NCBI RefSeq assembly: GCF_000172995.2
Contig: NC_014729.1
Coordinates: forward strand, 2,760,001 to 2,792,000
Source of the DNA: Halogeometricum borinquense DSM 11551
GTDB lineage: Archaea > Halobacteriota > Halobacteria > Halobacteriales > Haloferacaceae
DNA length: 32,000 bases
Reading direction: 5' to 3'
The notes beneath the pieces are model-generated. The model made no database searches, was not told the DNA's origin, and worked only from the letters and a program-made list of their open reading frames with translations. Shown one piece after another: positions 1 through 32,000 of this stretch (positions within the stretch are counted from its first letter, which is position 1; the number at the start of each line of letters is the position of its first letter). Both the position numbers and the translations under genes were made by a program.

Positions 1-1689
1 CACGAGTTCTCCGCGTACCTCAAGTACGACAACGCGCTGAGTACGTACTTCGGTCTCGTCTCCCTGTACAAAATGCACGATTTCGAGGAGTACGGCCAAC
101 TTCGCGCTGGCCTCGAATTCGACGACAAGGACTGGAACCTCGAATTCGGCTACAAATCGTGCGGCCTCGCACCACCGGACGACGATACTGACCTCGGGCG
201 ATGGGACTGGCGTCTCGACGATCCGCTCGAATTCCGGATCTACGTCTACCCCAGCGCGTACGATAGTTACCAAGACGCGAAAGACGAGAACCGCCAACGC
301 GTCTACTACCGCGTCTCTCCCCGGTGGTCCGACATGGAGTCGGTAAACGGGAAGTCATTCTCGAACCCGCACGATCTCCTGGGCGTAGACATCGAAGTTG
401 ATGGAAGCTACTTCGAGTTCGATCAGTACGCCGACGTCCTCTACCAAGCACTCGACGTCCTTCGAGATCGGCAACAAGAGTTCGGATGGAATTCCTACAC
501 TGCTATCGACGCAGACGCGTGCCATCCCGAGGAGACTCACGAGTCCTCGAACGTCATCGACGCGGAGTACTACGTGCGCGTGAAGAAAGAACTCACCGGG
601 AAGGTCTACGCGTTCGACGGGACGCTTCACCGTATTTCGATGCTTCTCGGCCGCGAGCGCAGCGGCTACTCGAAGACAGTCCGTGACGACCGGAAGTGCG
701 AAGGGCACTATCACACGGCCACAATAGGCGCGATGCGCGCGGCCGCGTTGGTCGGCGGTCACGAACTCCCGAAGGAGTTCAAGCACTACCACGTCAAGGA
801 ACCCGACGCTGTCGAAGGAACGGTTCTCGAGAACCCGAAAATGGGCGTGTCCTTCCAGCACGGCCTCTATGATGACACGCTGTACTGGGACGATCTCGAC
901 CGGCTGAAGCGAGAACTTGACGAGGGACTGTTGAACCTGCTTCAGTGGTCAGACCTGCCGATTACTCCGGACCACCAAGTGTTCGTGGCGGATGATTACT
1001 TCGCCGTAGAGGGCAGTCGGCGGTTCCGGAAGGTGATCGATGATCCGCTTCCGCGGATTGCTCAGCAGCAGGACGAAGAAGTGCGGCGCTTCGCTGTCGC
1101 TGGGAATCTCACGGAGACCGACGTCAACCTCGTTGATGAACTCCTGACTGACGGGGGGCACATCTCGCCTGCCGATCTCGCCGAACGGATCGGCGTCCAC
1201 ATCAACACCTGCTACAAGTCGCTGAAGCGACTGGGGAACATCGTCCAGCATGATTACGGGTCGGTCGAACTCGCCTCGAAGCACATCGCGCAGGGAGTCG
1301 TCGAACATATCGACTCCGCGCGGTCTGTCGTCGAGAACACGCTCGAGGAAGCGGCCGACGATCTCGTGCGTGCAGAGACGTTCGGTGACGATGATCCGTG
1401 GAGCCGGTGGCTCGATCACTACGTCGAAGACGTTGAAGAGGGAGCGGGAAGCGGGAACCGCGACGTTCTGGAGTTCGGGTGGAAGCCGAGTGACCGACAC
1501 GACGCGAAGCGACTCATCCGCGCGGGCGCGATGAAGTGGGCGGAAGTCGCGGGTGAGGATATGCCGCGATTTGCGAGGGAGTTTGAGGTTGAAATGACGC
1601 TCGCGGATAACTCACGGTTCAACCTCGACTGGAGAGCCTTGAAGAAACTCCTGCCACGGAACTACTCGCTGACGCCGTCGCACGGCTGA
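1..1689 (+). CDS. Hypothetical acidic protein, 5'-truncated by the window edge, with an HTH-like C-terminal segment. It may be the element's replication or regulatory protein.
   Basis: Frame 1 is open from nt 1 (HEFSAYLKYDNALSTYF...) into the listed ORF 73..1689. Composition is D/E-rich and halophile-like. There is an HTH-like stretch ISPADLAERIGVHINTCYKSLKRLG. Long antisense ORFs are Arg-rich artefacts. Confidence 0.75.
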   Translation, partial: HEFSAYLKYDNALSTYFGLVSLYKMHDFEEYGQLRAGLEFDDKDWNLEFGYKSCGLAPPDDDTDLGRWDWRLDDPLEFRIYVYPSAYDSYQDAKDENRQRVYYRVSPRWSDMESVNGKSFSNPHDLLGVDIEVDGSYFEFDQYADVLYQALDVLRDRQQEFGWNSYTAIDADACHPEETHESSNVIDAEYYVRVKKELTGKVYAFDGTLHRISMLLGRERSGYSKTVRDDRKCEGHYHTATIGAMRAAALVGGHELPKEFKHYHVKEPDAVEGTVLENPKMGVSFQHGLYDDTLYWDDLDRLKRELDEGLLNLLQWSDLPITPDHQVFVADDYFAVEGSRRFRKVIDDPLPRIAQQQDEEVRRFAVAGNLTETDVNLVDELLTDGGHISPADLAERIGVHINTCYKSLKRLGNIVQHDYGSVELASKHIAQGVVEHIDSARSVVENTLEEAADDLVRAETFGDDDPWSRWLDHYVEDVEEGAGSGNRDVLEFGWKPSDRHDAKRLIRAGAMKWAEVAGEDMPRFAREFEVEMTLADNSRFNLDWRALKKLLPRNYSLTPSHG

Positions 1690-1727
1690 GGCGGGGCCTC
1701 GTGAGTGGCAACACTATTCGTCGCCTG

Positions 1728-1732
1728 TTTTT
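1728..1732 (+). terminator. Oligo-T tract downstream of the 1..1689 CDS
   Basis: A TTTTT run lies 39 nt after the stop, followed by a second T4 run. Archaeal terminators are typically oligo-T. Confidence 0.35.
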
Positions 1733-2478
1733 GCGGTAATCATTTCTGCTTTTCTGCCGGTTCTGGTACTTGGCTGGAGGTTCTTGATCGGCATCGTCAT
1801 CGAGGCCGACGAGCGACTGCCTTCGAAACTGGCGGGGGTACCCCACTTGTCCGTTAGGGGTGTCGGTAAAGACCGACACGGACAGATTACCTCAGCCTTC
1901 GCTTCGCTCAGGCTTCAGATGAAACAGACGAAGCATGGTCGCCGCGCCTACTCGGCGCGGCTTGGCGCGTATTAGATGTAGTGTGAGCCGCCGTTTCCTT
2001 CTACTTGTCAATTATAGCTTATCTATGTAGAGAGAAGATACTCCTCACTGTTGAGGTAATCACTTGGGTGAAGGAGCGACAATTGATTGGTCCAAGTTCA
2101 GAGTACACGGGAAGTCTCCCAGGACATTTTCGTTCTCGTTTAACTCAGGAGAATCTAGTCTATCATATCCATACTATAATATATATAGATGACAAATATT
2201 GTCGGGAGGTATGCCAACGAGATTGTTGTCGTTTTTTGGATCTTATGACTTTTTAGCTAAGACCTTGCCCGGAATTGCATTCGTTGCAGGAATATTTCCA
2301 TTATGTTGAATTAACCCCCGACGTATCTGCTGAGCCGCCAAGAGTTTCATTGCTTTGGAGGCCACATAACCAAGGGTCTTCCACCGGATCTTCGAGGGGG
2401 TGAGTTTCCCGCTGGCAGTGTTCGCCTTCAGTCACAGCACGGTGACAAAGAAGACCGAACTGGCGTCAAAATACGATG

Positions 2479-2901
2479 TTAGAAGCTGATGCCGTACTCG
2501 TTCTTTTTTGCGAACTCAATGAGGTTAATGCACATCTCAATCGTTCGATCTTTTCCTTCAGAGAGATCTCCATCGCGCTGCAAGTTTTCGCGGGCGGTTT
2601 CGAGCGATTGGATGAACAGATCGAGGCCTTCCGGATCACGAACGACATGGTCATCATCTTCGTATTTGTATTGGATTTCCTGCATCGAGGGTTCGCCAGC
2701 GTCTACGACTGACGTTGTCGGCTTTTCATAGATCATAAATGTCCCATCTTGTTGCAGATCATTCTTGAAGTACTGATACGGTGGTAGATCTGCTAGAGTG
2801 TCGTCGTATTTTGAGTTCTCCACGTGGTACTGGTAGACCGTTTTTCCTGTTTCGAGTGTCTGTTCCTCATTGGGAACGACTAGTAGAAATGTAGCACCCA
2901 T
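2479..2901 (-). CDS. Hypothetical acidic 140-aa protein; candidate immunity partner of the upstream DUF4157 toxin-like gene
   Basis: It starts 6 nt after the toxin stop on the same strand and shares the same AT-richer composition. It has no signal peptide or TM segment. Its position and size are typical of polymorphic-toxin immunity genes. Confidence 0.6.
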   Translation of the reverse strand: MGATFLLVVPNEEQTLETGKTVYQYHVENSKYDDTLADLPPYQYFKNDLQQDGTFMIYEKPTTSVVDAGEPSMQEIQYKYEDDDHVVRDPEGLDLFIQSLETARENLQRDGDLSEGKDRTIEMCINLIEFAKKNEYGISF

Positions 2902-2907
2902 ACGTTC

Positions 2908-4452
2908 TCACCACGGCCTCACATCATGAGCAATGTTGTACATCAACTTAAGTTCCTCAGAGGTCCACTTGTACGTTTCAACGTGGGTGCTTTCTTCATG
3001 GCTGTCGTCCATCCCCTTTGGGACTATTGTACACGCCTCAGCATTCCCAAAGTCTTCCTCTGATAGGTCGTTAATGCAGTCGTTTAATCGATCAATGTTT
3101 TCGATTTTAGGTTTGCCAGTCTCACCCCGTGGAATCCCGTAATCTATGTCCTTGAGTGCACGTTTCGCTTGTTTAGTTGCCTTACTCGCATAATCATCGT
3201 CAGTTGAACCAACTTTTTCTTCGACCACCTTCACAACCTCTCCCGACTTTTTGTCCACGATTAGTTTATCGAATTCCGGATTTCTACTGGAATTCACTTG
3301 GACTCCTTTGACCATGGAGTCGTGGCCGGGAACCACGGCAAGTTCGCCTCTCTCGTCGGAGTCCTCAACGAAGCTTTCGACGAGATTTTTCTCAGGGTGC
3401 GACGAAAGGACCTCTCCTACATCTCCTTCACTGGCCCCAAGATCCTTCGGAGAGTCACCGATTCTCCAGAGGTCCTCGAAAAACTCATCATATTTGTCGT
3501 CGTCTACGGTCTGTTCTAACTCAGCGAGTAACTCGTCACTCAATCCCATCTCTTTGAGCGCCACCAGTGGTGACGCCACAGTATCCCGATCAGGGAGGTT
3601 GTTCCAGCGGGGCATCCGCTGAACGTGCACGTCTGAGTGCTCCATGCGATGCACGCCAATCTTTCCGCCTTGCATCACGCGCTGAGCGGTTTCTTCGGCT
3701 TCCCGTTCCAAGCGTGGGTCAGGATCAATCTCTAACTCGCCTGCTTGGGGAAGCATCGACACCGCGCCACCAGTCTGCTGGCGCACGTGCGCGAGTTCGT
3801 GGGCGAGAATATGCTGACCTTCAGCACTCGATGGATCGTATTCGCCGTGGTTGAACGCGATGTGATTCCCGACGGTAAACGCGCGGGCGTTGATATCCTC
3901 GCAAGCTTTCGCGGCCGATGGACCCGTATGGATGCGTACATCGCCCAGATTGTCGCCCATCCGATCTTCCATCGCACGCTGGATGCTCGTGTCGAGTTGC
4001 TGGCCCGGCGAGGAAATCACGTCTCGTACGGAGTCAGGCACGTTCGTGTCGCCAGCTTTCGACGCCTCGTGGTGCGCGCCGCGACTACGCTGGACAGATT
4101 TAGCGTTCCGGCGTTCGATGTCCTTTGGGACTTCTGCGGGGCGTTCTTTCTGACGCTGGCGGAACGCGCGCATGTCGCGTGGCTTGCCCATCGTATCGAC
4201 GGTCATGCCTTCGTCGGCCCATTCTCGGACTTGGTCTGCGCCGTGTTTCTTGGCCAGTCGCTGAATCTTCGTATCCAGCCCGTCCATGTATATTTCGACG
4301 CCGAATCGTGATTCACACTCTTGGGGCGTTAGCGGACCACCGCCACCACGACTCCGAGTCCGATTCAAGCCTCCCGTCAACTCTTGAATAGACGGAACGG
4401 ACGAGGATCGATCACCCTCACGGGCCCGTTCCTCTGTAGATCGAAATTCCAT
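2908..4452 (-). CDS. DUF4157 (zincin-like HExxH) domain protein with a divergent C-terminal domain; polymorphic-toxin-like effector
   Basis: The stretch LGDVRIHTGPSAAKACEDINARAFTVGNHIAFNHGEYDPSSAEGQHILAHELAHVRQQ matches the DUF4157 signature (VRIHt..A..a...A.AfT.G..I.F....y.P....G..LLAHELtHVvQQ). The C-terminal 230 aa are unrelated to this domain. A TATA-like TTATAT lies about 30 nt upstream. Confidence 0.9.
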   Translation of the reverse strand: MEFRSTEERAREGDRSSSVPSIQELTGGLNRTRSRGGGGPLTPQECESRFGVEIYMDGLDTKIQRLAKKHGADQVREWADEGMTVDTMGKPRDMRAFRQRQKERPAEVPKDIERRNAKSVQRSRGAHHEASKAGDTNVPDSVRDVISSPGQQLDTSIQRAMEDRMGDNLGDVRIHTGPSAAKACEDINARAFTVGNHIAFNHGEYDPSSAEGQHILAHELAHVRQQTGGAVSMLPQAGELEIDPDPRLEREAEETAQRVMQGGKIGVHRMEHSDVHVQRMPRWNNLPDRDTVASPLVALKEMGLSDELLAELEQTVDDDKYDEFFEDLWRIGDSPKDLGASEGDVGEVLSSHPEKNLVESFVEDSDERGELAVVPGHDSMVKGVQVNSSRNPEFDKLIVDKKSGEVVKVVEEKVGSTDDDYASKATKQAKRALKDIDYGIPRGETGKPKIENIDRLNDCINDLSEEDFGNAEACTIVPKGMDDSHEESTHVETYKWTSEELKLMYNIAHDVRPW

Positions 4453-4542
4453 CTTTCTACCTGATTGACAGCAACCCCATATAATTCCTCTCCGTTCGAG
4501 ACCGAACGTTTCTGTACGGACGAGGACAGTGCGTGAGCGCCG

Positions 4543-4926
4543 TTAGAACAGCGCAGAGAGAACGGCGAGGTCGTCGGCCGACGGCCACGTGTAGAGCGCC
4601 CACGCGCCGAACACGTAGGTCATGAGCGGGACTTCGAGGCCGAACGCCCACGGGACCACGAACGGCGTGAGGAGTGCCCCGACCATCGTCGGCGCGAGGT
4701 TCGCAACGACGACGACGACCACGGGCGTCCCAGCGGGGTAGTTGAGTTCGAGACGCGGTGGAACGAGTCGATCGACGAGATCCAACGGGCGGGTTGCCTC
4801 GATCCACGGCCACGCCACCGCAGCATGCGTGAGTTCGTGCGCGAGTACTGCGGGGAACATAACGAGCGCCCCGAGGAGATCGACGAGGCCGACATTCTCT
4901 GAATCCGTATCAGAGGTCGTCGTCAT
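4543..4926 (-). CDS. Small polytopic membrane protein with an HExxH motif (putative membrane-embedded zinc metallopeptidase); last gene of the long operon
   Basis: AHELTHAAV sits at the edge of a hydrophobic helix and there are about 4 TM segments. I chose the start at ATG 4926 because it overlaps the upstream stop (ATGA) and GGAGGTG lies 10 nt upstream. The track ORF extends to 4953. Confidence 0.7.
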   Translation of the reverse strand: MTTTSDTDSENVGLVDLLGALVMFPAVLAHELTHAAVAWPWIEATRPLDLVDRLVPPRLELNYPAGTPVVVVVVANLAPTMVGALLTPFVVPWAFGLEVPLMTYVFGAWALYTWPSADDLAVLSALF

Positions 4927-5282
4927 CGCGGACGAGCACCTCCGCCGTTCCATAAGCTAAACAGTGCAAGCGCCGCGCCGAACAGGATCGACATGAACGC
5001 TCCAATCTTGGCCGCAGGCGGGAGGAACGGCATGAGGAACCCGCCGATCAGGATCGAAATCACTGCGGGGAGATCAGCGCGACCCTCAGTGAGGATGTAG
5101 AGAATCGTGCCGATCCCGATCCCGAGCATGGCCGGCGCAACCGGCCCAAGGAGATCCATGAACGGCTTGACGAACCCCGCCCACGCGTCGCCCTCTTTCC
5201 ACGGATCGTCGTAGGGGCTGTCGTACTGTGCGACCGTACTCGAGAGAACCCACGCGACCTCCAAGAGAACCGAGGACGTCAC
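4923..5282 (-). CDS. Polytopic membrane protein (119 aa) ending NGGGARPR
   Basis: It has 3-4 hydrophobic helices. I chose the GTG start at 5282 because it overlaps the upstream stop (GTGA) and GGGGGTG lies 8 nt upstream. The longer track ORF (to 5375) would overlap the upstream gene by 97 nt. Confidence 0.7.
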   Translation of the reverse strand: MTSSVLLEVAWVLSSTVAQYDSPYDDPWKEGDAWAGFVKPFMDLLGPVAPAMLGIGIGTILYILTEGRADLPAVISILIGGFLMPFLPPAAKIGAFMSILFGAALALFSLWNGGGARPR

Positions 5283-5659
5283 CGCGGACGCACCCCCGAA
5301 CGCCCGGTGAACATGTAGATCACAAATAGACCCATTGACCACGTGAGTGGCGACGCGATCATAACCGCACCCCACGACGGAAGGCCCGCATTGACGAGCA
5401 TATCCGCTAAGGCGTATATCAATACGAACGACGAAACGACCTCGTCAGTACCGGAGATCGTCGCGCCGATAAACGAGGTATCGCTCGAGCCACGACTCGC
5501 TGAGTAGTCCTTGAGATCGCCTTTGCTCTGCGCGACGTCGTCTTGAACGCCCGTGTCCGGTTGCATCCCGAGCCAGTCAGCAGTTCCCGAGGCAGTCATG
5601 GCCCCACCGACGCCCGCTACGCAAACGATGAACAGGAGGATCGTCGCCGGGTGTCTCAT
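5279..5659 (-). CDS. Small secreted/membrane-anchored protein (126 aa)
   Basis: The N-terminal signal-like segment is MRHPATILLFIVCVAGVGGAMTASG, and there are C-terminal TM helices plus a GRSGVRPR tail. ATG 5659 overlaps the upstream stop (ATGA), with GGAGGTG 7 nt upstream. The N-terminal extension of the track ORF is Arg-rich junk. Confidence 0.7.
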   Translation of the reverse strand: MRHPATILLFIVCVAGVGGAMTASGTADWLGMQPDTGVQDDVAQSKGDLKDYSASRGSSDTSFIGATISGTDEVVSSFVLIYALADMLVNAGLPSWGAVMIASPLTWSMGLFVIYMFTGRSGVRPR

Positions 5660-8600
5660 CGCCGACCACCTCCGCCAACGGCCATAGCGACTGCGACGAG
5701 TCCAGCAAACACGACCACCCCGCCGCTCGCGGTGTACCACCCGAGCCACCACATGACCGCGGCAACTCCGGTAACCGCAAGGGAGCCGATCGACGAGAGG
5801 CGACCACCGAACAGCATCCCCACGAACAGGAACAGGCAGGTGAGGATCACAGGCGTCCACTTCGGGCCTATCGGGTTCTCGATGACGTACCGCTTGCCGT
5901 CTGCGAGGTCATTCGAACTCTCGATTACTGTGTTCGACGAGTTGTAAGCGTACCACGTGACCTCCCAATCCGTTTCGGTGAGATTACCAGAGACGGTCTT
6001 GTTGAGGCTGAACGTTCCGTATCCTTCCGTGTACGTGCTGTTCATGATCTCGTTGCTTGAGTTGTTCGCCGCGTGGATGATGACGCGGAGCTTGCTCGTG
6101 TTCTGTGTTGGATCATGGTATTGGAAGTGCACGACGCCGTTCGGTTCCTCGTTGCCGTCGGTGAGGTCGATGTACGCGGCAGAGTGTCTGATCGCCTGCG
6201 TGTTGTCCTCGACTTTCCACGATACCTGGCCGACGTTGAGAGTAACAGTTCCCTTTCGCGTCGCCGTGTAGGCACCGAGCACGCGGCTTGAGTTATGTTC
6301 GCCGACGATACGAATCCGGTATCGACGATCCTTCTCAAGGGTTGCCTCGAAGCGTCCCTCGGCTCCGAAGAAGTCTCCGGAGACCGTGACCCACTCAAGG
6401 CCGCTCGACGTGTTCACCGCGCGCTCGATGTAGAGTTTTGCTCGTTCGTTGGATCCGGAGAACTCACCAGTGAGGTCGTTGAGGACGAACTCGGTGTAGT
6501 AGGCCGTCTTGCTGTCGTTAAGGAGATAGACCGAATCTTGCTCATAGAGTGACGTGATGATCACTGTGCGACGGTTGTGACCGTCCGCCTCGAGGACGAG
6601 GACGTAGGTCCGATCGACTGGCAGATCCGTGAGATTGAGCTTGCCGTTCTCTGTCGATCGCTCAAAGACGAGTTCCCCGGAGAAGAACCGTCCAGTGACG
6701 GTGACATTCGTCCCGTTGATCAACTCCTTGGGTTGGTTGACCGGGCGGATGTAGAGCGTCGATGGGACGAGATAGGTCTTATTCGCCGAGGTCGCGTCAG
6801 GGTTGCTCGAATTTCCCGAACCGTACTCGTCGTAGACGCGCACGTACCAGGAGTGATTGCCTCCGCCGACGTCGGTGATTGTCGTTGACGCCGTCCCGTT
6901 CGCCGAGAGCGTGTCAGTCCCAACGACCTCGCTATCGACGACGAACTCGGCTGTGACGGTGTCGCCGTCGAGCTGGAAGTCCCGGTCGGAGACGTTGACC
7001 GAGAGGGTAACGTCCTTGCTCGTCAACTTCGCCCCGTCCTCCGGGCTCATGCTTGAGGAGTTGACCGTCGGCTCGTAGTGGTCGATCTCCCAGGTGAACG
7101 AGTCCGACTCGGAGGTGAGGCCGTACTCGTCGGTCATCTCGACGTGCCACGTGTGGTTGCCGTCCTCGAGCGGGCCGACGTCGAACGTCACCGTCCCGTT
7201 CTTCGTGACGTTCTTGCTGCCGGCGACGGCGCCGTCGAGCACGAGATCGACCTTGACCTCGTCGCCGCTCGGCTCCGCAAAGTCCCGGTCGGAGACGTCG
7301 ATCGAGATCGTCTCGTTCGCGTATCTCGAGGTCGAACCGTCCGGGCTCGCCGAGCTGTTGTCGACGTCCGCCGCGTAGTGGTTGACCGTAAAGTTCCACG
7401 TCGACGACGTCGTCGCCTCCCCATACTCGTCGGTCGTCTCGACGTGCCACGTGTGGTTGCCGTCCTCGAGCTCGGTTACGGTCGTCGAGACGGTCTGGTT
7501 CGACGTGATCGTTTGTGTGTCGACGATCTCACCGTCGAGATAAACGTCGACGGTGACCGAGTCGCCTTGTGGTGTCGAAAAGTCCGAGTCGGAGATCGGG
7601 ACCGAGAGCGTTACATCCTCGTTGTTGGTGTCGCTCCCGCCGCTTGGAGCCGCCTCAGCTCCGTCTATCGACGGCGCTCGAGGTTGGAACCAAACGCCCT
7701 CGTCATGGATCTCGGCGACCGTCCCCGCCGGTTCGTCGTCGAAGACGACCTTCGTCCGCCACATCTCGTAGCTGGTGTTCCCGAGGTCAAGCGTGTAGTT
7801 CCCCGTCGACGAGTAGGTCGAGCTCTCGACGTCCGTCCAAGACGACGTCGAGGAGTCGTAGGCCTGGATTGTGACCGTCGCGCTCGCGTTCTGGAGCGTG
7901 AGGTCCGCCCACGCCTTCTTTGCGTTCCCAACGTCGTGAGGCTGCGAGATGTACGTCCCGCTGGACTTCTCACCGTTGAGATCGATCGCGTCGAAGTATT
8001 GGGCGTTGTGTTTCCACGCCTCCATCATGATACCGCCGGATTTGACCGTCTCATTGGAATCCGTCGCGGAGAGGGACGCGACGACGTTCCCGGCTTCGTC
8101 GTAGACCGTATAGTTCAGCTCGCCGTTCTCACCCCACTCAATTTTTCCACGGACCCACTCGCCCGAGGGAGTCCCAATATCCTTGTCGCGTAGGGTCGTG
8201 GACGTCCCATTGACGACCTTGATGATTCGGATGTCTTGAACGGTGTAGCCGTGCCTGACCCGATAATAGTTATTCGAGTCCTTCCCGAAATTGAACGCCC
8301 ACCCACCGCCAGAACCATCGTGGTAGGTGCGGAACGAGATCGTGTCGCCCGCGGACGGGTACTTCGGTAGCCCACTCGTCGAAACGAGATCCTCATCGAC
8401 GCTTGGGTCCATCTCGACCGCGTAGTCTCCGCTCCAGACCATCGAGGACTGAACGGTGTCGCCTGTCGTTTGCGTGTATTCGGACAGATCACCGTCCTCG
8501 AAGCCGTCTACGGTCTGGTTTAGCTGTCCTTCCAGCGCCACGGACGCCGACGTGCCGGACCCTTCGACGGAGACGTTCGTGAGCTCGGTCGCGTCGTTGA

Positions 8601-8751
8601 AGTCGCTCGCCGTGGTGTGGGAGCTCCCGACCGCAAGATCGCCGCTACTTGCCGCCGCAACCGGCGCGGTGCTCACGACGAGGTAGGTCGCGAACAGCGC
8701 GAACGCGACGATCGCCGGTCGGCGAGCGTCCTCGAGGCGGTCGCGGATCAC
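5656..8751 (-). CDS. Large secreted protein rich in N-glycosylation sequons, with a C-terminal TM anchor; spike/adhesin-like envelope glycoprotein candidate
   Basis: Signal peptide RRPAIVAFALFATYLVVSTAPVAAASS. More than 30 N-x-S/T sequons. LamG/ConA-like N-terminal region, then three 100-aa beta-sandwich-like repeats. C-terminal TM helices end in VGGGGRR. The probable start is GTG 8751 (GTGA overlap with the upstream stop, GGGGGTG 7 nt upstream). The track start is 8805. Confidence 0.9.
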   Translation of the reverse strand: MIRDRLEDARRPAIVAFALFATYLVVSTAPVAAASSGDLAVGSSHTTASDFNDATELTNVSVEGSGTSASVALEGQLNQTVDGFEDGDLSEYTQTTGDTVQSSMVWSGDYAVEMDPSVDEDLVSTSGLPKYPSAGDTISFRTYHDGSGGGWAFNFGKDSNNYYRVRHGYTVQDIRIIKVVNGTSTTLRDKDIGTPSGEWVRGKIEWGENGELNYTVYDEAGNVVASLSATDSNETVKSGGIMMEAWKHNAQYFDAIDLNGEKSSGTYISQPHDVGNAKKAWADLTLQNASATVTIQAYDSSTSSWTDVESSTYSSTGNYTLDLGNTSYEMWRTKVVFDDEPAGTVAEIHDEGVWFQPRAPSIDGAEAAPSGGSDTNNEDVTLSVPISDSDFSTPQGDSVTVDVYLDGEIVDTQTITSNQTVSTTVTELEDGNHTWHVETTDEYGEATTSSTWNFTVNHYAADVDNSSASPDGSTSRYANETISIDVSDRDFAEPSGDEVKVDLVLDGAVAGSKNVTKNGTVTFDVGPLEDGNHTWHVEMTDEYGLTSESDSFTWEIDHYEPTVNSSSMSPEDGAKLTSKDVTLSVNVSDRDFQLDGDTVTAEFVVDSEVVGTDTLSANGTASTTITDVGGGNHSWYVRVYDEYGSGNSSNPDATSANKTYLVPSTLYIRPVNQPKELINGTNVTVTGRFFSGELVFERSTENGKLNLTDLPVDRTYVLVLEADGHNRRTVIITSLYEQDSVYLLNDSKTAYYTEFVLNDLTGEFSGSNERAKLYIERAVNTSSGLEWVTVSGDFFGAEGRFEATLEKDRRYRIRIVGEHNSSRVLGAYTATRKGTVTLNVGQVSWKVEDNTQAIRHSAAYIDLTDGNEEPNGVVHFQYHDPTQNTSKLRVIIHAANNSSNEIMNSTYTEGYGTFSLNKTVSGNLTETDWEVTWYAYNSSNTVIESSNDLADGKRYVIENPIGPKWTPVILTCLFLFVGMLFGGRLSSIGSLAVTGVAAVMWWLGWYTASGGVVVFAGLVAVAMAVGGGGRR
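6766..7659 (-). repeat. Three tandem 300-nt (100-aa) domain repeats inside the glycoprotein gene
   Basis: Repeat landmarks LEDGNHTWHVETTDEYG, LEDGNHTWHVEMTDEYG and VGGGNHSWYVRVYDEYG are spaced exactly 100 aa apart. Each is preceded by (D/S)VSDRDF-like strands. Confidence 0.85.
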
Positions 8752-9041
8752 CGCGGACCACCCCCACGGAACGATCCCTTGCCCGCGACGACGGCGTAAA
8801 GCCACGCCACGATCCCGATCATAAGGAACGTGGGAGCGATCACGAGCCCGACATCGAGCGTGAAACTCAGGTTGTCGTCAAGGCCCTCCTCCTCGATCGC
8901 GCCGTTGTCAGCTTTCTTGACGGCGTCAGCGGTCCCATCAATCGTCGGGATCCCCACGACGACGAAGATACCACCGAGGAACAGGAGGAGCACCACGATC
9001 ACGAACGCGGAGAGATAGGACCCTCGGCTCTGTCGTCGCAT
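8748..9041 (-). CDS. Small 2-TM membrane protein (97 aa)
   Basis: Two hydrophobic helices flank an acidic loop, and the tail is FRGGGPR. ATG 9041 has GGAGGT 8 nt upstream, inside the end of the preceding gene. Confidence 0.75.
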   Translation of the reverse strand: MRRQSRGSYLSAFVIVVLLLFLGGIFVVVGIPTIDGTADAVKKADNGAIEEEGLDDNLSFTLDVGLVIAPTFLMIGIVAWLYAVVAGKGSFRGGGPR

Positions 9042-9044
9042 GAG

Positions 9045-9341
9045 TTAGAACCTCCGTCCAGTTTCGTTGATGGAGCGCCGAAACGAGATCAGTAAGGCTG
9101 CGAGTGCCGCTCCCCACAACGGCCAATACTCCCACAGGAGCCGATACCGTCGAACCGTCTCCTCGCCCCGGCTTGAATCGGCCATGCTGTTGCTCATGTT
9201 GAACAGCATGTGCTGCGGGCCGTCGAGGAACGACCACAACATAACGGCGAGGAACAGCACGCCGAACAGGAACAGGCCGAACCACGCGAAACTCGCATGG
9301 ACGGTGAGGTTCTCGTCGAGTTCACCGAACCAGTGAGTCAC
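9045..9341 (-). CDS. Small 2-TM membrane protein (98 aa)
   Basis: The GTG start overlaps the upstream stop (GTGA), with GGAGGTG 7 nt upstream. There are two hydrophobic helices. Confidence 0.75.
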   Translation of the reverse strand: MTHWFGELDENLTVHASFAWFGLFLFGVLFLAVMLWSFLDGPQHMLFNMSNSMADSSRGEETVRRYRLLWEYWPLWGAALAALLISFRRSINETGRRF

Positions 9342-12300
9342 CGATGGCCACCTCCGTATCCGGCGTTATCGTCGATGCCCGCAAGCGTCTCCTCGAAGGC
9401 AGCGTTGGCAGAATCGAGAGCGTCGTCAACCGCGGTGGAACGCTCAGCGCTCGCAAGCGTAGCGTCGAGCGCCTCTGTGGCGCTCGCGACGGGATTCACC
9501 CAGTCCTCTCCGTAGCCGACGAGCGGAGCGAACTGATCGATGCGCTCTTGCTCGTCGTCGTTGCTGTCGTCACGTCGGCGGCGATCGTCATCATCCCATG
9601 GACCACGAAGAGGGAGTCCCCCGTCTCCACCTCCACTCCCACCGCTGCTCGACGGAGGATACGACGGGCCACCACCACTGCCATCGCCACCCCCATCGCC
9701 GCCCGGCGGAGGATATGACGGACCCGGACCACCGCCACCGTCGTTACTATCACCGCCTGGCGGGGGATATGACGGGTCAGAGCCACCGCTGCCATCACCA
9801 CCCGACGGTGGATATGACGAGTCAGGACTACCGACACCACCGCTTGGTGGCAAATACCCCGAGCCGGGACCACCACTACCCGATCCACCGTAGGGTGGGA
9901 CGTCCGGCTCGCCACCGGTCGGAGCGCCACCGTAACCGCTCCCGACATCCGGATCAGGATAGCCGAGCGGGACGACGGGGGTAGGATCTGACGCGTCCGC
10001 GCCGTCTTTGTAGGCGTACTGTGAGGCGCGTGCACCGTCAGAATCTGAATCTGTGTCAGGAGACCTATCGGGCCCGTTGTAGGTATTCGTATCCGAGTCG
10101 GCAACTCGTGCTGTCGTGTCAGTATCGACATCGACAGCCCGTCCGGAGGGAAGACCCGCCTGACCTCGGGAGTCTGCGAGGAACGCCTGAGCCTCCTGGG
10201 GGAGATCAACATCGGGGATTTCCGGCGACGGTGGGTTCGGGTTTCTCAAGGTCGTGGTGCCGAACTCGTCTTCGAGATCGCCCCACGATCCGTAGTTTTC
10301 GTCCGGGAGCGACAGATCACCCCACGCGTCTTGCCACGAATCGGCCGCCGCTTTCGTCCCACGAGCCCGCCACCGAGTGATAGGATTGAGCGACTTGCTT
10401 TGCTGTTCGGCCATCCGTTCTGCGATCGTGCCGACGTCAACGACGTCTTTCGACCGCCATGTCTTCGGGGCGATCTCGCCCTCGCCGAACAGCCTCATTC
10501 CCCCTTCGATCTTCGCGTTTACCTGACTCTCAACGGGTTGGATTTTGACACCGTCGGCGGATCGGGTCGGGCCGTGGAGGTCGCCTGACCAATCTTTTTT
10601 CCCACGAGCACGGGAGCGGTCGTTTATATCGACCATGTGATCCCACCCATCCTCGGTCTTGACCTCGATTCCCCCTCGGCGCTGCATGGGACGGTCTTCG
10701 TACTTGCTGAGTATGTCGAAAAGTTCCTTCTGAGCCTTATCGGTATCACCAGTGTAGATGTCTATGTCATCGGGCGTACGGGCCTTCCCCGTCTGCATGA
10801 GTTGTGAGACACTTCCTCCGAGCTCCGAGTCGGTTGTTTTCAGCCACTCAGTGACTTCGGGAGCTGCCTCGTCGGGAATCTGTTGCGCGTTTCGAATCCC
10901 CTTCTCGGCCGTGGTGTCGGTGCCACCACTGACACGATCAACAACGGCATCTGTTCGAGAGCGGTCGCCGAGTCGCTCTGCGATTTCACGTCCTGCCTCG
11001 TATCGTTGCAGATCCGTCCCTTCTAGTTGGTTTCGGAGATTTGTGTCCCATATCGATGTCTCGATGGGCGAGGTTGGGGCAACCCCGCTTGAGTCCGGTC
11101 TCTTTGGAGGCCCTTGGAGATCGACATCCGGCGTTCCCACAGTCGGGCGGTGGTTGGTGACCCCGATTCGAGGAGTCGGGTTCGATCCTGGTAGCTTGGT
11201 TGTAAGGCCGCGGTAGGTCGTGACGTCGCCTCCATCTGGGACCTTCGCCGTCTCTACGCGTACCGGCATCTTTGACCCGATACCGACTTTTGTCGTGAGT
11301 CGCCCCACACCGAACCCAGTCAAGAGACCCAAACCAGCACCACCGACGAACTCAACGGGGCTAGATCGCGCTTCATTGACCATTGCTTCTCCCGCTTCCC
11401 GTCCGAACGCGGTCACGGTTTCACCAACAGCACCCGGCCCGTACTCTTCGACCGCATCGGGAGCGTTCTGTGCGACCTCGATACCCGTCTCGGCAGTTGT
11501 GATGTGCTGCGGAACGTTCAGAAAGTCAACTCCTGCCTTAGCAGCACCTTCGAGCAGTTGTTCCGGGACTCCTTCCTGCGAGTCAGGTACTCCGCCTTCA
11601 TCGGTTTCGATCGTCTTTTTGTAGTCATTAATGTCTTTAGCAACGCTCCTTACCTGCTGTTCTTGATCCTCAGAAAGGAGTCCTCCACTCTTCGTGAGGT
11701 CGTCACTGATATTCGTATTGAATTCAGCGTTGTTGACTGCCTCTCCCGTGTTTTCGGCCGAATTCTCTACACTTTCTTCTACTGCATTTCCAACGTTCGA
11801 GGCAGTCTCACCGACCGTATCCACACCACCACTGACAGAGTTTCCTACGTCACTCACGACGTCCGTGGCGGTATCAGTGGCCGAATCAATGCCACTGTCC
11901 ACGGAGTTGCCAACGTCATTCGTGACGTCAGAGGCAGTATCGGTTACTGTATCAACCCCCTCACCGACAGAATCTCCAACGCCGTTCACGACATCGGAGG
12001 CAGTATCGGTTACCGAGTCGATCCCGTCGTCAACAGAGTTTCCCACATCGTTCCCGATGTCTGAGGCGGTATCGGTGACTGAGTCGATACCATCGTCAAC
12101 AGAGCTGCCTACATCGTTTCCAATGTCTGAGGCGGTGTCGGTAACTGTGTCAACACCGGACTCCACCGCACTCCCAACATCGTCGAAGAATCCGCCACTG
12201 TCGCTGGACGATGAACTCGAGGAGGTTGGCGAGTCCAAGGACGAACCAGAGTGGTCTCGCCCCGCCTCTTGCGATGACCCTGACGAGCCGCCGATCCCGA

Positions 12301-12523
12301 CCGAGTCGGTCACGGAGTCAGCAGCGTCCGAGACGGTGTCGGTGATGCCGTCCCAGAACCCGCCACCGCCGCCCGAGTCGTTCGACGAGGACGAAGAGTG
12401 GGACGATCCCGAGGACCCCGACGAGCCGCTGCTCGAGGAACTACTCGACTGAGAGCCCGACGAACTACCGGAATCACCCGATTCGGATCCGGAATAGCCG
12501 GGGATGTTGTCTAAGAATCCCAT
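9338..12523 (-). CDS. Giant (1061 aa) low-complexity/repeat protein with poly-Ser/Gly tracts, 22-aa tandem repeats, a Gly-rich hydrophobic segment, a globular middle region and a Pro/Gly-rich SYPPxGG region
   Basis: A single uninterrupted ORF. The ATG directly abuts the upstream stop (TAGATG). Composition is extremely acidic, S/G/D/T-rich at the N-terminus. See the repeat features and findings. Confidence 0.9.
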   Translation of the reverse strand: MGFLDNIPGYSGSESGDSGSSSGSQSSSSSSSGSSGSSGSSHSSSSSNDSGGGGGFWDGITDTVSDAADSVTDSVGIGGSSGSSQEAGRDHSGSSLDSPTSSSSSSSDSGGFFDDVGSAVESGVDTVTDTASDIGNDVGSSVDDGIDSVTDTASDIGNDVGNSVDDGIDSVTDTASDVVNGVGDSVGEGVDTVTDTASDVTNDVGNSVDSGIDSATDTATDVVSDVGNSVSGGVDTVGETASNVGNAVEESVENSAENTGEAVNNAEFNTNISDDLTKSGGLLSEDQEQQVRSVAKDINDYKKTIETDEGGVPDSQEGVPEQLLEGAAKAGVDFLNVPQHITTAETGIEVAQNAPDAVEEYGPGAVGETVTAFGREAGEAMVNEARSSPVEFVGGAGLGLLTGFGVGRLTTKVGIGSKMPVRVETAKVPDGGDVTTYRGLTTKLPGSNPTPRIGVTNHRPTVGTPDVDLQGPPKRPDSSGVAPTSPIETSIWDTNLRNQLEGTDLQRYEAGREIAERLGDRSRTDAVVDRVSGGTDTTAEKGIRNAQQIPDEAAPEVTEWLKTTDSELGGSVSQLMQTGKARTPDDIDIYTGDTDKAQKELFDILSKYEDRPMQRRGGIEVKTEDGWDHMVDINDRSRARGKKDWSGDLHGPTRSADGVKIQPVESQVNAKIEGGMRLFGEGEIAPKTWRSKDVVDVGTIAERMAEQQSKSLNPITRWRARGTKAAADSWQDAWGDLSLPDENYGSWGDLEDEFGTTTLRNPNPPSPEIPDVDLPQEAQAFLADSRGQAGLPSGRAVDVDTDTTARVADSDTNTYNGPDRSPDTDSDSDGARASQYAYKDGADASDPTPVVPLGYPDPDVGSGYGGAPTGGEPDVPPYGGSGSGGPGSGYLPPSGGVGSPDSSYPPSGGDGSGGSDPSYPPPGGDSNDGGGGPGPSYPPPGGDGGGDGSGGGPSYPPSSSGGSGGGDGGLPLRGPWDDDDRRRRDDSNDDEQERIDQFAPLVGYGEDWVNPVASATEALDATLASAERSTAVDDALDSANAAFEETLAGIDDNAGYGGGHR
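9614..9961 (-). repeat. Pro/Gly-rich degenerate repeats (SYPPxGG-type motif, about 5 copies) near the C-terminus of the giant protein
   Basis: Protein stretch PPYGGSGSGGPGSGYLPPSGGVGSPDSSYPPSGGDGSGGSDPSYPPPGGDSNDGGGGPGPSYPPPGGDGGGDGSGGGPSYPPSSSGG. Confidence 0.8.
11750..12187 (-). repeat. About 6.5 tandem copies of a 66-nt (22-aa = 2 x 11-aa) repeat in the giant protein gene
   Basis: The units are DSVTDTASDIGNDVGSSVDDGI / DSVTDTASDIGNDVGNSVDDGI / DSVTDTASDVVNGVGDSVGEGV / DTVTDTASDVTNDVGNSVDSGI / DSATDTATDVVSDVGNSVSGGV / DTVGETASNVGNAVEESVENSA. The DNA copies are visibly similar but not identical. Confidence 0.9.
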
Positions 12524-13528
12524 CTACGGGAGCACCCCCGACGGTGGCATAATCATACCCGCGCCGCCCATCGGGATCGAGATCCCACCACCACTGCCAG
12601 CCGCAGTGAACCCGATGTACGCGACAATCGCACCAAGCATGAACGCGCCCATGAGCAGTCCCGCTTGCCCGAGCGGACCGAGCGACGCGAAGCCCTGTTG
12701 ACCTTTCTTCGCATTCTCCGCAACGCGGTGGAACTGTTGCGGCTTGACGTTGAACGGCGCGGCGTGGATCGTATCACGGAGGTCCACGACCTTCCGAGTC
12801 GGGAGCATCGTCTCCCACTCGTCGATCACCGTCTTGCCGCCGTCCGTGAGCGGATCATCCTCGTCGTCTCCGACGCGGTCGCGGGCGGCATCAACACCGT
12901 CACCGAGCCGGTCCCGAGCCGATCCGACGCTCTCACCGAGCTTATCGCGGGCGCGACGACCTTCATCCGCGAGGACCTGCGTGCCGTTCACGAGGCTATC
13001 TGCGATCTGGGTTCCGGCCGCAGCGATCAGTTCCGGACCGTCCTCTTGGGCTTTCCACGTCGCATAGTCAATCGTCGAGAGGTCCTCGGCGTAGTGCTGC
13101 ATCTTGATCCGTGCCTGCCGTCCGACCTCACCGGAGGCCGGTTCGGCAAGCGCGCCGAGGCCGTCGTAGGCGATTGCGAGCGCAGTCCCGCCATACCAAC
13201 CGCCCGGATCTCCGCCGACGCCGCTCGCGTCGTAGAACTCACGACCGTCGGCTGTCGGGACCCAGTACCCGTTATTCTCGCCGTCGTAGGTCGCCGGCTT
13301 GAGCGACCACAGGCCGTCCTCGTCCTTGATCGCCATGAGCGTCTTGCCCATAATCCGTGATCCACGGCCGATCAGTCGCCGCCCGAGCTTGTCTCGGACA
13401 CTGCCGACCGGGATATTGTGACCGCCCATGATCAGGAATATCGAGAGAACCGAGATCACCCCGACGATCGGCATGACCTTGTCCCACAAAATCTGCAAGA
13501 ACAGATTGAGCCACGGCATGAGCGCCAT
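12524..13528 (-). CDS. Membrane protein (334 aa) with an N-terminal TM, a soluble middle and Gly-rich C-terminal TM segments
   Basis: N-terminal helix VMPIVGVISVLSIFLIMGG and C-terminal helices LGQAGLLMGAFMLGAIVAYIGFTAAGSGGG. There is an internal 11-aa periodic stretch ARDKLGESVGS/ARDRLGDGVDA/ARDRVGDDEDD. GGAGGTG lies 8 nt upstream of the ATG. Confidence 0.85.
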   Translation of the reverse strand: MALMPWLNLFLQILWDKVMPIVGVISVLSIFLIMGGHNIPVGSVRDKLGRRLIGRGSRIMGKTLMAIKDEDGLWSLKPATYDGENNGYWVPTADGREFYDASGVGGDPGGWYGGTALAIAYDGLGALAEPASGEVGRQARIKMQHYAEDLSTIDYATWKAQEDGPELIAAAGTQIADSLVNGTQVLADEGRRARDKLGESVGSARDRLGDGVDAARDRVGDDEDDPLTDGGKTVIDEWETMLPTRKVVDLRDTIHAAPFNVKPQQFHRVAENAKKGQQGFASLGPLGQAGLLMGAFMLGAIVAYIGFTAAGSGGGISIPMGGAGMIMPPSGVLP

Positions 13529-13600
13529 CTACGGCTCACCTCCGTTGGATTTCAGCTGTTCGTCCATCGTGAAGTACACGATATTTTCGTTGTTTGACAT
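13529..13600 (-). CDS. Possible 23-codon micro-ORF (MSNNENIVYFTMDEQLKSNGGEP) bridging two operon genes
   Basis: It is not in the ORF track because it is under 60 aa. Its ATG lies 3 nt after the upstream TAA, and its TAG directly abuts the next ATG (TAGATG). Its last codons carry the GGAGGTG that serves the next gene. Confidence 0.3.
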   Translation of the reverse strand: MSNNENIVYFTMDEQLKSNGGEP

Positions 13601-13603
13601 GGG

Positions 13604-14164
13604 TTATCCCACCAATTTCGAGAGAAGACCGCCGCTGCTGTCGTCGCGTTCCTCGACGATTCTGCGCTCTGACTGTTGCTCTGCGAGGAGCTTCTGTTGC
13701 CACCCGTCCCGGGAACGTGTGTTGCGCTCGTAGGCCGCGTCGCGGGTGTCCCGGGCCTCGTGGATCTCTGTCGGCGAGAACGGCCACGGTTTGCCGTCAA
13801 GGCCGGCCACCCTCCGTCGCGGCCCCTGCCATATCGACTCCGAGGGCGGTGCGCTCGCGAGGAGGAGATCCATGTTGATATCGAGCTCGTGCCGGCGATA
13901 CCACAGCTCCGCCTCGTCGAGTTTGCCGAGGATATGGTCCTGGTTCAGCTCCGACGCCCACAACTTCGCGGCGTCGGGCGGCGCTCCCGACCGCGAGAGG
14001 GTCGAGAGGAGATCGCCAGCCGGGTGGTCACCGTAGTTCATGCCACGCGTTGCGGCATCGCGGTCCCACGTCCGGGGTTGCCAGTCATCGTTATTCGCCG
14101 TACTCCGTCCGTTTGCGGGGTTCTCTACAGTCTTCGTGTGTCCGTTAGTTCGTGCGTTACCCAC
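13604..14164 (-). CDS. Soluble hypothetical protein (186 aa), the only clearly non-membrane protein of the operon
   Basis: It has no hydrophobic helices. The GTG start has GAGGTGA 6 nt upstream. Composition is mixed-charge and W-rich. Confidence 0.8.
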   Translation of the reverse strand: MGNARTNGHTKTVENPANGRSTANNDDWQPRTWDRDAATRGMNYGDHPAGDLLSTLSRSGAPPDAAKLWASELNQDHILGKLDEAELWYRRHELDINMDLLLASAPPSESIWQGPRRRVAGLDGKPWPFSPTEIHEARDTRDAAYERNTRSRDGWQQKLLAEQQSERRIVEERDDSSGGLLSKLVG

Positions 14165-14166
14165 GT

Positions 14167-14514
14167 TTAGTCACCTCGTTGGGGTTTTTCGCGCTGTTCG
14201 GGTCCGGTCGGAGCCACCGGGTTATCCTTCCCGAGGACCGCCTCGACCGGATGTTCGGGGAGCTTGTCGAGTCCTTCGAGTATCGTCATGGCGAGCATAA
14301 ACAGGAGACCGCCGAGCCCGAGCGCGAACATGCCGAGCATTGTCCGCGGATCGCCGCCGGTGAGAGGTTCAACAGCGAACGAACTGATTGAGAACGCGCC
14401 GAAGAACACCATGCTCGCCGGCATGGTCGTGAGCGGTGCTCGACGGTCTATGAGTGCTATTTTGGCAGCCCCGAGCGCACCGAAAAGAAGTGCGAGATAA
14501 ACAGGTACGAGCAA
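14167..14514 (-). CDS. Small 3-TM membrane protein (115 aa)
   Basis: The TTG start follows a perfect GGAGGTGATC located in the end of the upstream gene. There are three hydrophobic helices. Confidence 0.75.
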   Translation of the reverse strand: MLVPVYLALLFGALGAAKIALIDRRAPLTTMPASMVFFGAFSISSFAVEPLTGGDPRTMLGMFALGLGGLLFMLAMTILEGLDKLPEHPVEAVLGKDNPVAPTGPEQREKPQRGD

Positions 14515-14520
14515 CGAAGA

Positions 14521-14997
14521 TCACCTCCGTCCACGTCGCCCGCCGCCACCGAACCCGCCGACGAGCCCCAGAATGAGGGCTGCGACGAGGACGATCACGG
14601 CGACCGCGCCGAGGACGAACGCGCTCCCGATCGTGCCGATCGAGTTGCGCGCCATGTCCGGCTTGTGGTCGAAAGCGTAGTCGATCTCCGCGGTCGCACC
14701 GTCTGTTGTACTCGTCGTACTATACCATGCTACCGAGTGATTTCCGGGATACCACTCATAGTCGGTTCCCTCAGTGAGGTTCGTACCCGAACTGTTCGTG
14801 ATCGTCTCGTTTTCATAGTATTTCTCGCCGTACGTCTTGTCAACCGACGTTGCGTTGCCCACGTCTATCGTGATCGACTCGTTCGCGACGCTCGATGTCG
14901 CCATAGCCGGCATCGTGCCGAAAATCGAGGACACAACGTAGATCCCGACGATCAGCATGACCGCCACGGTGACCATCTGGTTAAACGAGTCTTCCAC
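14521..14997 (-). CDS. 2-TM protein with a sequon-rich ectodomain; paralog of the C-terminal half of 15047..15625
   Basis: It shares FNQMVTVAVMLIVGIYV... and ...AVIVLVAALILGLVGGFGGGGRRGRR with its neighbour. The loop has NES, NAT, NET, NSS, NLT and NHS sequons. The track start GTG 15006 lies inside the SD GGAGGTGA, so GTG 14997 (5 nt after it) is preferred. Confidence 0.8.
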   Translation of the reverse strand: MEDSFNQMVTVAVMLIVGIYVVSSIFGTMPAMATSSVANESITIDVGNATSVDKTYGEKYYENETITNSSGTNLTEGTDYEWYPGNHSVAWYSTTSTTDGATAEIDYAFDHKPDMARNSIGTIGSAFVLGAVAVIVLVAALILGLVGGFGGGGRRGRR

Positions 14998-15046
14998 GTG
15001 TCTCACCTCCGTTCATAAGAGTGGTTTTAGGGTGTGAGATGGGTGT

Positions 15047-15625
15047 TTAGCGGCGACCCCGTCCGCGACCACCGAAGCCGCCGACGAGCCCGAGGATCAC
15101 CGAGGCGACGAGGACGATAATCGCGACAGACCCAAGAGTGAACGCGTTACCCGTCGTTGACTTGACGGTGTTTGTTGAGTTCGCGAGTTCGGGGTTCGAC
15201 GGCGTCGGCATCGTCGAACTGATCTGAGCGAACACGTAGATCCCGACGATCAGCGTGACCGCGGCCGACACCATGCGAGTGAATGTCGCTTCAATCGCCG
15301 CGTAGACCTGGGAATCCTCACCGAGGCGCTCGCCGATACCGAGTTCCTCGTCAACCTCATCCCACTGCCGTCCGGCGTAGAGATCGGCCATTTCCTGCTG
15401 AATCTCCGCGGCCGTGCGGACGTCCTCGATCCCACCCTTGAGGCGCTCGCGAACGTCGTTCACGCCGTTGATGATTGCCGCCTGTCCGATAGCGACGAGA
15501 CCCGCACGCTGTTCGGAGCTGAGTCCTTCTGTCTCGATCTCAGCGTCGAGAACGTGGTCGTCGAACTGTTCCGCGTCGTTGCTGCGCCGGTCGTATCCGG
15601 CGTGGGGGGTTGCATGAACCTCCAT
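15047..15625 (-). CDS. First gene of the long operon: an acidic N-terminal soluble domain plus two TM helices, ending GLVGGFGGRGRGRR
   Basis: The ATG start sits at the edge of a 114-nt divergent intergenic region. TM helices are TFTRMVSAAVTLIVGIYVFAQI and GSVAIIVLVASVILGLVGG. Confidence 0.85.
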   Translation of the reverse strand: MEVHATPHAGYDRRSNDAEQFDDHVLDAEIETEGLSSEQRAGLVAIGQAAIINGVNDVRERLKGGIEDVRTAAEIQQEMADLYAGRQWDEVDEELGIGERLGEDSQVYAAIEATFTRMVSAAVTLIVGIYVFAQISSTMPTPSNPELANSTNTVKSTTGNAFTLGSVAIIVLVASVILGLVGGFGGRGRGRR

Positions 15626-15739
15626 ACAGCCGAGAATTATCTCCGCTCGCTTAGATTGGCCAACTTAAGGGCCATTGGCGTGGTTTTGATAAGGTTAAGG
15701 ACAACCGTTTTTGTAAGACTATCAGTATTGAGTATATGT
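15626..15739. promoter_or_regulatory. Divergent promoter region between the minus-strand membrane operon and the plus-strand NTPase module
   Basis: It is AT-richer than its flanks. A TTTTTGTAA element is centred about 28 nt upstream of ATG 15740, and an AATCTAA element about 29 nt upstream of ATG 15625. This spacing fits leaderless haloarchaeal transcripts. Confidence 0.5.
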
Positions 15740-16012
15740 ATGGCAAGCGCCAATCCATCTACCCAAGGCGCGGACGGGACGCGAAAGACGACCCCGCAAG
15801 GCGACGTCAACAGTGAGGTACTCGGGGAGAAAGTGCACGATGATATAAAGACGAGGCAGGCCCAACAAAATGGGAACTCTGAGAACTGCATTGAGGTCAA
15901 TCTCACAAAATTCGGAAAGCAATATCACGGAATCGAGAAAGGACAGCTCCTTGAGGTCGAAGTTCGCGAAGGCGGTATTCTGATCAAACCCTGTGAATTC
16001 GCCGAACGATGA
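15740..16012 (+). CDS. AbrB/SpoVT-like small DNA-binding protein (90 aa)
   Basis: The C-terminal IEVNLTKFGKQYHGIEKGQLLEVEVREGGILIKP resembles the swapped-hairpin AbrB/MazE fold motif. I chose internal ATG 15740 because the N-terminus of the track ORF from 15554 overlaps the divergent gene and reads as junk. Confidence 0.7.
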   Translation: MASANPSTQGADGTRKTTPQGDVNSEVLGEKVHDDIKTRQAQQNGNSENCIEVNLTKFGKQYHGIEKGQLLEVEVREGGILIKPCEFAER

Positions 16013-16632
16013 GCGACAGTCGCCCCGATAACCGTGACAAGGACGGCCCGACGGGCTCTGATCGACTGATACTCGACGCTTACGAACGAGCCGCTGAACA
16101 CCGCGAGCGCGCGGAACTTGCTCCGTTCGTTCCCGACAACGTGGTGAATTCGGAGATCGCCTCGGCCGAATACTTCGCGTCGGTGATCGAGTATTACAGT
16201 CGGCTTGAGCCGCACCTCCCCGACCGACCGCACTATTGGGAACAGGTCGCGCTCATGCCGAATCCCGTCGGATCCGACCGGAACAAGGTCGTCGATGCGC
16301 TCATGGATTTCTACAACGTCGATGCGGAGACAGCGCTCAACTGCCTTGAGTGGATGGAGGAAGATCCGAGCTTCCCAATCGAGGCACGCGACGACGAACA
16401 GATTATGCACGGGCTCCGCTCCCTGCAAGCGTGGCGCTCGCGCACGACACCAGACACCCAACAGTACGACGACGTCCTTGAGGGCCGCGTCACCGTTCGC
16501 CGCGAACTCCCACAGTATCTCCCGCGTAAGCACACTCTTCGGGTACACACGGTTCTCGACGAGGCGGCGAGCAAGCTCGGGTTCGGTCCCGAGGGTGACA
16601 TCCCCGAAGAATGGGAGAAAGACCCGATCTAA
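16009..16632 (+). CDS. Hypothetical acidic protein (207 aa)
   Basis: ATGA overlap with the AbrB-like gene. Composition is halophile-like. I recognise no motif. Confidence 0.8.
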   Translation: MSDSRPDNRDKDGPTGSDRLILDAYERAAEHRERAELAPFVPDNVVNSEIASAEYFASVIEYYSRLEPHLPDRPHYWEQVALMPNPVGSDRNKVVDALMDFYNVDAETALNCLEWMEEDPSFPIEARDDEQIMHGLRSLQAWRSRTTPDTQQYDDVLEGRVTVRRELPQYLPRKHTLRVHTVLDEAASKLGFGPEGDIPEEWEKDPI

Positions 16633-16647
16633 CCGAGGTATCTTTTC

Positions 16648-17547
16648 ATGGCGAAAGCTCAAATCACACATCCCACGGCCGACCGTATCCCCGAACCCGT
16701 CCGGAACTCTCCAATCCTCCGCAAGGTGATCTACCGGCGGGTTCACGAATGGAACCAGAACTTCATGGGCGTCGTCGTCGGCGAGACGGGCAAGGGCAAG
16801 TCCTACGCCGCTCTCCGTCTCGCCGAGGCTCTCTACCCCGATTTCGACGTCGACAACGTCGCATTCACTCTCGAGGAGTTTTTCGGACTCGTCGAGGAGG
16901 ACCAACCCGAGGGATCGGTGATCGTCCTCGACGAGGCCGGCGTCGGCGCCTCACATCGCGACTGGTACGACGACGCCCACCAGCACCTCAACTACGTGTT
17001 GCAAACGTGGCGCCACCAGAACCGGATCGCGATCCTCACGCTTCCCGAGCTCGACAAGCTCGATCCCGTCGCTCGGTCCCGGCTCCACGGCTATTTCGAG
17101 ATGATCCGGATCAACCACGACGAGGAGTGGTCGCGGGCTCAGTTCAAGAGGATCAAGACGAACCCGAGGACCGGCGAGAACCACTACCCGTACCCTCGAC
17201 TCCGGTGGGACGGGACCAAACGGAAATATAAAGGACTCACCTTCGGCCTCCCGTCCGTGGATCTGATCGGTGCTTATGAAGAACGTAAAGAGAAGTTCAC
17301 AGACTCCCTAAACAAGACGGCAAAGGAGGCCGTTGCCCCTGACGATGATGACGAGGAGGAGTATAGCCCGCGTGAGGCCGTTGACGAGATCGAGTCACGC
17401 GACGCCGTTGACGCCTACCTTGAGGACTCGCCCGGTGGACAGTACATCAACCGGAACCTCCTCAAGGTGGACTACGGGCTTACAGAGAACGAGAGTAAGA
17501 CCGTCAAGAGTCTGCTAAAGCGGAGGTTCGACCTTGACGTCATGTGA
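16648..17547 (+). CDS. P-loop NTPase (299 aa), a small virus/plasmid-type morphogenesis or packaging-like ATPase candidate
   Basis: Walker A is GVVVGETGKGKSYAA and Walker B is SVIVLDEAGV. GAGGT lies 9 nt upstream of the ATG. The C-terminal tail is acidic. Confidence 0.9.
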   Translation: MAKAQITHPTADRIPEPVRNSPILRKVIYRRVHEWNQNFMGVVVGETGKGKSYAALRLAEALYPDFDVDNVAFTLEEFFGLVEEDQPEGSVIVLDEAGVGASHRDWYDDAHQHLNYVLQTWRHQNRIAILTLPELDKLDPVARSRLHGYFEMIRINHDEEWSRAQFKRIKTNPRTGENHYPYPRLRWDGTKRKYKGLTFGLPSVDLIGAYEERKEKFTDSLNKTAKEAVAPDDDDEEEYSPREAVDEIESRDAVDAYLEDSPGGQYINRNLLKVDYGLTENESKTVKSLLKRRFDLDVM

Positions 17548-17565
17548 CGCTCTAAGGGCATATCC

Positions 17566-17590
17566 GAGGGGGACCCTCCCCCTCCCCCCC
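17566..17590 (+). terminator. G/C homopolymer hairpin (GAGGGGG-ACCCT-CCCCCTC) followed by a C7 run after the NTPase gene
   Basis: A 7-bp perfect stem at 17566-17572/17578-17584 and a C7 run at 17584-17590, located 19 nt after the stop codon. Confidence 0.35.
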
Positions 17591-17712
17591 TTATGGTCAG
17601 TTAGCTGTACGCGTGTTATATCGCGGGCCGGTTCGGCGCCGCAACGATGCTGCCACCATGATACCGGGGTTGCACCCACGGCGAAGCGCGGAGCGCGAGG
17701 AGGTCGCTCGAC

Positions 17713-18891
17713 ATGAGTTCGCACTTAAAAATAGAAGACGTTCACGACGCGATTGAGAACGGCGCTCGGACGAAGAATGAAATCGCCGAGGTCGTTGGTA
17801 AATCGCCCTCGAATACGAACCGCAAACTCAAGGCGTGGGTCGAGAACGAGGACGTCCGCCTGGATCGGCACTGGAACCACGGCGACGGTGGCGGCTACGT
17901 CTACACGATTCCCGCCAAGGACGAGATCGACGATGCGGAGGACCTGCCGATCCTCGGCTCTCGCAACTACGACTGGGACCGGTTCGTTCCCGACACCGAG
18001 GACGTTCCCGTGTACCGGCAGGCCGAGCGCGAACTCGACGAGATCAAGGCCGTCCTCAAGGCGCGCGGCGCGACCGGGCAACTCCCACGGTTCCAGATCT
18101 CCGGTCCGACTGGGTGCGGCAAGACGACCCTCGCCGAGTATCTTGCTGCTGACCGCGGCGCGCCCATGATCACGATTCAATGCAACTACGCGCTCCGCGG
18201 CGCGGAACTCCTCGGAACGCCTCAGATCGTCGGTGGTGACGTCATGTGGGTGGACGGTCCGCTCACTCGTGCCCTCCTCGCCTCACGAGAACGCGAGGTC
18301 CTTGTCCTGATCGACGAGGTCACACGCGCAACCGCGCGGTCGAAAGGAACGCTGTTTCCGGCGCTCGATCACCGCGCCGAGGTCAAGATCAAGCCCCGCG
18401 GCAATGAGTTGATCTCCGGCGTAGCCGAGGACATGATCACAGTCGCCACGATGAACGAAGGGCAGGATTACGAAACGGAGGAGCTTGACGCCGCTGAGGA
18501 GCGTCGTCTCGGACTCAAGTGGGAGCTTCCTTACCTCGGGCAGCACTCGCCCGACCTCGAGGCCGAACTCGTTGCGACCAAGACACCGATGCCGAGTACC
18601 GACGCCCGCGTTCTCGTCGATGCCGCCAACGTCGTACGCGACGCCGCCGAGGACGAGTCGGAGCCCGCGATCACCCGCGGTGTCCCGACTCCTGCGGTGA
18701 TCTCTTGGGCACAAACTGCCTACGCGTTCGCTGAGCGTGGGCTCAACGATCCTGTCGGTCGTGCCATGCAGTCCGCGGTCGTCAAGCCCGTCTACGACGA
18801 GGTCGCGGGTGACGTCGCCGGTAAGATACACTCAGCGTTGAAGCGAGCCGACCATGAGCCCGACCTCGGCCCCGAAGAGGTGACGGCATGA
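17713..18891 (+). CDS. MoxR/CbbQ/GvpN-like AAA+ (AAA_5) ATPase with an N-terminal wHTH-like domain
   Basis: Walker A is ISGPTGCGKTTLAEYL and Walker B is VLVLIDEVTRA. The N-terminal TKNEIAEVVGKSPSNTNRKLKAWVEN is HTH-like. GGAGGT lies 9 nt upstream of the ATG. Confidence 0.9.
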   Translation: MSSHLKIEDVHDAIENGARTKNEIAEVVGKSPSNTNRKLKAWVENEDVRLDRHWNHGDGGGYVYTIPAKDEIDDAEDLPILGSRNYDWDRFVPDTEDVPVYRQAERELDEIKAVLKARGATGQLPRFQISGPTGCGKTTLAEYLAADRGAPMITIQCNYALRGAELLGTPQIVGGDVMWVDGPLTRALLASREREVLVLIDEVTRATARSKGTLFPALDHRAEVKIKPRGNELISGVAEDMITVATMNEGQDYETEELDAAEERRLGLKWELPYLGQHSPDLEAELVATKTPMPSTDARVLVDAANVVRDAAEDESEPAITRGVPTPAVISWAQTAYAFAERGLNDPVGRAMQSAVVKPVYDEVAGDVAGKIHSALKRADHEPDLGPEEVTA

Positions 18892-19073
18892 GCGCGGTCG
18901 TCGCGAGGGCGTTCGCTCGATTCGTCTCTTGGCTTTCTCCTCCGGAGGACGTCGCCGACGAGCTCCCCGCGTGGGACGAGTGCTACAACTGTGGAGGGAC
19001 GATTGAGCCGCCCGAGCGTCCGAGCATGGTCCTCGTCGAGTGTTCAGAGTGCGGCCGTCGAAACATCCGATGA
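18888..19073 (+). CDS. Small zinc-ribbon protein (61 aa)
   Basis: CYNCGG...x17...CSECG gives two CxxC pairs. There is an ATGA overlap with the AAA+ gene. Confidence 0.7.
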   Translation: MSAVVARAFARFVSWLSPPEDVADELPAWDECYNCGGTIEPPERPSMVLVECSECGRRNIR

Positions 19074-19092
19074 ACGAACCGCGACGCCACCG

Positions 19093-19129
19093 CGCACCGG
19101 AGCGGTGCGGTTCGGTGCGCCTCGCACCG
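19093..19129 (+). promoter_or_regulatory. Four-segment alternative-hairpin element upstream of the VWA gene
   Basis: The segments are CGCACCG (19093-19099), CGGTGCG (19103-19109), CGGTGCG (19113-19119) and CGCACCG (19123-19129). Segments 1 and 4 can each pair with either 2 or 3. Confidence 0.4.
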
Positions 19130-19139
19130 TCACGACGCT

Positions 19140-20348
19140 ATGAGTGAGATCGGCGACGTGATCGCGGTGATCCCGCAGCACTACGTTAACGAGGCCGACG
19201 TCTCGTTTACCACCGAATCCCTCGACGTCTCTGGTGTCCTCGTCGATGTCCTCGAGCCCGAGGAGAATGACGGCCGCCGCACTCTGGTTGTTGACAACGA
19301 CGGATCCGAGTACCATCTCGCCGCCCGCGAGCGCATGGCCGCCGACGGACTCACCGAGTGGACACCCGGGCCCGTGCGGACGAGCTCGAGCGTCGAACTC
19401 GGTGAACTCCGCTCAATCGACGTCGATCCACCTGACGAGGATGAGGGTGCTGCCGTCATTGATGACGTCGAGGCGCTCGACAGTGAGGATCTCTCTAGCG
19501 AAATCGGCGAGATAGGAGGGATCCACCGCGGTGGCAAAGCGACCTCAAGGCTCGCTGATCGGCGGAGCGCCCGGAACCACCGCGTCGATAACTACTCTGG
19601 GAGCGCGCCCGCGAGCGACGTTCGCGACGAGCTCCGAGCCGGTGGGACCGCAGCGGCGGTCGTGCGCGAATTCAAACGCCTTGTCGCCGAGGAAATCCGT
19701 GTCACTGATCGCGTCGGTGAGCGGCCGGATGTCCGCAACGTGATCCGGTTCCTTGCGGGTGACGACACCGTTTTCGACGATCTGTGGTCCCGCACCGAGA
19801 CGAACGACACTGGCGACCGCGTCGTCGGAATCGCACTCGACATGAGTGGCAGTATGGGCAACGCCGAGCATGATGCGAAAGCTGCGGTCGGCGCGCTCGC
19901 CCTTGCCGCGAGTGCCGTCGATGACGATGTCGTGATCACCGCGTTCCCCCAGGGAAAGCGTAAGAGTGCGCTCGTCACCGGTCCCTACGAGTCGTGGCGG
20001 TGGCAGCACCTCGATGCCACGGAACCCGGCGGTGGGACGCCCATGCTTCCGGCACTCCGCGACGTTACCCGACTTATGCGTCCACTCAAGGGTCGTGAGC
20101 GCGTGCTGTTTGCGATCACCGATGGCCGGCCGAGTCGCGCCGATAGGGTCGCCGAGCTCGTCGAAGATCTCCGAACCTACGGGACAGCGGTCGTTGGGTT
20201 TGGGTTCGGTCGCGTGAACGAGTCCACGCTCGAAGAGCTATTTGGGAGAGACGGCTACCGGCACGTTGACGTTGAGGATCTCCCGCGGGCGCTCGTCGGT
20301 GCGTACCTGGATCAACTCGAACTCGACGCGACGCTCGACAGGCAGTGA
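19140..20348 (+). CDS. von Willebrand factor A (VWA) domain protein with a complete MIDAS motif, CobT/NorD-like partner of the AAA+ ATPase
   Basis: MIDAS elements are GIALDMSGSMG (DxSxS), GGGTP (Thr) and AITDGRP (Asp). The N-terminal region is about 200 aa and acidic. Confidence 0.9.
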   Translation: MSEIGDVIAVIPQHYVNEADVSFTTESLDVSGVLVDVLEPEENDGRRTLVVDNDGSEYHLAARERMAADGLTEWTPGPVRTSSSVELGELRSIDVDPPDEDEGAAVIDDVEALDSEDLSSEIGEIGGIHRGGKATSRLADRRSARNHRVDNYSGSAPASDVRDELRAGGTAAAVVREFKRLVAEEIRVTDRVGERPDVRNVIRFLAGDDTVFDDLWSRTETNDTGDRVVGIALDMSGSMGNAEHDAKAAVGALALAASAVDDDVVITAFPQGKRKSALVTGPYESWRWQHLDATEPGGGTPMLPALRDVTRLMRPLKGRERVLFAITDGRPSRADRVAELVEDLRTYGTAVVGFGFGRVNESTLEELFGRDGYRHVDVEDLPRALVGAYLDQLELDATLDRQ

Positions 20349-20353
20349 GGCAG

Positions 20354-20358
20354 AAAAA
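20354..20358 (-). terminator. Oligo-T (minus strand) immediately after the 3-gene membrane operon, within the 12-nt convergent gap to the VWA gene
   Basis: The minus strand reads TAG TCTTTTTCTGCC directly after the stop at 20361. Confidence 0.35.
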
Positions 20359-20360
20359 GA

Positions 20361-20690
20361 CTACAGGTTGAACAACTCGCGGACACCGCCGCCTCCGCTG
20401 TCAATTCCCGTCTCGTTGTGCTTGAGCCATGCGTGGGCTCGTTCCTGTGCTTCGTCTGTAGTGTAGCATGTCGAGACGAGTTCGGCAGCAAGCGGTTCCC
20501 CGTGTTCATCAACGTCGCTTGCGAGGACGAGCACGATCTCCCCGGAATCAACGGCGATGACATGGGTACGGTCGCTGTTGCGGTGCTCGCGCTCCCACAC
20601 CTCGAGGACTTCGCCGCCGATCTCCTCGTAGCCGTGGCGATGACGGCGGTTTCGAGGGCCGGTGGCGCGGTGGTCCCCGCGTTCGCTCAT
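20361..20690 (-). CDS. Small soluble acidic protein (109 aa)
   Basis: ATG 20690 overlaps the upstream stop (ATGA). The N-terminal 104 residues of the track ORF 20361..21002 are Arg/Ser-rich read-through of the neighbouring gene. Confidence 0.65.
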   Translation of the reverse strand: MSERGDHRATGPRNRRHRHGYEEIGGEVLEVWEREHRNSDRTHVIAVDSGEIVLVLASDVDEHGEPLAAELVSTCYTTDEAQERAHAWLKHNETGIDSGGGGVRELFNL

Positions 20691-20920
20691 GCGATCTCCG
20701 TGCCCTCCGCCTCGTTCTTCTCGGATCCGACGACCTGGCTTAGGTAGATCAGGCCGTTCTGGATCGTGAGTACGGCGAGCCCACCCAACGCGATCAACGC
20801 CGGGAGGAACGACACCGGGGAACTCACGATCAGGTGCGCGAGAAGCGCGACCGCGAGGAGTCCAAGCATTAGTGAGAGTGCGATACGTCCCTCGACGACA
20901 TCGTAGTGCGTTACGGTCAT
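20687..20920 (-). CDS. Small 2-TM membrane protein (77 aa)
   Basis: ATG 20920 overlaps the upstream stop (ATGA). There are two hydrophobic helices. Confidence 0.65.
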   Translation of the reverse strand: MTVTHYDVVEGRIALSLMLGLLAVALLAHLIVSSPVSFLPALIALGGLAVLTIQNGLIYLSQVVGSEKNEAEGTEIA

Positions 20921-21348
20921 TGTTCTGTGAACAGGATCGGCTTCTCCGACACTCCGTAGGCGACGAGCACCTCGCCGAGTTCGAGGAGTACGACGACGAC
21001 ACACCCCGTGACGACGAGCGGCGTGAACGCGTTGGCCGTCATCGAGGCGACGATCAACGCCAACACTGCCATCAATCCCGCTGCGGCGAGGCCGTTCTTA
21101 GCGACCCGCTCGAGATCCTCCGAAGTCGGCTCGTCCGGAAGGATCTGGGCTGCGAATCGGCTCGCGAGGATGTCGGCGACGCGGTCAGTCACTCGAGGTG
21201 GGGCAAGGAACTCACGCGGTTCCCGAGCGCCGCTCAGGAGACGGGAAACGACCCACCCGAGTGAGAGACCGAACGTGGCGATCAACACGTAGGCAACGGG
21301 ACCGGAGGGCGCTGCCACCGCGCCAGCCGTAGTCGGTACGCTCGGCAC
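20917..21348 (-). CDS. Membrane protein (143 aa, about 4 TM)
   Basis: The GTG start has GAGGTG 9 nt upstream. Hydrophobic helices are separated by a charged loop. Confidence 0.7.
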   Translation of the reverse strand: MPSVPTTAGAVAAPSGPVAYVLIATFGLSLGWVVSRLLSGAREPREFLAPPRVTDRVADILASRFAAQILPDEPTSEDLERVAKNGLAAAGLMAVLALIVASMTANAFTPLVVTGCVVVVLLELGEVLVAYGVSEKPILFTEQ

Positions 21349-21560
21349 TATGGGGCACCTCGGTTCGGGAGTAGTCGGAGAGTCATACGGTCGTGTAGTG
21401 GCTGCAACTACGCCCTAACCGTCTCCTCGCGGTTTCATAAACCACGGCGGATAACCTTATTCGAATAAGATTTGGTTTAAACAGTTTACTCCCGCTATCT
21501 GTTGTGTTGAATCTCAACATCTGCCAAACTCTTATCAATTCACATCGCAGAGAACCGCAT

Positions 21561-21743
21561 ATGCCGAAGATATTCAGAAACAACATGAATTGGCATCATG
21601 ATGGTCCTGGTGGTTGCAAAGTTGTTGATCCAGCAGGTGTCGATAATCACCTTGTTCACAACAAGGACTGGGGTGAAGCACTCGGTCTAATAGAGGATGA
21701 CGCTGGTGATCGGTGCGGCCAATGCAATTGGCCTGACGGATAG
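21561..21743 (+). CDS. Possible small Cys-containing protein (60 aa)
   Basis: The ATG lies within the track ORF 21504..21743, and there is a C...CxxC pattern (CKVV...CGQC). It sits in an AT-rich region. Support is weak. Confidence 0.3.
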   Translation: MPKIFRNNMNWHHDGPGGCKVVDPAGVDNHLVHNKDWGEALGLIEDDAGDRCGQCNWPDG

Positions 21744-21924
21744 TTTGGTTAGCGCTAAGTAGTCGTTGGCAATTAACGTCGAGCTATTCTGGTTTCATCG
21801 CAACTTTCTCTGCAAGATGTACTGAACAGTCTCCTCGATATAGACGAAGCTGTAGGAATACGATTCTTTCCGTGTTCAGCAGCTATCCTGTCATTTGAAA
21901 TATTTTTGTCCTATACAGATATAT

Positions 21925-22263
21925 ATGGGAAATAAAGACCTTAGAACTGCATTCAAGCAGTCGATCAATTGCATGGATGATGATGTTGATTGGGTAGCTA
22001 CGACAAACCTAGACGATCCGTCATCTGAAATGACCGGTTACGAGTCCTTCGATGTTGTACTCCATTTGAATACGACCGATACGCAGATTGCACGCGAGAT
22101 TGTGGGAGATGCTGGTGAGAAGATTAAAGACCGAGACGACTGGGACGGCAAGTTACTGTTTGAAACTATCTGGGAGGGGTCCCCAGAAATCGAGATGAGA
22201 GTACGGGTGTACTTGACGTCTGAGGCAAGACAGAACGGGAGTGGCGCTGAGTTATATTTCTAG
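21925..22263 (+). CDS. Hypothetical acidic protein (112 aa)
   Basis: ATG 21925 is preceded by an AT-rich TATA-like AAATATTT about 25 nt upstream. The track ORF starts at TTG 21895. Confidence 0.45.
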   Translation: MGNKDLRTAFKQSINCMDDDVDWVATTNLDDPSSEMTGYESFDVVLHLNTTDTQIAREIVGDAGEKIKDRDDWDGKLLFETIWEGSPEIEMRVRVYLTSEARQNGSGAELYF

Positions 22264-22467
22264 TAGCCGTTGATTCACCACGGATGCCTTTCAGGTTGTA
22301 ACTCTCCGTTTATCCGATGCCGTATGGTTTCTACGATTGTTTGAATACTTTCCCATTACCGACAACAACCGTTTATGACGACGTGATCACGGTGAACCTG
22401 GTGCTGCTATTGATGCTAAACGTTTGTCGTACTTCTTGAACTGATTTGATTTGCATTAAGCACATTG

Positions 22468-22488
22468 CCGACTTGTTATACAAGTCGG
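22468..22488. promoter_or_regulatory. Perfect 21-nt palindrome CCGACTTGT-TAT-ACAAGTCGG, 89 nt upstream of the small recombinase gene
   Basis: The 9-bp arms are exactly complementary around a 3-nt centre. This geometry is typical of a tyrosine-recombinase core site or an operator. Confidence 0.4.
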
Positions 22489-22576
22489 AAGCGAACCCCC
22501 TGTATCACCCACACTTGCACCTCGATCACGTCGGTGTCCGGTGCCTCTAAGTGAAATGTTGTTATAAGAAATCTTC

Positions 22577-23182
22577 ATGCGATTGGAAGCGACCGCGAAA
22601 GAGGATCAGTACAAGATCTGGATGACTGATTCCGAACTCAAACAGTTAGAGCGCGTGGCCGCAAATCAACGCGACTACTTGATCATTCGACTTGGGGGGC
22701 GAGTCGGTCTCCGCGCCTTCGAGATTCCACAGATTTGCCCGAAGCACGTGAAGCGGACCGACGATGGCGAGCACTATCGCCTGCGCGTGCCCGAAGGAAA
22801 GGACACGACCGGGAACGGTGGAAAGCCTCGGGACGCCTATCTGCCGAAAGACGTCGAAGGAGACATACACCGGTTTCAGAACGCCGAGGACATCGGACGG
22901 AATCAGCCACTTGTTGACCTCACTGAGCGCGGTGTTCGCAATGTCGTGAAGCGCACGGCCACCCGTGCAGCTGAAGAGACCGGCGACGAGGACTTTCGAC
23001 ACGTCAGTAGCCACGATCTCCGGCGTCGGTTCGCTCAACGCCTCTTGGTTGACCGGCAGATGAACCCGCGAGTCGTCATGGCTGTTGGCGGGTGGGACTC
23101 CTTTCAGGCAATCGAACCCTACCTCAACGCACCGACGCCCGAGGTCGTCAATCAGGCCTTCGAAGAGGCAGAGCTGTCGTAA
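22577..23182 (+). CDS. Minimal tyrosine recombinase (201 aa, catalytic domain only)
   Basis: Catalytic signature: R in GGRVGLRAFE, K in GGKPRDAYLP, HxxR in SSHDLRRRFA, W in GGWDS and Y in IEPYL. There is no N-terminal SAM-like core-binding domain. Confidence 0.85.
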   Translation: MRLEATAKEDQYKIWMTDSELKQLERVAANQRDYLIIRLGGRVGLRAFEIPQICPKHVKRTDDGEHYRLRVPEGKDTTGNGGKPRDAYLPKDVEGDIHRFQNAEDIGRNQPLVDLTERGVRNVVKRTATRAAEETGDEDFRHVSSHDLRRRFAQRLLVDRQMNPRVVMAVGGWDSFQAIEPYLNAPTPEVVNQAFEEAELS

Positions 23183-23411
23183 CGTCGTTGAGAAGTAAAT
23201 CTTGGTGGCTCTGTTGGAAGTTCCAGAAATTGATGTATCTCGCGTGCTGAATTTGAATATCTATCCTCCTGAACCAGCTGTTAGAATCACTAAGAGAACT
23301 CACATGTAGGAGTTCTAATTGTTCCCGATCCACCTTCTACTCGCCGTATAATCTGGTTTGACCGTCTGTATAGGCTAAGTTTGATATGTTGCCATACCAT
23401 AATATACAATC

Positions 23412-23636
23412 ATGTCTAAAGAGCGAGCAAAATCCCGAATCGAGGCTGAATTTTCGGATAGGAGTGAAATCCCAGACGCCAGCGGTAGCAAGAGCATAGA
23501 TGTGCGTATCCCGAATTCAGGCTTGGATATTGATGACGTTCAGGAAATCGACTACGTAAACGACGTACTTGAGGAAGAAGACGAGTTCCGAGTCTATGTT
23601 TCGGCGGACTCTAACGTGGGCGTCTGGACGACCTAA
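23412..23636 (+). CDS. Hypothetical acidic protein (74 aa)
   Basis: An ATG ORF in the AT-rich island with an acidic C-terminal half. I recognise no motif. Confidence 0.4.
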   Translation: MSKERAKSRIEAEFSDRSEIPDASGSKSIDVRIPNSGLDIDDVQEIDYVNDVLEEEDEFRVYVSADSNVGVWTT

Positions 23637-23866
23637 GTCAGTATCGACCAGCCATCCGCGCTACTGCAAAGCTTACCGTCTGTATCTACCAATCTATTCA
23701 TCCCAGACTGTGATTGGTCAATCAACGATGCACGCTCTGTATTCAGCACACTCACGAGTCCCATCAAGTTTTGAGGATTTCAACAGAGCCATCCTAATCT
23801 ATTCGCGGTCGGTGTCACGGAATATCTCAGGTGCCGCGTCTTCAATATCGAGGACGTTGAACATGG

Positions 23867-24067
23867 TTACGCCCGGAGAATCGCCGCTTCGTCAACCATT
23901 CCGTCGAGATGATCCTCAAGCGCCTCAGCATTCTTGTCGTCGAGTCCGACGAGCACGATCCCGGTGAGATCCGTCTCGGCGAGTTTGTCAAGGAGTTCCT
24001 CCTGATCGGTTGTTGCCTCCGTGACGAGTCGTGTTTGTATGGGTGTGCCGTCGTTCTCGGTACTCAT
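23867..24067 (-). CDS. Hypothetical acidic protein (66 aa)
   Basis: ATG 24067 overlaps the upstream stop (ATGA). The track ORF starts at 24082. Confidence 0.45.
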   Translation of the reverse strand: MSTENDGTPIQTRLVTEATTDQEELLDKLAETDLTGIVLVGLDDKNAEALEDHLDGMVDEAAILRA

Positions 24068-24264
24068 GCTCTCACCGTCCAAGAGTCCCGCACGCGTCCG
24101 CCCGTTCCGTGTATATTGATCTCGTCGCCGGGGGCCGCCCGACGCCGGGCTGCATCGACCGCGTTCTGCTGCGTGCGATGAGAACTTGTTTTTCTACCGT
24201 TCGCTTCGACTTTCCAGTCGTAGGGCTCGCCGCGCGCGGTCGGCATGATGTTGTACCGCGTCAT
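24064..24264 (-). CDS. DUF2188-like small protein (66 aa)
   Basis: WKVEANGRKTSSHRTQQNAVDAARRRAAPGDEINIHGTGGRVRDS fits the DUF2188 pattern as I remember it (W.V...g......t...Ai..Ar..A......l.IHg.dG.ir). Confidence 0.55.
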   Translation of the reverse strand: MTRYNIMPTARGEPYDWKVEANGRKTSSHRTQQNAVDAARRRAAPGDEINIHGTGGRVRDSWTVRA

Positions 24265-24370
24265 GAGACTCTCTCGACGCCGTTCATCCTAATCACCCCA
24301 TGTTTAACCTTCTGCGATAGGTTCCAGGGGCAGAAATTTAGGCAAGAGAGCGTGTCGGATAGTGGTACAC

Positions 24371-24655
24371 ATGAGTCTCCGAAGCTTCCTCAACAATGCA
24401 CTCGGATTTGGTGGCAGTAGTCCGCAGTATACGCCCGGCGAGGTGACCTGGTCCGTTGCATACGACGTTGACGATTACGATGGGCCAGGTTGGTATCTCA
24501 CTGCAAAAGGTCCGGAGGTACACGAGACGGATGGCCCCTTCCGCTCGAAAGGAGCGGCAATAGATGCTGCACGGGAAAGGGGATCCGAAGGAGACGAACT
24601 CAGAACCTGGGACAAAGACGCCTTAGAACCAGAAATAACAACGATAAGGCGTTGA
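24371..24655 (+). CDS. Second, divergent DUF2188-like small protein (94 aa)
   Basis: GWYLTAKGPEVHETDGPFRSKGAAIDAARERGSEGDELRTWDKD has the same pattern with a degenerate C-terminal half. I preferred ATG 24371 over the track GTG 24362. Confidence 0.5.
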   Translation: MSLRSFLNNALGFGGSSPQYTPGEVTWSVAYDVDDYDGPGWYLTAKGPEVHETDGPFRSKGAAIDAARERGSEGDELRTWDKDALEPEITTIRR

Positions 24656-24682
24656 GTTACTCTATCTAGTCCACCGATTTAG

Positions 24683-25921
24683 TTAGTCCCACCAGCTGCT
24701 ACGCTGCTCCTCGTAGCTTGGATCCTCGAAAACTGGCGGGATGTTGCCTGGTGCTAAGTTATGAGCTAGTCCCCAGCCGACGTACCATCCTCGAGCATCT
24801 ACATCTGTTTCCGACTCGATCGTTATTGTTGCTTGAGTCAAGTACTCAAACTCCCCATCATTGTCAAAGTCACGGGCTGTCCCGCCATCACCGCAGACAG
24901 TATATTCTCCCTCGCACCTATCTTGAGCGAATGTTATGACTATGTCGGCTTTCCAGGGGTCCTGTACTCGTGTGAAGGAAACGTCCGAAGGGACTTCTTT
25001 GGCCTTCCACTCTTCAAAATAGGTGACGGCGTGGTTTACTTGCGACTTGGTCTCTGTCAAACTGTTCTTCGAAACATTAGAATAATCGACATACACGGAG
25101 AGATTCGTACTCCGCCACGCGAGGCTTTGGTTCTCGACACTGGGAGCGTCGAAAGTCGGATTTTTGCACCCGTGAGAACCTGACCAGTACGACATCACCC
25201 AGTGTGGTTTTTCACAGTGAGTAATTCCGAGAATATGGCCGAACTCATGGATGATCGTATTCTTGACTGTACGGTAGTTATTCGACTTGTTGTAGAGAAT
25301 TTGGACGTTTTCAGGTGGACGGGCACTGGTTGTCCTGTTTAGCCGATGAGCGCAACCAGAGGCCCCCTGTGGACAGTTAATCGTATTATTGTACCAGACG
25401 ATTATGTCGGGGTTTTCAGCATCTGGTCTGAGTACGAAATCGACGGAATATACACCATACTCCGGATGATCTTCCCAATAATTGAGTGATTCAGCCACGG
25501 CACCAGTCAAATTCCGGGACGGTGCGGCTTGATTTCGTATTCCCACGACGACAGTCTCCTTATTCCACGGGTTCTGAACCGTCTGATCAGCCGTTTCTGA
25601 GACGGTCGTGTTAGTCGGTCCTGATACCGTTGATCCACTACCTCCAGTGTCTGGCCCCGTGAGTACGCCAACTCCCGCAAATAGAACCGTGAAGAGAATA
25701 TAGGCACCAAATCCGAATTTGATGATCTCCCACAAACCAGAGAGCGGATTGTTCCGGAACTGGCTCAAGTAATATTTCGCCCAAGAGGGGTTAGTGATCC
25801 ATCTGATAACCGGATAGCTTACGGTCCAACCACACCGATGGCATTTGAGAAATTTGTCGTGGGATAGTCTCCAGACCCTTTGTCCACACTTCGGACAAGT
25901 CCGACCTTCGCTGCTCGGCAT
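24683..25921 (-). CDS. Membrane-tethered metzincin-type zinc metalloprotease with an N-terminal cytoplasmic zinc ribbon
   Basis: The zinc ribbon is CPKCGQ...x14...CHRCG. A single TM follows (GFGAYILFTVLFAGVGVL). The ectodomain has HEFGHILGITH (HExxHxxGxxH), a downstream Met-turn-like VMSY, and many N-x-S/T sequons. Confidence 0.85.
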   Translation of the reverse strand: MPSSEGRTCPKCGQRVWRLSHDKFLKCHRCGWTVSYPVIRWITNPSWAKYYLSQFRNNPLSGLWEIIKFGFGAYILFTVLFAGVGVLTGPDTGGSGSTVSGPTNTTVSETADQTVQNPWNKETVVVGIRNQAAPSRNLTGAVAESLNYWEDHPEYGVYSVDFVLRPDAENPDIIVWYNNTINCPQGASGCAHRLNRTTSARPPENVQILYNKSNNYRTVKNTIIHEFGHILGITHCEKPHWVMSYWSGSHGCKNPTFDAPSVENQSLAWRSTNLSVYVDYSNVSKNSLTETKSQVNHAVTYFEEWKAKEVPSDVSFTRVQDPWKADIVITFAQDRCEGEYTVCGDGGTARDFDNDGEFEYLTQATITIESETDVDARGWYVGWGLAHNLAPGNIPPVFEDPSYEEQRSSWWD

Positions 25922-25977
25922 TTGAGCAGACTACTTTCACATACTGTGATAATTACTTCGACCAAGAAGCTCAACAA

Positions 25978-26283
25978 TTACTCGTCAGGTTCAAGCTCTT
26001 CGGCCTTAATCTCGCCTTCAAGATACGCTAATCCCTTTTCAGTAATTCGATAATAACGTTTAGTCTCGTCAGTAAGCTCTAACAAGCCTATTTTTTCCAA
26101 GTCACCTATCCGACGCGAAAAGGTACTCCGACTCTTCTCTGAATAACCGCGTACTTCCGCAATATTGTGATGAACGGTTCCCGGCTGAAGCTCTACCCGT
26201 TCCCCCGATATAGACTCCATTTCCCGGAAAAACTCCAAGATGGCGTCATCTACTTCGTTCATCCACGGTACCCGGGGGCGCAT
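25978..26283 (-). CDS. phiH1-repressor-like winged-helix transcription regulator
   Basis: The N-terminal PWMNEVDDAILEFF, followed by NIAEVRGYSEKSRSTFSRRIGDLEKIGLLE...YYRITEKG, is typical of the haloarchaeal virus/plasmid wHTH repressor family. Confidence 0.85.
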   Translation of the reverse strand: MRPRVPWMNEVDDAILEFFREMESISGERVELQPGTVHHNIAEVRGYSEKSRSTFSRRIGDLEKIGLLELTDETKRYYRITEKGLAYLEGEIKAEELEPDE

Positions 26284-26463
26284 GTCCCCTTATCTTTGGT
26301 TCCGATGTATAGCCGCACCGAAAAGTCTGCTGACTGAATCATATATCCTATGTATGAGTAATATTGTGCAAACATATAAATAGGACGGACATTACGAGAG
26401 TTATAACGGAAGCACTTCGCGGACCCGTCGCTCTTCGGCGGTGGGTCCACTTGTCAGAACAAA

Positions 26464-26493
26464 GCGGACCCCGTGTTAGGGGCACGGGTCCGC
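26464..26493. other. Strong GC hairpin (11 bp with one bulge, 7-nt loop) in the repressor/integrase-operon intergenic region
   Basis: GCGGACCCCGTG-TTAGGGG-CACGGGTCCGC. A related imperfect GGACCC...GGGTCC hairpin lies about 40 nt upstream. Confidence 0.4.
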
Positions 26494-26578
26494 GTGGACT
26501 TCCGTGACCTACCACGAAAGCCATGTACAACGACTCGATATGGGGGCTTGAAACCCTCGAACGAACGACAGTATCGGT

Positions 26579-26649
26579 GACTACTTTCACCGCCTGCGAT
26601 CCCGAAATAACGGGGGGCGGTGCGGATTTACGACTACTTTCACTTTCAC
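26579..26649 (+). promoter_or_regulatory. Direct 12-nt repeats GACTACTTTCAC (26579-26590 and 26632-26643, the second followed by TTTCAC); candidate operator
   Basis: This is an exact 12-mer duplication 53 nt apart, 50-120 nt upstream of the integrase-operon start and next to a divergent repressor gene. Confidence 0.35.
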
Positions 26650-26702
26650 TCCCCATACAAGGCTCGACTCTTTTATGGGGGAAATCATCGGCATCGACTG
26701 CG

Positions 26703-26969
26703 ATGCCTAAGACGCTGACGACGATTGAGCTTGAGGATGATGTGGACCGCTGGCGGTACGTGTGTCCGCGTGGTCACCGCGATTGGGAGCCGACGAACAA
26801 CCACTTTTGGTGTGCGGCATGCGCTCGGACATATCACGACGACATCGATCCGGAGTTTCAGGAGCTGAGGGATCGTCGTGACGGCGAGCCACTGTCGCGT
26901 GATGAAGTGCGGTTGATGACGCCCGCGGGGCCGTACCGCGAGGTCTACAAGGGCGGTGGTCACGCGTGA
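26703..26969 (+). CDS. Small zinc-binding protein (88 aa), first gene of the integrase operon
   Basis: CPRGH...x14...CAAC gives Cys/His ligands. I chose internal ATG 26703 because the upstream part of the track ORF 26523.. reads as non-halophilic junk. Confidence 0.65.
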   Translation: MPKTLTTIELEDDVDRWRYVCPRGHRDWEPTNNHFWCAACARTYHDDIDPEFQELRDRRDGEPLSRDEVRLMTPAGPYREVYKGGGHA

Positions 26970-27139
26970 CCCATCACGTCAGCTGCCACGAGTGCGATTT
27001 CGACGCACTGATTGAGGGGGCGTTCGCCACCGAGCGCGCTATCGAACGCCACCAAGAAGAGACCGGTCATAGGGTCAGTCAGGAGTACGTTGCTCCTAGG
27101 GAAACGACACGAGTCGCCACAGACGGAGGAGATCACTGA
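26966..27139 (+). CDS. Small C2H2-like zinc-finger protein (57 aa)
   Basis: It is not in the track (GTG start, under 60 aa). There is a GTGA overlap with the upstream stop. The protein reads VTHHVSCHECDFD...ERHQEETGH (CxxC...HxxxxxH). Confidence 0.45.
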   Translation: MTHHVSCHECDFDALIEGAFATERAIERHQEETGHRVSQEYVAPRETTRVATDGGDH

Positions 27140-27270
27140 TGTCGTGCGTTGAATGTGGTTCTCCAGCGCGGGGGCTTCGGTGTCAGACCTGCCAACGCAC
27201 GCGTGATCTTGAGGAATTCTGGGAATCGATCAAGTTCGACGATGACCCCGAGGAGGAGTCTGATGAGTGA
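27139..27270 (+). CDS. Small zinc-ribbon protein (43 aa) with an acidic tail
   Basis: It is not in the track. MSCVECGSPARGLRCQTCQ has CxxC-x8-CxxC. The ATG overlaps the upstream TGA by 1 nt. Confidence 0.5.
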   Translation: MSCVECGSPARGLRCQTCQRTRDLEEFWESIKFDDDPEEESDE

Positions 27271-27871
27271 CGGTACTGCTCAGGGCGAATTAGATTGGCC
27301 ACCGGAGTTTGAGCGAACACCCGCTGACGAACGCCGATCCTACCCGCACGGATTCGAGGTGACACGGAGTGAGGCATTCGATTCGGTTCTGAAACAGCTC
27401 CGGAGGATGGACGCGAAGAACGTCCGACTCGATACCGACGCAGAGCATCAAAAACGGAACCCAAACAAGCCCTACGCGAACTCATCGTTTGATGACCCTG
27501 GTGTAGTCGTTCGCTTCGAACACGATGGTGAGCAGTACGCGATGCCGATGGACAAGTGGGACAACCCGAGGGACAACGCTCGGGCTATCGCTCTCACACT
27601 AAAAGCGAAACGCGCCCTCACGCGCTACGGTGTCGAGACCATCGAATCGGAGTTCTCAGCTCACCAACTCCCGCCTGGAGACGACCGAGAGAATGTCGTT
27701 GTCTCCGGGGCGATCGAGGAACCGCACGAAATTCTCGGAGTCGCATCAGACGCACCAGAGAGTGTTGTGAAGGCCGCTGCGCGGACTCGGAAGAAAGAGA
27801 CGCACCCAGACAATGGGGGCGACGTAAGTGAGTTCAAGCGTGTCGTGAACGCCGAGGAGGAGTTGCTGTGA
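27263..27871 (+). CDS. J-domain (DnaJ-like, HPD motif) protein with a conserved-looking prophage-type N-terminal domain
   Basis: The C-terminal PHEILGVASDAPESVVKAAARTRKKETHPDNGGDVSEFKRVVNAEEEL is a J domain with HPD. I chose ATG 27263 (8-nt overlap with the upstream gene) over the track start 27149. Confidence 0.85.
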   Translation: MSDGTAQGELDWPPEFERTPADERRSYPHGFEVTRSEAFDSVLKQLRRMDAKNVRLDTDAEHQKRNPNKPYANSSFDDPGVVVRFEHDGEQYAMPMDKWDNPRDNARAIALTLKAKRALTRYGVETIESEFSAHQLPPGDDRENVVVSGAIEEPHEILGVASDAPESVVKAAARTRKKETHPDNGGDVSEFKRVVNAEEELL

Positions 27872-27902
27872 TGCTCGCAGATAACCACGGTGAGGTGCGA
27901 GA

Positions 27903-28931
27903 ATGAAGACACCCTCCGACCTGACGCCTCGAGAAGCAGTTCGTCGATATCTCGACCGACGGAGTACTGAACTCTCCGAGTCGTCGGTTCGTACCTACCG
28001 GTACCGTCTGAAACTATGGGTTGAGTGGTGCGAGGATGAGAACATCGAGCGGGTTGAAGACCTGACTGGCTGGACCTTCGAGCAGTTCGAGGCGTTCCGT
28101 TCAGGACAGGGTATTGCCTCCCCCACGCTCCACGGCGAGATGGAGACGCTGAAAGGTCACATAGAGTACCTTGAACGCATCGAGGCCGTTGATGACGGAC
28201 TCGCTGACAAGGTCCATGTGCCGGACGTTCCGGATTCGGAAATGTCGCGCGATACGATGCTCCGGCCGGAGGACGCAGAGGACCTGATTCGTTACTACCG
28301 TACGCACGATAACGTCTACGGAACTCGGTTCCACGCTGCTCTCGAACTCGCGTTTCACACTGGCGCTCGACTCGGTGCGCTTCGCGGAATCGATCTCCGC
28401 GATTACCACTCGGACGAGCAATTCGTTGAGTTCGTTCATCGGCCGGAGACTAATACGCCGTTGAAGAATCAGCGAAGTGGCGAACGCTCTGTTTCGCTAC
28501 TGTCCGAGGTCTGTGACGCCATCGACGAGTTCATCGCTCACAATCGGCCGTCGGGTCACGACGAGTTCGGACGGTCGCCGCTGTTTCTCACGTATCACGA
28601 GAACCGAGTCTCTAAGAACGCGTTTAGAGCGTGGATATACCGTGCGACGCAGCCCTGTGTGGCGGGTACGTGCCCACACAACTACGACCGTGAGACGTGC
28701 GACTTCCGTCGTCACTCGACCGCAAGCCAGTGTCCGTCCTCAAGGGCACCACATCACGTTCGCACTGGTTCGATTACGTGGCATCGAGACCGGGGATTTC
28801 CTCCGGAGGTGACCGCTGAACGCGTGAATGCGTCTCAGGAGGTTATCGAGAAGCACTACGACAAGGCTTCCCAGCGAGAGCGGATGGAGTTGCGCCGTCG
28901 CCCTCACCTGGGGAAGCTCGAAATCGAGTGA
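27903..28931 (+). CDS. Tyrosine integrase (342 aa) with an N-terminal SAM-like core-binding domain and a Cys-rich insertion
   Basis: Catalytic R in HTGARLGALRGIDL, HxxR in PHHVRTGSITW, and HRD...EKHY (Tyr). The four-Cys insertion is CVAGTCPHNYDRETCDFRRHSTASQC. GGTGAGGTG lies upstream of the ATG. Confidence 0.92.
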   Translation: MKTPSDLTPREAVRRYLDRRSTELSESSVRTYRYRLKLWVEWCEDENIERVEDLTGWTFEQFEAFRSGQGIASPTLHGEMETLKGHIEYLERIEAVDDGLADKVHVPDVPDSEMSRDTMLRPEDAEDLIRYYRTHDNVYGTRFHAALELAFHTGARLGALRGIDLRDYHSDEQFVEFVHRPETNTPLKNQRSGERSVSLLSEVCDAIDEFIAHNRPSGHDEFGRSPLFLTYHENRVSKNAFRAWIYRATQPCVAGTCPHNYDRETCDFRRHSTASQCPSSRAPHHVRTGSITWHRDRGFPPEVTAERVNASQEVIEKHYDKASQRERMELRRRPHLGKLEIE

Positions 28932-28949
28932 GTCTGCTCCAGCAGACTC
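28930..28949 (+). terminator. Perfect 9-bp hairpin GAGTCTGCT-CC-AGCAGACTC overlapping the integrase stop codon
   Basis: The arms are exactly complementary with a 2-nt loop. It could be a terminator or a recombinase-binding palindrome. Confidence 0.45.
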
Positions 28950-29011
28950 ACCCAGTGAAGTGAGCCACACATCCCACTGTTTGGCTCACTCAACAGCATG
29001 AGCCAGAATTC

Positions 29012-29070
29012 CACGTCAGACATCACGACTCACCAATCATGATGAGCATCACGTCAGACTTCATGACTCA
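29012..29070. repeat. Two 21-nt near-identical direct repeats, CACGTCAGAC(A/T)TCA(C/T)GACTCA, 38 nt apart
   Basis: The copies are at 29012-29032 and 29050-29070, with 19/21 identity, just downstream of the integrase gene. Confidence 0.5.
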
Positions 29071-29280
29071 ACGGAGAGAGGTACCGGAGTGTAAAGAAAA
29101 TCAGGGTGGTTGCGGGCCGGGCGGTCCCACTATTTCTGTCCGAACGAAGTGAGGATGAAATCGTCACGAGCGGCTGGTTTAAACTAGCGAGTGCAGCGAA
29201 TCGGAACGAGTGAGAGGTCATATCCGGGCAGTTCCACTGCTACGCGAACGGTACCAACTCACCGCACGAAAAGTTGAACC

Positions 29281-29358
29281 GGGAGGATGGGAGGGGGGAA
29301 ACCCGGCAACTTGGGAGGGGGGGGGAACGCCCTGACCACAGGGGGGGAAGGGACAGGG
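29281..29358 (+). repeat. Cluster of G-runs (G3, G3, G6, G3, G9, G7, G3, G3); G-quadruplex-prone, homopolymer-rich segment
   Basis: GGGAGGATGGGAGGGGGGAAACCCGGCAACTTGGGAGGGGGGGGGAACGCCCTGACCACAGGGGGGGAAGGGACAGGG. The G9 run is at 29317-29325 and the G7 run at 29341-29347. Confidence 0.6.
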
Positions 29359-29633
29359 CTACATGTCGTTTGTAGATACAATTACAAATACTCACTGGTA
29401 CAGCTCAGTATATCGGAGCTAGATCATGCTCACCGCCTTAATAACGGAGGTGCAGATCCGATCACTCAGTGCCTCTAAAGTGCAACCTATTGGGATCACG
29501 TCATATATTGTCATGAAGAGATGACAATCGATATCCTCGAAACGGGTCCCCCGGCCGTCTCGTAGTGTGGTCGGAGCATCGCAAGGAAGGTGACGGCGAC
29601 GACAGATTGAAGATCAGCGTTTCGTCGAATCAG

Positions 29634-30518
29634 TCACGCGGAGGTGCCACGTACTGCGGCGTCGTTTGCGTCGTCCGCGTTGTCCGAAGTGGCGAGCGAG
29701 CGATAGAACGCGACGGAAAACGTCAGCAAGAGGCCCGCGGACAGCCCCATCAGAATCGTCGCAAAGAGCGTGAGTGCGGCGGAAGCCACGATGGAGATCT
29801 GGGGAACCCCGGAGAGGACCTCGGAAAGGAGTGTGTTCGTCGCCGATGGCGAGAGTTGCGAGGAGAGAGTCGAAGCGGGAAGGCTCCCGAAGAATCCGAA
29901 AACGAGACTGATACCGAACACGACTACTGAGTAGCCGACCACTGGCCAGAAATTCTGCCGGACGATGCTGACGCTCCGAAAGAAACTGCTGAAAGCGCCC
30001 TCGTCGTCGAAGACGATGGCTTGTCCGTAGAACTGGATGAAAATGAAGGGAATGAGAAACAGAAGAAGGAACAGGACACTGCCGACGACCATGATCAACA
30101 GTAAGACGGGGAAGAGTGCCTGAGGCGAGTCGAAAACAGGAATAATGGCAACAAGCGTACCGAGACCAACGACCACCCACGCGATGGTTCCGAAGACGAT
30201 GCTCCCGCCGAGAAGCAAGAGGTACGCTCCCAGCATCGACGTGTAGTGCCGTTTCCCCATCTCGACAAAGGTACCGAAGTTCGTCGTTCCGTCGAGTGCT
30301 TCGTCGGCCATGCCGAAGATTCCGCCGAAGATGAACGGAAGTACCAGCACCGTAGCGACGAGGGATACCGCCGAAGCGATGATCGTGGTAGACGGTGCTG
30401 CCAACGGCACAAACTGGAGCGGGAGTTGGAAAAGTGCGAGAAGAACTGTGATACCAGCAATGACGGGATTTCGTCGGAGGGCCTCAACCGCAGTTTGGAG
30501 GGAGTGGGCGACGACCAT
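29634..30518 (-). CDS. Polytopic membrane protein (294 aa, 6-7 TM), probably a host gene
   Basis: Hydrophobic helices run throughout. ATG 30518 has a TTTTTCAA element about 30 nt upstream. The N-terminal 37 aa of the track ORF look non-coding. Confidence 0.8.
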   Translation of the reverse strand: MVVAHSLQTAVEALRRNPVIAGITVLLALFQLPLQFVPLAAPSTTIIASAVSLVATVLVLPFIFGGIFGMADEALDGTTNFGTFVEMGKRHYTSMLGAYLLLLGGSIVFGTIAWVVVGLGTLVAIIPVFDSPQALFPVLLLIMVVGSVLFLLLFLIPFIFIQFYGQAIVFDDEGAFSSFFRSVSIVRQNFWPVVGYSVVVFGISLVFGFFGSLPASTLSSQLSPSATNTLLSEVLSGVPQISIVASAALTLFATILMGLSAGLLLTFSVAFYRSLATSDNADDANDAAVRGTSA

Positions 30519-30645
30519 AGTCGGATATTCCCGTCCTCGCGTTGAAAAACTTGGTGTTAGGTTGACAGATATTCGGATGTGCGGAGACGTTGAACGTTCG
30601 GAGACGACCGCCGGGTCTGGAACGAACACGAGGCGATGAAAGCGC

Positions 30646-31332
30646 TCAATCGTTCATATGCGCTTGCTCGAACGGATACGGCGGTAGGCGAAGTTCGTCC
30701 AGTCCGGGGAGGTGTTTGACGTTAAAGACGACTTTCATGTCATCAGTGAGGGGTGCACCCATACAGGAGAGTCGGATGTCGCTGTCGAGCATCGTCGAAG
30801 GGAGGATATGATCACCGGGCGTATCCATCTCGCCTTCAAAGACGGCGACAGCGCAGTTCGCGCACGCTCCACCACGGCAGGCGTACGGCCACGCATAGCC
30901 GCGGTTCTCGGCCGCTTCGAGAAGTGTCTCGTTCTCCTGAACGAGGAACTGTCCGTAGTCTTCGTGTGGGAGATTTGCCGCGGCCGCCTTCTCAAACAGG
31001 TCGTCGTCACCGAGATCCCACCCGTGGTCGTCGAGTACTTCGTAGTTCAGATACTCGATTTTCGATCTCAGTTCGTCCTCGTCTTCGTCGCCGTCATCCG
31101 GGACGCTTGCTGAGGAGGACGAAGAAGGCGTGTCACCCGAAACTTCGCCGTTGACGGCCTCAATCGGATGGCCCTCCTTGATCATCTCGTACGCCGAGCG
31201 GACGCGATTAAACTCCGCTGCGGAACCCCCTTGGTCGGGGTGCACCTCGATGACCCGGCGTCTGAACGCTCGATCAACCTCCGCGTCGTCCGCATCCGGT
31301 TCGATCCCGAGAATCTCGAACGGAGAATCCAC
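30646..31332 (-). CDS. J-domain / plant-type [2Fe-2S] ferredoxin fusion protein
   Basis: The J domain is FEILGIEPDADDAEVDRAFRRRVIEVHPDQGG (HPD). The ferredoxin cluster motif is CRGGACANC (Cx4Cx2C) plus LSCMG. I preferred GTG 31332 because an ATTTAC element lies about 28 nt upstream. The maximal ORF (TTG) extends to 31476. Confidence 0.85.
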   Translation of the reverse strand: MDSPFEILGIEPDADDAEVDRAFRRRVIEVHPDQGGSAAEFNRVRSAYEMIKEGHPIEAVNGEVSGDTPSSSSSASVPDDGDEDEDELRSKIEYLNYEVLDDHGWDLGDDDLFEKAAAANLPHEDYGQFLVQENETLLEAAENRGYAWPYACRGGACANCAVAVFEGEMDTPGDHILPSTMLDSDIRLSCMGAPLTDDMKVVFNVKHLPGLDELRLPPYPFEQAHMND

Positions 31333-31615
31333 GCCGACGAGTACGGGATGAGAACGTAAATCCTCTCCCTTCTCGGTAACACGAACGACGCGTACACTAC
31401 AGCATTGACGGCGATTTGTACGTTCGACTGCACAGCCAGCCACCAGCGAGTGAGTGGGGGCTTGCAGACGGAACAAGGGAGAATTTCGGAGACCGTCAGA
31501 CGCGCGTCAGACGCTCCGATGACGCCGCTCGTGAGTGATTATCAGAATCGTGAATCGCTGGATTAACTATAACTATTCTCGGCGTAGATTGCCAGAAAGT
31601 ATCAGAGGTCAACCC

Positions 31616-32000
31616 GTGTCACGAGACTCACCCCCCGGGAGCAATTCCGGACTTGAAACCGTCGGCGACGAACAGAAGAACCGGTCGGTCGAACAGACAT
31701 CCGACGAGGAGCGTGCGACCGGCATTGTCGCCGAAACGTCGGACGAGTCCGTCGAGCCGACCGAATTTGTCGATTCGGTGGTCGAGACGGCGCTCACTAA
31801 CCCGGTGGCGGCAGGCGACGCTATTGGTGACCTCTTAGCCATCGTCCGCGACTGCGATGAGGACGCGAGAGTAGCGGCCGAGGAAGCGCTCGATTTGATG
31901 GGACTCCTCCGTCCTGTCGAGTTTGAGGTGTGGATAGGCGACATAGTACAATTTGCGTCTGCCGACCGCGACGAACTCTCATTCGTCGGGTTGCGGGCAC
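31616..32000 (+). CDS. Acidic protein, 3'-truncated by the window edge; HEAT/PBS-lyase-repeat-like
   Basis: It is not in the track because there is no stop within the window. The frame is open from GTG 31616 (GAGGT 7 nt upstream) to nt 32000. The sequence is D/E-rich: ...AAGDAIGDLLAIVRDCDEDARVAAEEALDLMG.... The listed antisense ORF 31609..31944 is Ser-rich junk. Confidence 0.6.
   Translation, partial: MSRDSPPGSNSGLETVGDEQKNRSVEQTSDEERATGIVAETSDESVEPTEFVDSVVETALTNPVAAGDAIGDLLAIVRDCDEDARVAAEEALDLMGLLRPVEFEVWIGDIVQFASADRDELSFVGLRA

Follow-up and report, generated by a model that had tools for sequence, protein, structure and literature searches.

The window, which is the whole 32-kb stretch of Halogeometricum borinquense DSM 11551 DNA analyzed here, contains two adjoining genes on the minus strand (Table 1). 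The first, Hbor_28990, encodes a 514-aa protein that matches WP_081457879.1 exactly (GenBank call ADQ68438.1), and the second encodes a 140-aa protein that is an exact match to ADQ68437.1 of the same strain. An earlier, sequence-only reading of this DNA had placed the second open reading frame (ORF) 6 nt downstream of the first and the pair 90 nt from the operon upstream, and both distances hold, with the intergenic gap at 2902-2907 and the stop codon of the upstream ORF at 4543. The TATA-like element that it had assigned to the pair is also present. The element, (A/T)ATATAT(G/A)GG, recurs unchanged at 10 related loci of Halogeometricum and Haloferax, where the sequence farther upstream diverges, and it would function as the promoter; from its distance to the ATG, about 30 nt, a transcript with little or no leader is expected. 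Neither ORF is truncated, the promoter element is intact and identical to that of the paralogues, and a short T-run (2468-2471) that follows the stop codon of the 140-aa gene is a putative terminator.

Table 1. Features of the Hbor_28990 locus, in window positions
Feature	Position	Strand	Basis
514-aa toxin-candidate ORF, Hbor_28990	2908-4452	minus	ORF call; stop codon 2908-2910
140-aa candidate immunity gene, adjoins Hbor_28990	2479-2901	minus	product ADQ68437.1
TATA box AATTATAT of the cassette's putative own promoter	4479-4486	minus	read from sequence; ~30 nt 5' of ATG
Conserved N-terminal module, aa 1-279: haloarchaeal leader region and DUF4157 domain	3616-4452	minus	homology, clustering
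DUF4157/eCIS_core (PVC-metallopeptidase) zincin-like domain, aa 152-229	3766-3999	minus	PF13699
35-nt junction/crossover block encoding HRMEHSDVHVQR, aa 268-279; conserved/variable boundary	3617-3651	minus	DNA alignment
Variable C-terminal candidate toxin domain, aa 280-514, orphan family	2911-3615	minus	homology searches
Putative PD-(D/E)xK nuclease core, aa 343-413	3214-3426	minus	invariant residues
AT-rich spacer moving with the toxin-domain/immunity module; ends at convergent DUF7845 gene	1690-2478		GC 0.447-0.494, alignments

The N-terminal half of Hbor_28990 carries the DUF4157 domain that had been recognized from the sequence. PF13699, now named eCIS_core in place of DUF4157, matches over profile positions 1-78 of 79 with 108.8 bits against a cut-off of 22 (E=1.5e-31), and the span first given for the domain, 3763-4020, was essentially right. 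Its HExxH motif, as read from the translation, is H218-E-L-A-H222 (DNA 3787-3801), and it is invariant in a five-sequence alignment of the N-terminal region. Published accounts treat DUF4157 as a marker at the N terminus of eCIS toxins and also call it a releasing peptidase (PMC8213781; PMC3482391). The N-terminal module is 93% identical to that of a paralogue at locus L005 and 80% identical to Haloferax larsenii WP_258303546, which lies beside a contractile injection system (CIS) AAA ATPase and sheath cluster, and it also matches genes beside CIS clusters in Haloferax and Natrinema. At the DNA level, the N-terminal region is 94-100% identical to that of Hbor_07690, which is the gene L007_561 of our locus L007, as the cloning primers in the supplement of PMC11566945 encode MGFRSTE... 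and ...NEVQWQ. Residues 1-279 are presumed to be a module for loading into, and processing by, a CIS/T6SS.

What follows this module is highly variable. When 46 haloarchaeal proteins were clustered by BLAST, their N-terminal regions fell into 1 cluster and their C-terminal regions into 24, and a tightly coupled downstream ORF was found in all 45 of 45 haloarchaeal relatives. The conserved part ends at a (V/I)H(V/I)QR motif, and a [VI]H[VIL]QR sequence with divergence thereafter is present in 48 of 66 haloarchaeal relatives. Conserved N termini set against hypervariable C termini show that Hbor_28990 is, at the level of architecture, a polymorphic toxin, in line with the polymorphic-toxin-like effector that had been proposed.

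Base composition places the exchanged unit more precisely. The sequence-only reading had described the region 1980-4460 as AT-richer, and this stands for the C-terminal domain (GC 0.492), the 140-aa gene (0.463), and the spacer beyond it, but not for the N-terminal half, which at 0.594 resembles the flanks (~0.60). The compositional break is thus found at the domain junction rather than at a gene boundary. BLASTN alignments to two parts of L005 and of L007 overlap exactly at the 35-nt block that marks this junction. In a three-way DNA alignment, the window tracks main-gene sequence 5' of the block and orphan-cassette sequence 3' of it. Such orphans are at hand: free-standing ORFs of 248-250 aa that encode the C-terminal domain and start at MEHSDVHVQRMP are present in L005, L007, and L008. 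One of them lies together with an orphan immunity gene, whose product ADQ66364.1 is 65% identical to the 140-aa protein, downstream of Hbor_07690 in the same genome, another downstream of the L005 paralogue, and both carry the 35-nt block. The window aligns as a single block with the Hbor_07690 locus (1495-3651, 84%) and also with L008 (1327-3639, 86%). From these alignments, we conclude that homologous recombination within the 35-nt block linked the putative toxic end to the N-terminal module, and the orphan module and crossover block bear out the earlier proposal that the unit was acquired as a cassette.

Homology to the paralogous loci L005 and L006 stops at ~4493, so that the unit is an insertion that brings along a conserved putative promoter. 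The assembly that contains L006 and L009 is scaffolded and has runs of N, and gene order across these gaps was left out of the evidence; L006 lacks most of the N-terminal module, the DUF4157 domain with it, across such a gap. A 29-nt imperfect inverted repeat (1363-1391, 4496-4524) that brackets the cassette was considered as an inversion or transposition site and was set aside because the L005 copy, although 95% identical, does not preserve its first arm.

The C-terminal domain defines a very small family with a candidate catalytic tetrad. Sequence and profile searches of Pfam, NCBIfam, PHROG, PADLOC, and PDB gave no match for residues 280-514. A three-sequence profile retrieved 6 relatives among 1.84 billion representative proteins, a word-indexed search of 5.8 billion non-redundant proteins gave 2-6, and the family numbers <10 members after two rounds of deep protein searching. 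Seven of these (26-84% identity) share 14 invariant residues, among them E347, D395, E411, and K413 in canonical order and spacing, with a GDxGE(347)xL helix followed by xEFD(395) and, 16 residues further, by E(411)-E-K(413). The invariants agree with the 'E, D, ExK' signature of Tox-REase toxins listed in PMC3482391, which suggests that the domain may be a PD-(D/E)xK nuclease. Alignment of the family profile by hhalign with an Mrr_cat nuclease gave no signal, nor did alignment with the alternative warhead of the L005 paralogue. The AlphaFold2 (AF2) model of the domain, built from the three-sequence alignment, is unreliable (pLDDT 39.8), with an order of helices and strands compatible with the alpha-beta-beta-beta-alpha-beta core of the PD-(D/E)xK fold.

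The 140-aa protein likewise represents a new family, with 7 close homologues, all in H. borinquense. Each copy examined is preceded within ~10 nt by toxin-domain sequence, whether intact, truncated, or frame-disrupted, and the identities of the two partners fall in parallel, from 71 and 65% (toxin domain and 140-aa protein, respectively) at L005 to 68 and 55% at L006 and 39-40 and 35% at L010. At L090-L093, in other strains, the toxin half is truncated or frame-disrupted beside an intact immunity gene, and L010 contains four stand-alone immunity paralogues. The immunity function first suggested for this ORF calls for conservation together with the toxin, and the family shows just that, in strict co-occurrence and co-divergence, with immunity genes outlasting decayed toxins. 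We therefore regard the gene as the putative cognate immunity gene of Hbor_28990, the product of which would neutralize the toxin. Its AF2 model is a helical bundle (pLDDT 85) with no structural neighbor in PDB or BFVD, and sequence and profile searches of Pfam, NCBIfam, PHROGs, PADLOC, and PDB returned no match. It contains no transmembrane segment or signal-like hydrophobic stretch and matches no helix-turn-helix or other DNA-binding family. The acidity that had been remarked on is real (pI 4.2) but carries little distinction, as such values are usual for haloarchaeal proteins.

DSM 11551 is the strain in which an archaeal T6SS was demonstrated, and the functional system, which belongs to CIS clade IIa, is encoded by the CIS cluster Hbor_38640-38890 on plasmid pHBOR03 (PMC11566945). 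In that work, the DUF4157 proteins Hbor_01880, 02990, 07690, 38720, and 38900 were secreted only with an intact sheath, and Hbor_02990, 38740, 38760, and 38900 were toxic in Haloferax volcanii and neutralized by their downstream genes, while Hbor_01880, 07690, and 38720 were non-toxic there (PMC11566945). The strain also has effectors unlinked to CIS genes (PMC11566945). Hbor_28990 is absent from the nine proteins enriched in the wild-type secretome (PMC11566945), and it may be silent, or peptides from its shared N terminus may have been assigned to Hbor_07690. Homologues of CIS genes (sheath, tube, DUF4255, AAA, and baseplate) are lacking in the 32-kb window, so the linkage of Hbor_28990 to the T6SS is by homology only; among haloarchaeal DUF4157 loci, 21 of 62 have CIS genes within 10 kb. 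Judging by that homology, delivery by the T6SS is the route we infer.

Taken together, Hbor_28990 and the 140-aa gene are probably a polymorphic effector-immunity pair of the haloarchaeal CIS, the archaeal T6SS. The cassette would be transcribed from its own TATA promoter, and the N-terminal 279 residues, including the DUF4157 domain, would direct the protein to the pHBOR03-encoded T6SS and possibly also process it at or near the (V/I)H(V/I)QR junction. The C-terminal 235 residues would then act as the toxic warhead, most likely as a PD-(D/E)xK-type nuclease in the cytoplasm of an injected neighbor, while the cytoplasmic 140-aa protein would bind the warhead and neutralize it in producer cells and their kin. 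Candidate warhead and immunity gene together form an exchangeable, AT-richer cassette that was recombined onto the N-terminal module via the 35-nt block, and the diverged copy behind Hbor_07690 is its silent orphan counterpart in the same genome.

The surroundings of the pair are viral. The cassette sits between two gene blocks homologous to the lemon-shaped virus LSV-48N, whose relatives have so far been described in Haloferax (PMC12714723). The DUF7845 protein is 67% identical to LSV-48N CDS0026, a 1049-aa protein is 33-38% identical to CDS0012, and the ATPase and integrase are 42% and 61% identical to their LSV-48N counterparts, respectively. With one such block on either side, a provirus-like element appears to carry weapon and antidote as cargo. 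The same provirus and cassette are found in strain wsp4, where the cassette proteins are 99.6-100% conserved and a neighboring viral gene is down to 77%. The window contains no tRNA gene and no att repeat, its left and right parts share no direct repeat of >13 nt, and the DUF7845 gene runs opposite to its LSV-48N counterpart; as the provirus ends were not found in the window, the cassette could also lie at the boundary between two elements instead of within a single one. Searches for viral relatives of the DUF4157 protein in INPHARED (50,697 phage records) and IMG/VR returned none, and none was found for the DUF7845 protein in IMG/VR.

It is plausible that the pair serves as a competition module of the mobile element, as had been suggested, and such a role is compatible with T6SS delivery. 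A bolder version of the effector-immunity reading, which we put forward tentatively and consider less likely than not, is that an integrated lemon-shaped virus arms its host. The provirus would carry the T6SS effector and immunity genes as moron-like cargo, and lysogens, themselves protected, would kill non-lysogenic kin by contact via the host's plasmid-borne T6SS; the warhead would found a new PD-(D/E)xK toxin family, and its partner a new immunity fold. If true, virus and host would be mutualists and archaeal T6SS warheads would have a route of horizontal spread, as yet undescribed in Archaea.

The viral setting also allows for a role independent of the T6SS. As a killer or addiction module of the provirus, the toxin would be freed at egress or lysis, or would act inside the cell after the element is lost, killing element-free cells and stabilizing the provirus. 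The position of the cassette between LSV-48N-like blocks, its own promoter, and the absence of Hbor_28990 from the reported T6SS-dependent secretome are in keeping with this, and DeWerff 2020, as cited in PMC12714723, provides a precedent for virus-driven killing of uninfected archaea. We nevertheless think it unlikely. The N-terminal 279 residues are nearly the same, with 94-100% identity in DNA, as those of a paralogue whose secretion depends on the T6SS, and they are 80% identical to their counterparts next to CIS genes in Haloferax. The same module occurs at loci without an intact provirus (L007, L010, and L090-L093), and no DUF4157 relative was found in the 50,697 phage records or in IMG/VR. 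The layout argues against it as well, since type II toxin-antitoxin pairs comprise a small intracellular toxin and a labile, usually upstream, DNA-binding antitoxin, and here a 514-aa toxin with a delivery module is followed by its partner downstream.

A somewhat similar doubt attaches to the idea that the pair is a silent or decaying relic, intact in sequence and no longer expressed or delivered, and kept since the immunity gene is useful against the toxins of neighbors. The protein was not detected in the secretome (PMC11566945), immunity genes survive next to decayed toxin halves at L090-L093, and L006 lacks most of its N-terminal module, albeit across an assembly gap. Set against these observations, the full-length ORFs, a promoter element intact and the same as that of the paralogues, and near-complete conservation of the cassette proteins in wsp4 beside a viral gene at 77% make a relic improbable, and slightly more so than a killer module.

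It is very unlikely that there is no toxin at all and that Hbor_28990 is a DUF4157 metallopeptidase in a housekeeping or viral maturation role next to an unrelated small gene. A zincin-like peptidase is the sole recognizable domain, and Hbor_01880, 07690, and 38720 proved non-toxic in Hfx. volcanii (PMC11566945), but housekeeping would leave unexplained the hypervariable C termini behind a fixed junction, the orphan cassettes, the stand-alone immunity paralogues (four of them in L010), and the compositional break. Least credible of all is the suggestion in the sequence-only reading that the toxin is cargo of the particle or vesicle specified next door, here a lemon-shaped virion. It draws on the co-orientation of the cassette 90 nt downstream of the putative structural operon, and it is not supported in view of the match of the N-terminal module to T6SS-secreted and CIS-adjacent proteins, the lack of a homologue in LSV-48N at that position or elsewhere, the nature of the unit as an insertion that has a conserved promoter to itself, the presence of the operon genes in 0 of 62 other haloarchaeal DUF4157 loci, and the recognition of DUF4157 as a marker of CIS cargo (PMC8213781).

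An effector-immunity pair of the archaeal T6SS, the reading we favor, would add an unreported intact candidate to the arsenal of DSM 11551. Our data provide sequence-level evidence that archaeal T6SS effectors diversify by cassette-displacement recombination, as bacterial Rhs and CdiA toxins do; its basis is a junction motif that is defined, together with the crossover block of 35 nt. That a provirus of the recently described LSV-48N kind can carry a cassette of this sort ties virus carriage to contact-dependent antagonism. Existing tools suit the system, namely, the pWL102et vector, the cis2::novR mutant, and Hfx. volcanii prey.

The nearest known systems are the T6SS pairs of H. borinquense itself (Hbor_02990, 38740, and 38900; Zachs et al. 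2024, PMC11566945), which share with the present pair the strain, the DUF4157 N-terminal module, and a coupled downstream partner. The Hbor_28990 pair is not part of that set, and it lies on the chromosome amid LSV-48N-like genes rather than at the pHBOR03 cluster. Its partner belongs to the 140-aa family, whereas 35 of 45 sampled relatives pair with a ~320-aa family (DUF7958), and its warhead is hydrophilic with a nuclease-like motif instead of Gly/Ala-rich. LSV-48N and its proviruses (PMC12714723) resemble the flanks in the DUF7845 regulator, a large Ig-like protein, small membrane proteins, ATPase, and integrase, but LSV-48N has no DUF4157 cassette; here, the host is Halogeometricum and the cassette is extra cargo.

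Among bacterial systems, Rhs, CdiA, and PVC-metallopeptidase toxins (Zhang et al. 2012, PMC3482391) likewise have a conserved delivery region that extends to a short demarcation motif, beyond which the toxin domains vary. Common to both are a cognate immunity gene directly downstream, displaced orphan cassettes with a homology patch for recombination, and an AT-richer exchanged module. The present case differs in its archaeal host, in a (V/I)H(V/I)QR motif in place of VENN or PxxxxDPxGL, and in the absence of Rhs or filamentous-hemagglutinin repeats. PVC-type toxins often lack an adjacent immunity gene (PMC3482391), whereas here an adjacent downstream gene is universal. The candidate warhead shares with Tox-REase and other PD-(D/E)xK toxins the invariant E, D, and ExK, with the canonical order and spacing, along with a cytoplasmic immunity protein. 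By sequence or profile, it does not detectably resemble any described family, and its structural model is unreliable. Finally, eCIS-associated toxins (EATs; Geller et al. 2021, PMC8213781) have the same order of an N-terminal DUF4157 domain and a C-terminal toxin domain, and validated EATs include endonuclease warheads. Their genes stand at the 3' end of eCIS operons and their products are loaded into released particles, while Hbor_28990 is unlinked to CIS genes and the system of its host is membrane anchored and contact dependent (PMC11566945).

The 514-aa protein of Hbor_28990 is WP_081457879.1 by exact-sequence look-up, and the 140-aa protein encoded 6 nt downstream is likewise ADQ68437.1, from Halogeometricum borinquense DSM 11551. 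GenBank originally annotated the larger gene (ADQ68438.1, Hbor_28990) with a product shorter than 514 aa; we favor the longer start because the first 55 residues are conserved in aligned Haloferax homologues. The protein carries PF13699 (eCIS_core, formerly DUF4157) on residues 152 to 229 (Pfam, E=1.5e-31), with an HExxH motif, HELAH, at residues 218 to 222. Residues 280 to 514, the C-terminal or toxin domain, and the 140-aa protein have no matches in Pfam, NCBIfam, PHROGs, or PADLOC. The end of the co-oriented upstream ORF and the ATG of the 514-aa ORF are separated by 90 nt, and the TATA element before that ATG is identical across ten loci, an invariance suggesting that the cassette has its own promoter.

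Features of the toxin cassette and its surroundings, with LSV-48N homologues
Feature	Position	Strand	Detail
514-aa ORF (Hbor_28990)	2908-4452	minus	ORF reading
140-aa ORF	2479-2901	minus	ORF reading
TATA element AATTATAT	~30 nt upstream of the 514-aa ORF's ATG		
35-nt block	3617-3651		encodes HRMEHSDVHVQR
29-nt imperfect inverted repeat	1363-1391 / 4496-4524		83% complementary
DUF7845 protein			67% identity to LSV-48N CDS0026
1049-aa Big_13 Ig-like protein	5656-8805	minus	33-38% identity to LSV-48N CDS0012
Two small membrane proteins			34% and 37% identity to LSV-48N homologues
ATPase			42% identity to LSV-48N CDS0023
Integrase			61% identity to LSV-48N CDS0030
1061-aa gene	9338-12523	minus	
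66-nt tandem repeat in 1061-aa gene	11835-12183		~4.8 copies, 74% matches
MoxR-type AAA_5 ATPase and VWA-domain partner	17713-20348	plus	cargo-like
Matrixin-like zinc metallopeptidase	24683-25921	minus	cargo-like
Two integrase-family genes	22577-23182, 27903-28931		in provirus region

The sequence-only reading took the pair for a DUF4157 toxin with a downstream immunity gene, and it is supported by co-divergence, by copies with a decayed toxin, and by a polymorphic architecture. Close homologues of the 140-aa protein number seven, all within H. borinquense, and at every locus examined a toxin-domain-family sequence lies at most ~10 nt before the gene of the 140-aa family. The window and the related loci L005, L007, L008, and L010 have an intact toxin domain, and L006 has one that is intact from residue 22 of the domain, upstream of which there is an assembly gap; only its last 24 to 42 residues are left in L090, L091, and L092, and in L093 it is frame-disrupted. 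At L010, from a different haloarchaeon, the toxin domain is 39 to 40% identical to that of the window, and after it come a homologue of the 140-aa protein (35% identity, E=1e-32) and three further paralogues. Because toxin and partner diverge together, partners outlast toxin decay, and extra stand-alone copies accumulate, the 140-aa gene is probably an immunity gene. Its product, devoid of a hydrophobic segment, is predicted to be cytoplasmic and to form a helical bundle (pLDDT 85), a model for which the PDB and BFVD give no structural neighbor.

Zachs et al. (2024; PMC11566945) described in DSM 11551 an archaeal T6SS: a membrane-anchored contractile injection system (CIS) whose genes, Hbor_38640-38890, lie on plasmid pHBOR03. 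[quoted passage not shown] Hbor_28990 is named in neither the text nor the available supplements of that paper and is missing from the published secretome, and our literature search found no paper naming it. Judged by sequence, its N-terminal module (residues 1 to 279) points to delivery by the host T6SS; the earlier suggestion that the toxin is cargo of the neighboring particle is not supported.

Scanning species-representative genomes gave ~60 haloarchaeal DUF4157 loci. The conserved region is closed by [VI]H[VIL]QR in 48 of 66 proteins, and the 46 complete haloarchaeal proteins fall into 1 N-terminal cluster versus 24 C-terminal clusters. A same-strand ORF closely follows the DUF4157 gene stop in 45/45 cases examined; for 43, its start lies between -29 and +11 nt. 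This partner belongs in 35 of the 45 to one ~320-aa family (PF25858, DUF7958), found with Gly/Ala-rich warheads; the window's warhead and 140-aa partner are a rare type, seen elsewhere in that sample only at L010. CIS genes lie within 10 kb of the DUF4157 gene at 21 of 62 loci, where a divergent AAA ATPase typically adjoins it directly. The Gly/Ala-rich C termini of the 35 DUF7958-paired effectors split into 15 BLAST clusters (L003, L004, and L013-L074), and DUF7958, rather than classical cognate immunity, is either an immunity family with broad cross-reactivity or a conserved accessory protein. In another strain, wsp4, a Gly-rich, warhead-like C terminus (157 aa) and then a DUF7958 protein lie at 10272-11707 of locus L009, past a gap in the assembly that follows the immunity gene, and may be a second cassette after the first; the window has no counterpart of these two.

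The genes flanking the cassette are homologous to those of LSV-48N, a lemon-shaped virus of Haloferax that has no DUF4157 gene. An IMG/VR search returned no relative of the haloarchaeal DUF4157 type, and the genes of the upstream operon occur in 0 of 62 other DUF4157 loci. Likeness to paralogous cassettes ends at ~4493, 41 nt upstream of the ATG, and the cassette therefore appears to be cargo that entered behind the last gene of the operon. Strain wsp4 has this provirus too, cassette included; the provirus ends were not located within the 32-kb window. The 29-nt inverted repeat encloses the cassette plus the DUF7845 gene's 3' end, and its right arm abuts the end of the paralogous-cassette homology; it is probably due to chance, because the L005 copy, which is 95% identical, does not preserve the left arm. 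The DUF7845 gene or a 3' remnant adjoins the toxin cassette at several independent loci, L007 (4402-4913), L005 (13669-15282), L006 (3245-5724), and L020 (8514-9227); at L007, the Hbor_07690 locus, only a remnant is present, beside host genes, suggesting that such cassettes persist after loss of the LSV-like elements that introduced them. Elsewhere in the provirus, the 1049-aa protein has the look of a hypervariable spike or receptor-binding protein: it is only 77% identical to its wsp4 copy, neighboring genes being 98 to 100% identical, and nucleotide homology is lost over ~7839-8651. The tandem repeat in the 1061-aa gene is a 22-residue repeat in the protein.

The toxin-domain family is tiny: in 1.84 billion representative proteins a three-sequence profile picked out six relatives, and a word-indexed search of 5.8 billion proteins retrieved two to six. 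Two members, P0015 and P0028, carry the domain on a non-DUF4157 N terminus, as is also typical of polymorphic toxins. Across seven members no more than 14 residues are invariant, among them G343-D-x-G-E347-x-L, E393-x-D395, and E411-x-K413, with D395 and E411 spaced by 16 residues. The E / D / ExK pattern listed for restriction-endonuclease-fold toxins (PMC3482391) is thus also present here, and a PD-(D/E)xK nuclease is the favored reading of the domain, with chances roughly even and judged from motifs only; profile and PDB searches gave no match, and the AF2 model was unusable.

The view of the whole cassette as AT-rich holds for the C-terminal domain (GC 0.492), the 140-aa gene (0.463), and the spacer to the next gene (0.447 to 0.494), but not for the N-terminal half of the 514-aa gene, which at 0.594 is like the flanks. 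The GC break coincides with the 35-nt block at the junction of the two halves. At locus L007, taken from a draft genome of DSM 11551, the gene of a DUF4157 protein is followed by a 255-aa gene, then by a 250-aa ORF that stands on its own, and last by a 142-aa gene. We identify the DUF4157 protein as Hbor_07690 because cloning primers in the PMC11566945 supplement encode MGFRSTE... and ...NEVQWQ, matching its ends; a 32-residue tandem duplication within its DUF4157 domain (L007 1-640), at the contig's very start, may be an assembly artifact. The 250-aa ORF starts MEHSDVHVQRMPRWNN, matching the window protein from residue 270 on, and shares 71% identity with the window's C-terminal domain; the 142-aa and 140-aa genes share 65%. 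In DNA alignment, the 35-nt block occurs both at main-gene junctions and where the orphans start, and the window sequence tracks the main gene upstream of it and the orphan downstream.

Modestly new are a candidate effector-immunity cassette carried by a provirus, a crossover site for warhead exchange demonstrated in an archaeon, and an uncharacterized putative toxin family with its immunity family. The arrangement of Hbor_28990 and L007, as read from these alignments, is that of cassette displacement as known from polymorphic toxins in bacteria.

Follow-up and report, generated by a model that had tools for sequence, protein, structure and literature searches.

A probable morphogenesis module of lemon-shaped viruses in a chromosomal provirus of Halogeometricum borinquense

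What would be built by a long operon that encodes little other than membrane and secreted proteins? The question is raised by an 11-kb block (15625 to 4543, minus strand) in a 32,000-nucleotide stretch of the Halogeometricum borinquense DSM 11551 chromosome, which we refer to as the window. We consider it very likely that this block is the virion-morphogenesis module of a chromosomal provirus of the LSV-48N-like lemon-shaped (spindle-shaped) haloarchaeal viruses. The module lacks a classical capsid gene and lies inside an integrase-bearing provirus. The shell of spindle-shaped virions is made of membrane-inserted hairpin capsid proteins, and it is for this reason that the module has the appearance of 'all membrane proteins, no capsid'.

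The closest described virus is the Haloferax lemon-shaped virus LSV-48N (PP151251.1; Turgeman-Grott et al. 2025, PMC12714723), whose particles are lemon-shaped by TEM (PMC12714723), and its authors found none of the provirus ORFs to be similar to a known capsid protein (PMC12714723).

Layout of the operon and its divergent partner

The initial annotation counted twelve to thirteen co-directional, tightly packed genes, and there are twelve co-directional ORFs, mostly overlapping, with 4-nt overlaps at five gene junctions, a widest intergenic gap of 75 nt and the sequence GGAGGTG preceding almost every start. The eight small membrane proteins described there are also found, each with one to three predicted hydrophobic helices in a Kyte-Doolittle scan, as are one bitopic protein of 334 aa and one soluble protein (g5 and g4 respectively). 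The genes, with their LSV-48N counterparts, are:

15047..15625, minus strand: g1, 192 aa, candidate major capsid protein precursor (HHalign 98% to the LSV_20 family)
14521..15006, minus strand: g2, 161 aa, g1 paralogue, candidate minor capsid protein, VP3-like (HHalign 99.6% to the LSV_19 family)
14167..14514, minus strand: g3, 115 aa, small membrane protein, LSV_18 equivalent by position (best HHalign match b18, weak at 2.4%)
13604..14164, minus strand: g4, 186 aa, soluble, no TM, LSV_17 equivalent (best HHalign match b17, 31%, E = 5e-4, 134 columns)
12524..13528, minus strand: g5, 334 aa, bitopic with N- and C-terminal TM, LSV_16 equivalent (best HHalign match b16, 67%, E = 5e-5)
9338..12523, minus strand: g6, 1061 aa, acidic repeat protein, no TM, LSV_15 equivalent (best HHalign match b15, 37%, E = 3.5e-4)
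9045..9341, minus strand: g7, 98 aa, small membrane protein, LSV_14 equivalent by position and size, with no profile match
8748..9041, minus strand: g8, 97 aa, two-TM protein, LSV_13 equivalent by position and size, with no profile match
5656..8751, minus strand: g9, 1031 aa, glycoprotein, candidate receptor-binding adhesin or tail spike (39% identical to LSV_12 over its full length)
5279..5659, minus strand: g10, 126 aa, membrane protein, LSV_11 orthologue (BLASTP 1e-16, HHalign 98%)
4923..5282, minus strand: g11, 119 aa, membrane protein, LSV_10 equivalent by position (BLASTP 0.044, best HHalign match b10, 12%)
4543..4926, minus strand: g12, 127 aa, membrane protein, candidate zinc protease, non-structural (LSV_08: BLASTP 4e-12, HHalign 98%)

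The three most distinctive products are much as they were first described. The 1061-aa repeat protein g6 contains about five 22-aa tandem repeats (TRF: period 66 nt x 4.8 copies) and has a Ser-rich N-terminus and a Pro/Gly-rich C-terminal part. In the sequon-rich anchored glycoprotein of about 1031 aa, g9, the N-x-S/T sequons number 34; the protein begins with a hydrophobic segment, ends with three TM helices, and also has three Ig-like repeats of about 100 aa each and a Pfam match to Big_13; it matches LSV_12 by BLASTP at 4e-96, and its orthologues include Laminin_G_3 lectin domains. The terminal HExxH membrane protein, g12, carries HELTH, with the HExxH invariant in 5 sequences, and by analogy may be a protease. 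We also considered a tape-measure role for g6 and rejected it, the PHROG matches being taken as compositional as they sit in the repeat-rich N-terminal half of the protein (best 52-584; most within 41-321). The position and size of g3 are kept in all related loci, those of g7 and g8 are likewise conserved among relatives, and g5 has 12 homologues in haloarchaea.

Upstream of g1 lies an operon running in the opposite direction, as the initial annotation had noted for the NTPase/MoxR/VWA genes; this arrangement is confirmed, and the sharing of a promoter is presumed only. The features are:

15626..15739, no strand: AT-rich intergenic region of 114 bp separating the two operons, presumed to promote transcription in both directions (sequence read directly)
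15740..16012, plus strand: d1, about 90 aa, LSV_21 equivalent (HHalign 91%)
16009..16632, plus strand: d2, 207 aa, LSV_22 orthologue (BLASTP 1.6e-5, HHalign 96%)
16648..17547, plus strand: P-loop NTPase, 299 aa, B251/Zot-like, candidate morphogenesis ATPase (42% identical to LSV_23, BLASTP 4.5e-75)
17713..20348, plus strand: MoxR-type AAA+ ATPase (392 aa), 61-aa ORF and VWA protein (402 aa) (Pfam AAA_5, CbbQ_C, VWA)

The divergent arrangement around the intergenic region is kept in all related loci. A sigma-70 promoter scan of the window was disregarded, as the model is not applicable to archaea.

Searches of the products with Pfam, NCBIfam and PADLOC return almost nothing besides Ig-like, AAA_5, VWA, integrase, eCIS_core and DUF7845, and jelly-roll or HK97 capsid, portal and terminase genes are missing, in agreement with the initial annotation. 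The NTPase is more informative. Its profile matches that of SSV1 B251 (HHalign 96.9%, E = 1.4e-10, 193 columns) and that of His1 ORF16 (HHalign 90%), and its AF2 model (pLDDT 90), which has a small C-terminal helix-strand domain, finds Zot (2r2a) as top PDB match and ATV ORF286 among the top matches in BFVD. It is a homologue of fusellovirus SSV1 B251 and of His1 ORF16, with a predicted Zot-like fold, and ties the lineage to the fuselloviruses; the element thus carries the B251-type (pI/Zot-like, TM-less) ATPase of Fuselloviridae/Halspiviridae-type spindle viruses. The MoxR-VWA pair is present in Halolamina, Halarchaeum and JGI relatives and missing from LSV-48N-type loci, and is an accessory specific to the Halogeometricum/Halolamina/Halarchaeum clade, for which any role can be suggested by analogy only.

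Homology to LSV-48N and the provirus setting

Sequence and profile comparisons show the module to be homologous to the structural module of LSV-48N and collinear with it. Gene-by-gene BLASTP gives collinear matches, and in an HHalign profile matrix 11 of 14 families score best at the equivalent gene position, five of them above 95% and three more at 91%, 67% and 37%. With BLASTP and HHalign taken together the matrix is diagonal, eight families reaching 91% or more and three others scoring best at the expected position. The equivalence of g3, g7 and g8 is by position only, and profile support for g4, g5 and g6 is moderate (31-67%). The element shares with LSV-48N its structural gene content, a structural operon divergent from the d1-d2-NTPase operon, and a small tyrosine recombinase downstream. 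When g2 and the NTPase were compared by tblastn with 50,697 phage and virus records LSV-48N was the sole match. At least nine further genomes or contigs of haloarchaea have their genes in this order (Halolamina, Halarchaeum, Haloprofundus, Haloarchaeobius, Halogeometricum limi, Haloferax and contigs from metagenomes), and the layout is therefore more than chance. A GTDB genome scan gave one true relative only, IMG/VR pattern scans with the adhesin and NTPase alignments gave nothing, and the 11-kb operon had no megablast match among plasmids or phages.

The proteins of LSV-48N have been seen in particle-containing supernatants, where 13 LSV proteins were found, including the counterparts of g1, g2, g4, g5, g6, g8, g9, g10, d2 and the NTPase (PMC12714723). 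The g9 counterpart LSV_12 is the most abundant LSV-48N protein there, the g6 counterpart LSV_15 has 81% peptide coverage, and the g12 counterpart LSV_08 is missing from the supernatant proteome (PMC12714723).

The surroundings of the module are those of an integrated element, as first proposed:

1..1689, plus strand: DUF7845 and HTH regulator, LSV_26 orthologue (Pfam DUF7845 4e-93; 66% identical to LSV_26)
22577..23182, plus strand: tyrosine recombinase, 201 aa, LSV_25 orthologue (Pfam Phage_integrase; BLASTP 6e-14)
27903..28931, plus strand: tyrosine integrase, 342 aa, LSV_30 orthologue (Pfam Phage_integrase; 61% identical to LSV_30)

The element is integrated in the 2.8-Mb chromosome and carries these two tyrosine recombinases; a member of the LSV-48N-like viruses would be expected to have a circular dsDNA genome of about 25 kb that can integrate and excise. 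The DUF7845 ORF continues past the left edge of the window, positions 1-72 having no in-frame stop, so that the left end of the provirus is outside it, and this is probably why a repeat search within the window found no att sites. The right end of the provirus probably lies close to the 342-aa integrase, to the right of which are DUF7847 and DnaJ-ferredoxin genes. Scans of the window for tRNA and Rfam families found none. The module is flanked by low-GC segments that resemble cargo and by additional genes, for an eCIS_core protein and an M10 peptidase, and IS insertions are seen in the loci of relatives.

[quoted passage not shown] The earlier suggestion of a possibly undescribed lineage is thus superseded, the module being the counterpart of the structural module of a virus described in 2024-2025 (PMC12714723) in a family proposed in 2026 (PMC13612827). 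The idea of a particle morphogenesis module consisting almost wholly of membrane and secreted proteins is upheld by the homology to LSV-48N. The label envelope- or vesicle-type fares less evenly: virion morphogenesis without a classical capsid gene stands, but the type is that of a lemon-shaped virus and is not vesicle-like.

It is possible, though unlikely, that the provirus is defective or domesticated, such that an LSV-48N-type module has lost the ability to produce infectious particles and may now provide the host with a surface or vesicle structure. The element is known from its genes alone, and the flanking cargo, with its low GC, eCIS_core protein and M10 peptidase, and the IS insertions in relatives would fit decay of this sort. 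However, all 12 operon genes are intact with coupled starts, and every conserved LSV-48N-type family member is present. Moreover, alleles about 90% identical occur in other Halogeometricum borinquense genomes and related copies in several genera, which argues for a circulating element and not a fixed relic.

Far less probable is a pleolipovirus-like or pR1SE-like module, which would bud a lipid vesicle around DNA by means of an internal membrane protein, a spike and the NTPase. The initial annotation had been reminded of pleolipoviruses (VP3, VP4 spike, NTPase), and there is a superficial likeness in the many membrane proteins, the single large anchored glycoprotein, the NTPase and the want of classical capsid genes. 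The likeness does not extend to the proteins themselves: HRPV-1 VP3, VP4, ORF6, ORF7 and VP8 all score below 5% by HHalign against every module profile, neither PHROGs nor tblastn searches with g2 and the NTPase give a pleolipovirus match, and the NTPase has no homologue by tblastn in PLSDB plasmids, while there is positive homology to a virus with lemon-shaped particles and to fusellovirus B251. The many small membrane proteins beside a P-loop NTPase in an integrase-bearing element might also recall a conjugation-type or other cell-surface DNA-transfer apparatus (T4SS/Ced-like), a reading with a negligible chance of being correct, as VirB4, TraG, HerA, relaxase, pilin families and coupling protein are not found in any product with Pfam, NCBIfam or PHROGs (the initial annotation had likewise seen nothing resembling VirB4/TraG or pilin), the NTPase is of the B251/Zot type, and the homologous LSV-48N proteins were found in supernatants containing virus particles (PMC12714723).

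The g1/g2 pair and a working model

If the block is, as we favour, a lemon-shaped virus module, which gene encodes the capsid protein? The best candidate is g1, in which a soluble helical N-terminal extension (about 110 aa) leads into a hydrophobic hairpin of two helices at the C-terminus; the hairpin carries N-S-T in its loop and has a GG..RR tail. The g1 AF2 model has helices at 37-95, 104-136 and 151-185. Among 67 g1 homologues the extension varies from 0 to 110 aa and the hairpin is conserved; natural forms of 76-94 aa occur, and a profile of the hairpin finds 332 clusters, in every one of which it is C-terminal. The adjacent g2 had been paired with g1 as a paralogue, rightly, as the two match by BLASTP at E = 9e-10 and their genes have 107-nt and 41-nt DNA repeats (D2, D5) in common. 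In g2 helix 1 is N-terminal, and the hairpin loop is longer than that of g1 by a sequon-rich insert of about 65 aa; g2 matches its LSV-48N counterpart by BLASTP at 1.6e-8.

The g1 hairpin matches the two-hydrophobic-helix capsid layout of SSV1/His1 type (about 75-90 aa) in architecture, with HHalign probabilities below 5% against SSV1 VP1 and VP3 and His1 VP21. An expanded hairpin profile places His1 VP21 first and SSV1 VP1 second among a set of 36 made up of small membrane proteins and controls, by a narrow margin (9.5 and 5.8 bits vs 4.9 for the best control). With the g1 model, Foldseek finds nothing in the PDB with E below 1, and searching PDB sequences with the profiles of g1 and g9 gives nothing meaningful. 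We therefore base the assignment of g1 as a putative capsid protein on architecture, sequence homology to known capsid proteins being only suggestive; the two-helix proteins g8/LSV_13 are alternative candidates. The g2 counterpart LSV_19 is present in the LSV-48N supernatant proteome, as is the g1 counterpart LSV_20, but at low iBAQ (PMC12714723), and LSV_20 may be hidden because the hairpin has no internal tryptic site.

A plausible model is that g1 is made as a precursor, the C-terminal hairpin of which would enter the cell membrane and serve as the principal unit of the spindle shell, with g2 as a paralogous minor shell protein bearing a glycosylated loop domain. As the glycosylated adhesin or tail spike, g9 would be held by its C-terminal helices and would recognise the host, and g4, g5, g6, g10 and d2 would be additional particle components, probably of a terminal or tail complex. 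As a membrane HExxH protease, g12 would be retained in the cell and may trim the g1 extension, as in the processing of SSV1 VP1. The B251/Zot-like ATPase could power DNA loading and extrusion at the membrane in the manner of filamentous-phage pI, with the MoxR-VWA pair as a clade-specific chaperone add-on, and the release of particles would be chronic and non-lytic, as it is for LSV-48N.

More tentatively, and less likely than not as a whole, the g1 hairpin family could be both the LSV-48N-type major capsid protein and a true, very distant homologue of SSV1 VP1 and His1 VP21, made as a precursor trimmed by g12, and the Halogeometricum/Halolamina/Halarchaeum clade could be a separate lineage, of genus level or higher, in which the MoxR-VWA pair remodels particles as proposed for Acidianus two-tailed virus.

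Comparison with known spindle-shaped viruses

To our knowledge only three halophilic spindle-shaped viruses, His1, LSV-48N and Tebi-SV1, have been studied, and for Tebi-SV1 a capsid protein candidate has reportedly been suggested only. With the present analysis the lineage takes in Halogeometricum, Halolamina and Halarchaeum as well. The analysis also delimits a core of 12 morphogenesis genes that distant members have conserved, and explains a block annotated as 'hypothetical membrane proteins' as a probable provirus structural module. It also provides testable candidates, namely a precursor-type hairpin capsid protein, a VP3-like paralogue, a conserved membrane HExxH protease and a clade-specific MoxR-VWA pair.

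Acidianus two-tailed virus has, according to summaries of Scheele et al. 2011 (PMC4124505, PMC7911831), a MoxR protein (p618) and a VWA protein (p892), which those summaries link to extracellular tail growth in that virus. The likeness is one of a spindle-shaped archaeal virus with a MoxR-type AAA+ ATPase and a VWA partner, a parallel of gene types; in addition, ATV ORF286 is a top structural match of the NTPase.

His1 differs in its linear genome, protein-primed polymerase and want of an integrase, and its structural proteins have no significant similarity to those of the module. Nonetheless, in both the capsid-gene operon is divergent from an ATPase-bearing operon, and the order of protein types is similar (two-helix; N- and C-terminal TM; small multi-TM; bitopic of about 280-330 aa; large anchored protein). 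The layout of g1 and g2 mirrors that of VP21, ORF16 is related to the NTPase (90%), and a DGFEDG-type motif is common to the VP27 N-terminus and g9.

With SSV1 the hairpin has no significant sequence similarity to VP1 or VP3, the Halogeometricum module, at 11 kb, is much the larger and encodes additional virion proteins, and the hosts are thermophilic Sulfolobales as opposed to halophilic Euryarchaeota. Notwithstanding these differences, g1 and g2 mirror the VP1 precursor and VP3 as an adjacent paralogous pair with a DNA repeat common to both genes, and g1 has the layout of the VP1 precursor (soluble extension, then hydrophobic two-helix hairpin), with loop sequons and a short charged tail. 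The NTPase is a homologue of B251, and both elements have a large terminal adhesin gene (VP4/C792 in SSV1) and an integrase.

LSV-48N differs in host genus, and particles have been seen for it, whereas the Halogeometricum element is represented by genes. The structural proteins are about 25-42% identical, several being recognisable by profile or position only; the Halogeometricum element has the MoxR-VWA pair inserted after the NTPase, carries the eCIS_core protein and M10 peptidase as cargo, and has no Cdc6 gene within the window. Yet both are elements integrated in a haloarchaeal chromosome, homology can be demonstrated for g1, g2, g9, g10, g12, d1, d2, the NTPase, both recombinases and the DUF7845 regulator, and the order is the same across the whole module and the divergent NTPase operon.

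Operon and divergent module

ORF analysis of the window gives 12 closely packed ORFs (g1 to g12) on the minus strand between 15625 and 4543, with starts set using the gene calls of identical or near-identical contigs and then checked by script. Their sizes are listed below together with their matches in the lemon-shaped Haloferax virus LSV-48N and in a group of related haloarchaeal loci (group B).

Genes of the element with matches in LSV-48N (LSV genes; pairwise BLASTP E value) and in the group B profile families (b; HHalign)
g1, minus strand, 192 aa: b20, 98%
g2, minus strand, 161 aa: LSV_19, 1.6e-8; b19, 99.6%
g3, minus strand, 115 aa
g4, minus strand, 186 aa: b17, 31%
g5, minus strand, 334 aa: b16, 67%
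g6, minus strand, 1061 aa: b15, 37%
g7, minus strand, 98 aa
g8, minus strand, 97 aa
g9, minus strand, 1031 aa: LSV_12, 4e-96; b12, 100%
g10, minus strand, 126 aa: LSV_11, 1e-16; b11, 98%
g11, minus strand, 119 aa: b10, 12%
g12, minus strand, 127 aa: LSV_08, 4e-12; b08, 98%
d1, plus strand: b21, 91%
d2, plus strand: LSV_22, 1.6e-5; b22, 96%
NTPase, plus strand: LSV_23, 4.5e-75
201-aa integrase: LSV_25, 6e-14
DUF7845 protein, 1-1689: LSV_26, 0 (66% identity)
342-aa integrase, 27903-28931: LSV_30, 2e-155 (61% identity)

Intergenic gaps are at most 75 nt throughout the operon, and five junctions are 4-nt overlaps (ATGA/GTGA). The Shine-Dalgarno-like GGAGGTG precedes nearly all of the starts and lies within the final codons of the upstream gene (for example at 5656-5680, 8748-8775 and 9338-9365), so that the common C-terminal Gly-Gly-Gly-Arg-Arg tails reflect in part the ribosome-binding site of the gene that follows. 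By hydropathy scan each of the eight small proteins has one to three hydrophobic helices, g5 has helices at its N- and C-terminus, g4 and g6 have none, and g9, with 34 sequons, has an N-terminal hydrophobic segment and three C-terminal helices. The g1 and g2 products are paralogous (BLASTP E = 9e-10) and two DNA repeats (107 and 41 nt) are common to their genes, while g6 carries about five repeats of 22 aa, g9 three repeats of ~100 aa each matching Ig-like Pfam families, and g12 a HELTH motif. These ORF, hydropathy, BLASTP and repeat analyses bear out every particular of the initial annotation concerning operon layout, paralogous pair, repeats, sequons and HExxH motif. The divergent NTPase/MoxR/VWA module and the integrase-bearing setting that it described are also present: the module encodes d1 and d2, an NTPase of 299 aa, and AAA+ (MoxR-type) and VWA proteins, and two tyrosine recombinases lie to its right.

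Relationship to LSV-48N

General family libraries give almost no information on the operon products, and no plasmid or phage matches the operon in nucleotide searches. When the NTPase is compared by tblastn with 50,697 phage and virus records, the sole match is LSV-48N (42% identity over 96% of the query), a record that g2 also matches weakly. The circular, 24.9 kb LSV-48N genome has the same plan as the element, with a minus-strand operon of 13 genes (166, 143, 99, 199, 290, 824, 86, 92, 904, 122, 99, 74 and 116 aa) and a divergent plus-strand operon whose products are of 97, 195 and 317 aa (the 317-aa one is the NTPase); a 206-aa integrase gene comes next. The pairwise BLASTP matches are collinear. 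The structural proteins are only ~25–42% identical to those of LSV-48N, against 66% for the DUF7845-HTH protein and 61% for the 342-aa integrase, which suggests that the regulation/integration module is exchanged or is evolving far more slowly than the structural proteins.

The same plan recurs in related haloarchaeal loci, as a survey for synteny shows. Group A, which has the MoxR-VWA pair, comprises loci of Halolamina salifodinae, Halarchaeum salinum and one JGI metagenome contig, and group B, which lacks it, those of Haloprofundus halobius, Haloarchaeobius sp., Halogeometricum limi, Haloferax chudinovii and another JGI contig. One alignment was made per gene position for each group and all positions were cross-compared by HHalign. 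The matrix of window families against group B is essentially diagonal, each HHalign pair in the table being best in its own row; for g3, g7 and g8 equivalence is by position and size only. Across the group A loci, LSV-48N and group B, the MoxR-VWA pair is confined to group A. Such pairs occur in archaeal viruses, as in p618/p892 of Acidianus two-tailed virus, which two papers link to tail development (PMC4124505, PMC7911831).

LSV-48N forms lemon-shaped particles measuring 65-90 x 35-50 nm, seen in supernatants and within cells, and 13 of its proteins are present in supernatant proteomes (PMC12714723). Matching of Dataset EV2 entries to the GenBank record by size and order identifies these as LSV_11, 12, 13, 15, 16, 17, 19, 20, 22, 23, 24 and 25 and one 84-aa protein, which covers the counterparts of g10, g9, g8, g6, g5, g4, g2, g1, d2 and the NTPase. 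The most abundant LSV-48N supernatant protein is LSV_12, the g9 counterpart. We propose that the operon is very probably the virus morphogenesis module of a provirus in an LSV-48N-like lineage of lemon-shaped viruses. It is unlikely that this copy is a defective provirus, given that the gene set is intact and that divergent alleles are in circulation among other strains and genera. The pleolipovirus likeness drawn in the initial annotation fails at the profile level, where HRPV-1 proteins score below 5% by HHalign against every module profile, and no PLSDB plasmid encodes the NTPase, leaving a pleolipovirus-like or plasmid-vesicle-type module very improbable. A DNA-transfer apparatus is scarcely credible, since library searches find no T4SS, pilus or archaellum families, as had been noted from the outset.

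A family Almyrocitroviridae was proposed in 2026 for LSV-48N and its relatives, Tebi-SV1 and a Halorubrum provirus, with a 17.5-kDa two-helix protein suggested as the Tebi-SV1 capsid protein (PMC13612827). As the lineage was already described in 2024-2026, the operon is a new, rather divergent member and not the undescribed kind first envisaged; our literature search found no mention of a Halogeometricum member of the lineage. The element widens the proposed family and defines its conserved core.

Borders of the proposed provirus and variable genes

Features around the operon
2479-4452, minus strand: 514-aa eCIS_core (DUF4157) HExxH-domain protein and adjoining 140-aa ORF
20361-21348, minus strand: three small ORFs (109, 77 and 143 aa) after the VWA gene
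24683-25921, minus strand: 412-aa matrixin-like M10 metallopeptidase
27149-27871: DnaJ-domain protein
30646-31476: DnaJ-domain protein fused to a 2Fe-2S ferredoxin domain

The contig is of chromosome size (2.82 Mb), and g5 is identical to C499_08697 of Halogeometricum borinquense DSM 11551. The leftmost ORF (DUF7845 plus HTH) has no in-frame stop through positions 1-72, and therefore both it and the element extend past the left end of the window. At least 29 kb of the element falls inside the window, and its predicted circular form would be of roughly 30 kb. To the right, beyond the 342-aa integrase, come genes for DUF7847 and DnaJ-ferredoxin proteins that have the appearance of host genes. 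Scans of the window find neither tRNA nor Rfam RNA, and a repeat search finds nothing att-like. Of the two neighbouring DnaJ-domain proteins, one lies directly upstream of this integrase, inside the presumed element, and the other, the ferredoxin fusion, in the presumed host flank.

The eCIS_core segment, 90 nt downstream of g12 and partly within a 45% GC patch, has the appearance of variable cargo because another Halogeometricum borinquense strain has three shorter eCIS_core ORFs in its place; its two genes are perhaps a toxin/immunity pair. Between the two recombinases, the region 21000-27000 has a lower GC content (49-55%) and contains the M10 metallopeptidase and several small ORFs without family match. 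The three ORFs after the VWA gene, likewise without family match, are kept at the same place in MoxR-VWA-bearing relatives. A serine recombinase (Resolvase) replaces the small tyrosine recombinase in Halolamina (L010 1348-2259) and JGI (L014 620-1441), and a Cdc6-like gene lies close to that position in Halarchaeum (L012 58-1128). IS elements are found between g6 and g7 in the metagenome relative (DDE_Tnp_1 transposase, L014 14775-18589) and near the Haloprofundus provirus (L016 14789-16636). Halarchaeum and JGI have an extra gene of 79-116 aa between g4 and g5 (L012 9762-10001, L014 9651-10001), where the window has merely a 75-nt gap (13529-13603).

Capsid candidate, putative protease and ATPase compared with other spindle-shaped viruses

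The 67 homologues of g1 have a variable N-terminal extension (0-110 aa; natural short forms are 76-94 aa in all) and a conserved C-terminal unit, in which a hydrophobic helix, a ~25-aa loop that usually bears an N-x-S/T sequon and a second hydrophobic helix are followed by a Gly-rich tail ending in Arg. The AF2 model of g1 has helices at 37-95, 104-136 and 151-185 (mean pLDDT 68.7). The VP1 precursor of the fusellovirus SSV1, obtained by translating upstream of VP3, is similarly built, a soluble extension of ~66 aa preceding a hairpin whose loop bears the sequons NLT and NAT. SSV1 VP3, an adjacent paralogue of VP1, begins directly at helix 1 and its loop is longer; g2 stands in the same relation to g1, and in both pairs the two genes have a DNA repeat in common. 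HHalign of the g1 family to the known capsid proteins VP1, VP3 and VP21 is not significant (<5%), and Foldseek finds no match to the g1 model. Searched against 1.84 billion representatives, the hairpin profile retrieves 332 clusters, with the hairpin C-terminal in all. In a panel of 36 small membrane proteins and reversed controls, the expanded profile ranks VP21 of the halspivirus His1 first (9.5 bits) and SSV1 VP1 second (5.8 bits), the next control scoring 4.9 bits, a ranking that is no more than suggestive of a link between g1 and capsid proteins.

The g1 counterpart LSV_20 is of low abundance in the proteome, which is not strong evidence against a capsid role: its hairpin lacks Lys and Arg from the residue before helix 1 up to the last residue, so that trypsin would give one undetectable peptide of ~85 aa. 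The g8 product (LSV_13) remains an alternative capsid candidate. The g9 product is homologous to LSV_12 over its full length, and its orthologues have Ig-like and concanavalin-like lectin domains swapped between members, a modularity that would be expected of a receptor-binding protein. The HELTH motif of g12 is invariant in groups A and B, and its counterpart LSV_08 is not among the particle-proteome proteins; g12 is a candidate membrane metalloprotease, presumably kept in the cell, and by analogy with SSV1 VP1 processing it might trim g1. The element yields a testable hypothesis of a capsid precursor and its protease.

His1 is laid out on similar broad lines: its capsid gene comes first in an operon that runs divergently to that of the ATPase, and the protein types follow one another in much the same order. 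The His1 structural proteins have no significant similarity to the g1-g12 products. A profile of 54 NTPase sequences matches His1 ORF16 (HHalign 90%) and SSV1 B251 (96.9%, E = 1.4e-10, 193 columns). The AF2 model of the NTPase (mean pLDDT 90) has the Zot N-terminal domain (2r2a) as its best PDB match, with Acidianus two-tailed virus ORF286 and inovirus Zot proteins among the best viral matches. These findings agree with the published morphogenetic module of spindle-shaped viruses, in which a B251-type pI/Zot-like TM-less ATPase accompanies a capsid protein and an adhesin (bioRxiv 10.1101/2021.07.29.453957), and it is this ATPase that connects the LSV-48N-type lineage to the fuselloviruses.

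Follow-up and report, generated by a model that had tools for sequence, protein, structure and literature searches.

A 32,000-nt stretch of the Halogeometricum borinquense chromosome, analyzed here at its full length as the window, carries 13 tightly packed genes on the minus strand from position 15625 to position 4543. These genes very probably constitute a polycistronic operon of mostly small membrane proteins within an integrated mobile element, translated with coupling of the haloarchaeal type; with the same high confidence, we consider coupling as already described for haloarchaea the best explanation for the arrangement of their junctions. Judging from experiments in H. volcanii, the operon would be read as one transcript, and T runs of at least 5 nt were absent from the coding strand over the whole 11 kb. 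It is plausible that their products are parts of a single membrane complex. The genes are as follows:

g1, 15047..15625, minus strand: first gene of the operon, 192 aa, two hydrophobic segments, tail GGFGGRGRGRR
g2, 14521..14997, minus strand: 158 aa, paralog of g1 (repeat D3 is the g1/g2 paralogy), tail GGFGGGGRRGRR, codons ...GGA CGG AGG TGA
g3, 14167..14514, minus strand: 115 aa, 2-TM protein, tail QRGD
g4, 13604..14164, minus strand: 186 aa, soluble, highest conservation in the operon, tail SKLVG with a weak GGTGGGA motif
g4b, 13529..13600, minus strand: micro-ORF of 23 codons (MSNNENIVYFTMDEQLKSNGGEP), tail NGGEP
g5, 12524..13528, minus strand: 334 aa, hydrophobic segments at both termini, tail PPSGVLP
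g6, 9338..12523, minus strand: 1061 aa, Ser/Asp/Gly-rich, tandem repeats, tail GYGGGHR
g7, 9045..9341, minus strand: 98 aa, membrane protein, tail ETGRRF
g8, 8748..9041, minus strand: 97 aa, 2-TM protein, tail FRGGGPR
g9, 5656..8751, minus strand: 1031 aa, signal peptide, Ig-like repeats, C-terminal TM segments, tail VGGGGRR
g10, 5279..5659, minus strand: 126 aa, membrane protein, start ATG 5659, tail RSGVRPR
g11, 4923..5282, minus strand: 119 aa, 3-TM protein, start GTG 5282, tail NGGGARPR
g12, 4543..4926, minus strand: last gene of the operon, 127 aa, membrane protein, HELTH motif, tail LAVLSALF

At 11 of the 12 internal starts, GGAGGTG(A), GGGGGTG, GAGGTGA or GGAGGTT was found 5–10 nt upstream, measured from the end of the motif to the start. 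The original prediction had taken these G-rich motifs for Shine-Dalgarno (SD) sites of the next gene, written into the final codons of the gene before it, and we reach the same assignment. It had placed such embedded sites at 11 junctions, which is correct for 10; the SD of g2 is intergenic. The sites are as follows:

15003..15010, minus strand: GGAGGTGA, SD for g2, intergenic, 5 nt upstream of the g2 GTG
14521..14528, minus strand: GGAGGTGA, SD for g3, 6-nt spacer to TTG 14514
14171..14177, minus strand: GAGGTGA, SD for g4, g3 codons CGA GGT GAC
13536..13543, minus strand: GGAGGTGA, SD for g5, g4b codons GGA GGT GAG
12533..12539, minus strand: GGGGGTG, SD for g6, g5 codons TCG GGG GTG
9349..9355, minus strand: GGAGGTG, SD for g7, GTGA overlap 7 nt downstream
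9049..9055, minus strand: GGAGGTT, SD for g8, g7 codons GGA CGG AGG TTC
8759..8765, minus strand: GGGGGTG, SD for g9, GTGA overlap 7 nt downstream
5667..5673, minus strand: GGAGGTG, SD for g10, ATGA overlap 7 nt downstream
5291..5297, minus strand: GGGGGTG, SD for g11, in the end of g10
4937..4943, minus strand: GGAGGTG, SD for g12, ATGA overlap 10 nt downstream

The six plus-strand CACCTCC copies listed in that prediction (4937–4943, 5667–5673, 9349–9355, 13537–13543, 14522–14528 and 15004–15010), its GGGGGTG, GAGGTGA and GGAGGTT variants and its nine quoted tails, including NGGEP of the micro-ORF g4b, were all recovered, as were the stop/start arrangements: ATGA overlaps at 4926 and 5659, GTGA at 5282, 8751 and 9341, and TAGATG at 12523 and 13528. 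Adjacent genes are spaced by −4 to +6 nt at all but one of the 12 junctions. The SD of g3 is composed of the Arg codons CGG AGG, the latter rare, and the g2 stop TGA. No SD was present upstream of g1 or within its tail. Two more minus-strand copies of GGAGGTG lie away from the junctions, one at 9628–9634 within the Gly-rich tandem repeat of g6 and the other at 16213–16219, outside the operon.

The start codons proposed along with these motifs appear to be right. Several homologs have no alternative in-frame NTG upstream of the −4 NTG, the TTG start of g3 is confirmed by the homologous locus L005, which has ATG there, and g9 starts at GTG 8751, not at 8805. They had been presented as revisions, but differ only from a naive longest-ORF track, since these are already the lengths of the H. 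borinquense proteins as deposited (119 aa for g11, 97 aa for g8 and 334 aa for g5). We infer that these starts are used and that translation of the downstream genes depends on translation of the upstream ones.

The motifs are in marked statistical excess. GGAGGTG occurred 13 times in the window, compared with 4.4 ± 2.1 times in dinucleotide shuffles, none of 100 shuffles reaching at least 13 copies. The energy of the duplex with the anti-SD, for which a general sequence was used because the window has no 16S gene, was −10.7 kcal/mol or lower at 11 of the 12 internal starts as against 4.5% of operon positions (binomial, 2 × 10⁻¹⁴), and these starts ranked in the extreme 0.06–4.5% of duplex energies. 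Close junctions carried an SD in 92% of cases in the operon and in 56% of neighbouring non-operon pairs of the same elements (Mann–Whitney p = 0.013); the operon thus differs from neighbouring close gene pairs only quantitatively, in being richer in SDs.

The resemblance to an SD might be incidental, if the tails served the protein only, as flexible linkers and positive-inside anchors, and Gly/Arg codons at 60% GC happened to look like GGAGG. Synonymous recodings of the Gly-rich tails did average −9 to −11.5 kcal/mol, well below the operon background of −4.9, indicating that the amino acids alone give some SD-likeness, and g1 has a Gly/Arg tail without SD function. However, at every one of the 10 junctions whose SD lies inside the CDS, the observed SD beat 88–99.8% of the tail's synonymous recodings (Fisher combined p = 4.4 × 10⁻⁹), and it keeps a fixed 5–10 nt from the start. 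The rare AGG makes up about 3–4% of Arg codons, with 7 of 167 across the operon's genes, but turns up again precisely where the motif lies: it contributes the SD at both the g2 and the g7 end, and all six g7 homologs have it. GGR-GGT dicodons encode 5 of the 13 Gly-Gly pairs in the tails and only 2 of 61 elsewhere (p = 0.0014). Moreover, tails that are not of the Gly/Arg type (PSGVLP, QRGD and NGGEP) also bear the motif, and two tails that no start follows, those of g1 and of g8 in locus L016, avoid GGAGG. An incidental origin, already disfavoured, is therefore highly improbable. Between homologs, synonymous third positions were identical at 70% within the SD and 52% outside it, a pairwise test that overstates independence because the homologs (about 10 loci, partly on short contigs) are few and phylogenetically related. 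Codon choice at the embedded motifs thus bears the signature of selection at the nucleotide level.

The prediction that the same nucleotides are under a dual constraint is borne out by comparison of the tails across the roughly 10 homologous loci, where constraints are seen at both the nucleotide and the protein level. In the g10 tail, the residue over the g11 SD is G, E, Q or D among nine homologs, and (G/A)G(G/A)GGTG is kept in eight of the nine loci. In the g5 tail, SGV becomes LEV in L003 (TTG GAG GTG), which turns GGGGGTG into GGAGGTG and retains the SD. At the end of g7, GGAGG slides by 3 nt among homologs (GGA CGG AGG versus GGG AGG CGG) and G-R-R is unchanged. In the loci compared, the SD vanishes where there is no next gene to couple. 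The g8 gene of L016 precedes an AT-rich gap, with no overlapping gene, and its tail is coded GGC GGC GGG; in L003 and L011, an IS-containing insertion lies between g6 and g7, and the SD is absent from both the g6 end and the region upstream of g7, which in L011 heads its own unit. The tail of g12 has neither an SD nor Gly/Arg residues in nine of nine homologous loci.

Alternatively, the tails might owe everything to the SD and their amino acids serve no purpose themselves, so that any C-terminus able to encode GGAGGTG would suffice. The free variation over the SD core (G/E/Q/D in g10, SG/LE in g5) and the lack of a Gly/Arg tail in the last gene, g12, agree with this, as do the GG[ED]x tails in the g4b slot, which match the in-frame reading of GGAGGTGA(N) exactly. 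Such an explanation is nevertheless improbable: the g1 tail, GGFGGR(G/R)(G/R)(G/A)RR, is conserved in four loci with no SD in it, L016 g8 retains FRGGGPR although its SD is lost, VRPR and ARPR are invariant despite synonymous changes that include CGN/AGA codon switches, and the spacer residues RPR, GPR and GRR likewise persist as their codons change synonymously. Furthermore, the tails of g1, g2, g8, g9, g10 and g11 lie 8–12 residues after the last hydrophobic segment and have a net charge of +2 to +4. These comparisons argue that the Gly/Arg tails are not merely an SD product and that the two constraints can be separated on the same nucleotides. The positive-inside rule is an established principle of membrane-protein topology, with which the short Arg-rich tails of these six genes seem to agree, whereas those of g3, g4b, g5 and g6 are of another type. 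As for the statement that a TM helix precedes most tails, it is true of 6 among the 11 that form junctions (g1 to g11, including g4b), or of 7 if the weaker, below-threshold hydrophobic stretch of g7 is counted.

Translational coupling would thus proceed by a ribosome terminating on one gene and reinitiating on the next, whose start lies at −4 to +6 nt relative to the stop, aided by an SD (consensus GGAGGTGA) 5–10 nt upstream and complementary to the 3′ end of 16S rRNA. Because the genes abut or overlap, this SD must fall within the last 3–8 codons of the upstream gene, where, depending on frame, it would read Gly-Gly-(Gly/Ala/Glu), Arg-Arg-stop or x-(Gly/Glu)-Val. It would have been fitted into short cytoplasmic tails already rich in Gly/Arg, as expected where a positive-inside anchor follows the final TM helix. 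The tails show this fit achieved in three ways: by the unusual synonymous codons GGA, GGT and AGG, by Gly/Glu/Gln replacements tolerated at otherwise free positions, and by Arg CGA/CGG as the last codon, the third base of which toggles the next start between ATG and GTG.

This mechanism is already known (PMC6728339, PMC10666635, PMC4943179), and the operon is a clean, dense example of it. An SD near the 3′ end of the upstream gene is typical of overlapping pairs (Huber 2019, PMC6728339); at junctions of −4 to +10 nt, this arrangement is the haloarchaeal mode of termination–reinitiation coupling on record (Huber 2019, 2023; Diwan and Agashe 2016), and pairs within the coupling range of about −8 to +10 nt are enriched for complex subunits (Huber 2023, PMC10666635). 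[quoted passage not shown] It does not differ in kind, but chains 11 such junctions, known here from sequence. SD-like hexamers of Gly/Arg/Glu codons are enriched C-terminally in operon genes (Diwan and Agashe 2016, PMC4943179), with the same codons (GGA/GGT/GGG, AGG and GAG), the same motif-to-start distance and the same link to operons and overlaps; whereas that study provides genome statistics, the trade-off is seen here per residue across homologs, in the codons chosen, in swaps among G, E and Q and in the motif's slide by 3 nt.

By analogy with H. volcanii, the motifs probably act in termination–reinitiation rather than in independent initiation. De novo initiation at the internal SDs, which would leave downstream genes uncoupled from upstream translation, could explain the perfect GGAGGTGA of g2, whose 49-nt distance from g1 is too long for reinitiation in H. 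volcanii, where gaps above about 20 nt abolish it (PMC10666635); g2 must therefore be reached by some independent initiation with the help of its SD, or in another way. As a general explanation it is unlikely. In haloarchaea the SD serves reinitiation and not de novo initiation, and in H. volcanii coupling was strict, the SD is unused at 5′-UTRs, and de novo initiation was not seen at intragenic SDs of overlapping pairs (PMC6728339). In addition, junctions of −4/0/+3 nt are strictly conserved across homologs, as expected if an arriving ribosome is needed, g7 lacks an SD where it is first in its unit (L011) and, as weaker evidence, an open bridge ORF is kept across the g4–g5 gap. The strictly stoichiometric relay originally proposed for the whole 11-kb transcript is unsupported in view of the g1–g2 gap (PMC10666635) and of the widely varying effects of SD removal, which in H. 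volcanii cost six of the seven gene pairs 20–80% of their reinitiation (PMC6728339).

Simple coupling does not account for two junctions, g1–g2 with its long gap and g4–g4b with its weak SD. The Gly/Arg tail of g1 encodes no SD because the g1 stop lies 49 nt before the g2 start; the g2 SD is located 37 nt past that stop, and a conserved ATG lies before this SD. The g4–g4b junction is the only one of the 12 without a good SD. The micro-ORF g4b begins 3 nt past the end of g4, ends in a TAG directly before the g5 ATG and so spans the 75-nt g4–g5 gap. In other loci this slot is occupied by a 2-TM gene of 79–116 aa, of which g4b appears to be an in-frame remnant. Bicistronic-design and leader-ORF couplers are short ORFs whose 3′ codons hold the SD of a target gene and whose stop overlaps the target start. 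Unlike these, g4b is natural and an apparent gene remnant with a putative bridging role, but it resembles them in its length of 23 codons, in the GGAGGTGA within its last codons and in the TAG abutting the g5 ATG.

In this stretch of the Halogeometricum borinquense DSM 11551 chromosome, thirteen consecutive ORFs, named g1, g2, g3, g4, g4b and g5 to g12 in order of transcription, occupy the minus strand from 15625 to 4543, and since T runs of five or longer are absent from the coding strand, a single operon transcript is plausible. Syntenic copies were found in Halolamina salifodinae, Halarchaeum salinum and hypersaline metagenome contigs; a genome scan for further loci returned only two genomes that were already known, and viral and metagenome scans returned none. 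The original prediction held that the Gly/Arg-rich C-terminal tails of the operon proteins encode the Shine-Dalgarno (SD) motif of the next gene. The six CACCTCC copies on the plus strand and the five variants (GGGGGTG three times, GAGGTGA and GGAGGTT once each) were all found where it had placed them, and the ATGA, GTGA and TAGATG stop/start arrangements and the nine quoted tails (e.g. GGFGGRGRGRR in g1 and FRGGGPR in g8) were also correct. The motif had been assigned to the last codons of the upstream gene at 11 junctions; it lies within the upstream CDS at ten of them, but the copy at 15003-15010 is intergenic, and therefore the Gly/Arg tail of g1 carries no SD. Most tails had also been placed after a TM helix, which holds in part: six of the 11 tails that precede a gene clearly follow a hydrophobic segment, or seven when the weaker stretch of g7 is counted.

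Neighboring genes were separated by −4 nt at five junctions, 0 nt at two, +2 nt at one, +3 nt at two and +6 nt at one, the g1 to g2 distance being +49 nt, and the motif ended 5-10 nt before the start. Under the TeRe criterion for coupled pairs, i.e., co-directional genes about −8 to +10 nt apart (PMC10666635), 11 of the 12 junctions qualified and only g1 to g2 did not; the close-junction arrangement was conserved in the homologs. GGAGGTG occurred 13 times in the window, compared with 4.4 ± 2.1 in shuffles. Duplex energies with the anti-SD ranged from −10.7 to −19.8 kcal/mol at 11 of the 12 internal starts, a range reached by only 4.5% of operon positions (binomial probability of 11/12 strong starts, 2e-14). 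The motif pattern at the junctions exceeds chance. The sole poor junction was g4 to g4b (−7.4), and the leading gene had no SD, the energy upstream of g1 (−6.6) being within background. Away from junctions, GGAGGTG was present on the minus strand at 9628-9634, in the Gly-rich 54-nt repeats of g6, and at 16213. A mobile repeat shared by the junctions was ruled out: the repeats detected were those of the g1/g2 paralogy, the Ig-domain repeats of g9 and the 54-nt repeats of g6. The latter are four tandem repeats at 9627-9833 (minus strand; one of the four has 45 nt), and their translated units are rich in Gly, Ser and Pro, of the PSYPP.GG type. At the −4 overlaps (8748-8765, 5656-5673, 5279-5297 and 4923-4943, and their homologs) the last sense codon was almost always Arg CGA or CGG, with Trp or Pro at the end of g6 in three loci as exceptions, and the tails ended in P-R or R-R.

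To analyze codon choice, tail codons were redrawn from local codon usage while the amino acids were kept. At all ten in-CDS junctions, the actual sequence paired with the anti-SD better than 88-99.8% of recodings (per-junction p = 0.002-0.12; combined p = 4.4e-9). AGG represents about 3-4% of Arg codons in the operon genes (7/167), and two of the seven build the SDs where g2 and g7 end. GGR-GGT accounted for 5 of the 13 Gly-Gly dicodons in tails versus 2 of 61 elsewhere (p = 0.0014). When homologs were compared, identity at synonymous third positions was 70% in the motif versus 52% in neighboring codons, these being pairwise counts that are non-independent. Among nine loci, the g10 residue over the motif varied between G, E, Q and D, and eight of them retained (G/A)G(G/A)GGTG; a change of the g5 tail from SGV to LEV in a homolog converted GGGGGTG to GGAGGTG; in the g7 tail, where G-R-R was constant, GGA CGG AGG alternated with GGG AGG CGG, shifting GGAGG by one codon; and toggling of the last Arg codon between CGA and CGG switched the start of the next gene between ATG and GTG. 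At positions where the protein is permissive, the residue follows the RNA, and nucleotide-level selection goes beyond the amino-acid requirement.

Selection was also apparent at the protein level. The g1 tail GGFGGR(G/R)(G/R)(G/A)RR was conserved in four loci with no SD inside. In one homologous metagenome contig, L016 (800-920), the operon breaks after g8 and an AT-rich non-coding stretch replaces the overlapping gene; g8 there kept FRGGGPR, recoded as CGT GGC GGC GGG CCA CGG, and the motif is gone, so that the two constraints are naturally separated here. The spacer residues VRPR, ARPR, GGPR and GGRR were invariant while their codons drifted, including CGN/AGA switches. In these few loci, the protein-level selection on the tail appears to be independent of the motif. 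The last gene, g12, had neither a Gly/Arg tail nor the motif in any of nine loci. In two further homologous loci, L003 and L011, an IS-containing insertion separates g6 from g7:

L003 14775-18589: insertion splitting g6 and g7, with a DDE_Tnp_1 transposase, a DUF7978 protein and two other genes
L011 2190-6280: the corresponding insertion

Both the new g6 end and the new region upstream of g7 lacked an SD; in L011, g7 is the first gene of its unit after the insertion, and its upstream region is AT-rich. These negative controls and g12 fit the picture of two constraints.

The proposal that the same nucleotides are constrained as both RNA and protein was therefore borne out by codon choice, by the swaps among homologs and by tails kept without an SD. 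The related idea that the tails are a result of the SD was not, because the g1 tail and the L016 g8 tail persist without the motif: the tails exist independently of the SD, which is fitted into them and does not create them. As another identity for the tails, we considered C-terminal sorting signals of the PGF-CTERM/archaeosortase type, recognized by NCBIfam/TIGRFAM models as a signature motif followed by a TM helix and a basic cluster. This candidate was rejected: g1-g5, g7, g8 and g10-g12 gave no NCBIfam match, and in g1 and g2 the order is reversed, GGFGG standing after the hydrophobic segment and not before it.

Several start codons had been proposed as revisions. Those at 14997, 8751, 5659, 5282 and 4926 were supported by an NTG at −4 in every homolog, and several homologs have no alternative in-frame NTG upstream, or have a stop directly upstream. 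TTG and GTG starts of the window were ATG at the equivalent position in other loci, and in every homologous contig the gene callers settled on identical −4 overlaps. The starts therefore stand, but they revise nothing on record, the deposited proteins already having these lengths.

The architecture of the operon is that of Huber et al. (PMC6728339). In H. volcanii, coupling was strict, and in six of seven gene pairs SD removal cost 20-80% of reinitiation (PMC6728339); reinitiation collapses at an intergenic distance of ~20 nt, coupling ranges from −8 to +10 nt, and pairs in the coupled range are 8-fold enriched for subunits of heteromeric complexes (PMC10666635). [quoted passage not shown] As a local control, we scored 27 further close pairs of co-directional genes from the loci analyzed, with an SD cut-off of ≤ −10.7 kcal/mol. 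An SD was present in 56% of controls (median −11.8) versus 92% in the operon (median −15.1; Mann-Whitney p = 0.013); the operon is a dense example and no different kind. What was observed is thus confirmed as a real, conserved phenomenon, namely the standard published haloarchaeal translational coupling in an uncharacterised operon, whose genes, by analogy, would be coupled in the same way. Its interpretation is partly supported: a strictly stoichiometric relay is not supported, given the 49-nt g1 to g2 gap, which is beyond the experimental reinitiation range, and reinitiation efficiencies that are pair-specific. The operon adds little mechanistically, and it is a textbook-clean natural case of the next gene's SD fitted into the last codons of the preceding gene. 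The comparative data have teaching and annotation value: they indicate which starts are reliable, unusual Gly/Arg end codons can be read as a coupling signal, and the protein tail and the RNA signal are separable.

The gene between g4 and g5 is short in the window and variable elsewhere:

13529-13600, minus strand: g4b, 23 codons
L003 9651-10001: the g4b slot, coding for a 116-aa two-TM protein
L005 9762-10001: the g4b slot, coding for a 79-aa two-TM protein
L001 9924-10001: the g4b slot

The Halolamina slot is occupied by an ORF of 26 codons. The window g4b shares the N-terminus (MS....YF..D..LK) and C-terminus (GGE.) of the long form, and for this reason looks like an in-frame internal deletion remnant of a two-TM gene of 79-116 aa. 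In all four loci the slot ORF starts 2-3 nt past the g4 stop and has a GG[ED]x tail coded by GG(A/G)GGTGA; its stop abuts the g5 ATG in the window (TAGATG) and in L001 (TGATG). Were g4b absent, the resulting gap of 75 nt should interrupt coupling. That g4b is kept for translation and not for its product is weakly suggested, since there are two short cases only and a deletion has a one-in-three chance of being in frame. We regard as unlikely, although conceivable, the fuller reading that the operon products make up a multi-subunit membrane machine, as yet uncharacterised, belonging to a rare haloarchaeal integrative element, that unbroken ribosome hand-over along the operon is selected, and that, after decay of the gene between g4 and g5, H. 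borinquense and Halolamina separately retained a bridge ORF of 23-26 codons, with its start near the g4 stop, its SD-coding tail and its stop next to the g5 ATG, solely to ferry ribosomes over a gap that would otherwise prevent reinitiation. If true, g4b would be a small testable case of an ORF kept for translation and not for its product.

A similar device might operate in the g1 to g2 spacer:

14998-15046, minus strand: g1 to g2 spacer, 49 nt
L001 8461-8510, L003 8171-8218 and L005 8380-8420: the spacer in homologs

By the H. volcanii data, the spacer is too long for reinitiation. An ATG located 0-9 nt before the intergenic GGAGGTG of g2 opens a tiny ORF in each of the four loci (MNGGETRGRLV*, MSNGGENRGGRV*, MTEV* and MEVKKPEPVT*), and this conserved ATG might act like the g4b bridge. 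In L005, no ATG, GTG or TTG was found where g2 should start.

With 11 coupled junctions in a chain, there is an argument that the 13 products, ten of them with one to three hydrophobic segments and taken as membrane proteins, belong to a single complex. The mobile element concerned, which has no other annotation, occurs in Halogeometricum, Halolamina, Halarchaeum and hypersaline metagenomes. Features of individual products are as follows:

g4: soluble protein, conserved
g6: 1061 aa, Ser/Asp/Gly-rich repeat protein
g9: 1031 aa, with signal peptide, Ig-like repeats and C-terminal anchors

C499_08697 shares 100% identity with the product of 12524-13528. When the operon proteins were compared with Pfam, PHROGs and NCBIfam, the only matches above threshold were the Ig-like domains of g9 and low-complexity tape-measure-like matches in g6, and these do not identify the machine. 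A PDB sequence search with g4 found no match, and its AlphaFold single-sequence model (pLDDT 54) was too poor for a fold search. The small membrane protein g12 (4543-4926, minus strand) has a HELTH (HExxH) motif within a hydrophobic segment and no family match; it may be an intramembrane metalloprotease-like protein.

The surroundings indicate that the operon sits in an integrated mobile element of roughly 29 kb. In its neighborhood lies an operon running divergently, whose products include a MoxR-type AAA_5 ATPase and a VWA protein. Further features of the element, at 73-1689 (plus strand), 2908-4452 (minus strand), 22577-23182 and 27903-28931 (both plus strand) and 21000-27000, are a DUF7845+HTH protein, an eCIS_core/DUF4157 protein, two tyrosine-recombinase ORFs and a low-GC stretch (about 50%) with an M10-like metalloprotease.

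The DUF7845+HTH protein also adjoins the operon end in L009-L011. Host-like genes (DUF7847, DnaJ-ferredoxin) begin at about 29.6 kb, and a purine skew at 29-31 kb is accounted for by these two minus-strand genes. The 11-kb operon had no DNA match in phage and plasmid collections, plasmids and phages also yielded none in tblastn searches with g5, g4 and g2, and neither tRNA nor Rfam RNA was found in the window. Upstream of g1, at about 15660-15730 (minus strand), a CTTACAAAA-n-GTCCTTAACCTTA motif lies ~70-100 nt before the g1 ATG and a TTAAnTT box at about −42; both were kept in four loci and probably serve as promoter or regulator sites, either of the operon or of the divergent promoter region. 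In the divergent operon, the AAA_5 ATPase gene ends at 18874-18891 (plus strand) in GAA GAG GTG ACG GCA TGA (tail PEEVTA), placing GAGGTGA 4 nt before a 61-codon ORF with an ATGA overlap, while the other junctions of that operon carry no SD.

What the first reader, a model, noticed from the sequence alone, without database searches (positions are those of the whole stretch)
5656..8751. Sequon-saturated, C-terminally anchored 1031-aa spike/adhesin candidate with three exact-period 100-aa repeats
The protein has a signal peptide with an AxA-type site. A LamG/ConA-like region follows (VDGFEDGDLSEY...WSGDYA...YYRVRHGY...IIKVVNG). Then come three beta-sandwich-like repeats, each carrying the motif (L)EDGNHTWHVExTDEYG. 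A prealbumin-like C-terminal half follows, and two TM helices end in GGGGRR.

There are more than 30 N-x-S/T sequons, several of them inside the conserved repeat motif (NHT/NHS). Haloarchaeal viral spikes (for example pleolipovirus VP4) and S-layer proteins are N-glycosylated, so this is the most plausible receptor-binding or fusion component. The tandem repeats at DNA level (6766-7659) also create potential for recombinational length variation.
Basis: partly seen in the sequence, partly recalled or inferred. Interest (0 to 1): 0.55.

Follow-up and report, generated by a model that had tools for sequence, protein, structure and literature searches.

The report
Lemon-shaped provirus surface (tail-spike-like) glycoprotein
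This gene encodes the large, probably sugar-coated surface protein of a lemon-shaped archaeal virus integrated in the Halogeometricum borinquense chromosome. It is most likely the virus's host-recognition spike, and is a new example of a protein family already seen in the related virus LSV-48N, though no one has tested what that family does.

Summary
Window 5656-8751 (-) encodes a 1031-aa protein with a signal peptide and three Ig-like repeats at an exact 100-aa period. It has 35 N-x-S/T sequons against 12.4±3.1 expected (z≈7). The C-terminal hydrophobic anchor ends in GGGGRR and has three helices, not two.

The window is the Halogeometricum borinquense DSM 11551 chromosome. The gene lies in a provirus collinear with the lemon-shaped Haloferax virus LSV-48N (proposed Almyrocitroviridae). 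It is the orthologue of LSV-48N CDS0012 (35% identity, 95% coverage). I matched CDS0012 to P_03682, the most abundant LSV-48N protein in published virus-preparation proteomics.

The C-terminal 377-aa module defines a family of more than 900 50%-identity clusters and always sits at the protein's C-terminus. The N-terminal parts vary and often carry LamG/ConA-like lectin domains. Between two H. borinquense strains the flanking DNA is 99.5-100% identical. The mature N-terminal head (aa 35-380) has been replaced by a cassette only 28-67% identical.

Best reading: an exported, N-glycosylated, virion-anchored receptor-binding spike, analogous to fusellovirus tailspike VP4. Homology to VP4 is inconclusive, and VP4's GH76-like core is absent. 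The pleolipovirus-spike and fusexin comparisons are not supported. It is a new member of a known kind, of moderate interest.

The parts
8650..8751 (-). GTG start codon (overlaps the upstream TGA stop as GTGA) and the signal peptide, aa 1-34, with an AxA site
   Evidence: The segment is conserved in the family consensus.
8467..8640 (-). Small N-terminal beta domain, aa 38-95
   Evidence: The AF2 model has strands at 40-82, with pLDDT 82-92 for residues 41-70.
7966..8466 (-). Jelly-roll (LamG/ConA-like) head domain, aa 96-262. This is the putative receptor- or glycan-binding tip.
   Evidence: AF2 predicts an all-beta domain with pLDDT 55-81. It is about 33% identical to cellular LamG-like or SO2946-like_C proteins. 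Laminin_G_3 and Laminin_G_2 domains occur in other family members. It is only 26% identical to the version in an otherwise 97-100% identical orthologue.
7678..7965 (-). Beta-sandwich domain, aa 263-358
   Evidence: AF2 pLDDT is about 90.
7612..8650 (-). Exchanged head cassette, aa ~35-380. It covers the three domains above plus the linker into Ig1.
   Evidence: Against the other H. borinquense strain (L006), nucleotide identity is 28-67% here. It is 99.5% upstream (window 8651-18751) and 100% from aa 381 onward.
7348..7647 (-). Ig-like repeat 1, aa 369-468, containing an NHT sequon and DEYG
7048..7347 (-). Ig-like repeat 2, aa 469-568 (Big_13)
6787..7047 (-). Ig-like repeat 3, aa 569-655, diverged (NHS sequon, Big_3_5-like)
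5887..6786 (-). Conserved C-terminal core of three beta-sandwich domains, aa 656-955. The first gives a weak CarboxypepD_reg-like hit.
   Evidence: AF2 models and the Pfam hit. This is the family-defining module, found in 914 cluster representatives. It holds invariant R810 and nearly invariant D759, R812 and G826.
5659..5886 (-). C-terminal anchor of three hydrophobic helices ending in GGGGRR, aa 956-1031. The stop codon is at 5656-5658.
   Evidence: AF2 helices at 965-984, 986-1002 and 1011-1025. Hydropathy shows three peaks. The three-segment pattern is present in all 24 aligned relatives.
8748..9341 (-). Two small upstream membrane-protein genes (97 and 98 aa), translationally coupled to the target. 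The same pair precedes the orthologue in LSV-48N, V_ICIS4, Halobacterium CBA1126 and Natrinema DC36.
9338..12523 (-). Giant 1061-aa Ser/Asp/Gly-rich protein with 66-nt tandem repeats. It is the positional equivalent of LSV-48N CDS0015 and is sequon-depleted.
   Evidence: LSV-48N P_03685 was detected in virus preparations.
14521..15625 (-). Two paralogous small two-helix membrane proteins (161 and 192 aa), candidate capsid proteins. The 161-aa one is a weak homologue of LSV-48N CDS0019 and is sequon-enriched.
16648..17547 (+). Zot-like P-loop ATPase, 42% identical to LSV-48N CDS0023
27903..28931 (+). Tyrosine integrase, 61% identical to LSV-48N CDS0030. It probably marks the right end of the provirus.

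Best explanation
The gene encodes the large surface glycoprotein of an LSV-48N-like lemon-shaped virus (proposed family Almyrocitroviridae) that is integrated as a provirus in the Halogeometricum borinquense DSM 11551 chromosome.

**Proposed mechanism. Step 4 rests partly on a relative's proteomics; the rest is inference.**
1. The N-terminal signal peptide sends the roughly 930-residue all-beta ectodomain across the cell membrane.
2. Outside the cell, the host oligosaccharyltransferase AglB can decorate its many N-x-S/T sites.
3. The three C-terminal hydrophobic helices keep the protein in the membrane. The Arg after helix 1 and the terminal GGGGRR face the cytoplasm, which becomes the virion interior.
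4. During virion assembly this helical anchor, whose Gly/Arg tail resembles those of the neighbouring small capsid-type proteins, slots into the hydrophobic capsid lattice. The most likely site is the tail end, as for the three-helix bundle of fusellovirus tailspike VP4.
5. The conserved three-sandwich core and the 1-3 Ig spacers project the N-terminal head outward.
6. The jelly-roll (LamG/ConA-like) head binds a host surface structure, probably a glycan. Because it sets host range, it is exchanged as a cassette between otherwise identical viruses.
For: **Shown**
- Identity of the locus: 100% match to H. borinquense DSM 11551 protein C499_08722 on a 2.82-Mb contig.
- Orthology: LSV-48N CDS0012 matches at 35% identity, 95% coverage and E=8e-86.
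- Collinear structural module: small membrane proteins, a giant protein, two ~95-aa proteins, the target, then three or four ~120-aa membrane proteins. A Zot-like ATPase (42% identity), an integrase (61%) and a regulator (67%) are also shared. The same order is found in:
  - Halorubrum virus V_ICIS4;
  - a Halobacterium CBA1126 36-kb contig;
  - a Natrinema DC36 34-kb plasmid;
  - a Halolamina provirus.
- Virion association in a relative: Dataset EV2 of PMC12714723 lists P_03682 (672 aa, 71.7 kDa) as the most abundant LSV-48N protein, with iBAQ 4.6e8. I computed 71.71 kDa for the C-terminal 672 aa of CDS0012 starting at an internal ATG. Its neighbours P_03681 (122 aa) and P_03683 (88 aa) correspond to CDS0011 (122 aa) and, approximately, CDS0013 (92 aa).
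- Exposure: sequons run at z=7.3 in the target and z=2.7-7.5 in all 24 relatives. The neighbouring giant protein is depleted, with 2 against 7.2 expected. Several sites are positionally conserved, for example N618 in 22 of 23 relatives.
- Modular architecture: the C-terminal 377-aa module occurs in 914 cluster representatives, always at the C-terminus, behind N-terminal parts of about 200-930 aa. Those parts carry Laminin_G_3 (best E=1.4e-44), Laminin_G_2, Ig, PKD and CBM-type domains.
- Host-range-like behaviour: the head cassette (aa 35-380) is 28-67% identical at the DNA level between two H. borinquense strains. The flanks are 99.5-100% identical.

**Analogy**
- SSV19 VP4 is a 1236-aa tailspike. 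It ends in a beta-sandwich plus a three-helix bundle inserted at the capsid-tail junction, and it is N-glycosylated at NXT sites (PMC9351363).
- The LSV-48N authors report HHpred similarity of the C-terminal end to an SSV19 tail protein: 92% probability, E=4.9.
Against: - There is no direct evidence for this protein itself: no expression, glycosylation or virion data for the H. borinquense element, and no evidence that the provirus is active.
- Tail location is inferred. The LSV-48N proteomics used precipitated supernatant, not purified virions. Top abundance could also fit a protein that coats the whole particle or is shed on vesicles.
- Homology to fusellovirus VP4/B210 could not be established (see the membership test).
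- The jelly-roll domain has only moderate model confidence and no Pfam hit in this protein.
- No receptor is known for any member of the family.
Confidence: 0.7

Rival explanations
1. It coats the whole surface of the lemon-shaped particle as a glycoprotein 'fur', or acts as a second major structural component, rather than being a tail-restricted spike. In that case it mainly shields or stabilises the virion in brine instead of determining host range.
For: The LSV-48N orthologue has the highest iBAQ of all viral proteins, above the candidate capsid proteins. Dense glycosylation is typical of protective coats. The Gly/Arg-tailed terminal helix resembles those of the putative capsid proteins, so it could co-polymerise anywhere in the lattice.
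Against: Small hydrophobic capsid proteins are notoriously under-detected by tryptic MS, as PMC13612827 notes for Tebi-SV1 VP35, so iBAQ rank is a poor guide to copy number. Cassette exchange of the distal head with perfectly conserved flanks is the signature of a recognition module, not a passive coat. The lectin-type N-terminal domains seen across the family also point to binding.
Confidence: 0.15
2. It is a provirus-encoded cell-surface protein that acts on the host cell, not in the virion. Possible roles are superinfection exclusion, cell-cell adhesion, or attachment of released particles to fibrils. It would reach supernatants only by shedding or on vesicles.
For: It has a signal peptide plus a membrane anchor. 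The LSV-48N proteomics used precipitated culture supernatant that also contained many host proteins. LSV-48N particles were seen attached to fibrillar structures.
Against: The gene sits in the middle of the conserved structural operon and is translationally coupled to its neighbours. Twelve other LSV-48N proteins from the same and the adjacent gene clusters co-occur in the supernatant. The family is conserved in every related element examined, including small 24-36-kb episomes.
Confidence: 0.08
3. It is a membrane-fusion or pleolipovirus-type spike, or a fusexin-like fusogen. This is the fusion option in the first reader's reading.
For: It is a large glycosylated type-I-like viral membrane protein of a haloarchaeal virus. 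Pleolipovirus spikes are N-glycosylated (this last point rests on my own knowledge, not on a tool result).
Against: There is no sequence match to any pleolipovirus among 50,697 virus records. Foldseek against PDB and BFVD gives only generic beta-sandwich arrays, with no pleolipovirus spike or fusexin among the top 50. The genome context is LSV-like, not pleolipoviral. The anchor has three helices, not one. The spindle virion whose structure I consulted, SSV19, has a protein shell with only a few lipids lodged in hydrophobic clefts (PMC9351363, abstract). Extending this to the LSV-like viruses is an inference.
Confidence: 0.03
4. It is an ordinary host cell-surface or S-layer-type adhesin that merely lies next to mobile-element genes.
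For: The head domain is about 33% identical to domains of large cellular surface proteins on haloarchaeal megaplasmids. NCBI annotates the protein simply as an Ig-like domain repeat protein.
Against: Full-length relatives occur only in the conserved virus-like module. There is no PGF-CTERM sorting signal in the sequence. Only the head domain matches cellular proteins, which fits domain acquisition rather than common function.
Confidence: 0.02

Closest known systems
LSV-48N CDS0012 (WWZ16970.1; P_03682 in the proteomics of PMC12714723), the large structural protein of the lemon-shaped Haloferax virus LSV-48N
   Same: It is a full-length orthologue: 35% identity, 95% coverage, E=8e-86. It holds the same position in a collinear operon. 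The architecture matches: signal peptide, jelly-roll head, Ig repeats, conserved three-sandwich core and three-helix anchor. Sequons are enriched in both (z=5.9 in LSV-48N).
   Different: LSV-48N has two Ig repeats rather than three and 904 rather than 1031 aa. The head domain is only 23% identical. The C-terminal tail differs...SFNSY against GGGGRR. The host genus is also different. The function of the LSV-48N protein has not been tested.
[quoted passage not shown]
   Same: It belongs to the same proposed virus family (Almyrocitroviridae) and has the same described domain logic.
   Different: The main text passages I read do not say whether VP29 was among the six proteins detected in particles.
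Fusellovirus tailspike VP4 and adaptor B210 of SSV19 (PDB 7XDI; PMC9351363)
   Same: Both are very large, beta-rich, N-glycosylated (NXT) tail proteins of a spindle-shaped virus. Both end in a beta-sandwich followed by about 70 residues forming three hydrophobic helices and a Gly-rich charged tail. VP4's flexible beta-rich protrusions are proposed to mediate receptor recognition. hhalign aligns the helical regions colinearly.
   Different: VP4's defining GH76-like alpha/alpha6 core is absent. Statistical support for homology is weak: probability 8-60%, and no hit with HMMER or in the Foldseek top 50. The terminal tail is acidic in fuselloviruses (GGGEEE) and basic here.
Receptor-binding tail fibre and tailspike proteins of tailed phages
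   Same: Both have a conserved virion-proximal module with variable distal modules. The distal modules are exchanged by recombination between near-identical genomes. Both use Ig/Fn3 spacers and lectin-type tips.
   Different: Polarity is reversed: here the anchor is C-terminal and the variable tip N-terminal. Anchoring is through membrane-type helices. There is no detectable homology beyond the generic Ig folds.
Pleolipovirus spike proteins
   Same: Both are glycosylated surface proteins of haloarchaeal viruses with a signal peptide and a C-terminal membrane anchor.
   Different: There is no sequence or fold match. The genome context differs, and the anchor has three helices.

Membership tests
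LSV-48N-type (proposed Almyrocitroviridae) large Ig-like structural protein | Full-length sequence homology to LSV-48N CDS0012 | tested here: met
   tblastn gives 35% identity, 95% coverage and E=8e-86. The window-versus-LSV comparison gives E=2e-101.
LSV-48N-type (proposed Almyrocitroviridae) large Ig-like structural protein | Position in the conserved structural operon, with shared ATPase, integrase and regulator | tested here: met
   Gene order is collinear. The Zot-like ATPase is 42% identical, the integrase 61% and the regulator 67%. The same order is seen in four further elements.
LSV-48N-type (proposed Almyrocitroviridae) large Ig-like structural protein | Conserved C-terminal module of three beta-sandwiches plus three hydrophobic helices | tested here: met
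   AF2 models and the alignment of 24 relatives. The module is found in 914 cluster representatives, always at the C-terminus.
LSV-48N-type (proposed Almyrocitroviridae) large Ig-like structural protein | Physical presence in virus particles | not testable with these tools
   This is shown only for the LSV-48N orthologue, and there in precipitated supernatant.
Fusellovirus tailspike VP4 (SSV19, PDB 7XDI) | GH76-like alpha/alpha6 pseudo-sixfold helical core | tested here: not met
   The AF2 model is all-beta from residue 40 to 950. The only long helices are the signal peptide and the C-terminal anchor. The VP4 core is described in PMC9351363.
Fusellovirus tailspike VP4 (SSV19, PDB 7XDI) | C-terminal beta-sandwich plus three-helix bundle, homologous to that of VP4/B210 | tested here: inconclusive
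   The architecture is the same. hhalign of the family profile against SSV6, SSV19 and ASV1 VP4 C-termini and B210 gives probability 8-60% and P=9e-5 to 4e-3, colinear on the helices. HMMER against PDB finds no 7XDI chain at E≤10. Foldseek shows none in the top 50. The LSV-48N authors report HHpred 92% probability with E=4.9.
Fusellovirus tailspike VP4 (SSV19, PDB 7XDI) | N-glycosylation of exposed NXT/NXS sites | not testable with these tools
   Only the potential is shown: 35 sequons, z=7.3, 20 NxT and 15 NxS.
Fusellovirus tailspike VP4 (SSV19, PDB 7XDI) | Oligomeric ring at the capsid-tail junction | not testable with these tools
   No multimer modelling or microscopy was available.
Pleolipovirus spike protein | Sequence or fold similarity to pleolipovirus spikes | tested here: not met
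   There is no pleolipovirus among the tblastn hits in 50,697 virus records, and none in the Foldseek PDB top 50.
Pleolipovirus spike protein | Pleolipovirus core-gene context | tested here: not met
   The context is LSV-48N-like throughout.
Fusexin / HAP2 class II fusogen | Three-domain class II fusion fold | tested here: not met
   The model is a string of about nine independent beta-sandwich domains. Foldseek top hits are cytokine receptors, complement MG domains and phage Ig/Fn3 proteins.
Haloarchaeal S-layer or housekeeping surface glycoprotein | Chromosomal housekeeping context and a PGF-CTERM/archaeosortase signal | tested here: not met
   The gene lies in a provirus module. The C-terminus is three helices plus GGGGRR, with no PGF motif.

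The most novel reading that the evidence does not exclude
The conserved C-terminal module (terminal beta-sandwich, three hydrophobic helices and a Gly-rich charged tail) could be a true remote homologue of the VP4/B210 capsid-tail junction module of crenarchaeal fuselloviruses. That would make tail attachment an ancestral feature shared by haloarchaeal (Almyrocitroviridae) and Sulfolobus spindle-shaped viruses, which otherwise show no sequence similarity. On that conserved base, the N-terminal lectin-type head would work as a freely exchangeable host-range cassette, partly drawn from host surface proteins.
Probability: 0.3. Interest if true: 0.6.

Novelty: new member of a known kind. Interest (0 to 1): 0.4.

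Why it matters
[quoted passage not shown] No receptor-binding protein is named in the passages of the LSV-48N and Tebi-SV1 papers that I read.

This analysis does three things:
- **Links the gene to published proteomics.** It ties an unannotated 'Ig-like repeat protein' in a type-strain genome to the most abundant LSV-48N virion-preparation protein.
- **Defines a large family.** More than 900 clusters share a fixed virion-proximal module with variable lectin-type heads.
- **Supplies a natural experiment.** Two H. borinquense proviruses are identical except for the head cassette, which points to that head as the host-range determinant.

Together these give a concrete target for adsorption and host-range experiments, and for structural work on how spindle virions attach their tails.

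It does not reveal a new kind of biological system.

Tried and rejected
- **PHROGs and NCBIfam:** no family hit for the target.
- **HMMER profile searches of PDB** with 24- and 56-sequence alignments returned only an Ig/PKD hit (KIAA0319L, E=3e-4) and insignificant hits. No SSV19 chain appeared.
- **Foldseek:** the full-length model against PDB and BFVD, and the C-terminal 377-aa model against PDB, gave only generic multi-beta-sandwich proteins. These searches could not discriminate between hypotheses.
- **The search for related loci:**
  - With the family alignment it failed, because no conserved 7-10-column stretch exists.
  - With the single protein it found only one genome locus, in Halolamina salifodinae.
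- **Provirus attachment sites:** a search for direct repeats within the window found nothing convincing. There is no tRNA gene in the window, and the left end of the element probably lies outside it.
- **Length variation in the neighbouring giant gene:** I considered whether its 66-nt tandem repeats vary between strains. The 10.1-kb alignment to the other strain has no indels, so the apparent 942-aa versus 1061-aa difference is only a start-codon call.
- **Literature:** a search for a described H. borinquense provirus found nothing relevant.
- **Tat versus Sec export:** the ARRPAIV stretch only loosely resembles a twin-arginine motif. I left this undecided.

Full report
**1. The observation**

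The long minus-strand ORF at 5656-8805 is real. It gives the same 1031-aa product that NCBI annotates as C499_08722 of Halogeometricum borinquense DSM 11551, at 100% identity on a 2.82-Mb contig. The window is therefore chromosomal DNA of that haloarchaeon.

The N-terminus has a basic n-region, a hydrophobic core and a VAAA|S site, and this pattern is conserved across relatives.

DEYG occurs at residues 441, 541 and 641, an exact 100-aa period. NHT, NHT and NHS sequons lie inside the repeat motif. Pfam calls the repeats Big_13 at E=4e-10. They are old duplications, with 44%, 26% and 22% pairwise identity.

There are 35 N-x-S/T sequons against 12.4±3.1 in shuffles (z=7.3), and 57% of all Asn residues sit in sequons.

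- The anchor has three hydrophobic helices, not two (AF2 and hydropathy).
- Tandem Repeats Finder sees no DNA repeat in the region. Unit-to-unit DNA identity is only 63-73% over short stretches.
- The LamG call has only indirect support for this protein.
- The prealbumin-like call rests on one sub-threshold CarboxypepD_reg hit.

**2. Context: a lemon-shaped-virus provirus**

tblastn against 50,697 virus records hits only two:
- Haloferax virus LSV-48N, at 35% identity, 95% coverage and E=8e-86;
- Halorubrum virus V_ICIS4, over the C-terminal third only.

The minus-strand block from about 15625 down to 2479 is collinear with LSV-48N CDS0020 to CDS0006. Other shared genes are:

| Gene | Identity to LSV-48N |
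|---|---|
| Zot-like ATPase | 42% |
| Tyrosine integrase | 61% |
| DUF7845/HTH regulator | 67% |
| Several small membrane proteins | weaker matches |

The same operon order, '~95 aa, ~95 aa, large protein, several ~110-130 aa proteins', recurs in five further elements:
- V_ICIS4;
- a 36-kb Halobacterium contig;
- a 34-kb Natrinema 'plasmid';
- a Halolamina salifodinae provirus, with neighbours 70-89% identical;
- two other H. borinquense strains.

[quoted passage not shown] With Tebi-SV1 it has been placed in a proposed family, Almyrocitroviridae (PMC13612827).

**3. What is known about the orthologue**

The LSV-48N paper identified 13 viral proteins in culture-supernatant preparations. [quoted passage not shown] HHpred showed similarity of its C-terminal end to an SSV19 tail protein (92% probability but E=4.9) and of residues 365-549 to a beta-sandwich.

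Dataset EV2 lists that protein as P_03682, with 672 aa and 71.7 kDa. It sits between P_03681 (122 aa) and P_03683 (88 aa). The C-terminal 672 residues of GenBank CDS0012 begin at an internal ATG and compute to 71.71 kDa. CDS0011 has 122 aa. P_03682 is therefore a shorter gene call of CDS0012, the target's orthologue.

[quoted passage not shown] This is probably the same family, but I could not test it.

**4. Architecture**

The AlphaFold2 model was built with 22 homologues and has mean pLDDT 76.6. pTM is low, as expected for beads on a string. It shows:

| Residues | Element |
|---|---|
| 3-26 | Signal helix |
| 40-82 | Small beta domain |
| ~96-262 | Jelly-roll-like all-beta domain |
| 263-358 | Beta-sandwich, pLDDT ~90 |
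| 369-655 | Three Ig domains |
| 656-950 | Three further beta-sandwich domains |
| 965-984, 986-1002, 1011-1025 | Three helices |

A separate model of the last 377 residues agrees.

The charge distribution fits an outside-ectodomain, inside-C-terminus topology: an Arg follows helix 1, the loop between helices 2 and 3 is uncharged, and the protein ends in GGGGRR. This topology is an inference.

Five neighbouring small membrane proteins also end in a hydrophobic helix followed by a Gly-rich, Arg-containing tail. This suggests a shared way of sitting in the capsid lattice.

**5. Family and modularity**

A sensitive search with the C-terminal 377 residues finds 914 50%-identity cluster representatives: 831 at E≤1e-10 and 342 at E≤1e-30. 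The module is always at the extreme C-terminus, behind N-terminal regions of roughly 200-930 residues.

A Pfam census of 56 members shows that the variable parts carry:
- Laminin_G_3 in 8 members (best E=1.4e-44);
- Laminin_G_2 in 5;
- Big_13 in 8 and Big_3_5 in 7;
- PKD, CarboxypepD_reg, a sialidase-type CBM and similar domains.

Ig repeat number ranges from 0 to 3, and differs even among close relatives: two copies in three Halogeometricum-like proteins, three here.

Sequon enrichment holds in every one of 24 relatives, with z=2.7-7.5. Some sites are positionally conserved. Within the operon, only the target, the 161-aa capsid candidate and one ~98-aa protein are enriched. The giant 1061-aa neighbour is depleted, with 2 against 7.2 expected. 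This serves as an internal control separating exposed from internal components.

**6. The head is exchanged as a cassette**

Against another H. borinquense strain (L006), the figures are:

| Region | Identity |
|---|---|
| Window 8651-18751 (DNA) | 99.5%, no indels |
| From aa 381 onward, four 60-nt windows checked (aa 381-460, DNA) | 100% |
| Window 7612-8650, aa ~35-380 (DNA) | 28-67% |
| Jelly-roll domain (protein) | 26% |
| Ig1 to the C-terminus (protein) | 97-100% |

The upstream breakpoint lies at the signal-peptide cleavage region. The downstream one lies at the start of Ig1. A third strain (L007) has a different head and one fewer Ig repeat. More distant proteins show the opposite mosaic, with the N-terminal part more similar than the core (P0006).

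The head domain's nearest non-viral relatives are domains of large cellular surface proteins on haloarchaeal megaplasmids, at about 33% identity.

This pattern is what receptor-binding proteins of phages typically show. It is the strongest evidence here for a host-recognition role.

**7. Comparison with known systems**

*Fusellovirus VP4.* SSV19 VP4 is a 1236-aa, NXT-glycosylated tailspike. Its C-terminal beta-sandwich and Z-shaped three-helix bundle, together with those of adaptor B210, form the ring that joins tail to capsid. The target shares that terminal architecture and, by inference, its logic. It lacks VP4's GH76-like helical core.

My tests of homology were inconclusive.
- hhalign of the family profile against betafusellovirus VP4 C-termini and B210 gives probability 8-60% and P=9e-5 to 4e-3. 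The alignments are colinear but consist mostly of hydrophobic helix.
- HMMER against PDB finds no hit to the SSV19 structure 7XDI.
- Foldseek shows no 7XDI chain among its top 50.

I therefore claim 'works like', not 'is a member of'.

**8. Verdict**

The finding is a real and correctly delimited gene. The virus type and the structural comparators were wrong.

The protein is a new member of a family already seen, though not functionally characterised, in LSV-48N and probably in Tebi-SV1. What this analysis adds:
- the link to the published proteomics;
- the size and modular logic of the family;
- the three-helix anchor;
- the natural head-cassette swap.

Confidence that it is the orthologue of the LSV-48N major virion-associated protein is about 0.95. 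Confidence that it is specifically a virion-anchored receptor-binding (tail-spike-like) glycoprotein is about 0.7. Interest is moderate, at 0.4.

Noticed in passing
window 4923-5375, 5279-5662, 5656-8751, 8748-9041, 14521-15006, 15047-15625 (all minus strand): Six proteins of the structural module, the target among them, end in a hydrophobic helix followed by a Gly-rich, Arg-containing tail. The tails read GGGGRR, GGFGGGGRRGRR, GGFGGRGRGRR, GGGARPR, GRSGVRPR and FRGGGPR. Betafusellovirus VP4 and B210 end in a comparable helix plus GGG, but with an acidic tail (GGGEEE). This may be a shared lattice-insertion or interior-facing motif.
   Followed up: partly
window 14521-15006 and 15047-15625 (-): Two paralogous small two-helix membrane proteins. 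Their DNA is 73-85% identical over the helix-coding parts. The 161-aa one is a weak homologue of LSV-48N CDS0019, which is annotated 'major tail protein with Ig-like domain', and carries 6 sequons (z=4.2). They are likely the major and minor capsid protein pair, as with VP1/VP3 in fuselloviruses.
   Followed up: partly
window 2908-4452 (-): A 514-aa protein with an eCIS_core (DUF4157) domain at E=1.5e-31 and an HExxH-like AHELAHV motif lies at the end of the structural operon. In another H. borinquense strain the equivalent region is split into three ORFs that each hit eCIS_core. LSV-48N has no detectable counterpart. It could be a virion-associated metallopeptidase or toxin-like cargo.
   Followed up: no
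window 9338-12523 (-), repeats at 11835-12183: A giant 1061-aa Ser/Asp/Gly/Thr-rich protein with 66-nt (22-aa) tandem repeats (4.8 copies, 74% match) and weak PHROG 'tape measure' hits that probably reflect composition. It is sequon-depleted and corresponds positionally to LSV-48N CDS0015, which is abundant in virus preparations. This gene, not the target, holds the only true DNA tandem repeat in the region.
   Followed up: partly
window 17713-18891 and 19140-20348 (+): A MoxR/CbbQ-type AAA_5 ATPase is followed by a VWA-domain protein. The ATPase is 89% identical in the Halolamina provirus. Neither has a counterpart in LSV-48N. Their role in the element is unknown.
   Followed up: no
window ~21000-27000; gene 24683-25921 (-): A low-GC island (49-55% GC against about 60% elsewhere) lies between the ATPase module and the integrase. 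It includes a matrixin-like Zn-metallopeptidase (Peptidase_M10, E=5.5e-10) with 8 sequons. It looks like a cargo or accessory region of the provirus.
   Followed up: no
L005 (Natrinema sp. DC36 plasmid unnamed6, 33.9 kb); also hits H4 and H10: Several 23-35-kb haloarchaeal 'plasmids' carry the same structural module. Examples are Natrinema DC36 unnamed6, a Halobaculum CBA1158 plasmid and Natronomonas pharaonis PL23. They are probably episomal genomes of LSV-like viruses. In Natrinema the LamG head is a separate ORF upstream of the core. The core itself is mis-annotated as a 'sulfite exporter TauE/SafE family protein', presumably because of its three helices.
   Followed up: partly
window 73-1689 (+) versus L006: The DUF7845+HTH regulator is 67% identical to LSV-48N CDS0026 and matches phrog_3288 at E=4e-110. 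It is present at the left edge of the window and in strain L007. It is absent within 10 kb in strain L006, where P450 and DEAD-helicase genes follow instead. The left boundary or content of the provirus therefore differs between H. borinquense strains, and in this window it probably lies beyond position 1.
   Followed up: no

Follow-up and report, generated by a model that had tools for sequence, protein, structure and literature searches.

The giant 1061-aa protein described here is probably a virus-particle protein carrying an enzyme. More specifically, we read it as a particle-associated carrier of swappable enzymatic cargo, a reading to which we give about an even chance. It builds on the anatomy of the protein, its genomic setting, the architecture of its family, a conserved catalytic motif and a high-confidence fold. 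The DNA analysed, here called the window, was a stretch of 32,000 nucleotides from the chromosome of Halogeometricum borinquense DSM 11551. As judged from the gene content, the giant gene lies among the clustered structural genes of a chromosomally integrated provirus resembling LSV-48N, a lemon-shaped virus of Haloferax, which bears out the proposal of a first-pass annotation that it lies on a mobile element. The coordinates of all features are given in Table 1.

Table 1. Features of the provirus and modules of the giant protein, in nucleotide positions of the window.
Feature	Position	Strand	Remark
DUF4157/eCIS_core protein	2908-4452		same provirus
1049-aa Ig-like membrane-anchored spike/tail-like protein	5656..8805	-	CDS0012 homologue, 33-36% identity
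Two small membrane proteins (98 and 97 aa)	8748..9341	-	between giant and spike-like gene
Giant ORF, 1061 aa	9338..12523	-	Hbor_29060 family; ATG start
Giant, Ser/Gly-rich N-terminus, aa 1-112	12188..12523	-	conserved 'GGGFW.G..DTV' motif
Giant, ~6.6 x 22-aa (2 x 11) 11/3 repeats, predicted amphipathic, aa 113-262	11738..12187	-
Giant, conserved core, aa 263-388	11360..11737	-	common to haloarchaeal family members
Giant, Gly-rich hydrophobic segment, aa 389-410	11294..11359	-	PVEFVGGAGLGLLTGFGVGRLT; found across the family
Giant, folded central domain (predicted), aa 415-760	10244..11281	-	AlphaFold pLDDT 90, pTM 0.85
Giant, predicted pol-beta-type nucleotidyltransferase core, aa 551-685	10469..10873	-
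Giant, Pro/Gly/Ser/Tyr-rich spacer with SYPPxGG motifs, aa 861-975	9599..9943	-
Giant, conserved C-terminal module, aa 976-1061	9341..9598	-
334-aa protein	12524..13528	-	N- and C-terminal TM segments; upstream of giant
Two paralogous two-TM proteins (161 and 192 aa)	14521..15625	-	candidate major capsid proteins
DnaA/Zot-like ATPase	16648..17547	+	42% identical to LSV-48N CDS0023

Significant tblastn matches in the window were obtained for 9 of the 37 LSV-48N proteins (23-67% identity), the homologues including the ATPase, the spike-like CDS0012, CDS0019, to which the 161-aa capsid candidate corresponds, a regulator (67%) and an integrase (61%). CDS0012 ranks first in abundance among the LSV-48N proteins of particle preparations (PMC12714723). 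A family 'Almyrocitroviridae' has been proposed for the LSV-48N-like lemon-shaped viruses. The gene order around the giant is identical in the window, in the elements L002, L003 and L006, and in LSV-48N itself: the two-TM capsid candidates are followed by a small protein, a protein of ~190 aa, a TM protein of ~300 aa, the giant, two small TM proteins, whose own order is also kept, and the Ig-like spike. The ATPase gene is transcribed divergently from this block. Portal, terminase, tail tube, chaperone and other tail genes were searched for in the window, and none was found. The 334-aa neighbour carries, as noticed before, three 11-aa ARDxLGxxVxx units at aa 193-225 (nt 12854-12952), namely ARDKLGESVGS, ARDRLGDGVDA and ARDRVGDDEDD, one of which is an exact indel relative to L006.

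A real modular ORF of 1061 aa had been claimed, and re-measuring its modules on the minus strand confirmed all details. Its ATG at 12523 immediately adjoins the stop codon of the upstream 334-aa ORF. Although the NCBI gene starts are shorter (839-945 aa), the long start is supported, because the N-terminus 'MGFLDN...' is kept in a strain variant (P0057) with in-frame indels only and is matched by 'MGWWDN...' in a distant homologue (P0006). The ORF, whose disruption in relatives had been considered, is intact in them and in at least four strains of H. borinquense; in every strain of this species it is annotated as 'hypothetical protein'. Comparison of the H. borinquense strains gave no substitutions in aa 391-613 and a constant copy number of the 22-mer array, so that the length polymorphism which the first-pass annotation proposed to look for was not seen among them. 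Sequence searches against Pfam, NCBIfam and PDB gave no match above threshold for the giant, in agreement with the earlier statement that it belongs to no characterised family, and neither a signal peptide nor a true TM helix or anchor was found in it.

The poly-Ser/Gly tracts noted near the N-terminus correspond to aa 1-112 (41% Ser, 21% Gly), which are presumably disordered. A Gly-rich segment had been placed straight after the repeats; the segment exists, but a non-repetitive core of about 125 residues intervenes, with the motifs DDLTxGG..SE... and PE.LLEGAA.AGVD.LNVPQH..AETG.EVAQN.P. The maximum Kyte-Doolittle value of the segment is 1.2, which is under the level of a classical TM helix. 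Towards the C-terminus the described Pro/Gly region was found again as a spacer of 39% G and 21% P with four SYPP motifs, one YLPP and one VPPY; spacers rich in YPP/PPY are a recurrent feature of the family and occur in its Lys-rich non-halophilic members too. The C-terminal module consists of a Trp and an acidic/basic cluster (WDDDDRRRRDD...; WDDDDRRRRDDSNDDE at aa 976-991), followed by Y/W-x-x-[WF]-x-NP[IV]A and an Ala-rich tail, the cluster and the Ala-rich end having been pointed out before.

The array of 22-aa repeats, each built from two 11-aa halves, was earlier counted at about 6.5 copies, close to our value of ~6.6. Shifted against itself, the array has an identity of 0.58 at a lag of 22 residues and of 0.54 at one of 44, and at the DNA level a period of 66 nt with 4.8 copies and 74% matches is found. 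Hydrophobicity is expected to have a period of 3.67 in a helix of this kind and about 2 in a strand. The hydrophobic moment of the repeat region rises to one sharp maximum, at 98 degrees (period 3.67 = 11/3), and lacks a beta peak; its amplitude is 0.46 against 0.145 +/- 0.017 in shuffled sequences, about 18 SD higher. Homologues with only 4-5% Gly have an equal periodicity at 98-100 degrees. We therefore predict from the sequence that the repeats are amphipathic alpha-helix, since the 11/3 periodicity is sharp and common to Gly-poor homologues. The array is Pro-free; its polar face is acidic throughout, and its apolar face, made of Val, Ala and Gly, is narrow. Between related elements the array is hypervariable. 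The first-pass annotation had left the choice between an 11-residue coiled-coil or lipid-binding type and a beta-solenoid; the helical type stood, and the solenoid is disfavoured by the helical peak in the Gly-poor homologues and by the absence of a beta-type peak.

The region of about 350 aa that had been called globular is indeed predicted to be folded, but rather than an anonymous scaffold it is modelled as a nucleotidyltransferase fold with conserved catalytic residues. The AlphaFold model was built with an alignment of 23 sequences. In it, aa 421-462 form a small beta subdomain, and the domain further contains linker helices, the nucleotidyltransferase core and a C-lobe made of helices. 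In our alignment A3 (23 sequences, 20-73% identity), G570, S571, D586, D588, K671 and R690 are invariant, and R582, D632, K692, D693 and D696 nearly so. The pattern hG[GS]-x(9-15)-Dh[DE]h with a third carboxylate on a later strand is present as G570-S571, D586-I-D588 and D632, and the motif R690-x-K692-D693 is located just downstream of the core. In the model these catalytic-motif residues are found on the elements where they are expected, and the topology is canonical: alpha-beta-[GS]-alpha-beta(DxD)-alpha-beta-beta(D). The best Foldseek matches in PDB are all nucleotidyltransferases (CCA-adding enzyme, CutA, TglT/MenT3), none of them significant (5hc9, 6ywp and 6j7n; E 0.34-1.0, TM below 0.3 with a multi-domain query).

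PADLOC profiles of AbiEii matched the domain colinearly, with sub-threshold scores, in the GS/DxD region (E 7.8e-4) and in the K671-D693 region (E 0.021). Eight different AbiEii models were matched, the commonest by 5 of the 23 family members, and a control alignment (A4) gave zero PADLOC matches. Pfam PF08843 did not match the domain. K189 and D211, of the C-terminal motifs III/IV, are essential in MenT3 (PMC7450476), and their distance of 22 residues, compared by spacing, equals that between K671 and D693. On the motif, the model topology and the sub-threshold profile matches, the middle of the giant is predicted to be a toxin-type (AbiEii/MenT-like) nucleotidyltransferase-fold domain which looks active.

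The family has a constant scaffold, consisting of the hydrophobic Gly-rich segment, the Pro/Tyr-rich spacer, the charged cluster and the C-terminal NP[IV]A motif, while the N-terminal region is replaced in relatives. Many relatives have a different, unrelated central domain with an invariant S...ExE...G..F. Because these sister proteins keep the scaffold and exchange the central module, we read the giant as a carrier of swappable cargo. Identity to the nearest other element is 76% in the enzyme domain and 65% in the C-terminus, against 14-21% in the N-terminal 262 aa. All family members whose surroundings were examined are found on small mobile-element-like contigs. On the small elements of some non-halophilic homologues no capsid genes are recognisable, and the family therefore need not always be structural.

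In LSV-48N the position of the giant in the syntenic block is held by CDS0015 (WWZ16973, 824 aa), which is P_03685 of the published supernatant proteome, there 679 aa from Met146 (PMC12714723). With 52 peptides, 81% coverage and an iBAQ of 1.37e8, it is among the most abundantly detected proteins of the particle preparations; the membrane protein of 290 aa next to it has nearly the same iBAQ (1.40e8), and the values of ATPase and integrase are 30-200 times lower (PMC12714723 Dataset EV2). The preparation is a precipitated supernatant which also contains ATPase and integrase (PMC12714723). From the abundance of this positional counterpart we infer packaging of the giant. The two proteins are of similar size and both have a Ser-rich N-terminus, a Gly/Ala-rich hydrophobic segment, a short FLxDxRGQ motif ('AFLSDTRGQ' in the LSV-48N protein), a Pro-rich stretch, and a Trp with a basic cluster near the C-terminus. 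They differ in that CDS0015 has no 11-mer array and is Arg-rich and strongly charged where the giant is purely acidic, and there is no significant overall sequence similarity, pairwise BLASTP and hhalign both being negative. The hydrophobic-segment profile scores weakly on CDS0015 (7.3 bits, a value that 2 of 500 shuffles attain) and the C-terminal profile of the family gives no signal; neither a nucleotidyltransferase nor an ExE domain was detected in it.

Lacking a signal peptide and a true TM helix, the giant is presumably cytoplasmic and then taken into the particle. Under the carrier reading, for which we infer packaging, delivery into the host, substrate and enzyme activity, it would be synthesised in the cytoplasm and incorporated into the lemon-shaped particle. 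Its N-terminal half, the disordered Ser/Gly tract and then a helical 11/3 array of ~150 residues, would be free to vary or be replaced; this half would most likely lie on a surface of lipid or of hydrophobic capsid, or pair with the similar 11-mers of the 334-aa protein. The hydrophobic segment at the end of the conserved core may insert in membrane or capsid. By analogy with MenT, the nucleotidyltransferase module may attach nucleotides to the 3' end of an RNA, for example tRNA, or alternatively nucleotidylate another host target. The Pro/Tyr-rich spacer would be extended, and the C-terminal charged cluster and NP[IV]A are plausibly a signal for incorporation or docking. The enzymatic cargo would be delivered to the host cell or act on it.

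A tape-measure-like role was among the earlier suggestions. Here the giant would be an assembly scaffold whose long helical N-terminal region sets or templates a particle or tail dimension, with the enzyme domain as an accessory, by analogy with phage tape measure proteins that have lysozyme or peptidase domains. The hydrophobic Gly-rich segment and the location in the structural block fit this role, two phage tape measure proteins (P0007, P0008) also have 11-mer repeats, and seven of the nine PHROG matches over the repeat region are to tape-measure families (best E 5e-11). These alignments, however, centre on aa ~40-320, with one gapped alignment to aa 584 and none into the enzyme domain or C-terminus; confined to periodic repeats, they are probably driven by periodicity or composition. 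A ruler is expected to be conserved, yet the array is the most variable part of the giant, CDS0015 is without it, and in the closest related element, whose neighbouring genes are 77-85% identical, the giant has no repeat array at all and an unrelated N-terminus. With the tailed-virus genes also absent from the window, the suggestion is weakened and we regard it as unlikely. The array bears likewise on a membrane-remodelling or egress role, in which the membrane of the host would be curved or covered, at particle release, by the amphipathic 11-mer helices together with the hydrophobic segment, and the central domain would be regulatory. Helices of 11/3 periodicity are typical of lipid-surface binders, the giant and its homologues give sub-threshold matches to apolipoprotein, ApoLp-III and phasin, and the neighbouring genes encode membrane proteins. 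The acidic polar face, the narrow apolar face and the dispensability of the array in close relatives speak against it, and it leaves the invariant catalytic residues unexplained; we consider it somewhat less probable still than the ruler.

The enzyme domain could instead belong to an intracellular toxin or defence module of the provirus, not a part of the particle, acting in AbiEii-like abortive infection, superinfection exclusion or host addiction. The AbiEii matches agree with this; moreover, MenT/AbiEii enzymes act as toxins that arrest growth (PMC7450476, PMC10435456), and chronic spindle-shaped viruses encode toxins lethal to uninfected cells (PMC8628083). No cognate antitoxin (AbiEi/COG5340, MenA) was found beside the giant, however; the flanking genes encode the two-TM 334-aa and small TM proteins, without any Pfam match. 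Furthermore, the domain forms an internal part of a 1061-aa protein whose gene belongs to a co-directional structural operon, the spacer and C-terminal motif, unneeded by a stand-alone toxin, are kept in very distant members, and CDS0015 is abundant outside cells. We judge this module about as improbable as the tape measure. The large size and the Ser-rich and Pro/Gly-rich low-complexity tracts could also suggest a secreted, halomucin-like host protein of the surface or matrix, unconnected with the mobile element, which had been raised as a competing explanation. This is very improbable and effectively refuted by the missing signal peptide and TM anchor, the setting in an LSV-48N-like provirus, the mobile-element-like contigs of the family and the predicted folded enzyme domain.

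Compared with known systems, the array has the 11/3 hydrophobic periodicity of apolipoprotein, apolipophorin-III and phasin helices, with a weak Pfam match in the giant (E 0.005) and a stronger one in P0006 (E 2e-10). All such scores are below the family cut-offs (PF01442, 16.9 bits against 90 in the giant), and the acidic polar face of the array is without the interfacial Lys/Arg of class A lipid-binding helices. Tailed-phage tape measure proteins resemble the giant in large size, 11-residue repeats, hydrophobic/Gly-rich segments and sometimes an embedded enzyme domain; the repeats of the giant are, on the other hand, its least conserved part, and the similarity is limited to periodic low-information sequence. 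With AbiEii/MenT (DUF1814) toxins the predicted domain shares the pol-beta hG[GS]-x(14)-DxD with a third Asp and a bilobed alpha/beta and helical model, and its downstream invariant Lys and R-x-K-D motif resemble theirs in spacing. It differs in being embedded in a structural-block protein of 1061 aa in an archaeal virus context, and in being preceded by a family-specific beta-hairpin subdomain. Virion-borne polymorphic effectors, such as phage MuF-toxin fusions and eCIS cargo toxins with DUF4157, combine a constant carrier with exchangeable enzymatic or toxin domains and are located in particle-gene clusters. Although the variable domain of the giant is central instead of C-terminal, there is no sequence relationship to MuF, and delivery is hypothetical, the giant resembles these effectors in its constant carrier with an exchangeable domain and in its particle-gene cluster, with a DUF4157/eCIS_core gene in the same provirus.

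The longest ORF of its region encodes, on the minus strand, a 1061-aa protein (here the giant), to which all residue numbers refer. Every module described for it by the first-pass annotation was found again in the translation. The poly-Ser/Gly tract covers aa 1-112 (41% Ser, 21% Gly), the 22-aa repeats cover aa 113-262 (identity 58% at a lag of 22 and 54% at a lag of 44), and the Gly-rich hydrophobic segment lies at aa 389-410, with a maximum hydropathy of 1.2, below that of a classical transmembrane (TM) helix. The C-terminal half was likewise as described: a Pro/Gly/Ser/Tyr region (aa 861-975), a WDDDDRRRRDD cluster (aa 976-991) and an Ala-rich tail. The three ARDxLGxxVxx units of the 334-aa protein encoded directly upstream are also present.

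Exact look-up found the giant and this neighbour in Halogeometricum borinquense, including DSM 11551 (Hbor_29060) and other strains, on chromosomes of 2.8-4.0 Mb and always annotated as 'hypothetical protein'. The NCBI starts are shorter than the 1061-aa reading. We prefer the 1061-aa start because its ATG directly adjoins the stop codon of the upstream ORF, and because the N-terminus is kept in strain variants (in-frame indels only) and in distant homologues. Within the species aa 391-613 carry no substitutions, and changes accumulate in the N-terminus and the spacer.

The first-pass annotation left it open whether the 11-residue periodicity of the repeats reflects a helix or, given their Gly content, a beta-solenoid. 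For aa 113-262 the hydrophobic moment peaks sharply at a single angle, 98 degrees (3.67 residues, i.e. 11/3), with an amplitude of 0.46 versus 0.145 +/- 0.017 in shuffles. The array is free of Pro and its spectrum lacks a beta-type peak, and it is therefore predicted to form an amphipathic alpha-helix of about 150 residues, acidic on one face and lined by a narrow strip of Val/Ile/Ala/Gly on the other. In six homologues, two of them with only 4-5% Gly, the repeats peak between 98 and 102 degrees; the helical reading thus stands, and the solenoid is disfavoured by the periodicity together with the Gly-poor homologues. Tandem Repeats Finder gave a unit of 66 nt in 4.8 copies with 74% matches.

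Length polymorphism of the 22-residue array among strains was looked for and not found; copy number is constant in four H. borinquense variants and indels among these fall in the Ser and Gly tracts only. Repeat-number polymorphism is instead found in the 334-aa neighbour, where the window protein differs from its 77%-identical homologue in L006, the nearest other element, by an indel of exactly one unit (11 aa). Between L006 and the window the neighbouring proteins are 77-85% identical; the first 262 residues of the giant are only 14-21% identical, without periodicity, and the array is not conserved between elements. A bacterial protein of 1074 aa (P0005) carries about 15 near-identical 11-mers 'WNSVTDTASDT', close to the 'SVTDTASD' half-unit of the giant. 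N-terminal to them is a region with an HExxH-like 'EEAGHY' motif, and C-terminal to them a 'HAHHILYKKG' domain. What appears to be a bacterial polymorphic toxin thus uses a repeat spacer of a similar kind.

The gene content around the giant was compared with LSV-48N, a Haloferax lemon-shaped virus (table). The window has homologues of nine LSV-48N proteins, among them a regulator (67%) and two integrases. Gene order around the giant is identical in LSV-48N and in the metagenomic relatives L002, L003 and L006. By the ATPase match, the nine homologues and the shared gene order, the window holds an LSV-48N-like provirus with the giant inside its structural block. A family, Almyrocitroviridae, has recently been proposed for the LSV-48N group (PMC13612827). 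No tRNA genes were found in the window, which does not reach the left end of the provirus.

Features of the provirus region in window coordinates
Position (strand)	Feature	Details
2908-4452 (-)	514-aa eCIS_core/DUF4157 protein	E 1.5e-31; weak Peptidase_M91 'effector' match; low-GC patch (45-53%) at end of structural operon
5656-8805	Spike-like protein	Homologue of 904-aa LSV-48N CDS0012
9338-12523 (-)	Giant	1061 aa
12524-13528 (-)	Upstream neighbour	334 aa
12854-12952 (-)	Three-unit 11-aa repeat	Within the 334-aa neighbour
14521-15006 (-)	Two-TM protein, capsid candidate	161 aa; homologue of LSV-48N CDS0019
15047-15625 (-)	Two-TM protein, capsid candidate	Paralogue of the preceding
16648-17547	ATPase, divergently transcribed	42% identity to LSV-48N DnaA-like ATPase
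17713-18891 (+)	MoxR-type AAA_5 ATPase	E 1e-16; CbbQ_C tail
19140-20348 (+)	VWA-domain protein	
21000-27000	Lower-GC region (49-55%)	Also contains small ORFs
22577-23182	Short integrase-like ORF	Within the lower-GC region
24683-25921	Matrixin-type metallopeptidase	Within the lower-GC region
27903-28931	Second integrase	61% identity to LSV-48N CDS0030

The two paralogous two-TM proteins upstream of the giant resemble the capsid proteins of spindle viruses; both have one hydrophobic helix near the N-terminus, another at the C-terminus, and a GGFGG-RGRR tail. Relatives of the 161-aa paralogue have faint or weak precomputed matches to Pfam UCP028589 (PF27730), and both proteins are good capsid candidates. 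The MoxR and VWA genes lie inside the provirus as a pair, with the DnaA/Zot-like ATPase on one side and the short integrase on the other, and LSV-48N has no counterpart. The two-tailed spindle virus ATV has a MoxR + VWA pair too, which is implicated in tail development. The lower-GC region is probably cargo or a second insertion. Since the eCIS_core/DUF4157 domain is a hallmark of the toxins that contractile injection systems carry as cargo, the 514-aa protein may be a second effector-like gene of the provirus.

A HMMER scan of aa 243-860 against 1.84 billion representatives returned only 43 proteins. Eight are haloarchaeal proteins with the central domain, five of these also having the conserved core (aa ~263-388); about fifteen have the core only, and about twenty, mostly Lys-rich, from non-halophilic sources and in one case on a contig of 28% GC, have the central domain only. 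The relatives are found on small contigs that also encode integrases, primases or ATPases. All members share one order, i.e. a variable N-terminus, the core (in haloarchaea), the Gly-rich hydrophobic segment, the central domain, a Pro/Tyr-rich spacer whose YPP/PPY motifs are present even in Lys-rich members, a charged cluster and an aromatic-x-NP[IV]A motif. The central slot is filled either by a nucleotidyltransferase or by a domain of some 250 aa that is unrelated to it and has S...ExE...G..F invariant. The alignment of this ExE domain (A4) matched nothing in Pfam, PDB or PADLOC, AbiEii profiles included; its pattern YH[GA]T ... ExE-hhh-P-G-x-F may resemble that of ADP-ribosyltransferases.

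Other searches added little. In 50,697 phage records tblastn found no real match to the whole giant or to the central domain, and none to a Lys-rich homologue; no relatives turned up when IMG/VR, GTDB representative genomes and JGI metagenomes were scanned by pattern. The word-indexed protein search gave 8 matches for the full giant, swamped by low complexity, and one for the nucleotidyltransferase alignment; with aa 420-800 it returned nothing and so missed even the identical P0001, and its negatives for the giant are untrustworthy. Among plasmids only a 150-aa core fragment was found, in unannotated DNA of the Halarchaeum plasmid pCBA1220-05. This copy (Halarchaeum sp. CBA1220, positions 382-918) is 45% identical to aa 243-392 and is a gene missed in annotation or else part of one; the plasmid, of 14.6 kb, carries a P4-type primase.

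The nucleotidyltransferase alignment (A3, 23 sequences) has G570, S571, D586, D588, K671 and R690 invariant and R582, D632, K692, D693 and D696 nearly so. AlphaFold from the single sequence (aa 421-800) was useless (pLDDT 40); with A3 the central domain was modelled at pLDDT 90 and pTM 0.85, as a beta-hairpin subdomain (aa 421-462), helices, a core and a helical lobe. The order of the modelled core, alpha-beta-[G570 S571]-alpha-beta(D586, D588)-alpha-beta-beta(D632), is the signature of polymerase-beta-type nucleotidyltransferases. No family above threshold was found in Pfam, NCBIfam, PHROGs or PDB sequences, and Foldseek with the model found nothing significant in PDB, where the best non-significant matches are nucleotidyltransferases (CCA-adding enzyme, CutA, toxin TglT/MenT3). 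In BFVD there was one significant match, the unnamed A0A5P9U643_2 (E 1.1e-6).

PADLOC profiles of the abortive-infection toxin AbiEii gave two colinear matches in the window domain (E 7.8e-4 and 0.021); across A3, members matched eight AbiEii models, the commonest of which was matched by 5 of the 23. MenT3 requires D80, K189 and D211 (PMC7450476), and K671 and D693 of the giant are separated by the same 22 residues as K189 and D211. We regard the nucleotidyltransferase fold as well supported and the AbiEii/MenT-like subfamily as moderately so. A gene labelled 'tRNA nucleotidyltransferase' in methanogen spindle-virus genome maps (PMC9796341) may encode the same domain.

The published LSV-48N supernatant proteome (PMC12714723) contains P_03685 with 52 peptides, 81% coverage and an iBAQ of 1.37e8. 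This protein corresponds to CDS0015 read from Met146, and CDS0015 occupies the position of the giant in LSV-48N. The neighbouring 290-aa membrane protein has an iBAQ of 1.40e8, the ATPase 4.5e6 and the integrase 7e5 (PMC12714723). CDS0015 is thus essentially equimolar with the adjacent membrane protein and far above the ATPase and integrase, which supports a structural role for CDS0015 as the positional counterpart and hints that it may pair 1:1 with the membrane protein encoded upstream. At the sequence level the giant and CDS0015 could not be shown to be homologous, as BLASTP and hhalign of the core both fail; the profile of the C-terminal module has no match in CDS0015, and the central enzyme domain is absent from it. 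The hydrophobic-segment profile matches weakly (7.3 bits; 2 of 500 shuffles score as high), and a short FLxDxRGQ motif is common to both proteins.

The most economical reading is that the giant is a particle-associated carrier protein. Its ends, the hydrophobic segment and the C-terminal motif, would be kept for incorporation, the N-terminal amphipathic arm would be free to vary, and the central enzymatic module would be exchangeable cargo. Since it has no signal peptide, the giant would be internal to the particle. We infer that it could enter the next host alongside the genome, where the AbiEii/MenT-type enzyme could modify tRNA or another target.

As a rival, a ruler or scaffold can be set beside PHROG tape-measure matches (best E 5e-11), and a membrane-remodelling factor beside sub-threshold apolipoprotein matches; both sets fall in the repeat region and are regarded as driven by its periodicity. 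The toxin-like fold would also fit an intracellular toxin or defence protein; no antitoxin for the nucleotidyltransferase is present, and the giant is therefore not a toxin-antitoxin member. A host mucin-like protein, named by the first-pass annotation (as halomucin-like) among the assignments that would refute its reading, would account for the Ser-rich tract and is rejected on the missing signal peptide and the location of the gene inside a provirus. The giant would best be classed with virion proteins bearing an embedded enzyme, or with polymorphic effector carriers.

Lemon-shaped archaeal viruses are abundant and nearly all their proteins are 'hypothetical'; the group of LSV-48N was described only in 2024-2026, with tentative roles only for the spike-like protein and capsid candidates. 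We found no paper describing the family of the giant or its domain, and database names are all 'hypothetical'. Its anatomy is now concrete: a variable amphipathic helical arm, a conserved hydrophobic segment, an AbiEii/MenT-type nucleotidyltransferase whose catalytic residues appear intact in the alignment, and a conserved C-terminal motif, with the central enzyme exchanged between related elements. If packaged, the giant would be the first candidate for a virion-delivered enzymatic effector in this virus group. LSV-48N as published suppresses host immunity genes, and the giant could thus bear on host reprogramming by viruses of this type. The domain family, which takes in Lys-rich proteins on small elements from AT-rich metagenomes, offers a new marker by which archaeal mobile elements missed so far can be spotted.

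It is a tentative and rather doubtful generalisation that archaeal lemon-shaped and related viruses or mobile elements, from haloarchaea to AT-rich non-halophiles, share an undescribed virion 'carrier' that packages exchangeable toxin-type enzymes and brings them into the cell upon a new infection. The enzyme would be an AbiEii/MenT-like nucleotidyltransferase in this element, and in sister elements a domain with the ExE motif. Such a carrier would be an archaeal-virus counterpart of polymorphic toxin/effector delivery, with a defence-type toxin fold on the side of the virus.

Follow-up and report, generated by a model that had tools for sequence, protein, structure and literature searches.

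A mobile wHTH-MoxR/VWA cassette adjoins the core block of a provirus related to lemon-shaped virus LSV-48N in Halogeometricum borinquense

The window analyzed here, a 32,000-nt stretch of Halogeometricum borinquense DNA, is by homology and gene order a provirus related to LSV-48N, a lemon-shaped virus of the proposed family Almyrocitroviridae. The six-gene region at 15740-20348 is best explained as the non-structural arm of this integrated spindle-shaped provirus, in which two units adjoin. Genes 1-3 (15740-17547) form, on comparative grounds, a block of family-core genes whose transcription diverges from that of the capsid operon. Genes 4 and 6, a MoxR ATPase with an N-terminal winged helix (wHTH) and a VWA-MIDAS adaptor, are a mobile accessory cassette within 17548-20348 that has its own leader. 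The encoded pair most likely acts, by analogy with characterized systems, as a remodelling machine of motor and adaptor that is tethered to nucleic acid. We put the probability of this explanation at roughly 0.55.

The relationship to LSV-48N extends over eight window proteins with homologues in that virus, and the divergent layout of structural operon and core block is common to both. The NTPase of the core block found LSV-48N (42% identity) as its sole match in a search of 50,697 phage records. A Rep-Arvir rolling-circle replication initiator (DUF7845 + wHTH; 73-1689, plus strand; Pfam DUF7845 at 4e-93) is 66% identical to LSV-48N CDS0026, and one integrase reaches 61%; the Rep-Arvir family is a replication initiator by experiment, with LSV-48N named among its carriers (PMC13107129). 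The structural (virion) operon (4543-15625, minus strand) encodes large Ig-like proteins, of a kind also present in LSV-48N, and two small transmembrane (TM) proteins with Gly/Arg tails (14521-15006 and 15047-15625). The segment 5656-8805 matches LSV-48N CDS0012, and 14521-15006 weakly matches CDS0019. A small TM protein is the capsid protein proposed for the LSV-48N/Tebi-SV1 family in the Tebi-SV1 paper. An earlier note, made from the letters of this DNA, had suspected a mobile genetic element and a "membrane operon"; the former was right, and the latter is the virion structural module. Exact copies of the locus are contained in H. borinquense assemblies.

The layout that the note had drawn agrees with the sequence throughout. 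All six plus-strand ORFs (90, 207, 299, 392, 61, and 402 aa) lie where it had placed them, their GC3 being 0.73-0.78, and the two ATGA overlaps (16009 and 18888) are read straight from the letters. The six are more than chance ORFs. In Halolamina salifodinae and Halarchaeum salinum five of them recur in unchanged order with amino-acid identities of 62-90%, the exception being the zinc-ribbon ORF. The shared spacer of 114 bp (15626-15739), a divergent promoter region, lies between the structural operon on the minus strand and the core block on the plus strand, the start codon of the divergent minus-strand gene ending at 15625. It holds the palindrome CTTAGATTGGCCAACTTAAG at 15650-15669, whose outer CTTA...TAAG arms persist in an alignment with loci L011 and L012 and whose inner arms vary by compensating changes, and the box AGGTTAAGGAC, conserved in the same alignment.

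The core block is syntenic in LSV-48N and in relatives that carry no MoxR/VWA. Its first gene (15740-16012, plus strand) encodes a small 90-aa protein, the positional equivalent of LSV-48N CDS0021, with which it aligns weakly; the L011 and L012 counterparts are 62% identical and that of L098 30% (E 2e-4). It may be an AbrB/SpoVT-type regulator: "AbrB-like" proved the weak one among the note's domain calls, with a single sub-threshold Pfam match (MazE_antitoxin, E 0.012, 16 bits vs a cutoff of 24.7) and nothing from a profile search of the PDB, whereas the calls of NTPase, MoxR, zinc ribbon, and VWA stood. The second gene (16009-16632, plus strand), which overlaps the first through ATGA, encodes a 207-aa ORFan with no family match in Pfam, PHROG, or NCBIfam and only 12 homologues, none annotated, among 5.8 billion proteins searched. 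It is 52% identical to its counterpart in L098 and 27-29% to LSV-48N CDS0022, and it has the C-terminal motif LDxAAxKLGF in common with a 225-aa protein of L013.

The third gene (16648-17547, plus strand; 42% identical to LSV-48N CDS0023) encodes a 299-aa P-loop NTPase with Walker A GETGKGKS (residues 45-52; 16780-16803), Walker B DE (residues 95-96; within 16924-16941), and a small helical/hairpin domain at the C-terminus. The note had left its class to profile and structure searches, and both point to a Zot/pI-like protein. The Pfam Zot model, below threshold for the window protein (E 0.006, 16.5 bits vs a cutoff of 20.3), is matched by 14 of 39 family members (best E 7e-7), and close homologues are named "zonular occludens toxin" by NCBI. 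The best PDB match of the AF2 model (pLDDT 88) is the Zot N-terminal domain 2r2a (1.7e-5), and its BFVD matches include Inoviridae Zot and ORF286 of Acidianus two-tailed virus (ATV; 9e-9, TM 0.52-0.54). From the element's own Rep-Arvir initiator and the chronic release of the virus family we infer that this NTPase would act at the membrane in genome loading or virion assembly, like Zot/pI in inoviruses, and not in replication initiation. The nearest viral families in PHROG are labelled "DnaA-like replication initiation protein" (5e-10 and 2e-8), the order of a P-loop domain and a C-terminal (w)HTH-like domain is DnaA-like, recognizable HTH domains occur in some family members, and the fold matches include RFC clamp-loader subunits, so that a part in starting the element's replication, as initiator or helicase loader, deserves consideration. 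We regard such a role as rather unlikely, given that the element already encodes an initiator, that Zot is the top fold match in the PDB and is hit in Pfam by 14 of 39 family members, and that DnaA is absent among the fold matches listed. Clear orthology of the NTPase to a plasmid partition or replication protein, which the note held to count against its own reading, did not emerge: the protein is Zot/pI-like, and the initiator is a separate gene (73-1689).

The note had read the six genes as one wired system, yet the core block occurs without the pair and the pair without the membrane operon. In LSV-48N, L097, and L098, the core block stands beside the structural operon with no MoxR/VWA. L098 resembles the window in the 207-aa protein, the NTPase (53%), and the structural proteins (42-59%), after which come DUF2188 and resolvase genes; in L097 a glycosyltransferase gene follows the NTPase. 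MoxR/VWA was found at none of 54 metagenomic NTPase loci, 21 of which extend at least 2.5 kb downstream. [quoted passage not shown] One wired system of all six genes is thus not supported. The window pair also groups with the cobS/cobT genes of HCTV-2 and HHTV-2 (Liu et al. 2021), and this grouping, together with independence from the membrane operon, is what the note had named as evidence against its proposal; element types are separated in a neighbour-joining tree that carries no support values. At least seven spindle-type loci (L011, L012, L013, L014, L099, L100, and the window) have the cassette directly downstream of the NTPase. This invariable position in spindle-type elements could reflect a functional link with the core block and not a mere insertion hot spot.

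The cassette opens with a conserved non-coding leader of 165 nt (17548-17712, plus strand), which contains a G5/C5 hairpin at 17566-17584, the 19-nt invariant block CATGATACCGGGGTTGCAC at 17657-17675 (exact in five of five clade members), and a Shine-Dalgarno-like GGAGGT near the ATG. Its nucleotide identity to L011 (0.79), L012 (0.76), and L099 (0.61) is about equal to that of the flanking genes. The leader has no match in Rfam; its single-sequence fold z-score is +0.91, with little covariation in RNAalifold. The MoxR AAA+ ATPase that follows (392 aa; 17713-18891, plus strand; Pfam AAA_5 1e-16) is of the NorQ/CbbQ type. It is composed of the wHTH (17731-17907), Walker A (18103-18126), Walker B (within 18307-18321), and a CbbQ_C lid (about 18559-18804), for which the Pfam score is 20.7 bits against a cutoff of 20.6. 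The N-terminal wHTH, already recognized in the note, is confirmed by the AF2 model (pLDDT 90.5), in which residues 7-65 form a helix-helix-helix-strand-strand winged helix, and by the homologue HHTV-2 gp10, which passes two Pfam wHTH thresholds (HTH_20 27.1/27; Penicillinase_R 25.4/22.6). NorQ (5e-23) and CbbQ (8e-18) are the sequence matches in the PDB, and Foldseek superimposes the AAA+ core on NorQ and CbbQ2 with TM 0.86-0.87, an rmsd of 3 Å, and 27-28% identity. All 39 clade members have the catalytic residues (Walker A/B, N248, R264/R265, and R309) unchanged.

The slot between MoxR and VWA is variable. In the window it is occupied by a 61-aa zinc-ribbon ORF (18888-19073, plus strand; CYNC at 18981-18992 and CSEC at 19041-19052), which has no homologue in any other locus compared and is missing from close relatives. 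L011 has a different zinc ribbon and a TM ORF there, L100 a 2-TM ORF, and the slot is empty in L099, L013, and L014. A CxxC...CxxC ribbon is instead fused to the MoxR C-terminus in Hardycor1 and in 13 of 16 sequences of two tailed-virus-type clades. The VWA-MIDAS adaptor (402 aa; 19140-20348, plus strand; Pfam VWA 1.7e-5) begins with an N-terminal stretch that is acidic and clade-specific (residues 1 to ~130; 33 D+E vs 7 K+R in the first 130), followed by a conserved linker and VWA domain (~133-402). Its MIDAS, which the note had called complete, is so: D234-x-S-x-S238 (DMSGS, 19839-19853), T300 (within 20028-20042), and D328 (within 20115-20126). A VWA homologue is present in all 12 further MoxR-carrying loci compared; all 13 VWA proteins retain DxSxS and the D of TDG, and a pre-VWA motif, GxRxDxRN..R.LAGD, is conserved among the homologues. 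Conservation does not extend to the N-terminal part, and the proteins of the different loci measure 287 to 784 aa.

By analogy with NorQ-NorD, CbbQ-CbbO, and CobS-CobT, the MoxR hexamer would grip the VWA adaptor, which would bind a target through its MIDAS site and variable N-terminus so that ATP hydrolysis could remodel it; this motor-adaptor-target model derives from the NorQD and CobSTN structures. The clade-wide wHTH, together with a zinc ribbon fused in the tailed-virus homologues and split or absent in the window type, suggests that the machine may work while tethered to nucleic acid. Autoregulation or protein contacts could be alternative roles of the wHTH. In tailed haloviruses the pair is located in replication/accessory modules, and we propose, tentatively, that it might remodel a DNA-associated protein complex in the early or replicative phase. 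The data show directly which genes are present, their homology and synteny, the mobility of the cassette, the protein folds, and the integrity of the catalytic and MIDAS residues, and from these we infer that a complex forms, that it is tethered to DNA, and what the target and the part of the NTPase would be.

The note's first reading, assembly or remodelling of envelope or vesicle proteins, survives as a minor possibility, in which MoxR-VWA would act on the small hydrophobic capsid/envelope proteins of the spindle virion by folding, inserting, or remodelling them. In its favour, the cassette is kept right after the Zot-like NTPase and opposite the structural operon in the seven spindle-type loci, with MoxR identity down to 48%. 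A role of this kind has been proposed for the p618/p892 pair of ATV, where p618 (MoxR) binds p892 (VWA) and virion proteins and has been assigned to tail development, and, in virion assembly, for jumbo-phage MoxR-vWA pairs; ORF286 of ATV is also similar to the model of the window NTPase. However, same-clade pairs occur in tailed viruses with unrelated HK97-type virions, outside their structural modules, and LSV-48N makes lemon-shaped virions without the pair. The window MoxR, which is NorQ/CbbQ-like, has no sequence similarity to p618 at E <= 1e-3, and p618 is described as RavA-like. We consider it quite unlikely that the two proteins serve instead as auxiliary cobaltochelatase subunits, a CobS/CobT pair that hijacks host CobN for more cobalamin, the role suggested by Liu et al. 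2021 for their homologues in HCTV-2 and HHTV-2. Among viral homologues, those closest to both proteins are indeed Saparoviridae genes annotated cobS/cobT, and there are matches to PHROG phrog_249 "porphyrin biosynthesis" (2e-21) and, for the VWA protein, to NCBIfam "putative cobaltochelatase" (1.3e-6). Nevertheless, the window and halovirus proteins match no CobS- or CobT-specific family, whereas CbbQ_C is matched, the NCBIfam scan (E <= 0.01) returned no CobS model for the ATPase, and NorQ and CbbQ are the nearest relatives of known structure. CobS of the B. melitensis enzyme is described as having two AAA+ subdomains only, without wHTH or zinc ribbon, and true CobT has a defined N-terminal domain contacting CobS and CobN, whereas the VWA protein has a non-conserved N-terminal part and varies in length. 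Defence or superinfection exclusion borne by the mobile element, the note's second reading, is very improbable, for although the pair occupies a variable cargo slot of the provirus and NTP-dependent conflict systems are predicted to contain MoxR-vWA cores, the PADLOC matches are limited to Walker A (E >= 7e-5), the VMAP or iSTAND third gene of the ternary systems is absent, and the protein ends with its VWA domain, no effector domain following.

Like the window, LSV-48N and Tebi-SV1 have a structural operon divergent from a small protein, a roughly 200-aa protein, and a Zot-like NTPase, and LSV-48N, like the window element, is integrated in a haloarchaeal chromosome. In LSV-48N, however, the NTPase is followed by a 154-aa gene and then an integrase, and the genera that carry the window clade are different ones (Halogeometricum, Halolamina, and Halarchaeum), its structural proteins being mostly diverged from those of LSV-48N beyond BLAST detection. 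Inoviruses, like LSV-48N-type viruses, are released without lysis and use a Rep_trans-like rolling-circle initiator; the N-terminal P-loop domain of their Zot/pI assembly ATPase is what the window NTPase matches in fold, but the latter is soluble, with its small helical/hairpin domain in place of the transmembrane C-terminal half. ATV resembles the window element as a spindle-shaped archaeal virus with a MoxR-VWA pair (p618/p892) and in the predicted fold of ORF286, although host and virus family are unrelated; p618, the one characterized viral MoxR and a virion component, showed no binding to viral DNA and has its role in development of the virion tail, which counts against the explanation preferred here.

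The pairs of HCTV-2 (gp83/gp79), HHTV-2 (gp10/gp3), and Hardycor1 (aaa/vwa), published as putative CobS/CobT, belong to the clade of the window pair. Their MoxRs are 33-37% identical to that of the window over residues 5-364, wHTH included, and their VWA proteins 30-32% over the linker and VWA domain, with the MIDAS conserved. Unlike the window proteins, these MoxRs are longer (460-517 aa), with a C-terminal zinc ribbon fused in HHTV-2 gp10 and Hardycor1 and none found in HCTV-2 gp83, and the VWA proteins (428-784 aa) have long unrelated N-terminal regions; gene order and adjacency vary. An N-terminal wHTH and a zinc ribbon are unusual for characterized MoxR systems, as the note had remarked. 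The window pair differs from NorQ-NorD and CbbQ-CbbO in this added wHTH, in an unrelated adaptor N-terminal domain, and in lacking a NOR or Rubisco context, and it shares with them the CbbQ_C lid, the intact catalytic residues, and an adjoining gene with a C-terminal VWA-MIDAS domain.

The six-gene cluster is best explained as the conserved core block of an integrated spindle-type provirus joined to an accessory MoxR-VWA cassette, a composite explanation to which, as a whole, we assign a probability of roughly 0.55. The six plus-strand open reading frames (ORFs) lie at 15740-16012, 16009-16632, 16648-17547, 17713-18891, 18888-19073, and 19140-20348, exactly where the earlier note had placed them, and their third-position GC (GC3) of 0.73-0.78 is that expected of real haloarchaeal genes. 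The sequence directly shows two ATGA overlaps and a spacer of 114 bp between the cluster and the divergent minus-strand gene. The domains assigned to the MoxR ATPase, the VWA protein, the NTPase (299 aa, with Walker A and Walker B motifs), and the zinc ribbon (61 aa, CxxC...CxxC) all held. The label of the first protein as AbrB-like is weak, with one sub-threshold match to MazE/SpoVT (E 0.012, 16 bits versus a cutoff of 24.7) and nothing returned by a PDB profile search. The second gene encodes a 207-aa protein that has 12 homologues, none annotated, and is a family-restricted ORFan. The cluster is thus confirmed as observed, and the interpretation first placed on it is supported in part.

The sole match of the NTPase among 50,697 phage records is the lemon-shaped Haloferax virus LSV-48N (42% identity). 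The map of LSV-48N is like that of the window, with a minus-strand structural operon opposite a plus-strand core block whose products are two proteins of 98 and 196 aa and an NTPase of 318 aa. LSV-48N homologues were found for eight window proteins, among them the large Ig-like protein, the integrase (61%), and the DUF7845-wHTH protein (66%), so that the window has gene set and synteny in common with LSV-48N. In the literature, LSV-48N and Tebi-SV1 are placed in the newly proposed spindle-virus family Almyrocitroviridae, for which a small transmembrane protein is the proposed capsid protein; DUF7845 proteins (Rep-Arvir), of which LSV-48N is a named carrier, have been shown to initiate rolling-circle replication. 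Exact copies of the MoxR protein are present on Halogeometricum borinquense assemblies. Given these copies and the LSV-48N-like genes and layout, the window is an integrated spindle-type provirus, and the minus-strand "membrane operon" of the earlier note (4543-15625) is its virion module. What is conserved at the core of this virus family is also settled by the comparison, namely Rep-Arvir, the structural operon, and the three genes for the small protein, the ORFan, and the Zot-like NTPase. A tRNA was sought within the window as an att-site marker, and none was found.

Several further features of the element were recorded. The Rep-Arvir ORF at 73-1689 is 66% identical to LSV-48N CDS0026. At 538 aa it is shorter than the LSV-48N protein (711 aa), and the Pfam profile is matched from position 33 onward; part of the N-terminus may have been lost, or translation may really begin at the window edge or outside it. 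Two minus-strand genes (14521-15006 and 15047-15625) encode small membrane proteins with Gly-rich/Arg-rich tails, ...GGFGGGGRRGRR and ...GGFGGRGRGRR, whose hydrophobic segments match each other weakly; their analogues in L013, a distant spindle-type locus, end in GGGNR and GSGGGR. Both are candidates for the major capsid protein in this group of spindle viruses. The large structural protein of 1061 aa (9338-12523, minus strand) has a GC3 of 0.60, unusually low for the locus. Its place is called as a 942-aa ORF plus a small opposite-strand ORF in the assembly GCA_000337855.1 and as a 1061-aa ORF in the run ERR481281, which suggests strain-level variation. The stretches at about 21000-27000 and 2001-3000 have a GC content of 0.45-0.55, the rest of the element about 0.60-0.65. 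They hold a short integrase (22577-23182) and, by the gene calls of GCA_000337855.1, a DUF2188 protein and a faint M10-peptidase-like protein, and look like mosaic cargo. Beyond the integrase at 27903-28931 the host flank likely begins; DUF7847 and DnaJ-ferredoxin genes lie there, at 29634-31476.

The distribution of the genes among relatives separates two units. The first three genes and the structural operon recur without MoxR/VWA in LSV-48N, in L097 (Haloprofundus halobius), and in the metagenome contig L098, which shares with the window 52% identity in the 207-aa protein, 53% in the NTPase, and 42-59% in the structural proteins. The slot after the NTPase is occupied by a DUF2188 gene and a resolvase in L098 (6938-7841), by a glycosyltransferase in L097 (11245-12414), by a 154-aa gene and an integrase in LSV-48N (15461-16685), and by MoxR-VWA in the window clade. 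No MoxR or VWA homologue was present in any of 54 metagenomic loci with an NTPase homologue, 21 of which have at least 2.5 kb downstream. Conversely, MoxR/VWA homologues occur in elements that lack the structural operon. They adjoin a D5 primase and a terminase in one tailed-virus contig (L016) and a DNA ligase in another (L017), and are found in plasmid-like elements of Salinigranum, Halomontanus, and one metagenome. MoxR is accompanied by a VWA homologue in each of the 12 further MoxR loci that were compared, and the identity of the one follows that of the other. The slot directly after the Zot-like NTPase is thus a variable cargo site in this virus family, and MoxR-VWA is a cassette moving among haloarchaeal mobile elements. 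The proposal that the six genes form one wired system is not supported, the core block being found without the pair and the pair without the operon. Within spindle-type elements the cassette is stable: it lies 3' of the NTPase in L011, L012, L099, L100, L014, and the much more distant L013 (MoxR identity 48%).

DNA-level searches returned nothing from phage records and only three short AAA matches from plasmids. IMG/VR was uninformative: patterns from the MoxR alignment (in back-translation, Walker motifs) gave distant AAA+ proteins only, among the matches listed, and a scan with the back-translated Walker motif of the NTPase alignment gave nothing. The plasmid-like elements, namely a Salinigranum rubrum plasmid (L001), a Halomontanus rarus plasmid (L002), and a metagenome contig (L015), are related to each other. 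In each, the MoxR-VWA pair belongs to a long operon on one strand, together with genes for a beta-helix protein and for 700-aa proteins. Pfam gave no match for eight large proteins of L002, and this element type could be another virus group.

The NTPase of the core block is probably Zot-like. Pfam Zot scores 16.5 bits with the NTPase query, below the cutoff of 20.3, and matches 14 of 39 family members (best 7e-7); close homologues carry the NCBI name "zonular occludens toxin". The top PDB fold match of its AF2 model (pLDDT 88) is the Zot N-terminal domain (2r2a, 1.7e-5, with a TM of only 0.48), and BFVD matches include inovirus Zot proteins, while a PDB sequence profile search with the family gave noise only. 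The membrane-anchored C-terminal half of Zot/pI is absent; according to the AF2 model the protein is soluble, lacks any hydrophobic segment, and ends in a small domain. A role in replication is suggested by this C-terminal domain, in which an HTH is recognisable in some relatives, and by the PHROG label of the nearest viral families ("DnaA-like"); we regard it as rather unlikely, since the element already has its own Rep-Arvir initiator, and on the same ground a role in assembly or genome loading is favoured. The predicted fold of the NTPase (model m7da2b88263f0) also matched ORF286 of Acidianus two-tailed virus (ATV) among viral models (E 9e-9, TM 0.52-0.54). ATV carries a MoxR-VWA pair as well, but one unrelated in sequence to that of the window, and the parallel between the two spindle-shaped virus groups may or may not be meaningful.

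The MoxR protein is a motor of the CbbQ/NorQ subfamily. It matches AAA_5 in Pfam at 1e-16 and has a complete AAA_5-type core of Walker A/B, sensor 1, arginine finger, and sensor 2; across 39 clade members there is no variation in GPTGCGKT (131-138), DE (201-202), N248, R264/R265, or R309. The CbbQ_C lid is just above threshold (20.7 bits versus a cutoff of 20.6), the nearest solved relatives by sequence are NorQ (5e-23) and CbbQ (8e-18), the AF2 model (pLDDT 90.5) superposes on NorQ and CbbQ2 with TM 0.86-0.87, and a VWA partner gene follows. The unusual wHTH fusion reported earlier is borne out: residues 7-65 form a winged helix in the AF2 model, this domain is kept across the whole clade, and in gp10, the MoxR of the tailed virus HHTV-2, it reaches Pfam wHTH-family thresholds. 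Together these findings indicate that the fusion is real and clade-defining.

Its partner comprises an acidic N-terminal region, a conserved pre-VWA motif (GxRxDxRN..R.LAGD), and a conserved C-terminal VWA domain (Pfam VWA, 1.7e-5) with a complete MIDAS formed by DMSGS (D234-x-S-x-S238), T300, and D328; DxSxS and D are conserved in all 13 VWA proteins. The N-terminal region is wholly different between element types, and protein length ranges from 287 to 784 aa. A conserved linker/VWA part together with an N-terminal region that varies by element type is what one would expect if an adaptor gripped its motor with a constant end and its target with a variable one, and the VWA protein may be read as such. 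In NorD/CbbO/CobT-type adaptors, a finger or shaft enters the AAA+ hexamer pore and the C-terminus contacts the ATPase, and the motor-adaptor-target model is backed by NorQD and CobSTN structures.

None of the other loci compared carries a homologue of the zinc-ribbon ORF. The gap between MoxR and VWA holds a different zinc ribbon and a small membrane ORF in L011 and a two-TM ORF in L100; in L099, L013, and L014 it holds nothing, and the two genes overlap. A C-terminal CxxCG...CPxC ribbon is fused to 13 of 16 MoxRs of two tailed-virus-type clades and to that of Hardycor1. A zinc ribbon thus recurs as a companion of the motor but is dispensable; one branch has it fused, and the window has it as an ORF of its own, coupled by ATGA. 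The window ribbon and the fused ribbons may be called equivalent in position and motif only, the sequences being too short to prove homology.

The 165-nt non-coding spacer before MoxR (17548-17712) is conserved at the nucleotide level like the flanking genes, with identities of 0.79 in L011, 0.76 in L012, and 0.61 in L099. It holds an invariant block of 19 nt (CATGATACCGGGGTTGCAC) together with a G5/C5 hairpin and a GGAGGT that resembles a Shine-Dalgarno sequence. No such leader was found upstream of MoxR in L013 or in the plasmid-like and tailed-virus loci, the invariant 19-mer had no match in IMG/VR, and Rfam gave nothing credible over 15000-21500. The idea of a stable RNA is not supported: with a fold z-score of +0.91 the spacer is equalled or bettered by 163 of 200 shuffles, and RNAalifold showed little covariation in an alignment limited to five or six sequences that are similar to each other. 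The spacer looks like a promoter and leader with putative protein-binding sites, which fits a separate MoxR transcription unit. The divergent promoter region (15626-15739) contains a 20-bp palindrome at 15650-15669, CTTAGATTGGCCAACTTAAG. In L011 this position reads GCTTACTACCCGGTAGTTAAG, with the outer arms kept and the inner arms changing compensatingly, and the AGGTTAAGGAC and TTTTTGTAAG boxes are also conserved. The palindrome is probably an operator.

As to what the cassette does, we tentatively prefer, at rather less than an even chance, that the MoxR-VWA pair would act as a nucleic-acid-tethered remodeller in the early or replicative phase. A chaperone for virion assembly has, by analogy, a precedent in a spindle virus (ATV p618/p892) and a further one in jumbo phages, but LSV-48N builds lemon-shaped particles without the pair, and in tailed viruses the pair lies outside the structural modules. 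The reading as cobaltochelatase CobS/CobT comes from Liu et al. 2021, who named the HCTV-2/HHTV-2 genes cobS/cobT and proposed that they hijack host CobN. The earlier note had set against its own reading a grouping with such genes and independence from the operon; in the literal sense both are found, given that naming, and the CobS/CobT-specific domains are absent. No Pfam or NCBIfam match specific to CobS or CobT was obtained for the window proteins or their homologues in the tailed viruses HCTV-2, HHTV-2, and Hardycor1, NCBIfam has no equivalog for the window proteins, and a Pfam scan of 26 window ORFs brought up no CobN family. CobS as described consists of two AAA+ subdomains only, without wHTH or zinc ribbon, and the defined N-terminal domain of true CobT is not found here. 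The defence or exclusion system also suggested earlier is not supported, as PADLOC found no system (Walker-A-limited matches only), the tailed haloviruses hold the clade in replication/accessory regions, and the hallmarks of MoxR-vWA ternary conflict systems, with the order VMAP-MoxR-vWA, a VMAP or iSTAND third gene, and effectors C-terminal to vWA (Kaur et al. 2020), are absent: a Zot-like NTPase lies upstream, a 61-aa zinc ribbon is interposed, and the VWA domain ends the protein.

The tethered-remodeller reading can be extended, to a form that we hold to be improbable as a whole. The wHTH-MoxR/VWA-MIDAS pair and its zinc ribbon, whether fused or split, would then make up a nucleic-acid-tethered AAA+ remodeller not recognised before, which three kinds of haloarchaeal mobile element that are unrelated to each other (spindle viruses, tailed viruses, and plasmid-like elements) would exchange and employ in host takeover or replication, and which would be neither a cobaltochelatase nor a virion chaperone. 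Its job could be to strip or reshape a host DNA-bound protein or a defence complex, and the conserved 165-nt leader would serve to control the machine itself, perhaps as the site to which the wHTH of MoxR binds.

AAA+/vWA pairs are among the very few genes common to tailed and non-tailed archaeal viruses, and those of haloviruses are at present filed as cobaltochelatase subunits without any test. Our comparison shows that lemon-shaped proviruses and plasmid-like elements are further vehicles of the same MoxR-VWA clade. The clade always has a DNA-binding-type winged helix, often a zinc ribbon, and no CobS/CobT-specific domain, which calls the metabolic annotation into question. The locus offers a small defined system in which the target of a viral MoxR-VWA machine can be sought. 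In conclusion, viral MoxR-VWA pairs were already known, and what is new here is the clade-defining wHTH, the optional zinc ribbon, and carriage as cargo in the provirus family of LSV-48N, described only in 2024-2026.

Follow-up and report, generated by a model that had tools for sequence, protein, structure and literature searches.

The closest described relative of the locus analyzed here is the control region of SNJ2, a Betapleolipovirus (PMC10123103, PMC5861418). In SNJ2 the repressor Orf4 represses PInt; the BRE is CGAAA and the Orf4 operator, a palindrome, adjoins the TATA box (PMC10123103). The published switch relies on Orf7 and Orc1 and involves no protease, and in SNJ2, as in five further elements that have been tested, the Orf4-type repressor functions with no protease involved (PMC10123103). 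The gene orf4 is followed by a HicAB toxin-antitoxin pair that lies outside the switch (PMC10123103). Repressor genes located beside zinc metalloprotease genes are known from other mobile elements, i.e., ImmR/ImmA (ICEBs1, phage) and BlaI/BlaR1. In these systems, the pairing is conserved and the active site is on the cytoplasmic side.

We analyzed a stretch of 32,000 nucleotides of Halogeometricum borinquense DSM 11551 (the window). The locus examined within it belongs to an SNJ2-type integrated mobile element, of which it forms the control and integration end. An integrase operon on the plus strand (26703..28931; gene calls from strain L012) encodes an 88-aa Cys-rich protein (26703-26969) that matches phrog_18310 and phrog_36874, a 57-aa protein (26966-27139, an L012 gene call), a J-domain-like protein of 202 aa (27263-27871) that matches phrog_9210, and an SNJ2-type tyrosine integrase of 342 aa (27903-28931) with 37% identity to SNJ2 Int (E 6e-75). 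Divergent from this operon, on the minus strand, are the gene of a 101-aa winged-helix (wHTH) repressor (25978..26283) and, after a spacer of 56 nt (25922-25977), a gene encoding a 412-aa putative protease (24683..25921). A first-pass annotation had described these two ORFs on the same strand and had placed the pair divergent from the integrase operon, in the position of lysogeny control. Both descriptions hold, and the layout matches that of SNJ2, where the repressor gene diverges from an orf3-orf2-int operon and is directly followed on the same strand by accessory genes (PMC10123103). That cargo position contains a protease gene in the window element and the toxin-antitoxin pair in SNJ2. A further difference is that the accessory proteins of the operon (88-aa Cys-rich, 57-aa and J-domain-like) are unrelated to SNJ2 Orf2 and Orf3. 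The 88-aa and J-domain-like proteins were considered as relatives of Orf3 and Orf2, respectively, and comparison gave no similarity.

At the opposite end of the cargo region, the plus strand encodes a tyrosine recombinase of 201 aa that consists of a catalytic domain only (22577..23182; Pfam Phage_integrase, E 5.6e-9). This protein is 84% identical to a 202-aa protein at the corresponding position of a sister element, L024, which also shares the wHTH protein (61%) and the J-domain protein (45% to the counterpart preceding the L024 integrase). The small recombinase of locus L001 (209 aa) was also compared and proved to be a different member of the family. The extent of the element, 21-29.5 kb, was taken from a dip in GC content and the comparison with L024, and its ends are not defined; there is no tRNA target within the window, and no convincing flanking direct repeat that could represent att sites was found. 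In L024, the slot downstream of the repressor is occupied by an 86-aa gene (Orf7), Orc1/Cdc6 and a PQQ protein, whereas the window element lacks an Orf7/Orc1 module: the ORFs of 21-29.5 kb gave no Cdc6/AAA match. A 97-aa ORF convergent on the protease gene (24362-24655) was tried as an Orf7 equivalent and showed no similarity to the protein at the Orf7 position of L024. Virion, transfer or pleolipovirus structural genes were also not recognizable in the 21-29.5 kb element. Because the Orf7/Orc1 induction module is missing, the repressor would have to receive a different input if induction of the element is still possible.

The 101-aa protein is the predicted Orf4/phiH1-type repressor of the element, in agreement with its earlier description as phiH1-repressor-like. 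In tblastn comparison with phage records it matched SNJ2 gp4 (39% identity, E 6e-9), phiH repR (36%, E 3e-3), the HRPV9 'PhiH1-like repressor' (ORF5) and BJ1, and it matched phrog_2440 with an E value of 5.7e-23. A database search gave 32 homologues that have the N-terminal motif MRPRVPWMNEVDDAILEF in common, and 22 of these were aligned with SNJ2 gp4 and HRPV9 ORF5 (alignment A2). By analogy with SNJ2 and the five other tested elements, the repressor would silence the divergent integrase operon.

The 412-aa protein is a predicted type II membrane protein composed of a zinc ribbon, a transmembrane (TM) helix, a linker, a matrixin-like protease domain and a degenerate matrixin-like domain. The four-Cys ribbon (aa 9-30; 25832..25897, minus strand), with cysteines at positions 9, 12, 27 and 30 (CPKC...CHRC), is located in a basic N-terminal segment (aa 1-62) with 10 K+R vs 2 D+E. 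The NCBI annotation of the gene gives a 369-aa product from which the ribbon is omitted. When 44 ribbon codons were compared with those of the 60%-identical L001 homologue, 14 were identical, 23 differed synonymously and only 7 non-synonymously. Since the codon differences are mostly synonymous, the long reading frame including the ribbon is real, and the NCBI annotation is corrected accordingly. Pfam zinc-ribbon matches of the protein were all sub-threshold. No other part of the protein is as constrained as the ribbon, and C9, P10, C12, Q14, R18, D22, L25, C27, C30, G31, W32 and more residues are invariant in four ribbon-bearing homologues. Such constraint points to a specific partner in the cytoplasm and away from a purely passive anchor.

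A single TM helix (aa 63-88; 25658..25735, minus strand) was assigned from a hydropathy scan, an AF2 helix at 59-82 and the positive-inside charge. It is followed by an S/T/G-rich linker of 29 aa and by the catalytic domain (aa 118-258; 25148..25570, minus strand), which was delimited by the Pfam M10 match, conservation in alignment A1 and Foldseek. This domain contains the zinc-binding motif HExxHxxGxxH as HEFGHILGITH (aa 225-235; 25217-25249, minus strand) and a methionine, Met243 (25193-25195, minus strand), 8 residues past the third histidine. In alignment A1, H225, E226, G228, H229, G232, H235 and M243 are invariant. The zinc motif is carried by 157 of the 159 relatives checked, and a methionine follows 5-12 residues past it in 157/157, a count made at the sequence level and independent of turn geometry. 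The match to Peptidase_M10 (PF00413) has an E value of 5.5e-10 and, at 39.8 bits, exceeds the gathering score of 24. The AlphaFold model has a mean pLDDT of 70.6, with values mostly of 84-94 in the catalytic domain, and its best PDB fold matches in Foldseek were MMP-8, MMP-13, MMP-2 and karilysin (E ~5e-6, target-normalised TM ~0.5); all of the top 50 matches were MMP or karilysin catalytic domains. Thus, the metzincin signature and Met-turn proposed in the first-pass annotation are supported by the motif, the invariant Met243, the Pfam score and the MMP-like predicted fold, and the 412-aa protein is, as far as sequence and model indicate, a metzincin with a matrixin-like catalytic domain for which proteolysis is predicted.

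The similarity to MMPs and bacterial karilysin (MEROPS M10A) is in the zinc motif, the spacing of the methionine and the predicted catalytic fold, and like membrane-type MMPs the protein is predicted to be membrane-anchored with its catalytic domain outside. The differences are considerable. Sequence identity is only 15-21%, the third histidine is followed by Cys236 whereas canonical matrixins have a serine, there is neither a PRCGxPD cysteine-switch propeptide nor a haemopexin domain, and the protein is anchored at its N-terminal instead of its C-terminal end. The remainder of the protein is a family-specific C-terminal domain (aa 259-412; 24686..25147, minus strand), identified from AF2 secondary structure and family conservation. 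It has a beta-alpha-beta4-alpha order in the AF2 model, no HExxH, and a conserved RSxWW tail at its end. To judge from a weak Peptidase_M10 match over profile positions 2-73 (20.9 bits, under the gathering score of 24; E 3.6e-4), this domain seems to be a matrixin-like repeat that has degenerated.

The TM helix is predicted to act as a signal anchor that leaves the N-terminus inside, which would put the ribbon in the cytoplasm and the catalytic domain outside. The net charge is +8 before the helix and -3 or lower after it, and all eight N-x-S/T sequons are at aa 104-282, i.e., after the helix. Shuffled ectodomains contained 4.0 +/- 1.8 sequons and 3% of the shuffles reached 8; the ectodomain is probably N-glycosylated. 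The six conserved cysteines are also all past the TM helix. Furthermore, an N-terminal lipobox is present in 93 of 151 full-length relatives (~62%). The outward orientation of the protease follows from these lipobox-bearing relatives, the N-terminal charge and the position of the sequons. The proposal that the ribbon is inside and the protease outside, with one TM helix between them, therefore stands on hydropathy, charge, sequons and lipobox-bearing relatives.

Profile searches placed the protease in a large, uncharacterised family of secreted, matrixin-like haloarchaeal proteins that are normally lipoprotein-anchored. A cut-off of E<=1e-3 gave 786 representatives and one of E<=1e-30 gave 272; with clusters defined at 50% identity, the family has at least 272. 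Matches are full-length (profile positions about 20-364), and the catalytic domain and the C-terminal domain with its RSxWW tail are present in the 412-aa protein as they are across the family. The residue after the third histidine is G, D or C throughout the family, with serine in only 6/157. The majority of members are plain lipoproteins in chromosomal contexts, such as the Halorientalis salina protein (L004); this protein and genes of a Halorussus megaplasmid carry the NCBI name 'matrixin family metalloprotease' and show full-length similarity that includes HExxHxxGxxH, the Met-turn, conserved Cys pairs, the C-terminal degenerate domain and its tail. The window protein differs from these lipoproteins in its four-Cys ribbon and TM anchor and in being encoded on an integrated mobile element and not in a chromosomal context. 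It has no lipobox and is a rare variant in which a conserved cytoplasmic ribbon and signal-anchor helix replace the lipobox signal. Only three members carry a ribbon in addition to the window protein and the L001 ORF in its corrected form.

A word-indexed search with the ribbon and TM segment gave no match elsewhere, and the sole other trace of this segment is a degenerate remnant with a stop codon on a Haladaptatus megaplasmid. Zinc-ribbon membrane segments have been joined to the protease family more than once: in P0077/L016 a different ribbon is joined to the protease, and in Halovenus (L006) a protease with a Tat signal and lipobox is preceded by a separate gene encoding a TM segment plus ribbon. 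The protease family is absent from the 50,697 phage records searched, and IMG/VR contained no family member, only HExxH-level matches. The repressor and the integrase-operon proteins, by contrast, do have PHROG families.

To evaluate the relation between repressor and protease, we ran profile searches over every locus fetched. Both genes occur together only in the window and at the equivalent locus in another H. borinquense strain. The partner is absent at ten other protease loci and at about nine other repressor loci; the comparison covered about 10 protease and about 9 wHTH loci, several of them on short contigs. The closest ribbon-bearing homologues (L001, L013, L015 and L016) have no wHTH gene upstream, and the genes following the wHTH homologues are others than the protease. 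The first-pass annotation had made its reading depend on synteny of the pair in other genomes; among the loci fetched, no such synteny was found beyond the H. borinquense locus. Between the two strains, the wHTH and protease genes form one block of 1,633 nt (24697-26329) that is 100% identical while its flanks differ by 3-10%, which implies at least one joint exchange of the two genes and counts against a mere passenger role. As they are nevertheless neighbors in no other genome examined, we consider it likely that the protease gene is cargo, a passenger in a variable slot beside an SNJ2-type repressor, and not an obligate partner of that repressor. The anchored protease, with its catalytic and degenerate second domains outside, would presumably cleave surface or secreted proteins, and such a role on surface proteins, the alternative offered in the first-pass annotation, is more plausible than one in a switch.

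The spacer between the two genes indicates how the cargo may be expressed. Read in gene sense (minus strand, 25922..25977), it contains the BRE/TATA-like sequence CGAAG-TAATTAT directly followed by CACAGTATGTGAAAGTAGTC, with the TATA-like element at -34 to -28 from the protease ATG. The protease gene therefore probably has its own promoter, and the two genes may also be co-transcribed. Between the TATA-like element and the ATG lies a 22-nt repeat (25929..25950, plus strand) that includes the 12-mer GACTACTTTCAC and contains the palindrome TCACA-tac-TGTGA. A second copy of the 12-mer/22-mer motif is found in the divergent control region (26579..26600, plus strand), and a third copy of the 12-mer, preceded by ATTTAC, is located 60-71 nt upstream of the ATG at 26703 (26632..26643, plus strand); the latter has one mismatch in strain L012. 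Three exact copies of the 12-mer thus occur within 715 nt, two of them in the integrase control region. With up to 2 mismatches allowed, 9 matches were observed, a number reached by 0 of 100 shuffles (mean 1.9). The 12-mer was not found upstream of the homologous L001 protease gene or in the sister element L024, and a structured element in the control region had no match in Rfam. This repeated motif of 12-22 nt, with a partial dyad, in the control region and overlapping the putative protease promoter is a candidate operator shared by the protease gene and the integrase operon, and would probably wire protease expression to the regulator of the element.

If the 12-mer were the operator of the wHTH protein, the protease could be an enzyme of the induction phase, repressed along with the integrase operon and made on derepression, that remodels the S-layer or destroys a receptor and thereby aids exit or transfer of the element or prevents re-entry. 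The site between the TATA-like element and the ATG is a classical position for an archaeal repressor, the palindrome in the first copy is reminiscent of the operator palindrome beside the TATA box in SNJ2 (PMC10123103), and the catalytic domain is predicted to be extracellular. On the other hand, the copies preceding the integrase operon are not beside the most obvious TATA sequence (TTTTAT at 26672). The lack of recognizable virion or transfer genes in the element also argues against such a role, and no receptor-destroying protease of haloarchaeal viruses was found in the literature or in the phage records searched. We therefore regard this explanation as unlikely.

The first-pass annotation had gone further and suggested that repressor and protease form an outside-in switch, with the ribbon protein as transmembrane signaling partner of the repressor. 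Extracellular cleavage, autoproteolysis or surface damage would alter the state of the ribbon, which would cause the wHTH protein or its operator to be bound or released and so control excision, in place of the missing Orf7/Orc1 induction module. Several observations are compatible with this: the genes are adjacent on the same strand, the tract of full identity between the strains spans exactly these two genes, the basic ribbon (+8) is under strong constraint, and the 12-mer is common to the putative protease promoter and the integrase control region. The absence of Orc1 and Orf7 from an element whose sister has both, and the repeated joining of zinc-ribbon membrane segments to the family, also fit. 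However, the pair was seen nowhere else among the loci fetched, the nearest ribbon-bearing homologues lack a wHTH neighbor, some 62% of the family members, being lipoproteins, have nothing on the cytoplasmic side, and the repressor family needs no protease in SNJ2 and the five other tested elements. With the pairing unconserved and the SNJ2 switch built from Orf7 and Orc1, the proposed switch was not borne out, and we consider it improbable. Direct contact of the ribbon with the wHTH protein or the 12-mer operator, with the ectodomain reporting a surface event and standing in for the DNA-damage-sensing Orf7/Orc1, is a very improbable version of it. If true, this would be a switch of an archaeal mobile element operated from the cell exterior, and archaeal lysogeny control would have to be understood differently.

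An antirepressor of the ImmA/ImmR or BlaR1/BlaI type, with cytoplasmic cleavage of the wHTH repressor by the metalloprotease, is favored only by the fact that the repressor and zinc protease genes are neighbors, and it can be dismissed on domain content, topology and missing synteny: ImmA and BlaR1 are M78 and M56 proteases whereas the window protein is M10-like, with a metzincin/MMP fold and motif and no match to Peptidase_M78 (PF06114) or M56 (PF05569) even at E<=1, its predicted arrangement (protease outside, ribbon inside) is the reverse of that of BlaR1/MecR1 with their extracellular sensor and cytoplasmic-side protease, its family is lipoprotein-anchored, and the pairing is not conserved among the loci fetched.

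The preferred explanation, a surface protease carried as cargo, adds one well-delimited example of cargo on SNJ2-type integrative elements. The analysis also brings to notice that haloarchaea have a large family of secreted MMP-like proteases, as yet unstudied, and that a rare form of this family is borne on a mobile element and anchored via a conserved cytoplasmic zinc ribbon. This raises the question whether surface metalloproteases of haloarchaea cleave the S-layer glycoprotein, receptors or pili, and whether an integrated element may use its protease to alter the surface of its host, e.g., for superinfection exclusion or exit.

The paired placement and protein features proposed in the first-pass annotation, a winged-helix (wHTH) repressor gene followed by a metzincin with a zinc ribbon and one transmembrane helix, were borne out by ORF positions, Pfam score and fold matches. 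The wHTH ORF (25978-26283, minus strand, 101 aa) and the protease ORF (24683-25921, minus strand, 412 aa) are separated by 56 nt. The protease has cysteines at residues 9, 12, 27 and 30 (CPKC...CHRC), a single hydrophobic helix around residues 63-88 and an S/T/G-rich linker of 29 residues. The HEFGHILGITH motif spans residues 225-235, with Met243 eight residues past the third histidine, and eight N-x-S/T sequons all lie between residues 104 and 282 (4.0 ± 1.8 in ectodomain shuffles). Pfam Peptidase_M10 scored 39.8 bits (gathering score 24). An AlphaFold model built on a 12-sequence alignment had a mean pLDDT of 70.6, mostly 84-94 in the catalytic domain, and its best 50 PDB fold matches were all MMP or karilysin catalytic domains (E ~5e-6, target-normalised TM ~0.5). 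The protein is not a canonical MMP: it has a cysteine after the third histidine (G, D or C family-wide, rarely S) and lacks a cysteine-switch propeptide.

The C-terminal ~150 residues (aa 259-412; 24686-25147) form a family-specific domain that has a beta-alpha-beta4-alpha order in the AlphaFold model and gives a sub-threshold match to the N-terminal half of the Peptidase_M10 profile (positions 2-73, E 3.6e-4). Together, these two features suggest a duplicated, inactive matrixin-like domain. At the counterpart locus in a second H. borinquense strain (L012, CP050274.1), the protease ends in ...RSICADVNSTVSGC instead of the family-conserved ...RSSWWD (window 24683-24700, L012 11080-11110), the divergence starting precisely at the boundary of a block of 100% identity.

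An exhaustive profile search gave full-length matches for a large family: 786 representatives passed a cutoff of E<=1e-3, and 272 passed E<=1e-30. Searches of IMG/VR and of 50,697 phage records found no member. Family members that lie on haloarchaeal megaplasmids and have no ribbon are named 'matrixin family metalloprotease'. Among 151 full-length members, drawn from the best 150 hits and the first set, 93 have a lipobox-like [LVI][ASTG][GAS]C within 40 residues at the N-terminus by regular expression; a Halorientalis chromosomal lipoprotein and a Halovenus Tat-plus-lipobox protein are examples. Before its helix the window protease has 10 K+R against 2 D+E, and after it the chain is acidic throughout, with all sequons and six conserved cysteines. 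This distribution and the lipobox signals of the family agree with the orientation first proposed: the protease is predicted to be a type II membrane protein whose ribbon lies inside the cell and whose catalytic domain faces out.

An N-terminal four-Cys ribbon occurs in only 3 of the 151 members, besides the window protease and the corrected ORF of a 60%-identical homologue on a metagenomic contig (L001). The NCBI model of the L012 gene (369 aa) starts 43 codons late and leaves the ribbon out. The L001 homologue reads upstream through the same ribbon, which recurs in the more distant homologues P0003 and P0014, and 16 positions of the segment, cysteines and others, are invariant. The long frame is thus real and the ribbon translated. 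Between the window and L001, 14 of the 44 ribbon codons are identical, 23 differ synonymously and 7 non-synonymously, as against 17, 15 and 13 for 45 codons around the active site; because of its fewer non-synonymous differences, the ribbon is the most constrained part of the protease.

Ribbons were also seen elsewhere. On the Halovenus salina chromosome (L006, 5041-7206), a multi-TM protein with a terminal zinc ribbon (RWCPDCG...CHQC) is encoded directly upstream of a distant, Tat/lipobox-bearing family member, and the homologue P0077 (locus L016) has a different N-terminal Cys-rich ribbon. From these two cases, zinc-ribbon membrane segments appear to have been joined to the family more than once. 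A Haladaptatus sp. QDMS2 megaplasmid (L029) carries at 2941-3110 a degenerate ribbon remnant without annotation (…RFLTCNRYGWVVGYPFLRWLRYPSW…): three of the four Cys positions are replaced, a stop codon breaks the frame, and HTH and Fic genes adjoin it.

The phiH1-repressor-like nature of the wHTH protein was confirmed by matches to SNJ2 gp4 (39%, E 6e-9), the HRPV9 'PhiH1-like repressor', BJ1, phiH repR and phrog_2440 (E 5.7e-23). Divergent from it, as the first reading had it, is an integrase operon. Its four genes encode an 88-aa Cys-rich, a 57-aa and a 202-aa J-domain-like protein, and an integrase of 342 aa with 37% identity to SNJ2 Int (E 6e-75). The arrangement in SNJ2 is the same, with int, orf2 and orf3 divergent from orf4, hicB and hicA. 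There, Orf4 represses PInt via a palindrome adjoining the TATA box, induction requires Orf7 and the Orc1/Cdc6 homologue Orf8, and the HicAB pair downstream of orf4 stands outside the switch; five further Orf4-like repressors each repress their cognate PInt (PMC10123103). SNJ2-type integrases are common across diverse haloarchaeal mobile elements (PMC5861418). The SNJ2 switch includes Orf7 and Orc1, whereas the window element lacks both.

To examine co-occurrence, profiles of wHTH and protease were run against six-frame ORFs of every locus fetched (about ten protease and nine wHTH loci, some on short contigs). Both were found together only in the window and at L012, the same locus. The wHTH gene was absent from the protease loci L001 (where a 209-aa recombinase and a 78-aa ORF lie upstream), L002 and L003 (ATP-grasp neighbour), the chromosomal L004, L005 and L006, and L013 to L016. 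Conversely, no protease was found at the wHTH loci SNJ2, HRPV9, L024/25, L026-28, L032 and L033, nor at L030/31, where VP3 and the spike protein mark a true pleolipoprovirus. Among the loci sampled, the synteny in other genomes on which the proposed switch depended was not found beyond the H. borinquense locus, and the two genes do not form a conserved module.

A sister element (L024) on a 74-kb metagenomic contig shares the wHTH (61% identical), the J-domain protein (45%) and, on the far side, a small 202-aa recombinase (84%). Its interval between wHTH and recombinase is filled by an 86-aa gene, Orc1/Cdc6 and a PQQ protein; in the window element this interval is occupied by the protease, small ORFs and DUF2188 genes. 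Since the contents differ, the slot that follows the repressor holds variable cargo. The catalytic-domain-only tyrosine recombinase of ~200 aa (window 22577-23182, L024 10023-10631) is oppositely oriented relative to the wHTH gene in the two elements, and the cargo segment between recombinase and wHTH gene may be invertible or rearranged. One DUF2188 gene lies at 24064-24264 (minus strand, E 3e-12). The protease gene faces an unannotated convergent ORF of 97 aa (24362-24655, plus strand), which is DUF2188-like by eye, had no Pfam match and has no gene call in L012.

Several features tie the protease gene to the element. The wHTH-protease spacer (gene sense, ...GGTCGAAGTAATTATCACAGTATGTGAAAGTAGTCTGCTCAA-ATG) holds the BRE/TATA-like sequence CGAAG-TAATTAT (TATA at -34 to -28), which fits a promoter of its own and a near-leaderless transcript. 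The 12-mer GACTACTTTCAC has three exact copies in the window, all on the plus strand within 715 nt: at 25929-25940, between the TATA-like element and the protease ATG, and at 26579-26590 and 26632-26643 in the divergent integrase control region, the last with one mismatch in L012. The observed number of near-matches was reached in 0 of 100 shuffles, similarity between the first two copies continues over 22 nt (82% identity), and the first includes the dyad TCACA-n3-TGTGA. Since neither L024 nor the region upstream of the L001 homologue contains the 12-mer, it belongs to the window element, not to the protease gene, and is a candidate shared operator. Window 14613-32000 is 95.2% identical to L012 over 17.4 kb, with mosaic divergence and three blocks of 100% identity: 27153-29111 (J-domain gene and integrase), 24697-26329 (protease, wHTH and 46 nt of promoter) and 21510-22383. 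These cassette-sized blocks point to recent exchange tracts and cassette-wise recombination within the element.

The divergent control region contains a ~100-nt nested inverted repeat at 26405-26505 (ACGGAAG..CTTCCGT; CGCGGACCCG..55 nt..CGGGTCCGCG), with RNA fold z-scores of -5.9 and -6.4 on the two strands (0/200 shuffles equal) and no match in Rfam. In L024 these arms recur at 5765-5851, again 55 nt apart, inside a conserved block of ~85 nt; possible roles for the repeat are small RNA, origin-like hairpin and protein-binding site. The neighbouring 26330-26405 is replaced in L012, yet in the window resembles L024. The left two-thirds of the window (2479-21002) resembles a further accessory or mobile region. 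Encoded there are a 514-aa eCIS_core (PF13699) protein, a protein of 1049 aa that has Ig-like domains, one of 1061 aa that gives weak tape-measure-like PHROG matches, a VWA protein alongside a MoxR-type AAA ATPase and, at 73-1689, a DUF7845+HTH protein.

The explanation we favour, with good though not full confidence, is that the protease gene is cargo that an SNJ2-type integrated element carries in its variable slot, its product would be a membrane-anchored, outward-facing matrixin-like protease, and its own promoter is probably wired to the element's regulator. Protease made in the integrated state could serve lysogenic conversion or surface remodelling; that it is an induction-phase enzyme, made only on derepression, is unlikely. 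A functional link between ribbon and repressor could draw on the own-promoter spacer, the shared 12-mer, the exchange tracts and the missing Orf7 and Orc1, but these are outweighed by the missing synteny of the pair, and we consider it highly improbable. An ImmA- or BlaR1-type reading of the pair was rejected. The window protease is best seen as a rare architectural variant of a large, uncharacterised protease family, carried on a known type of element.
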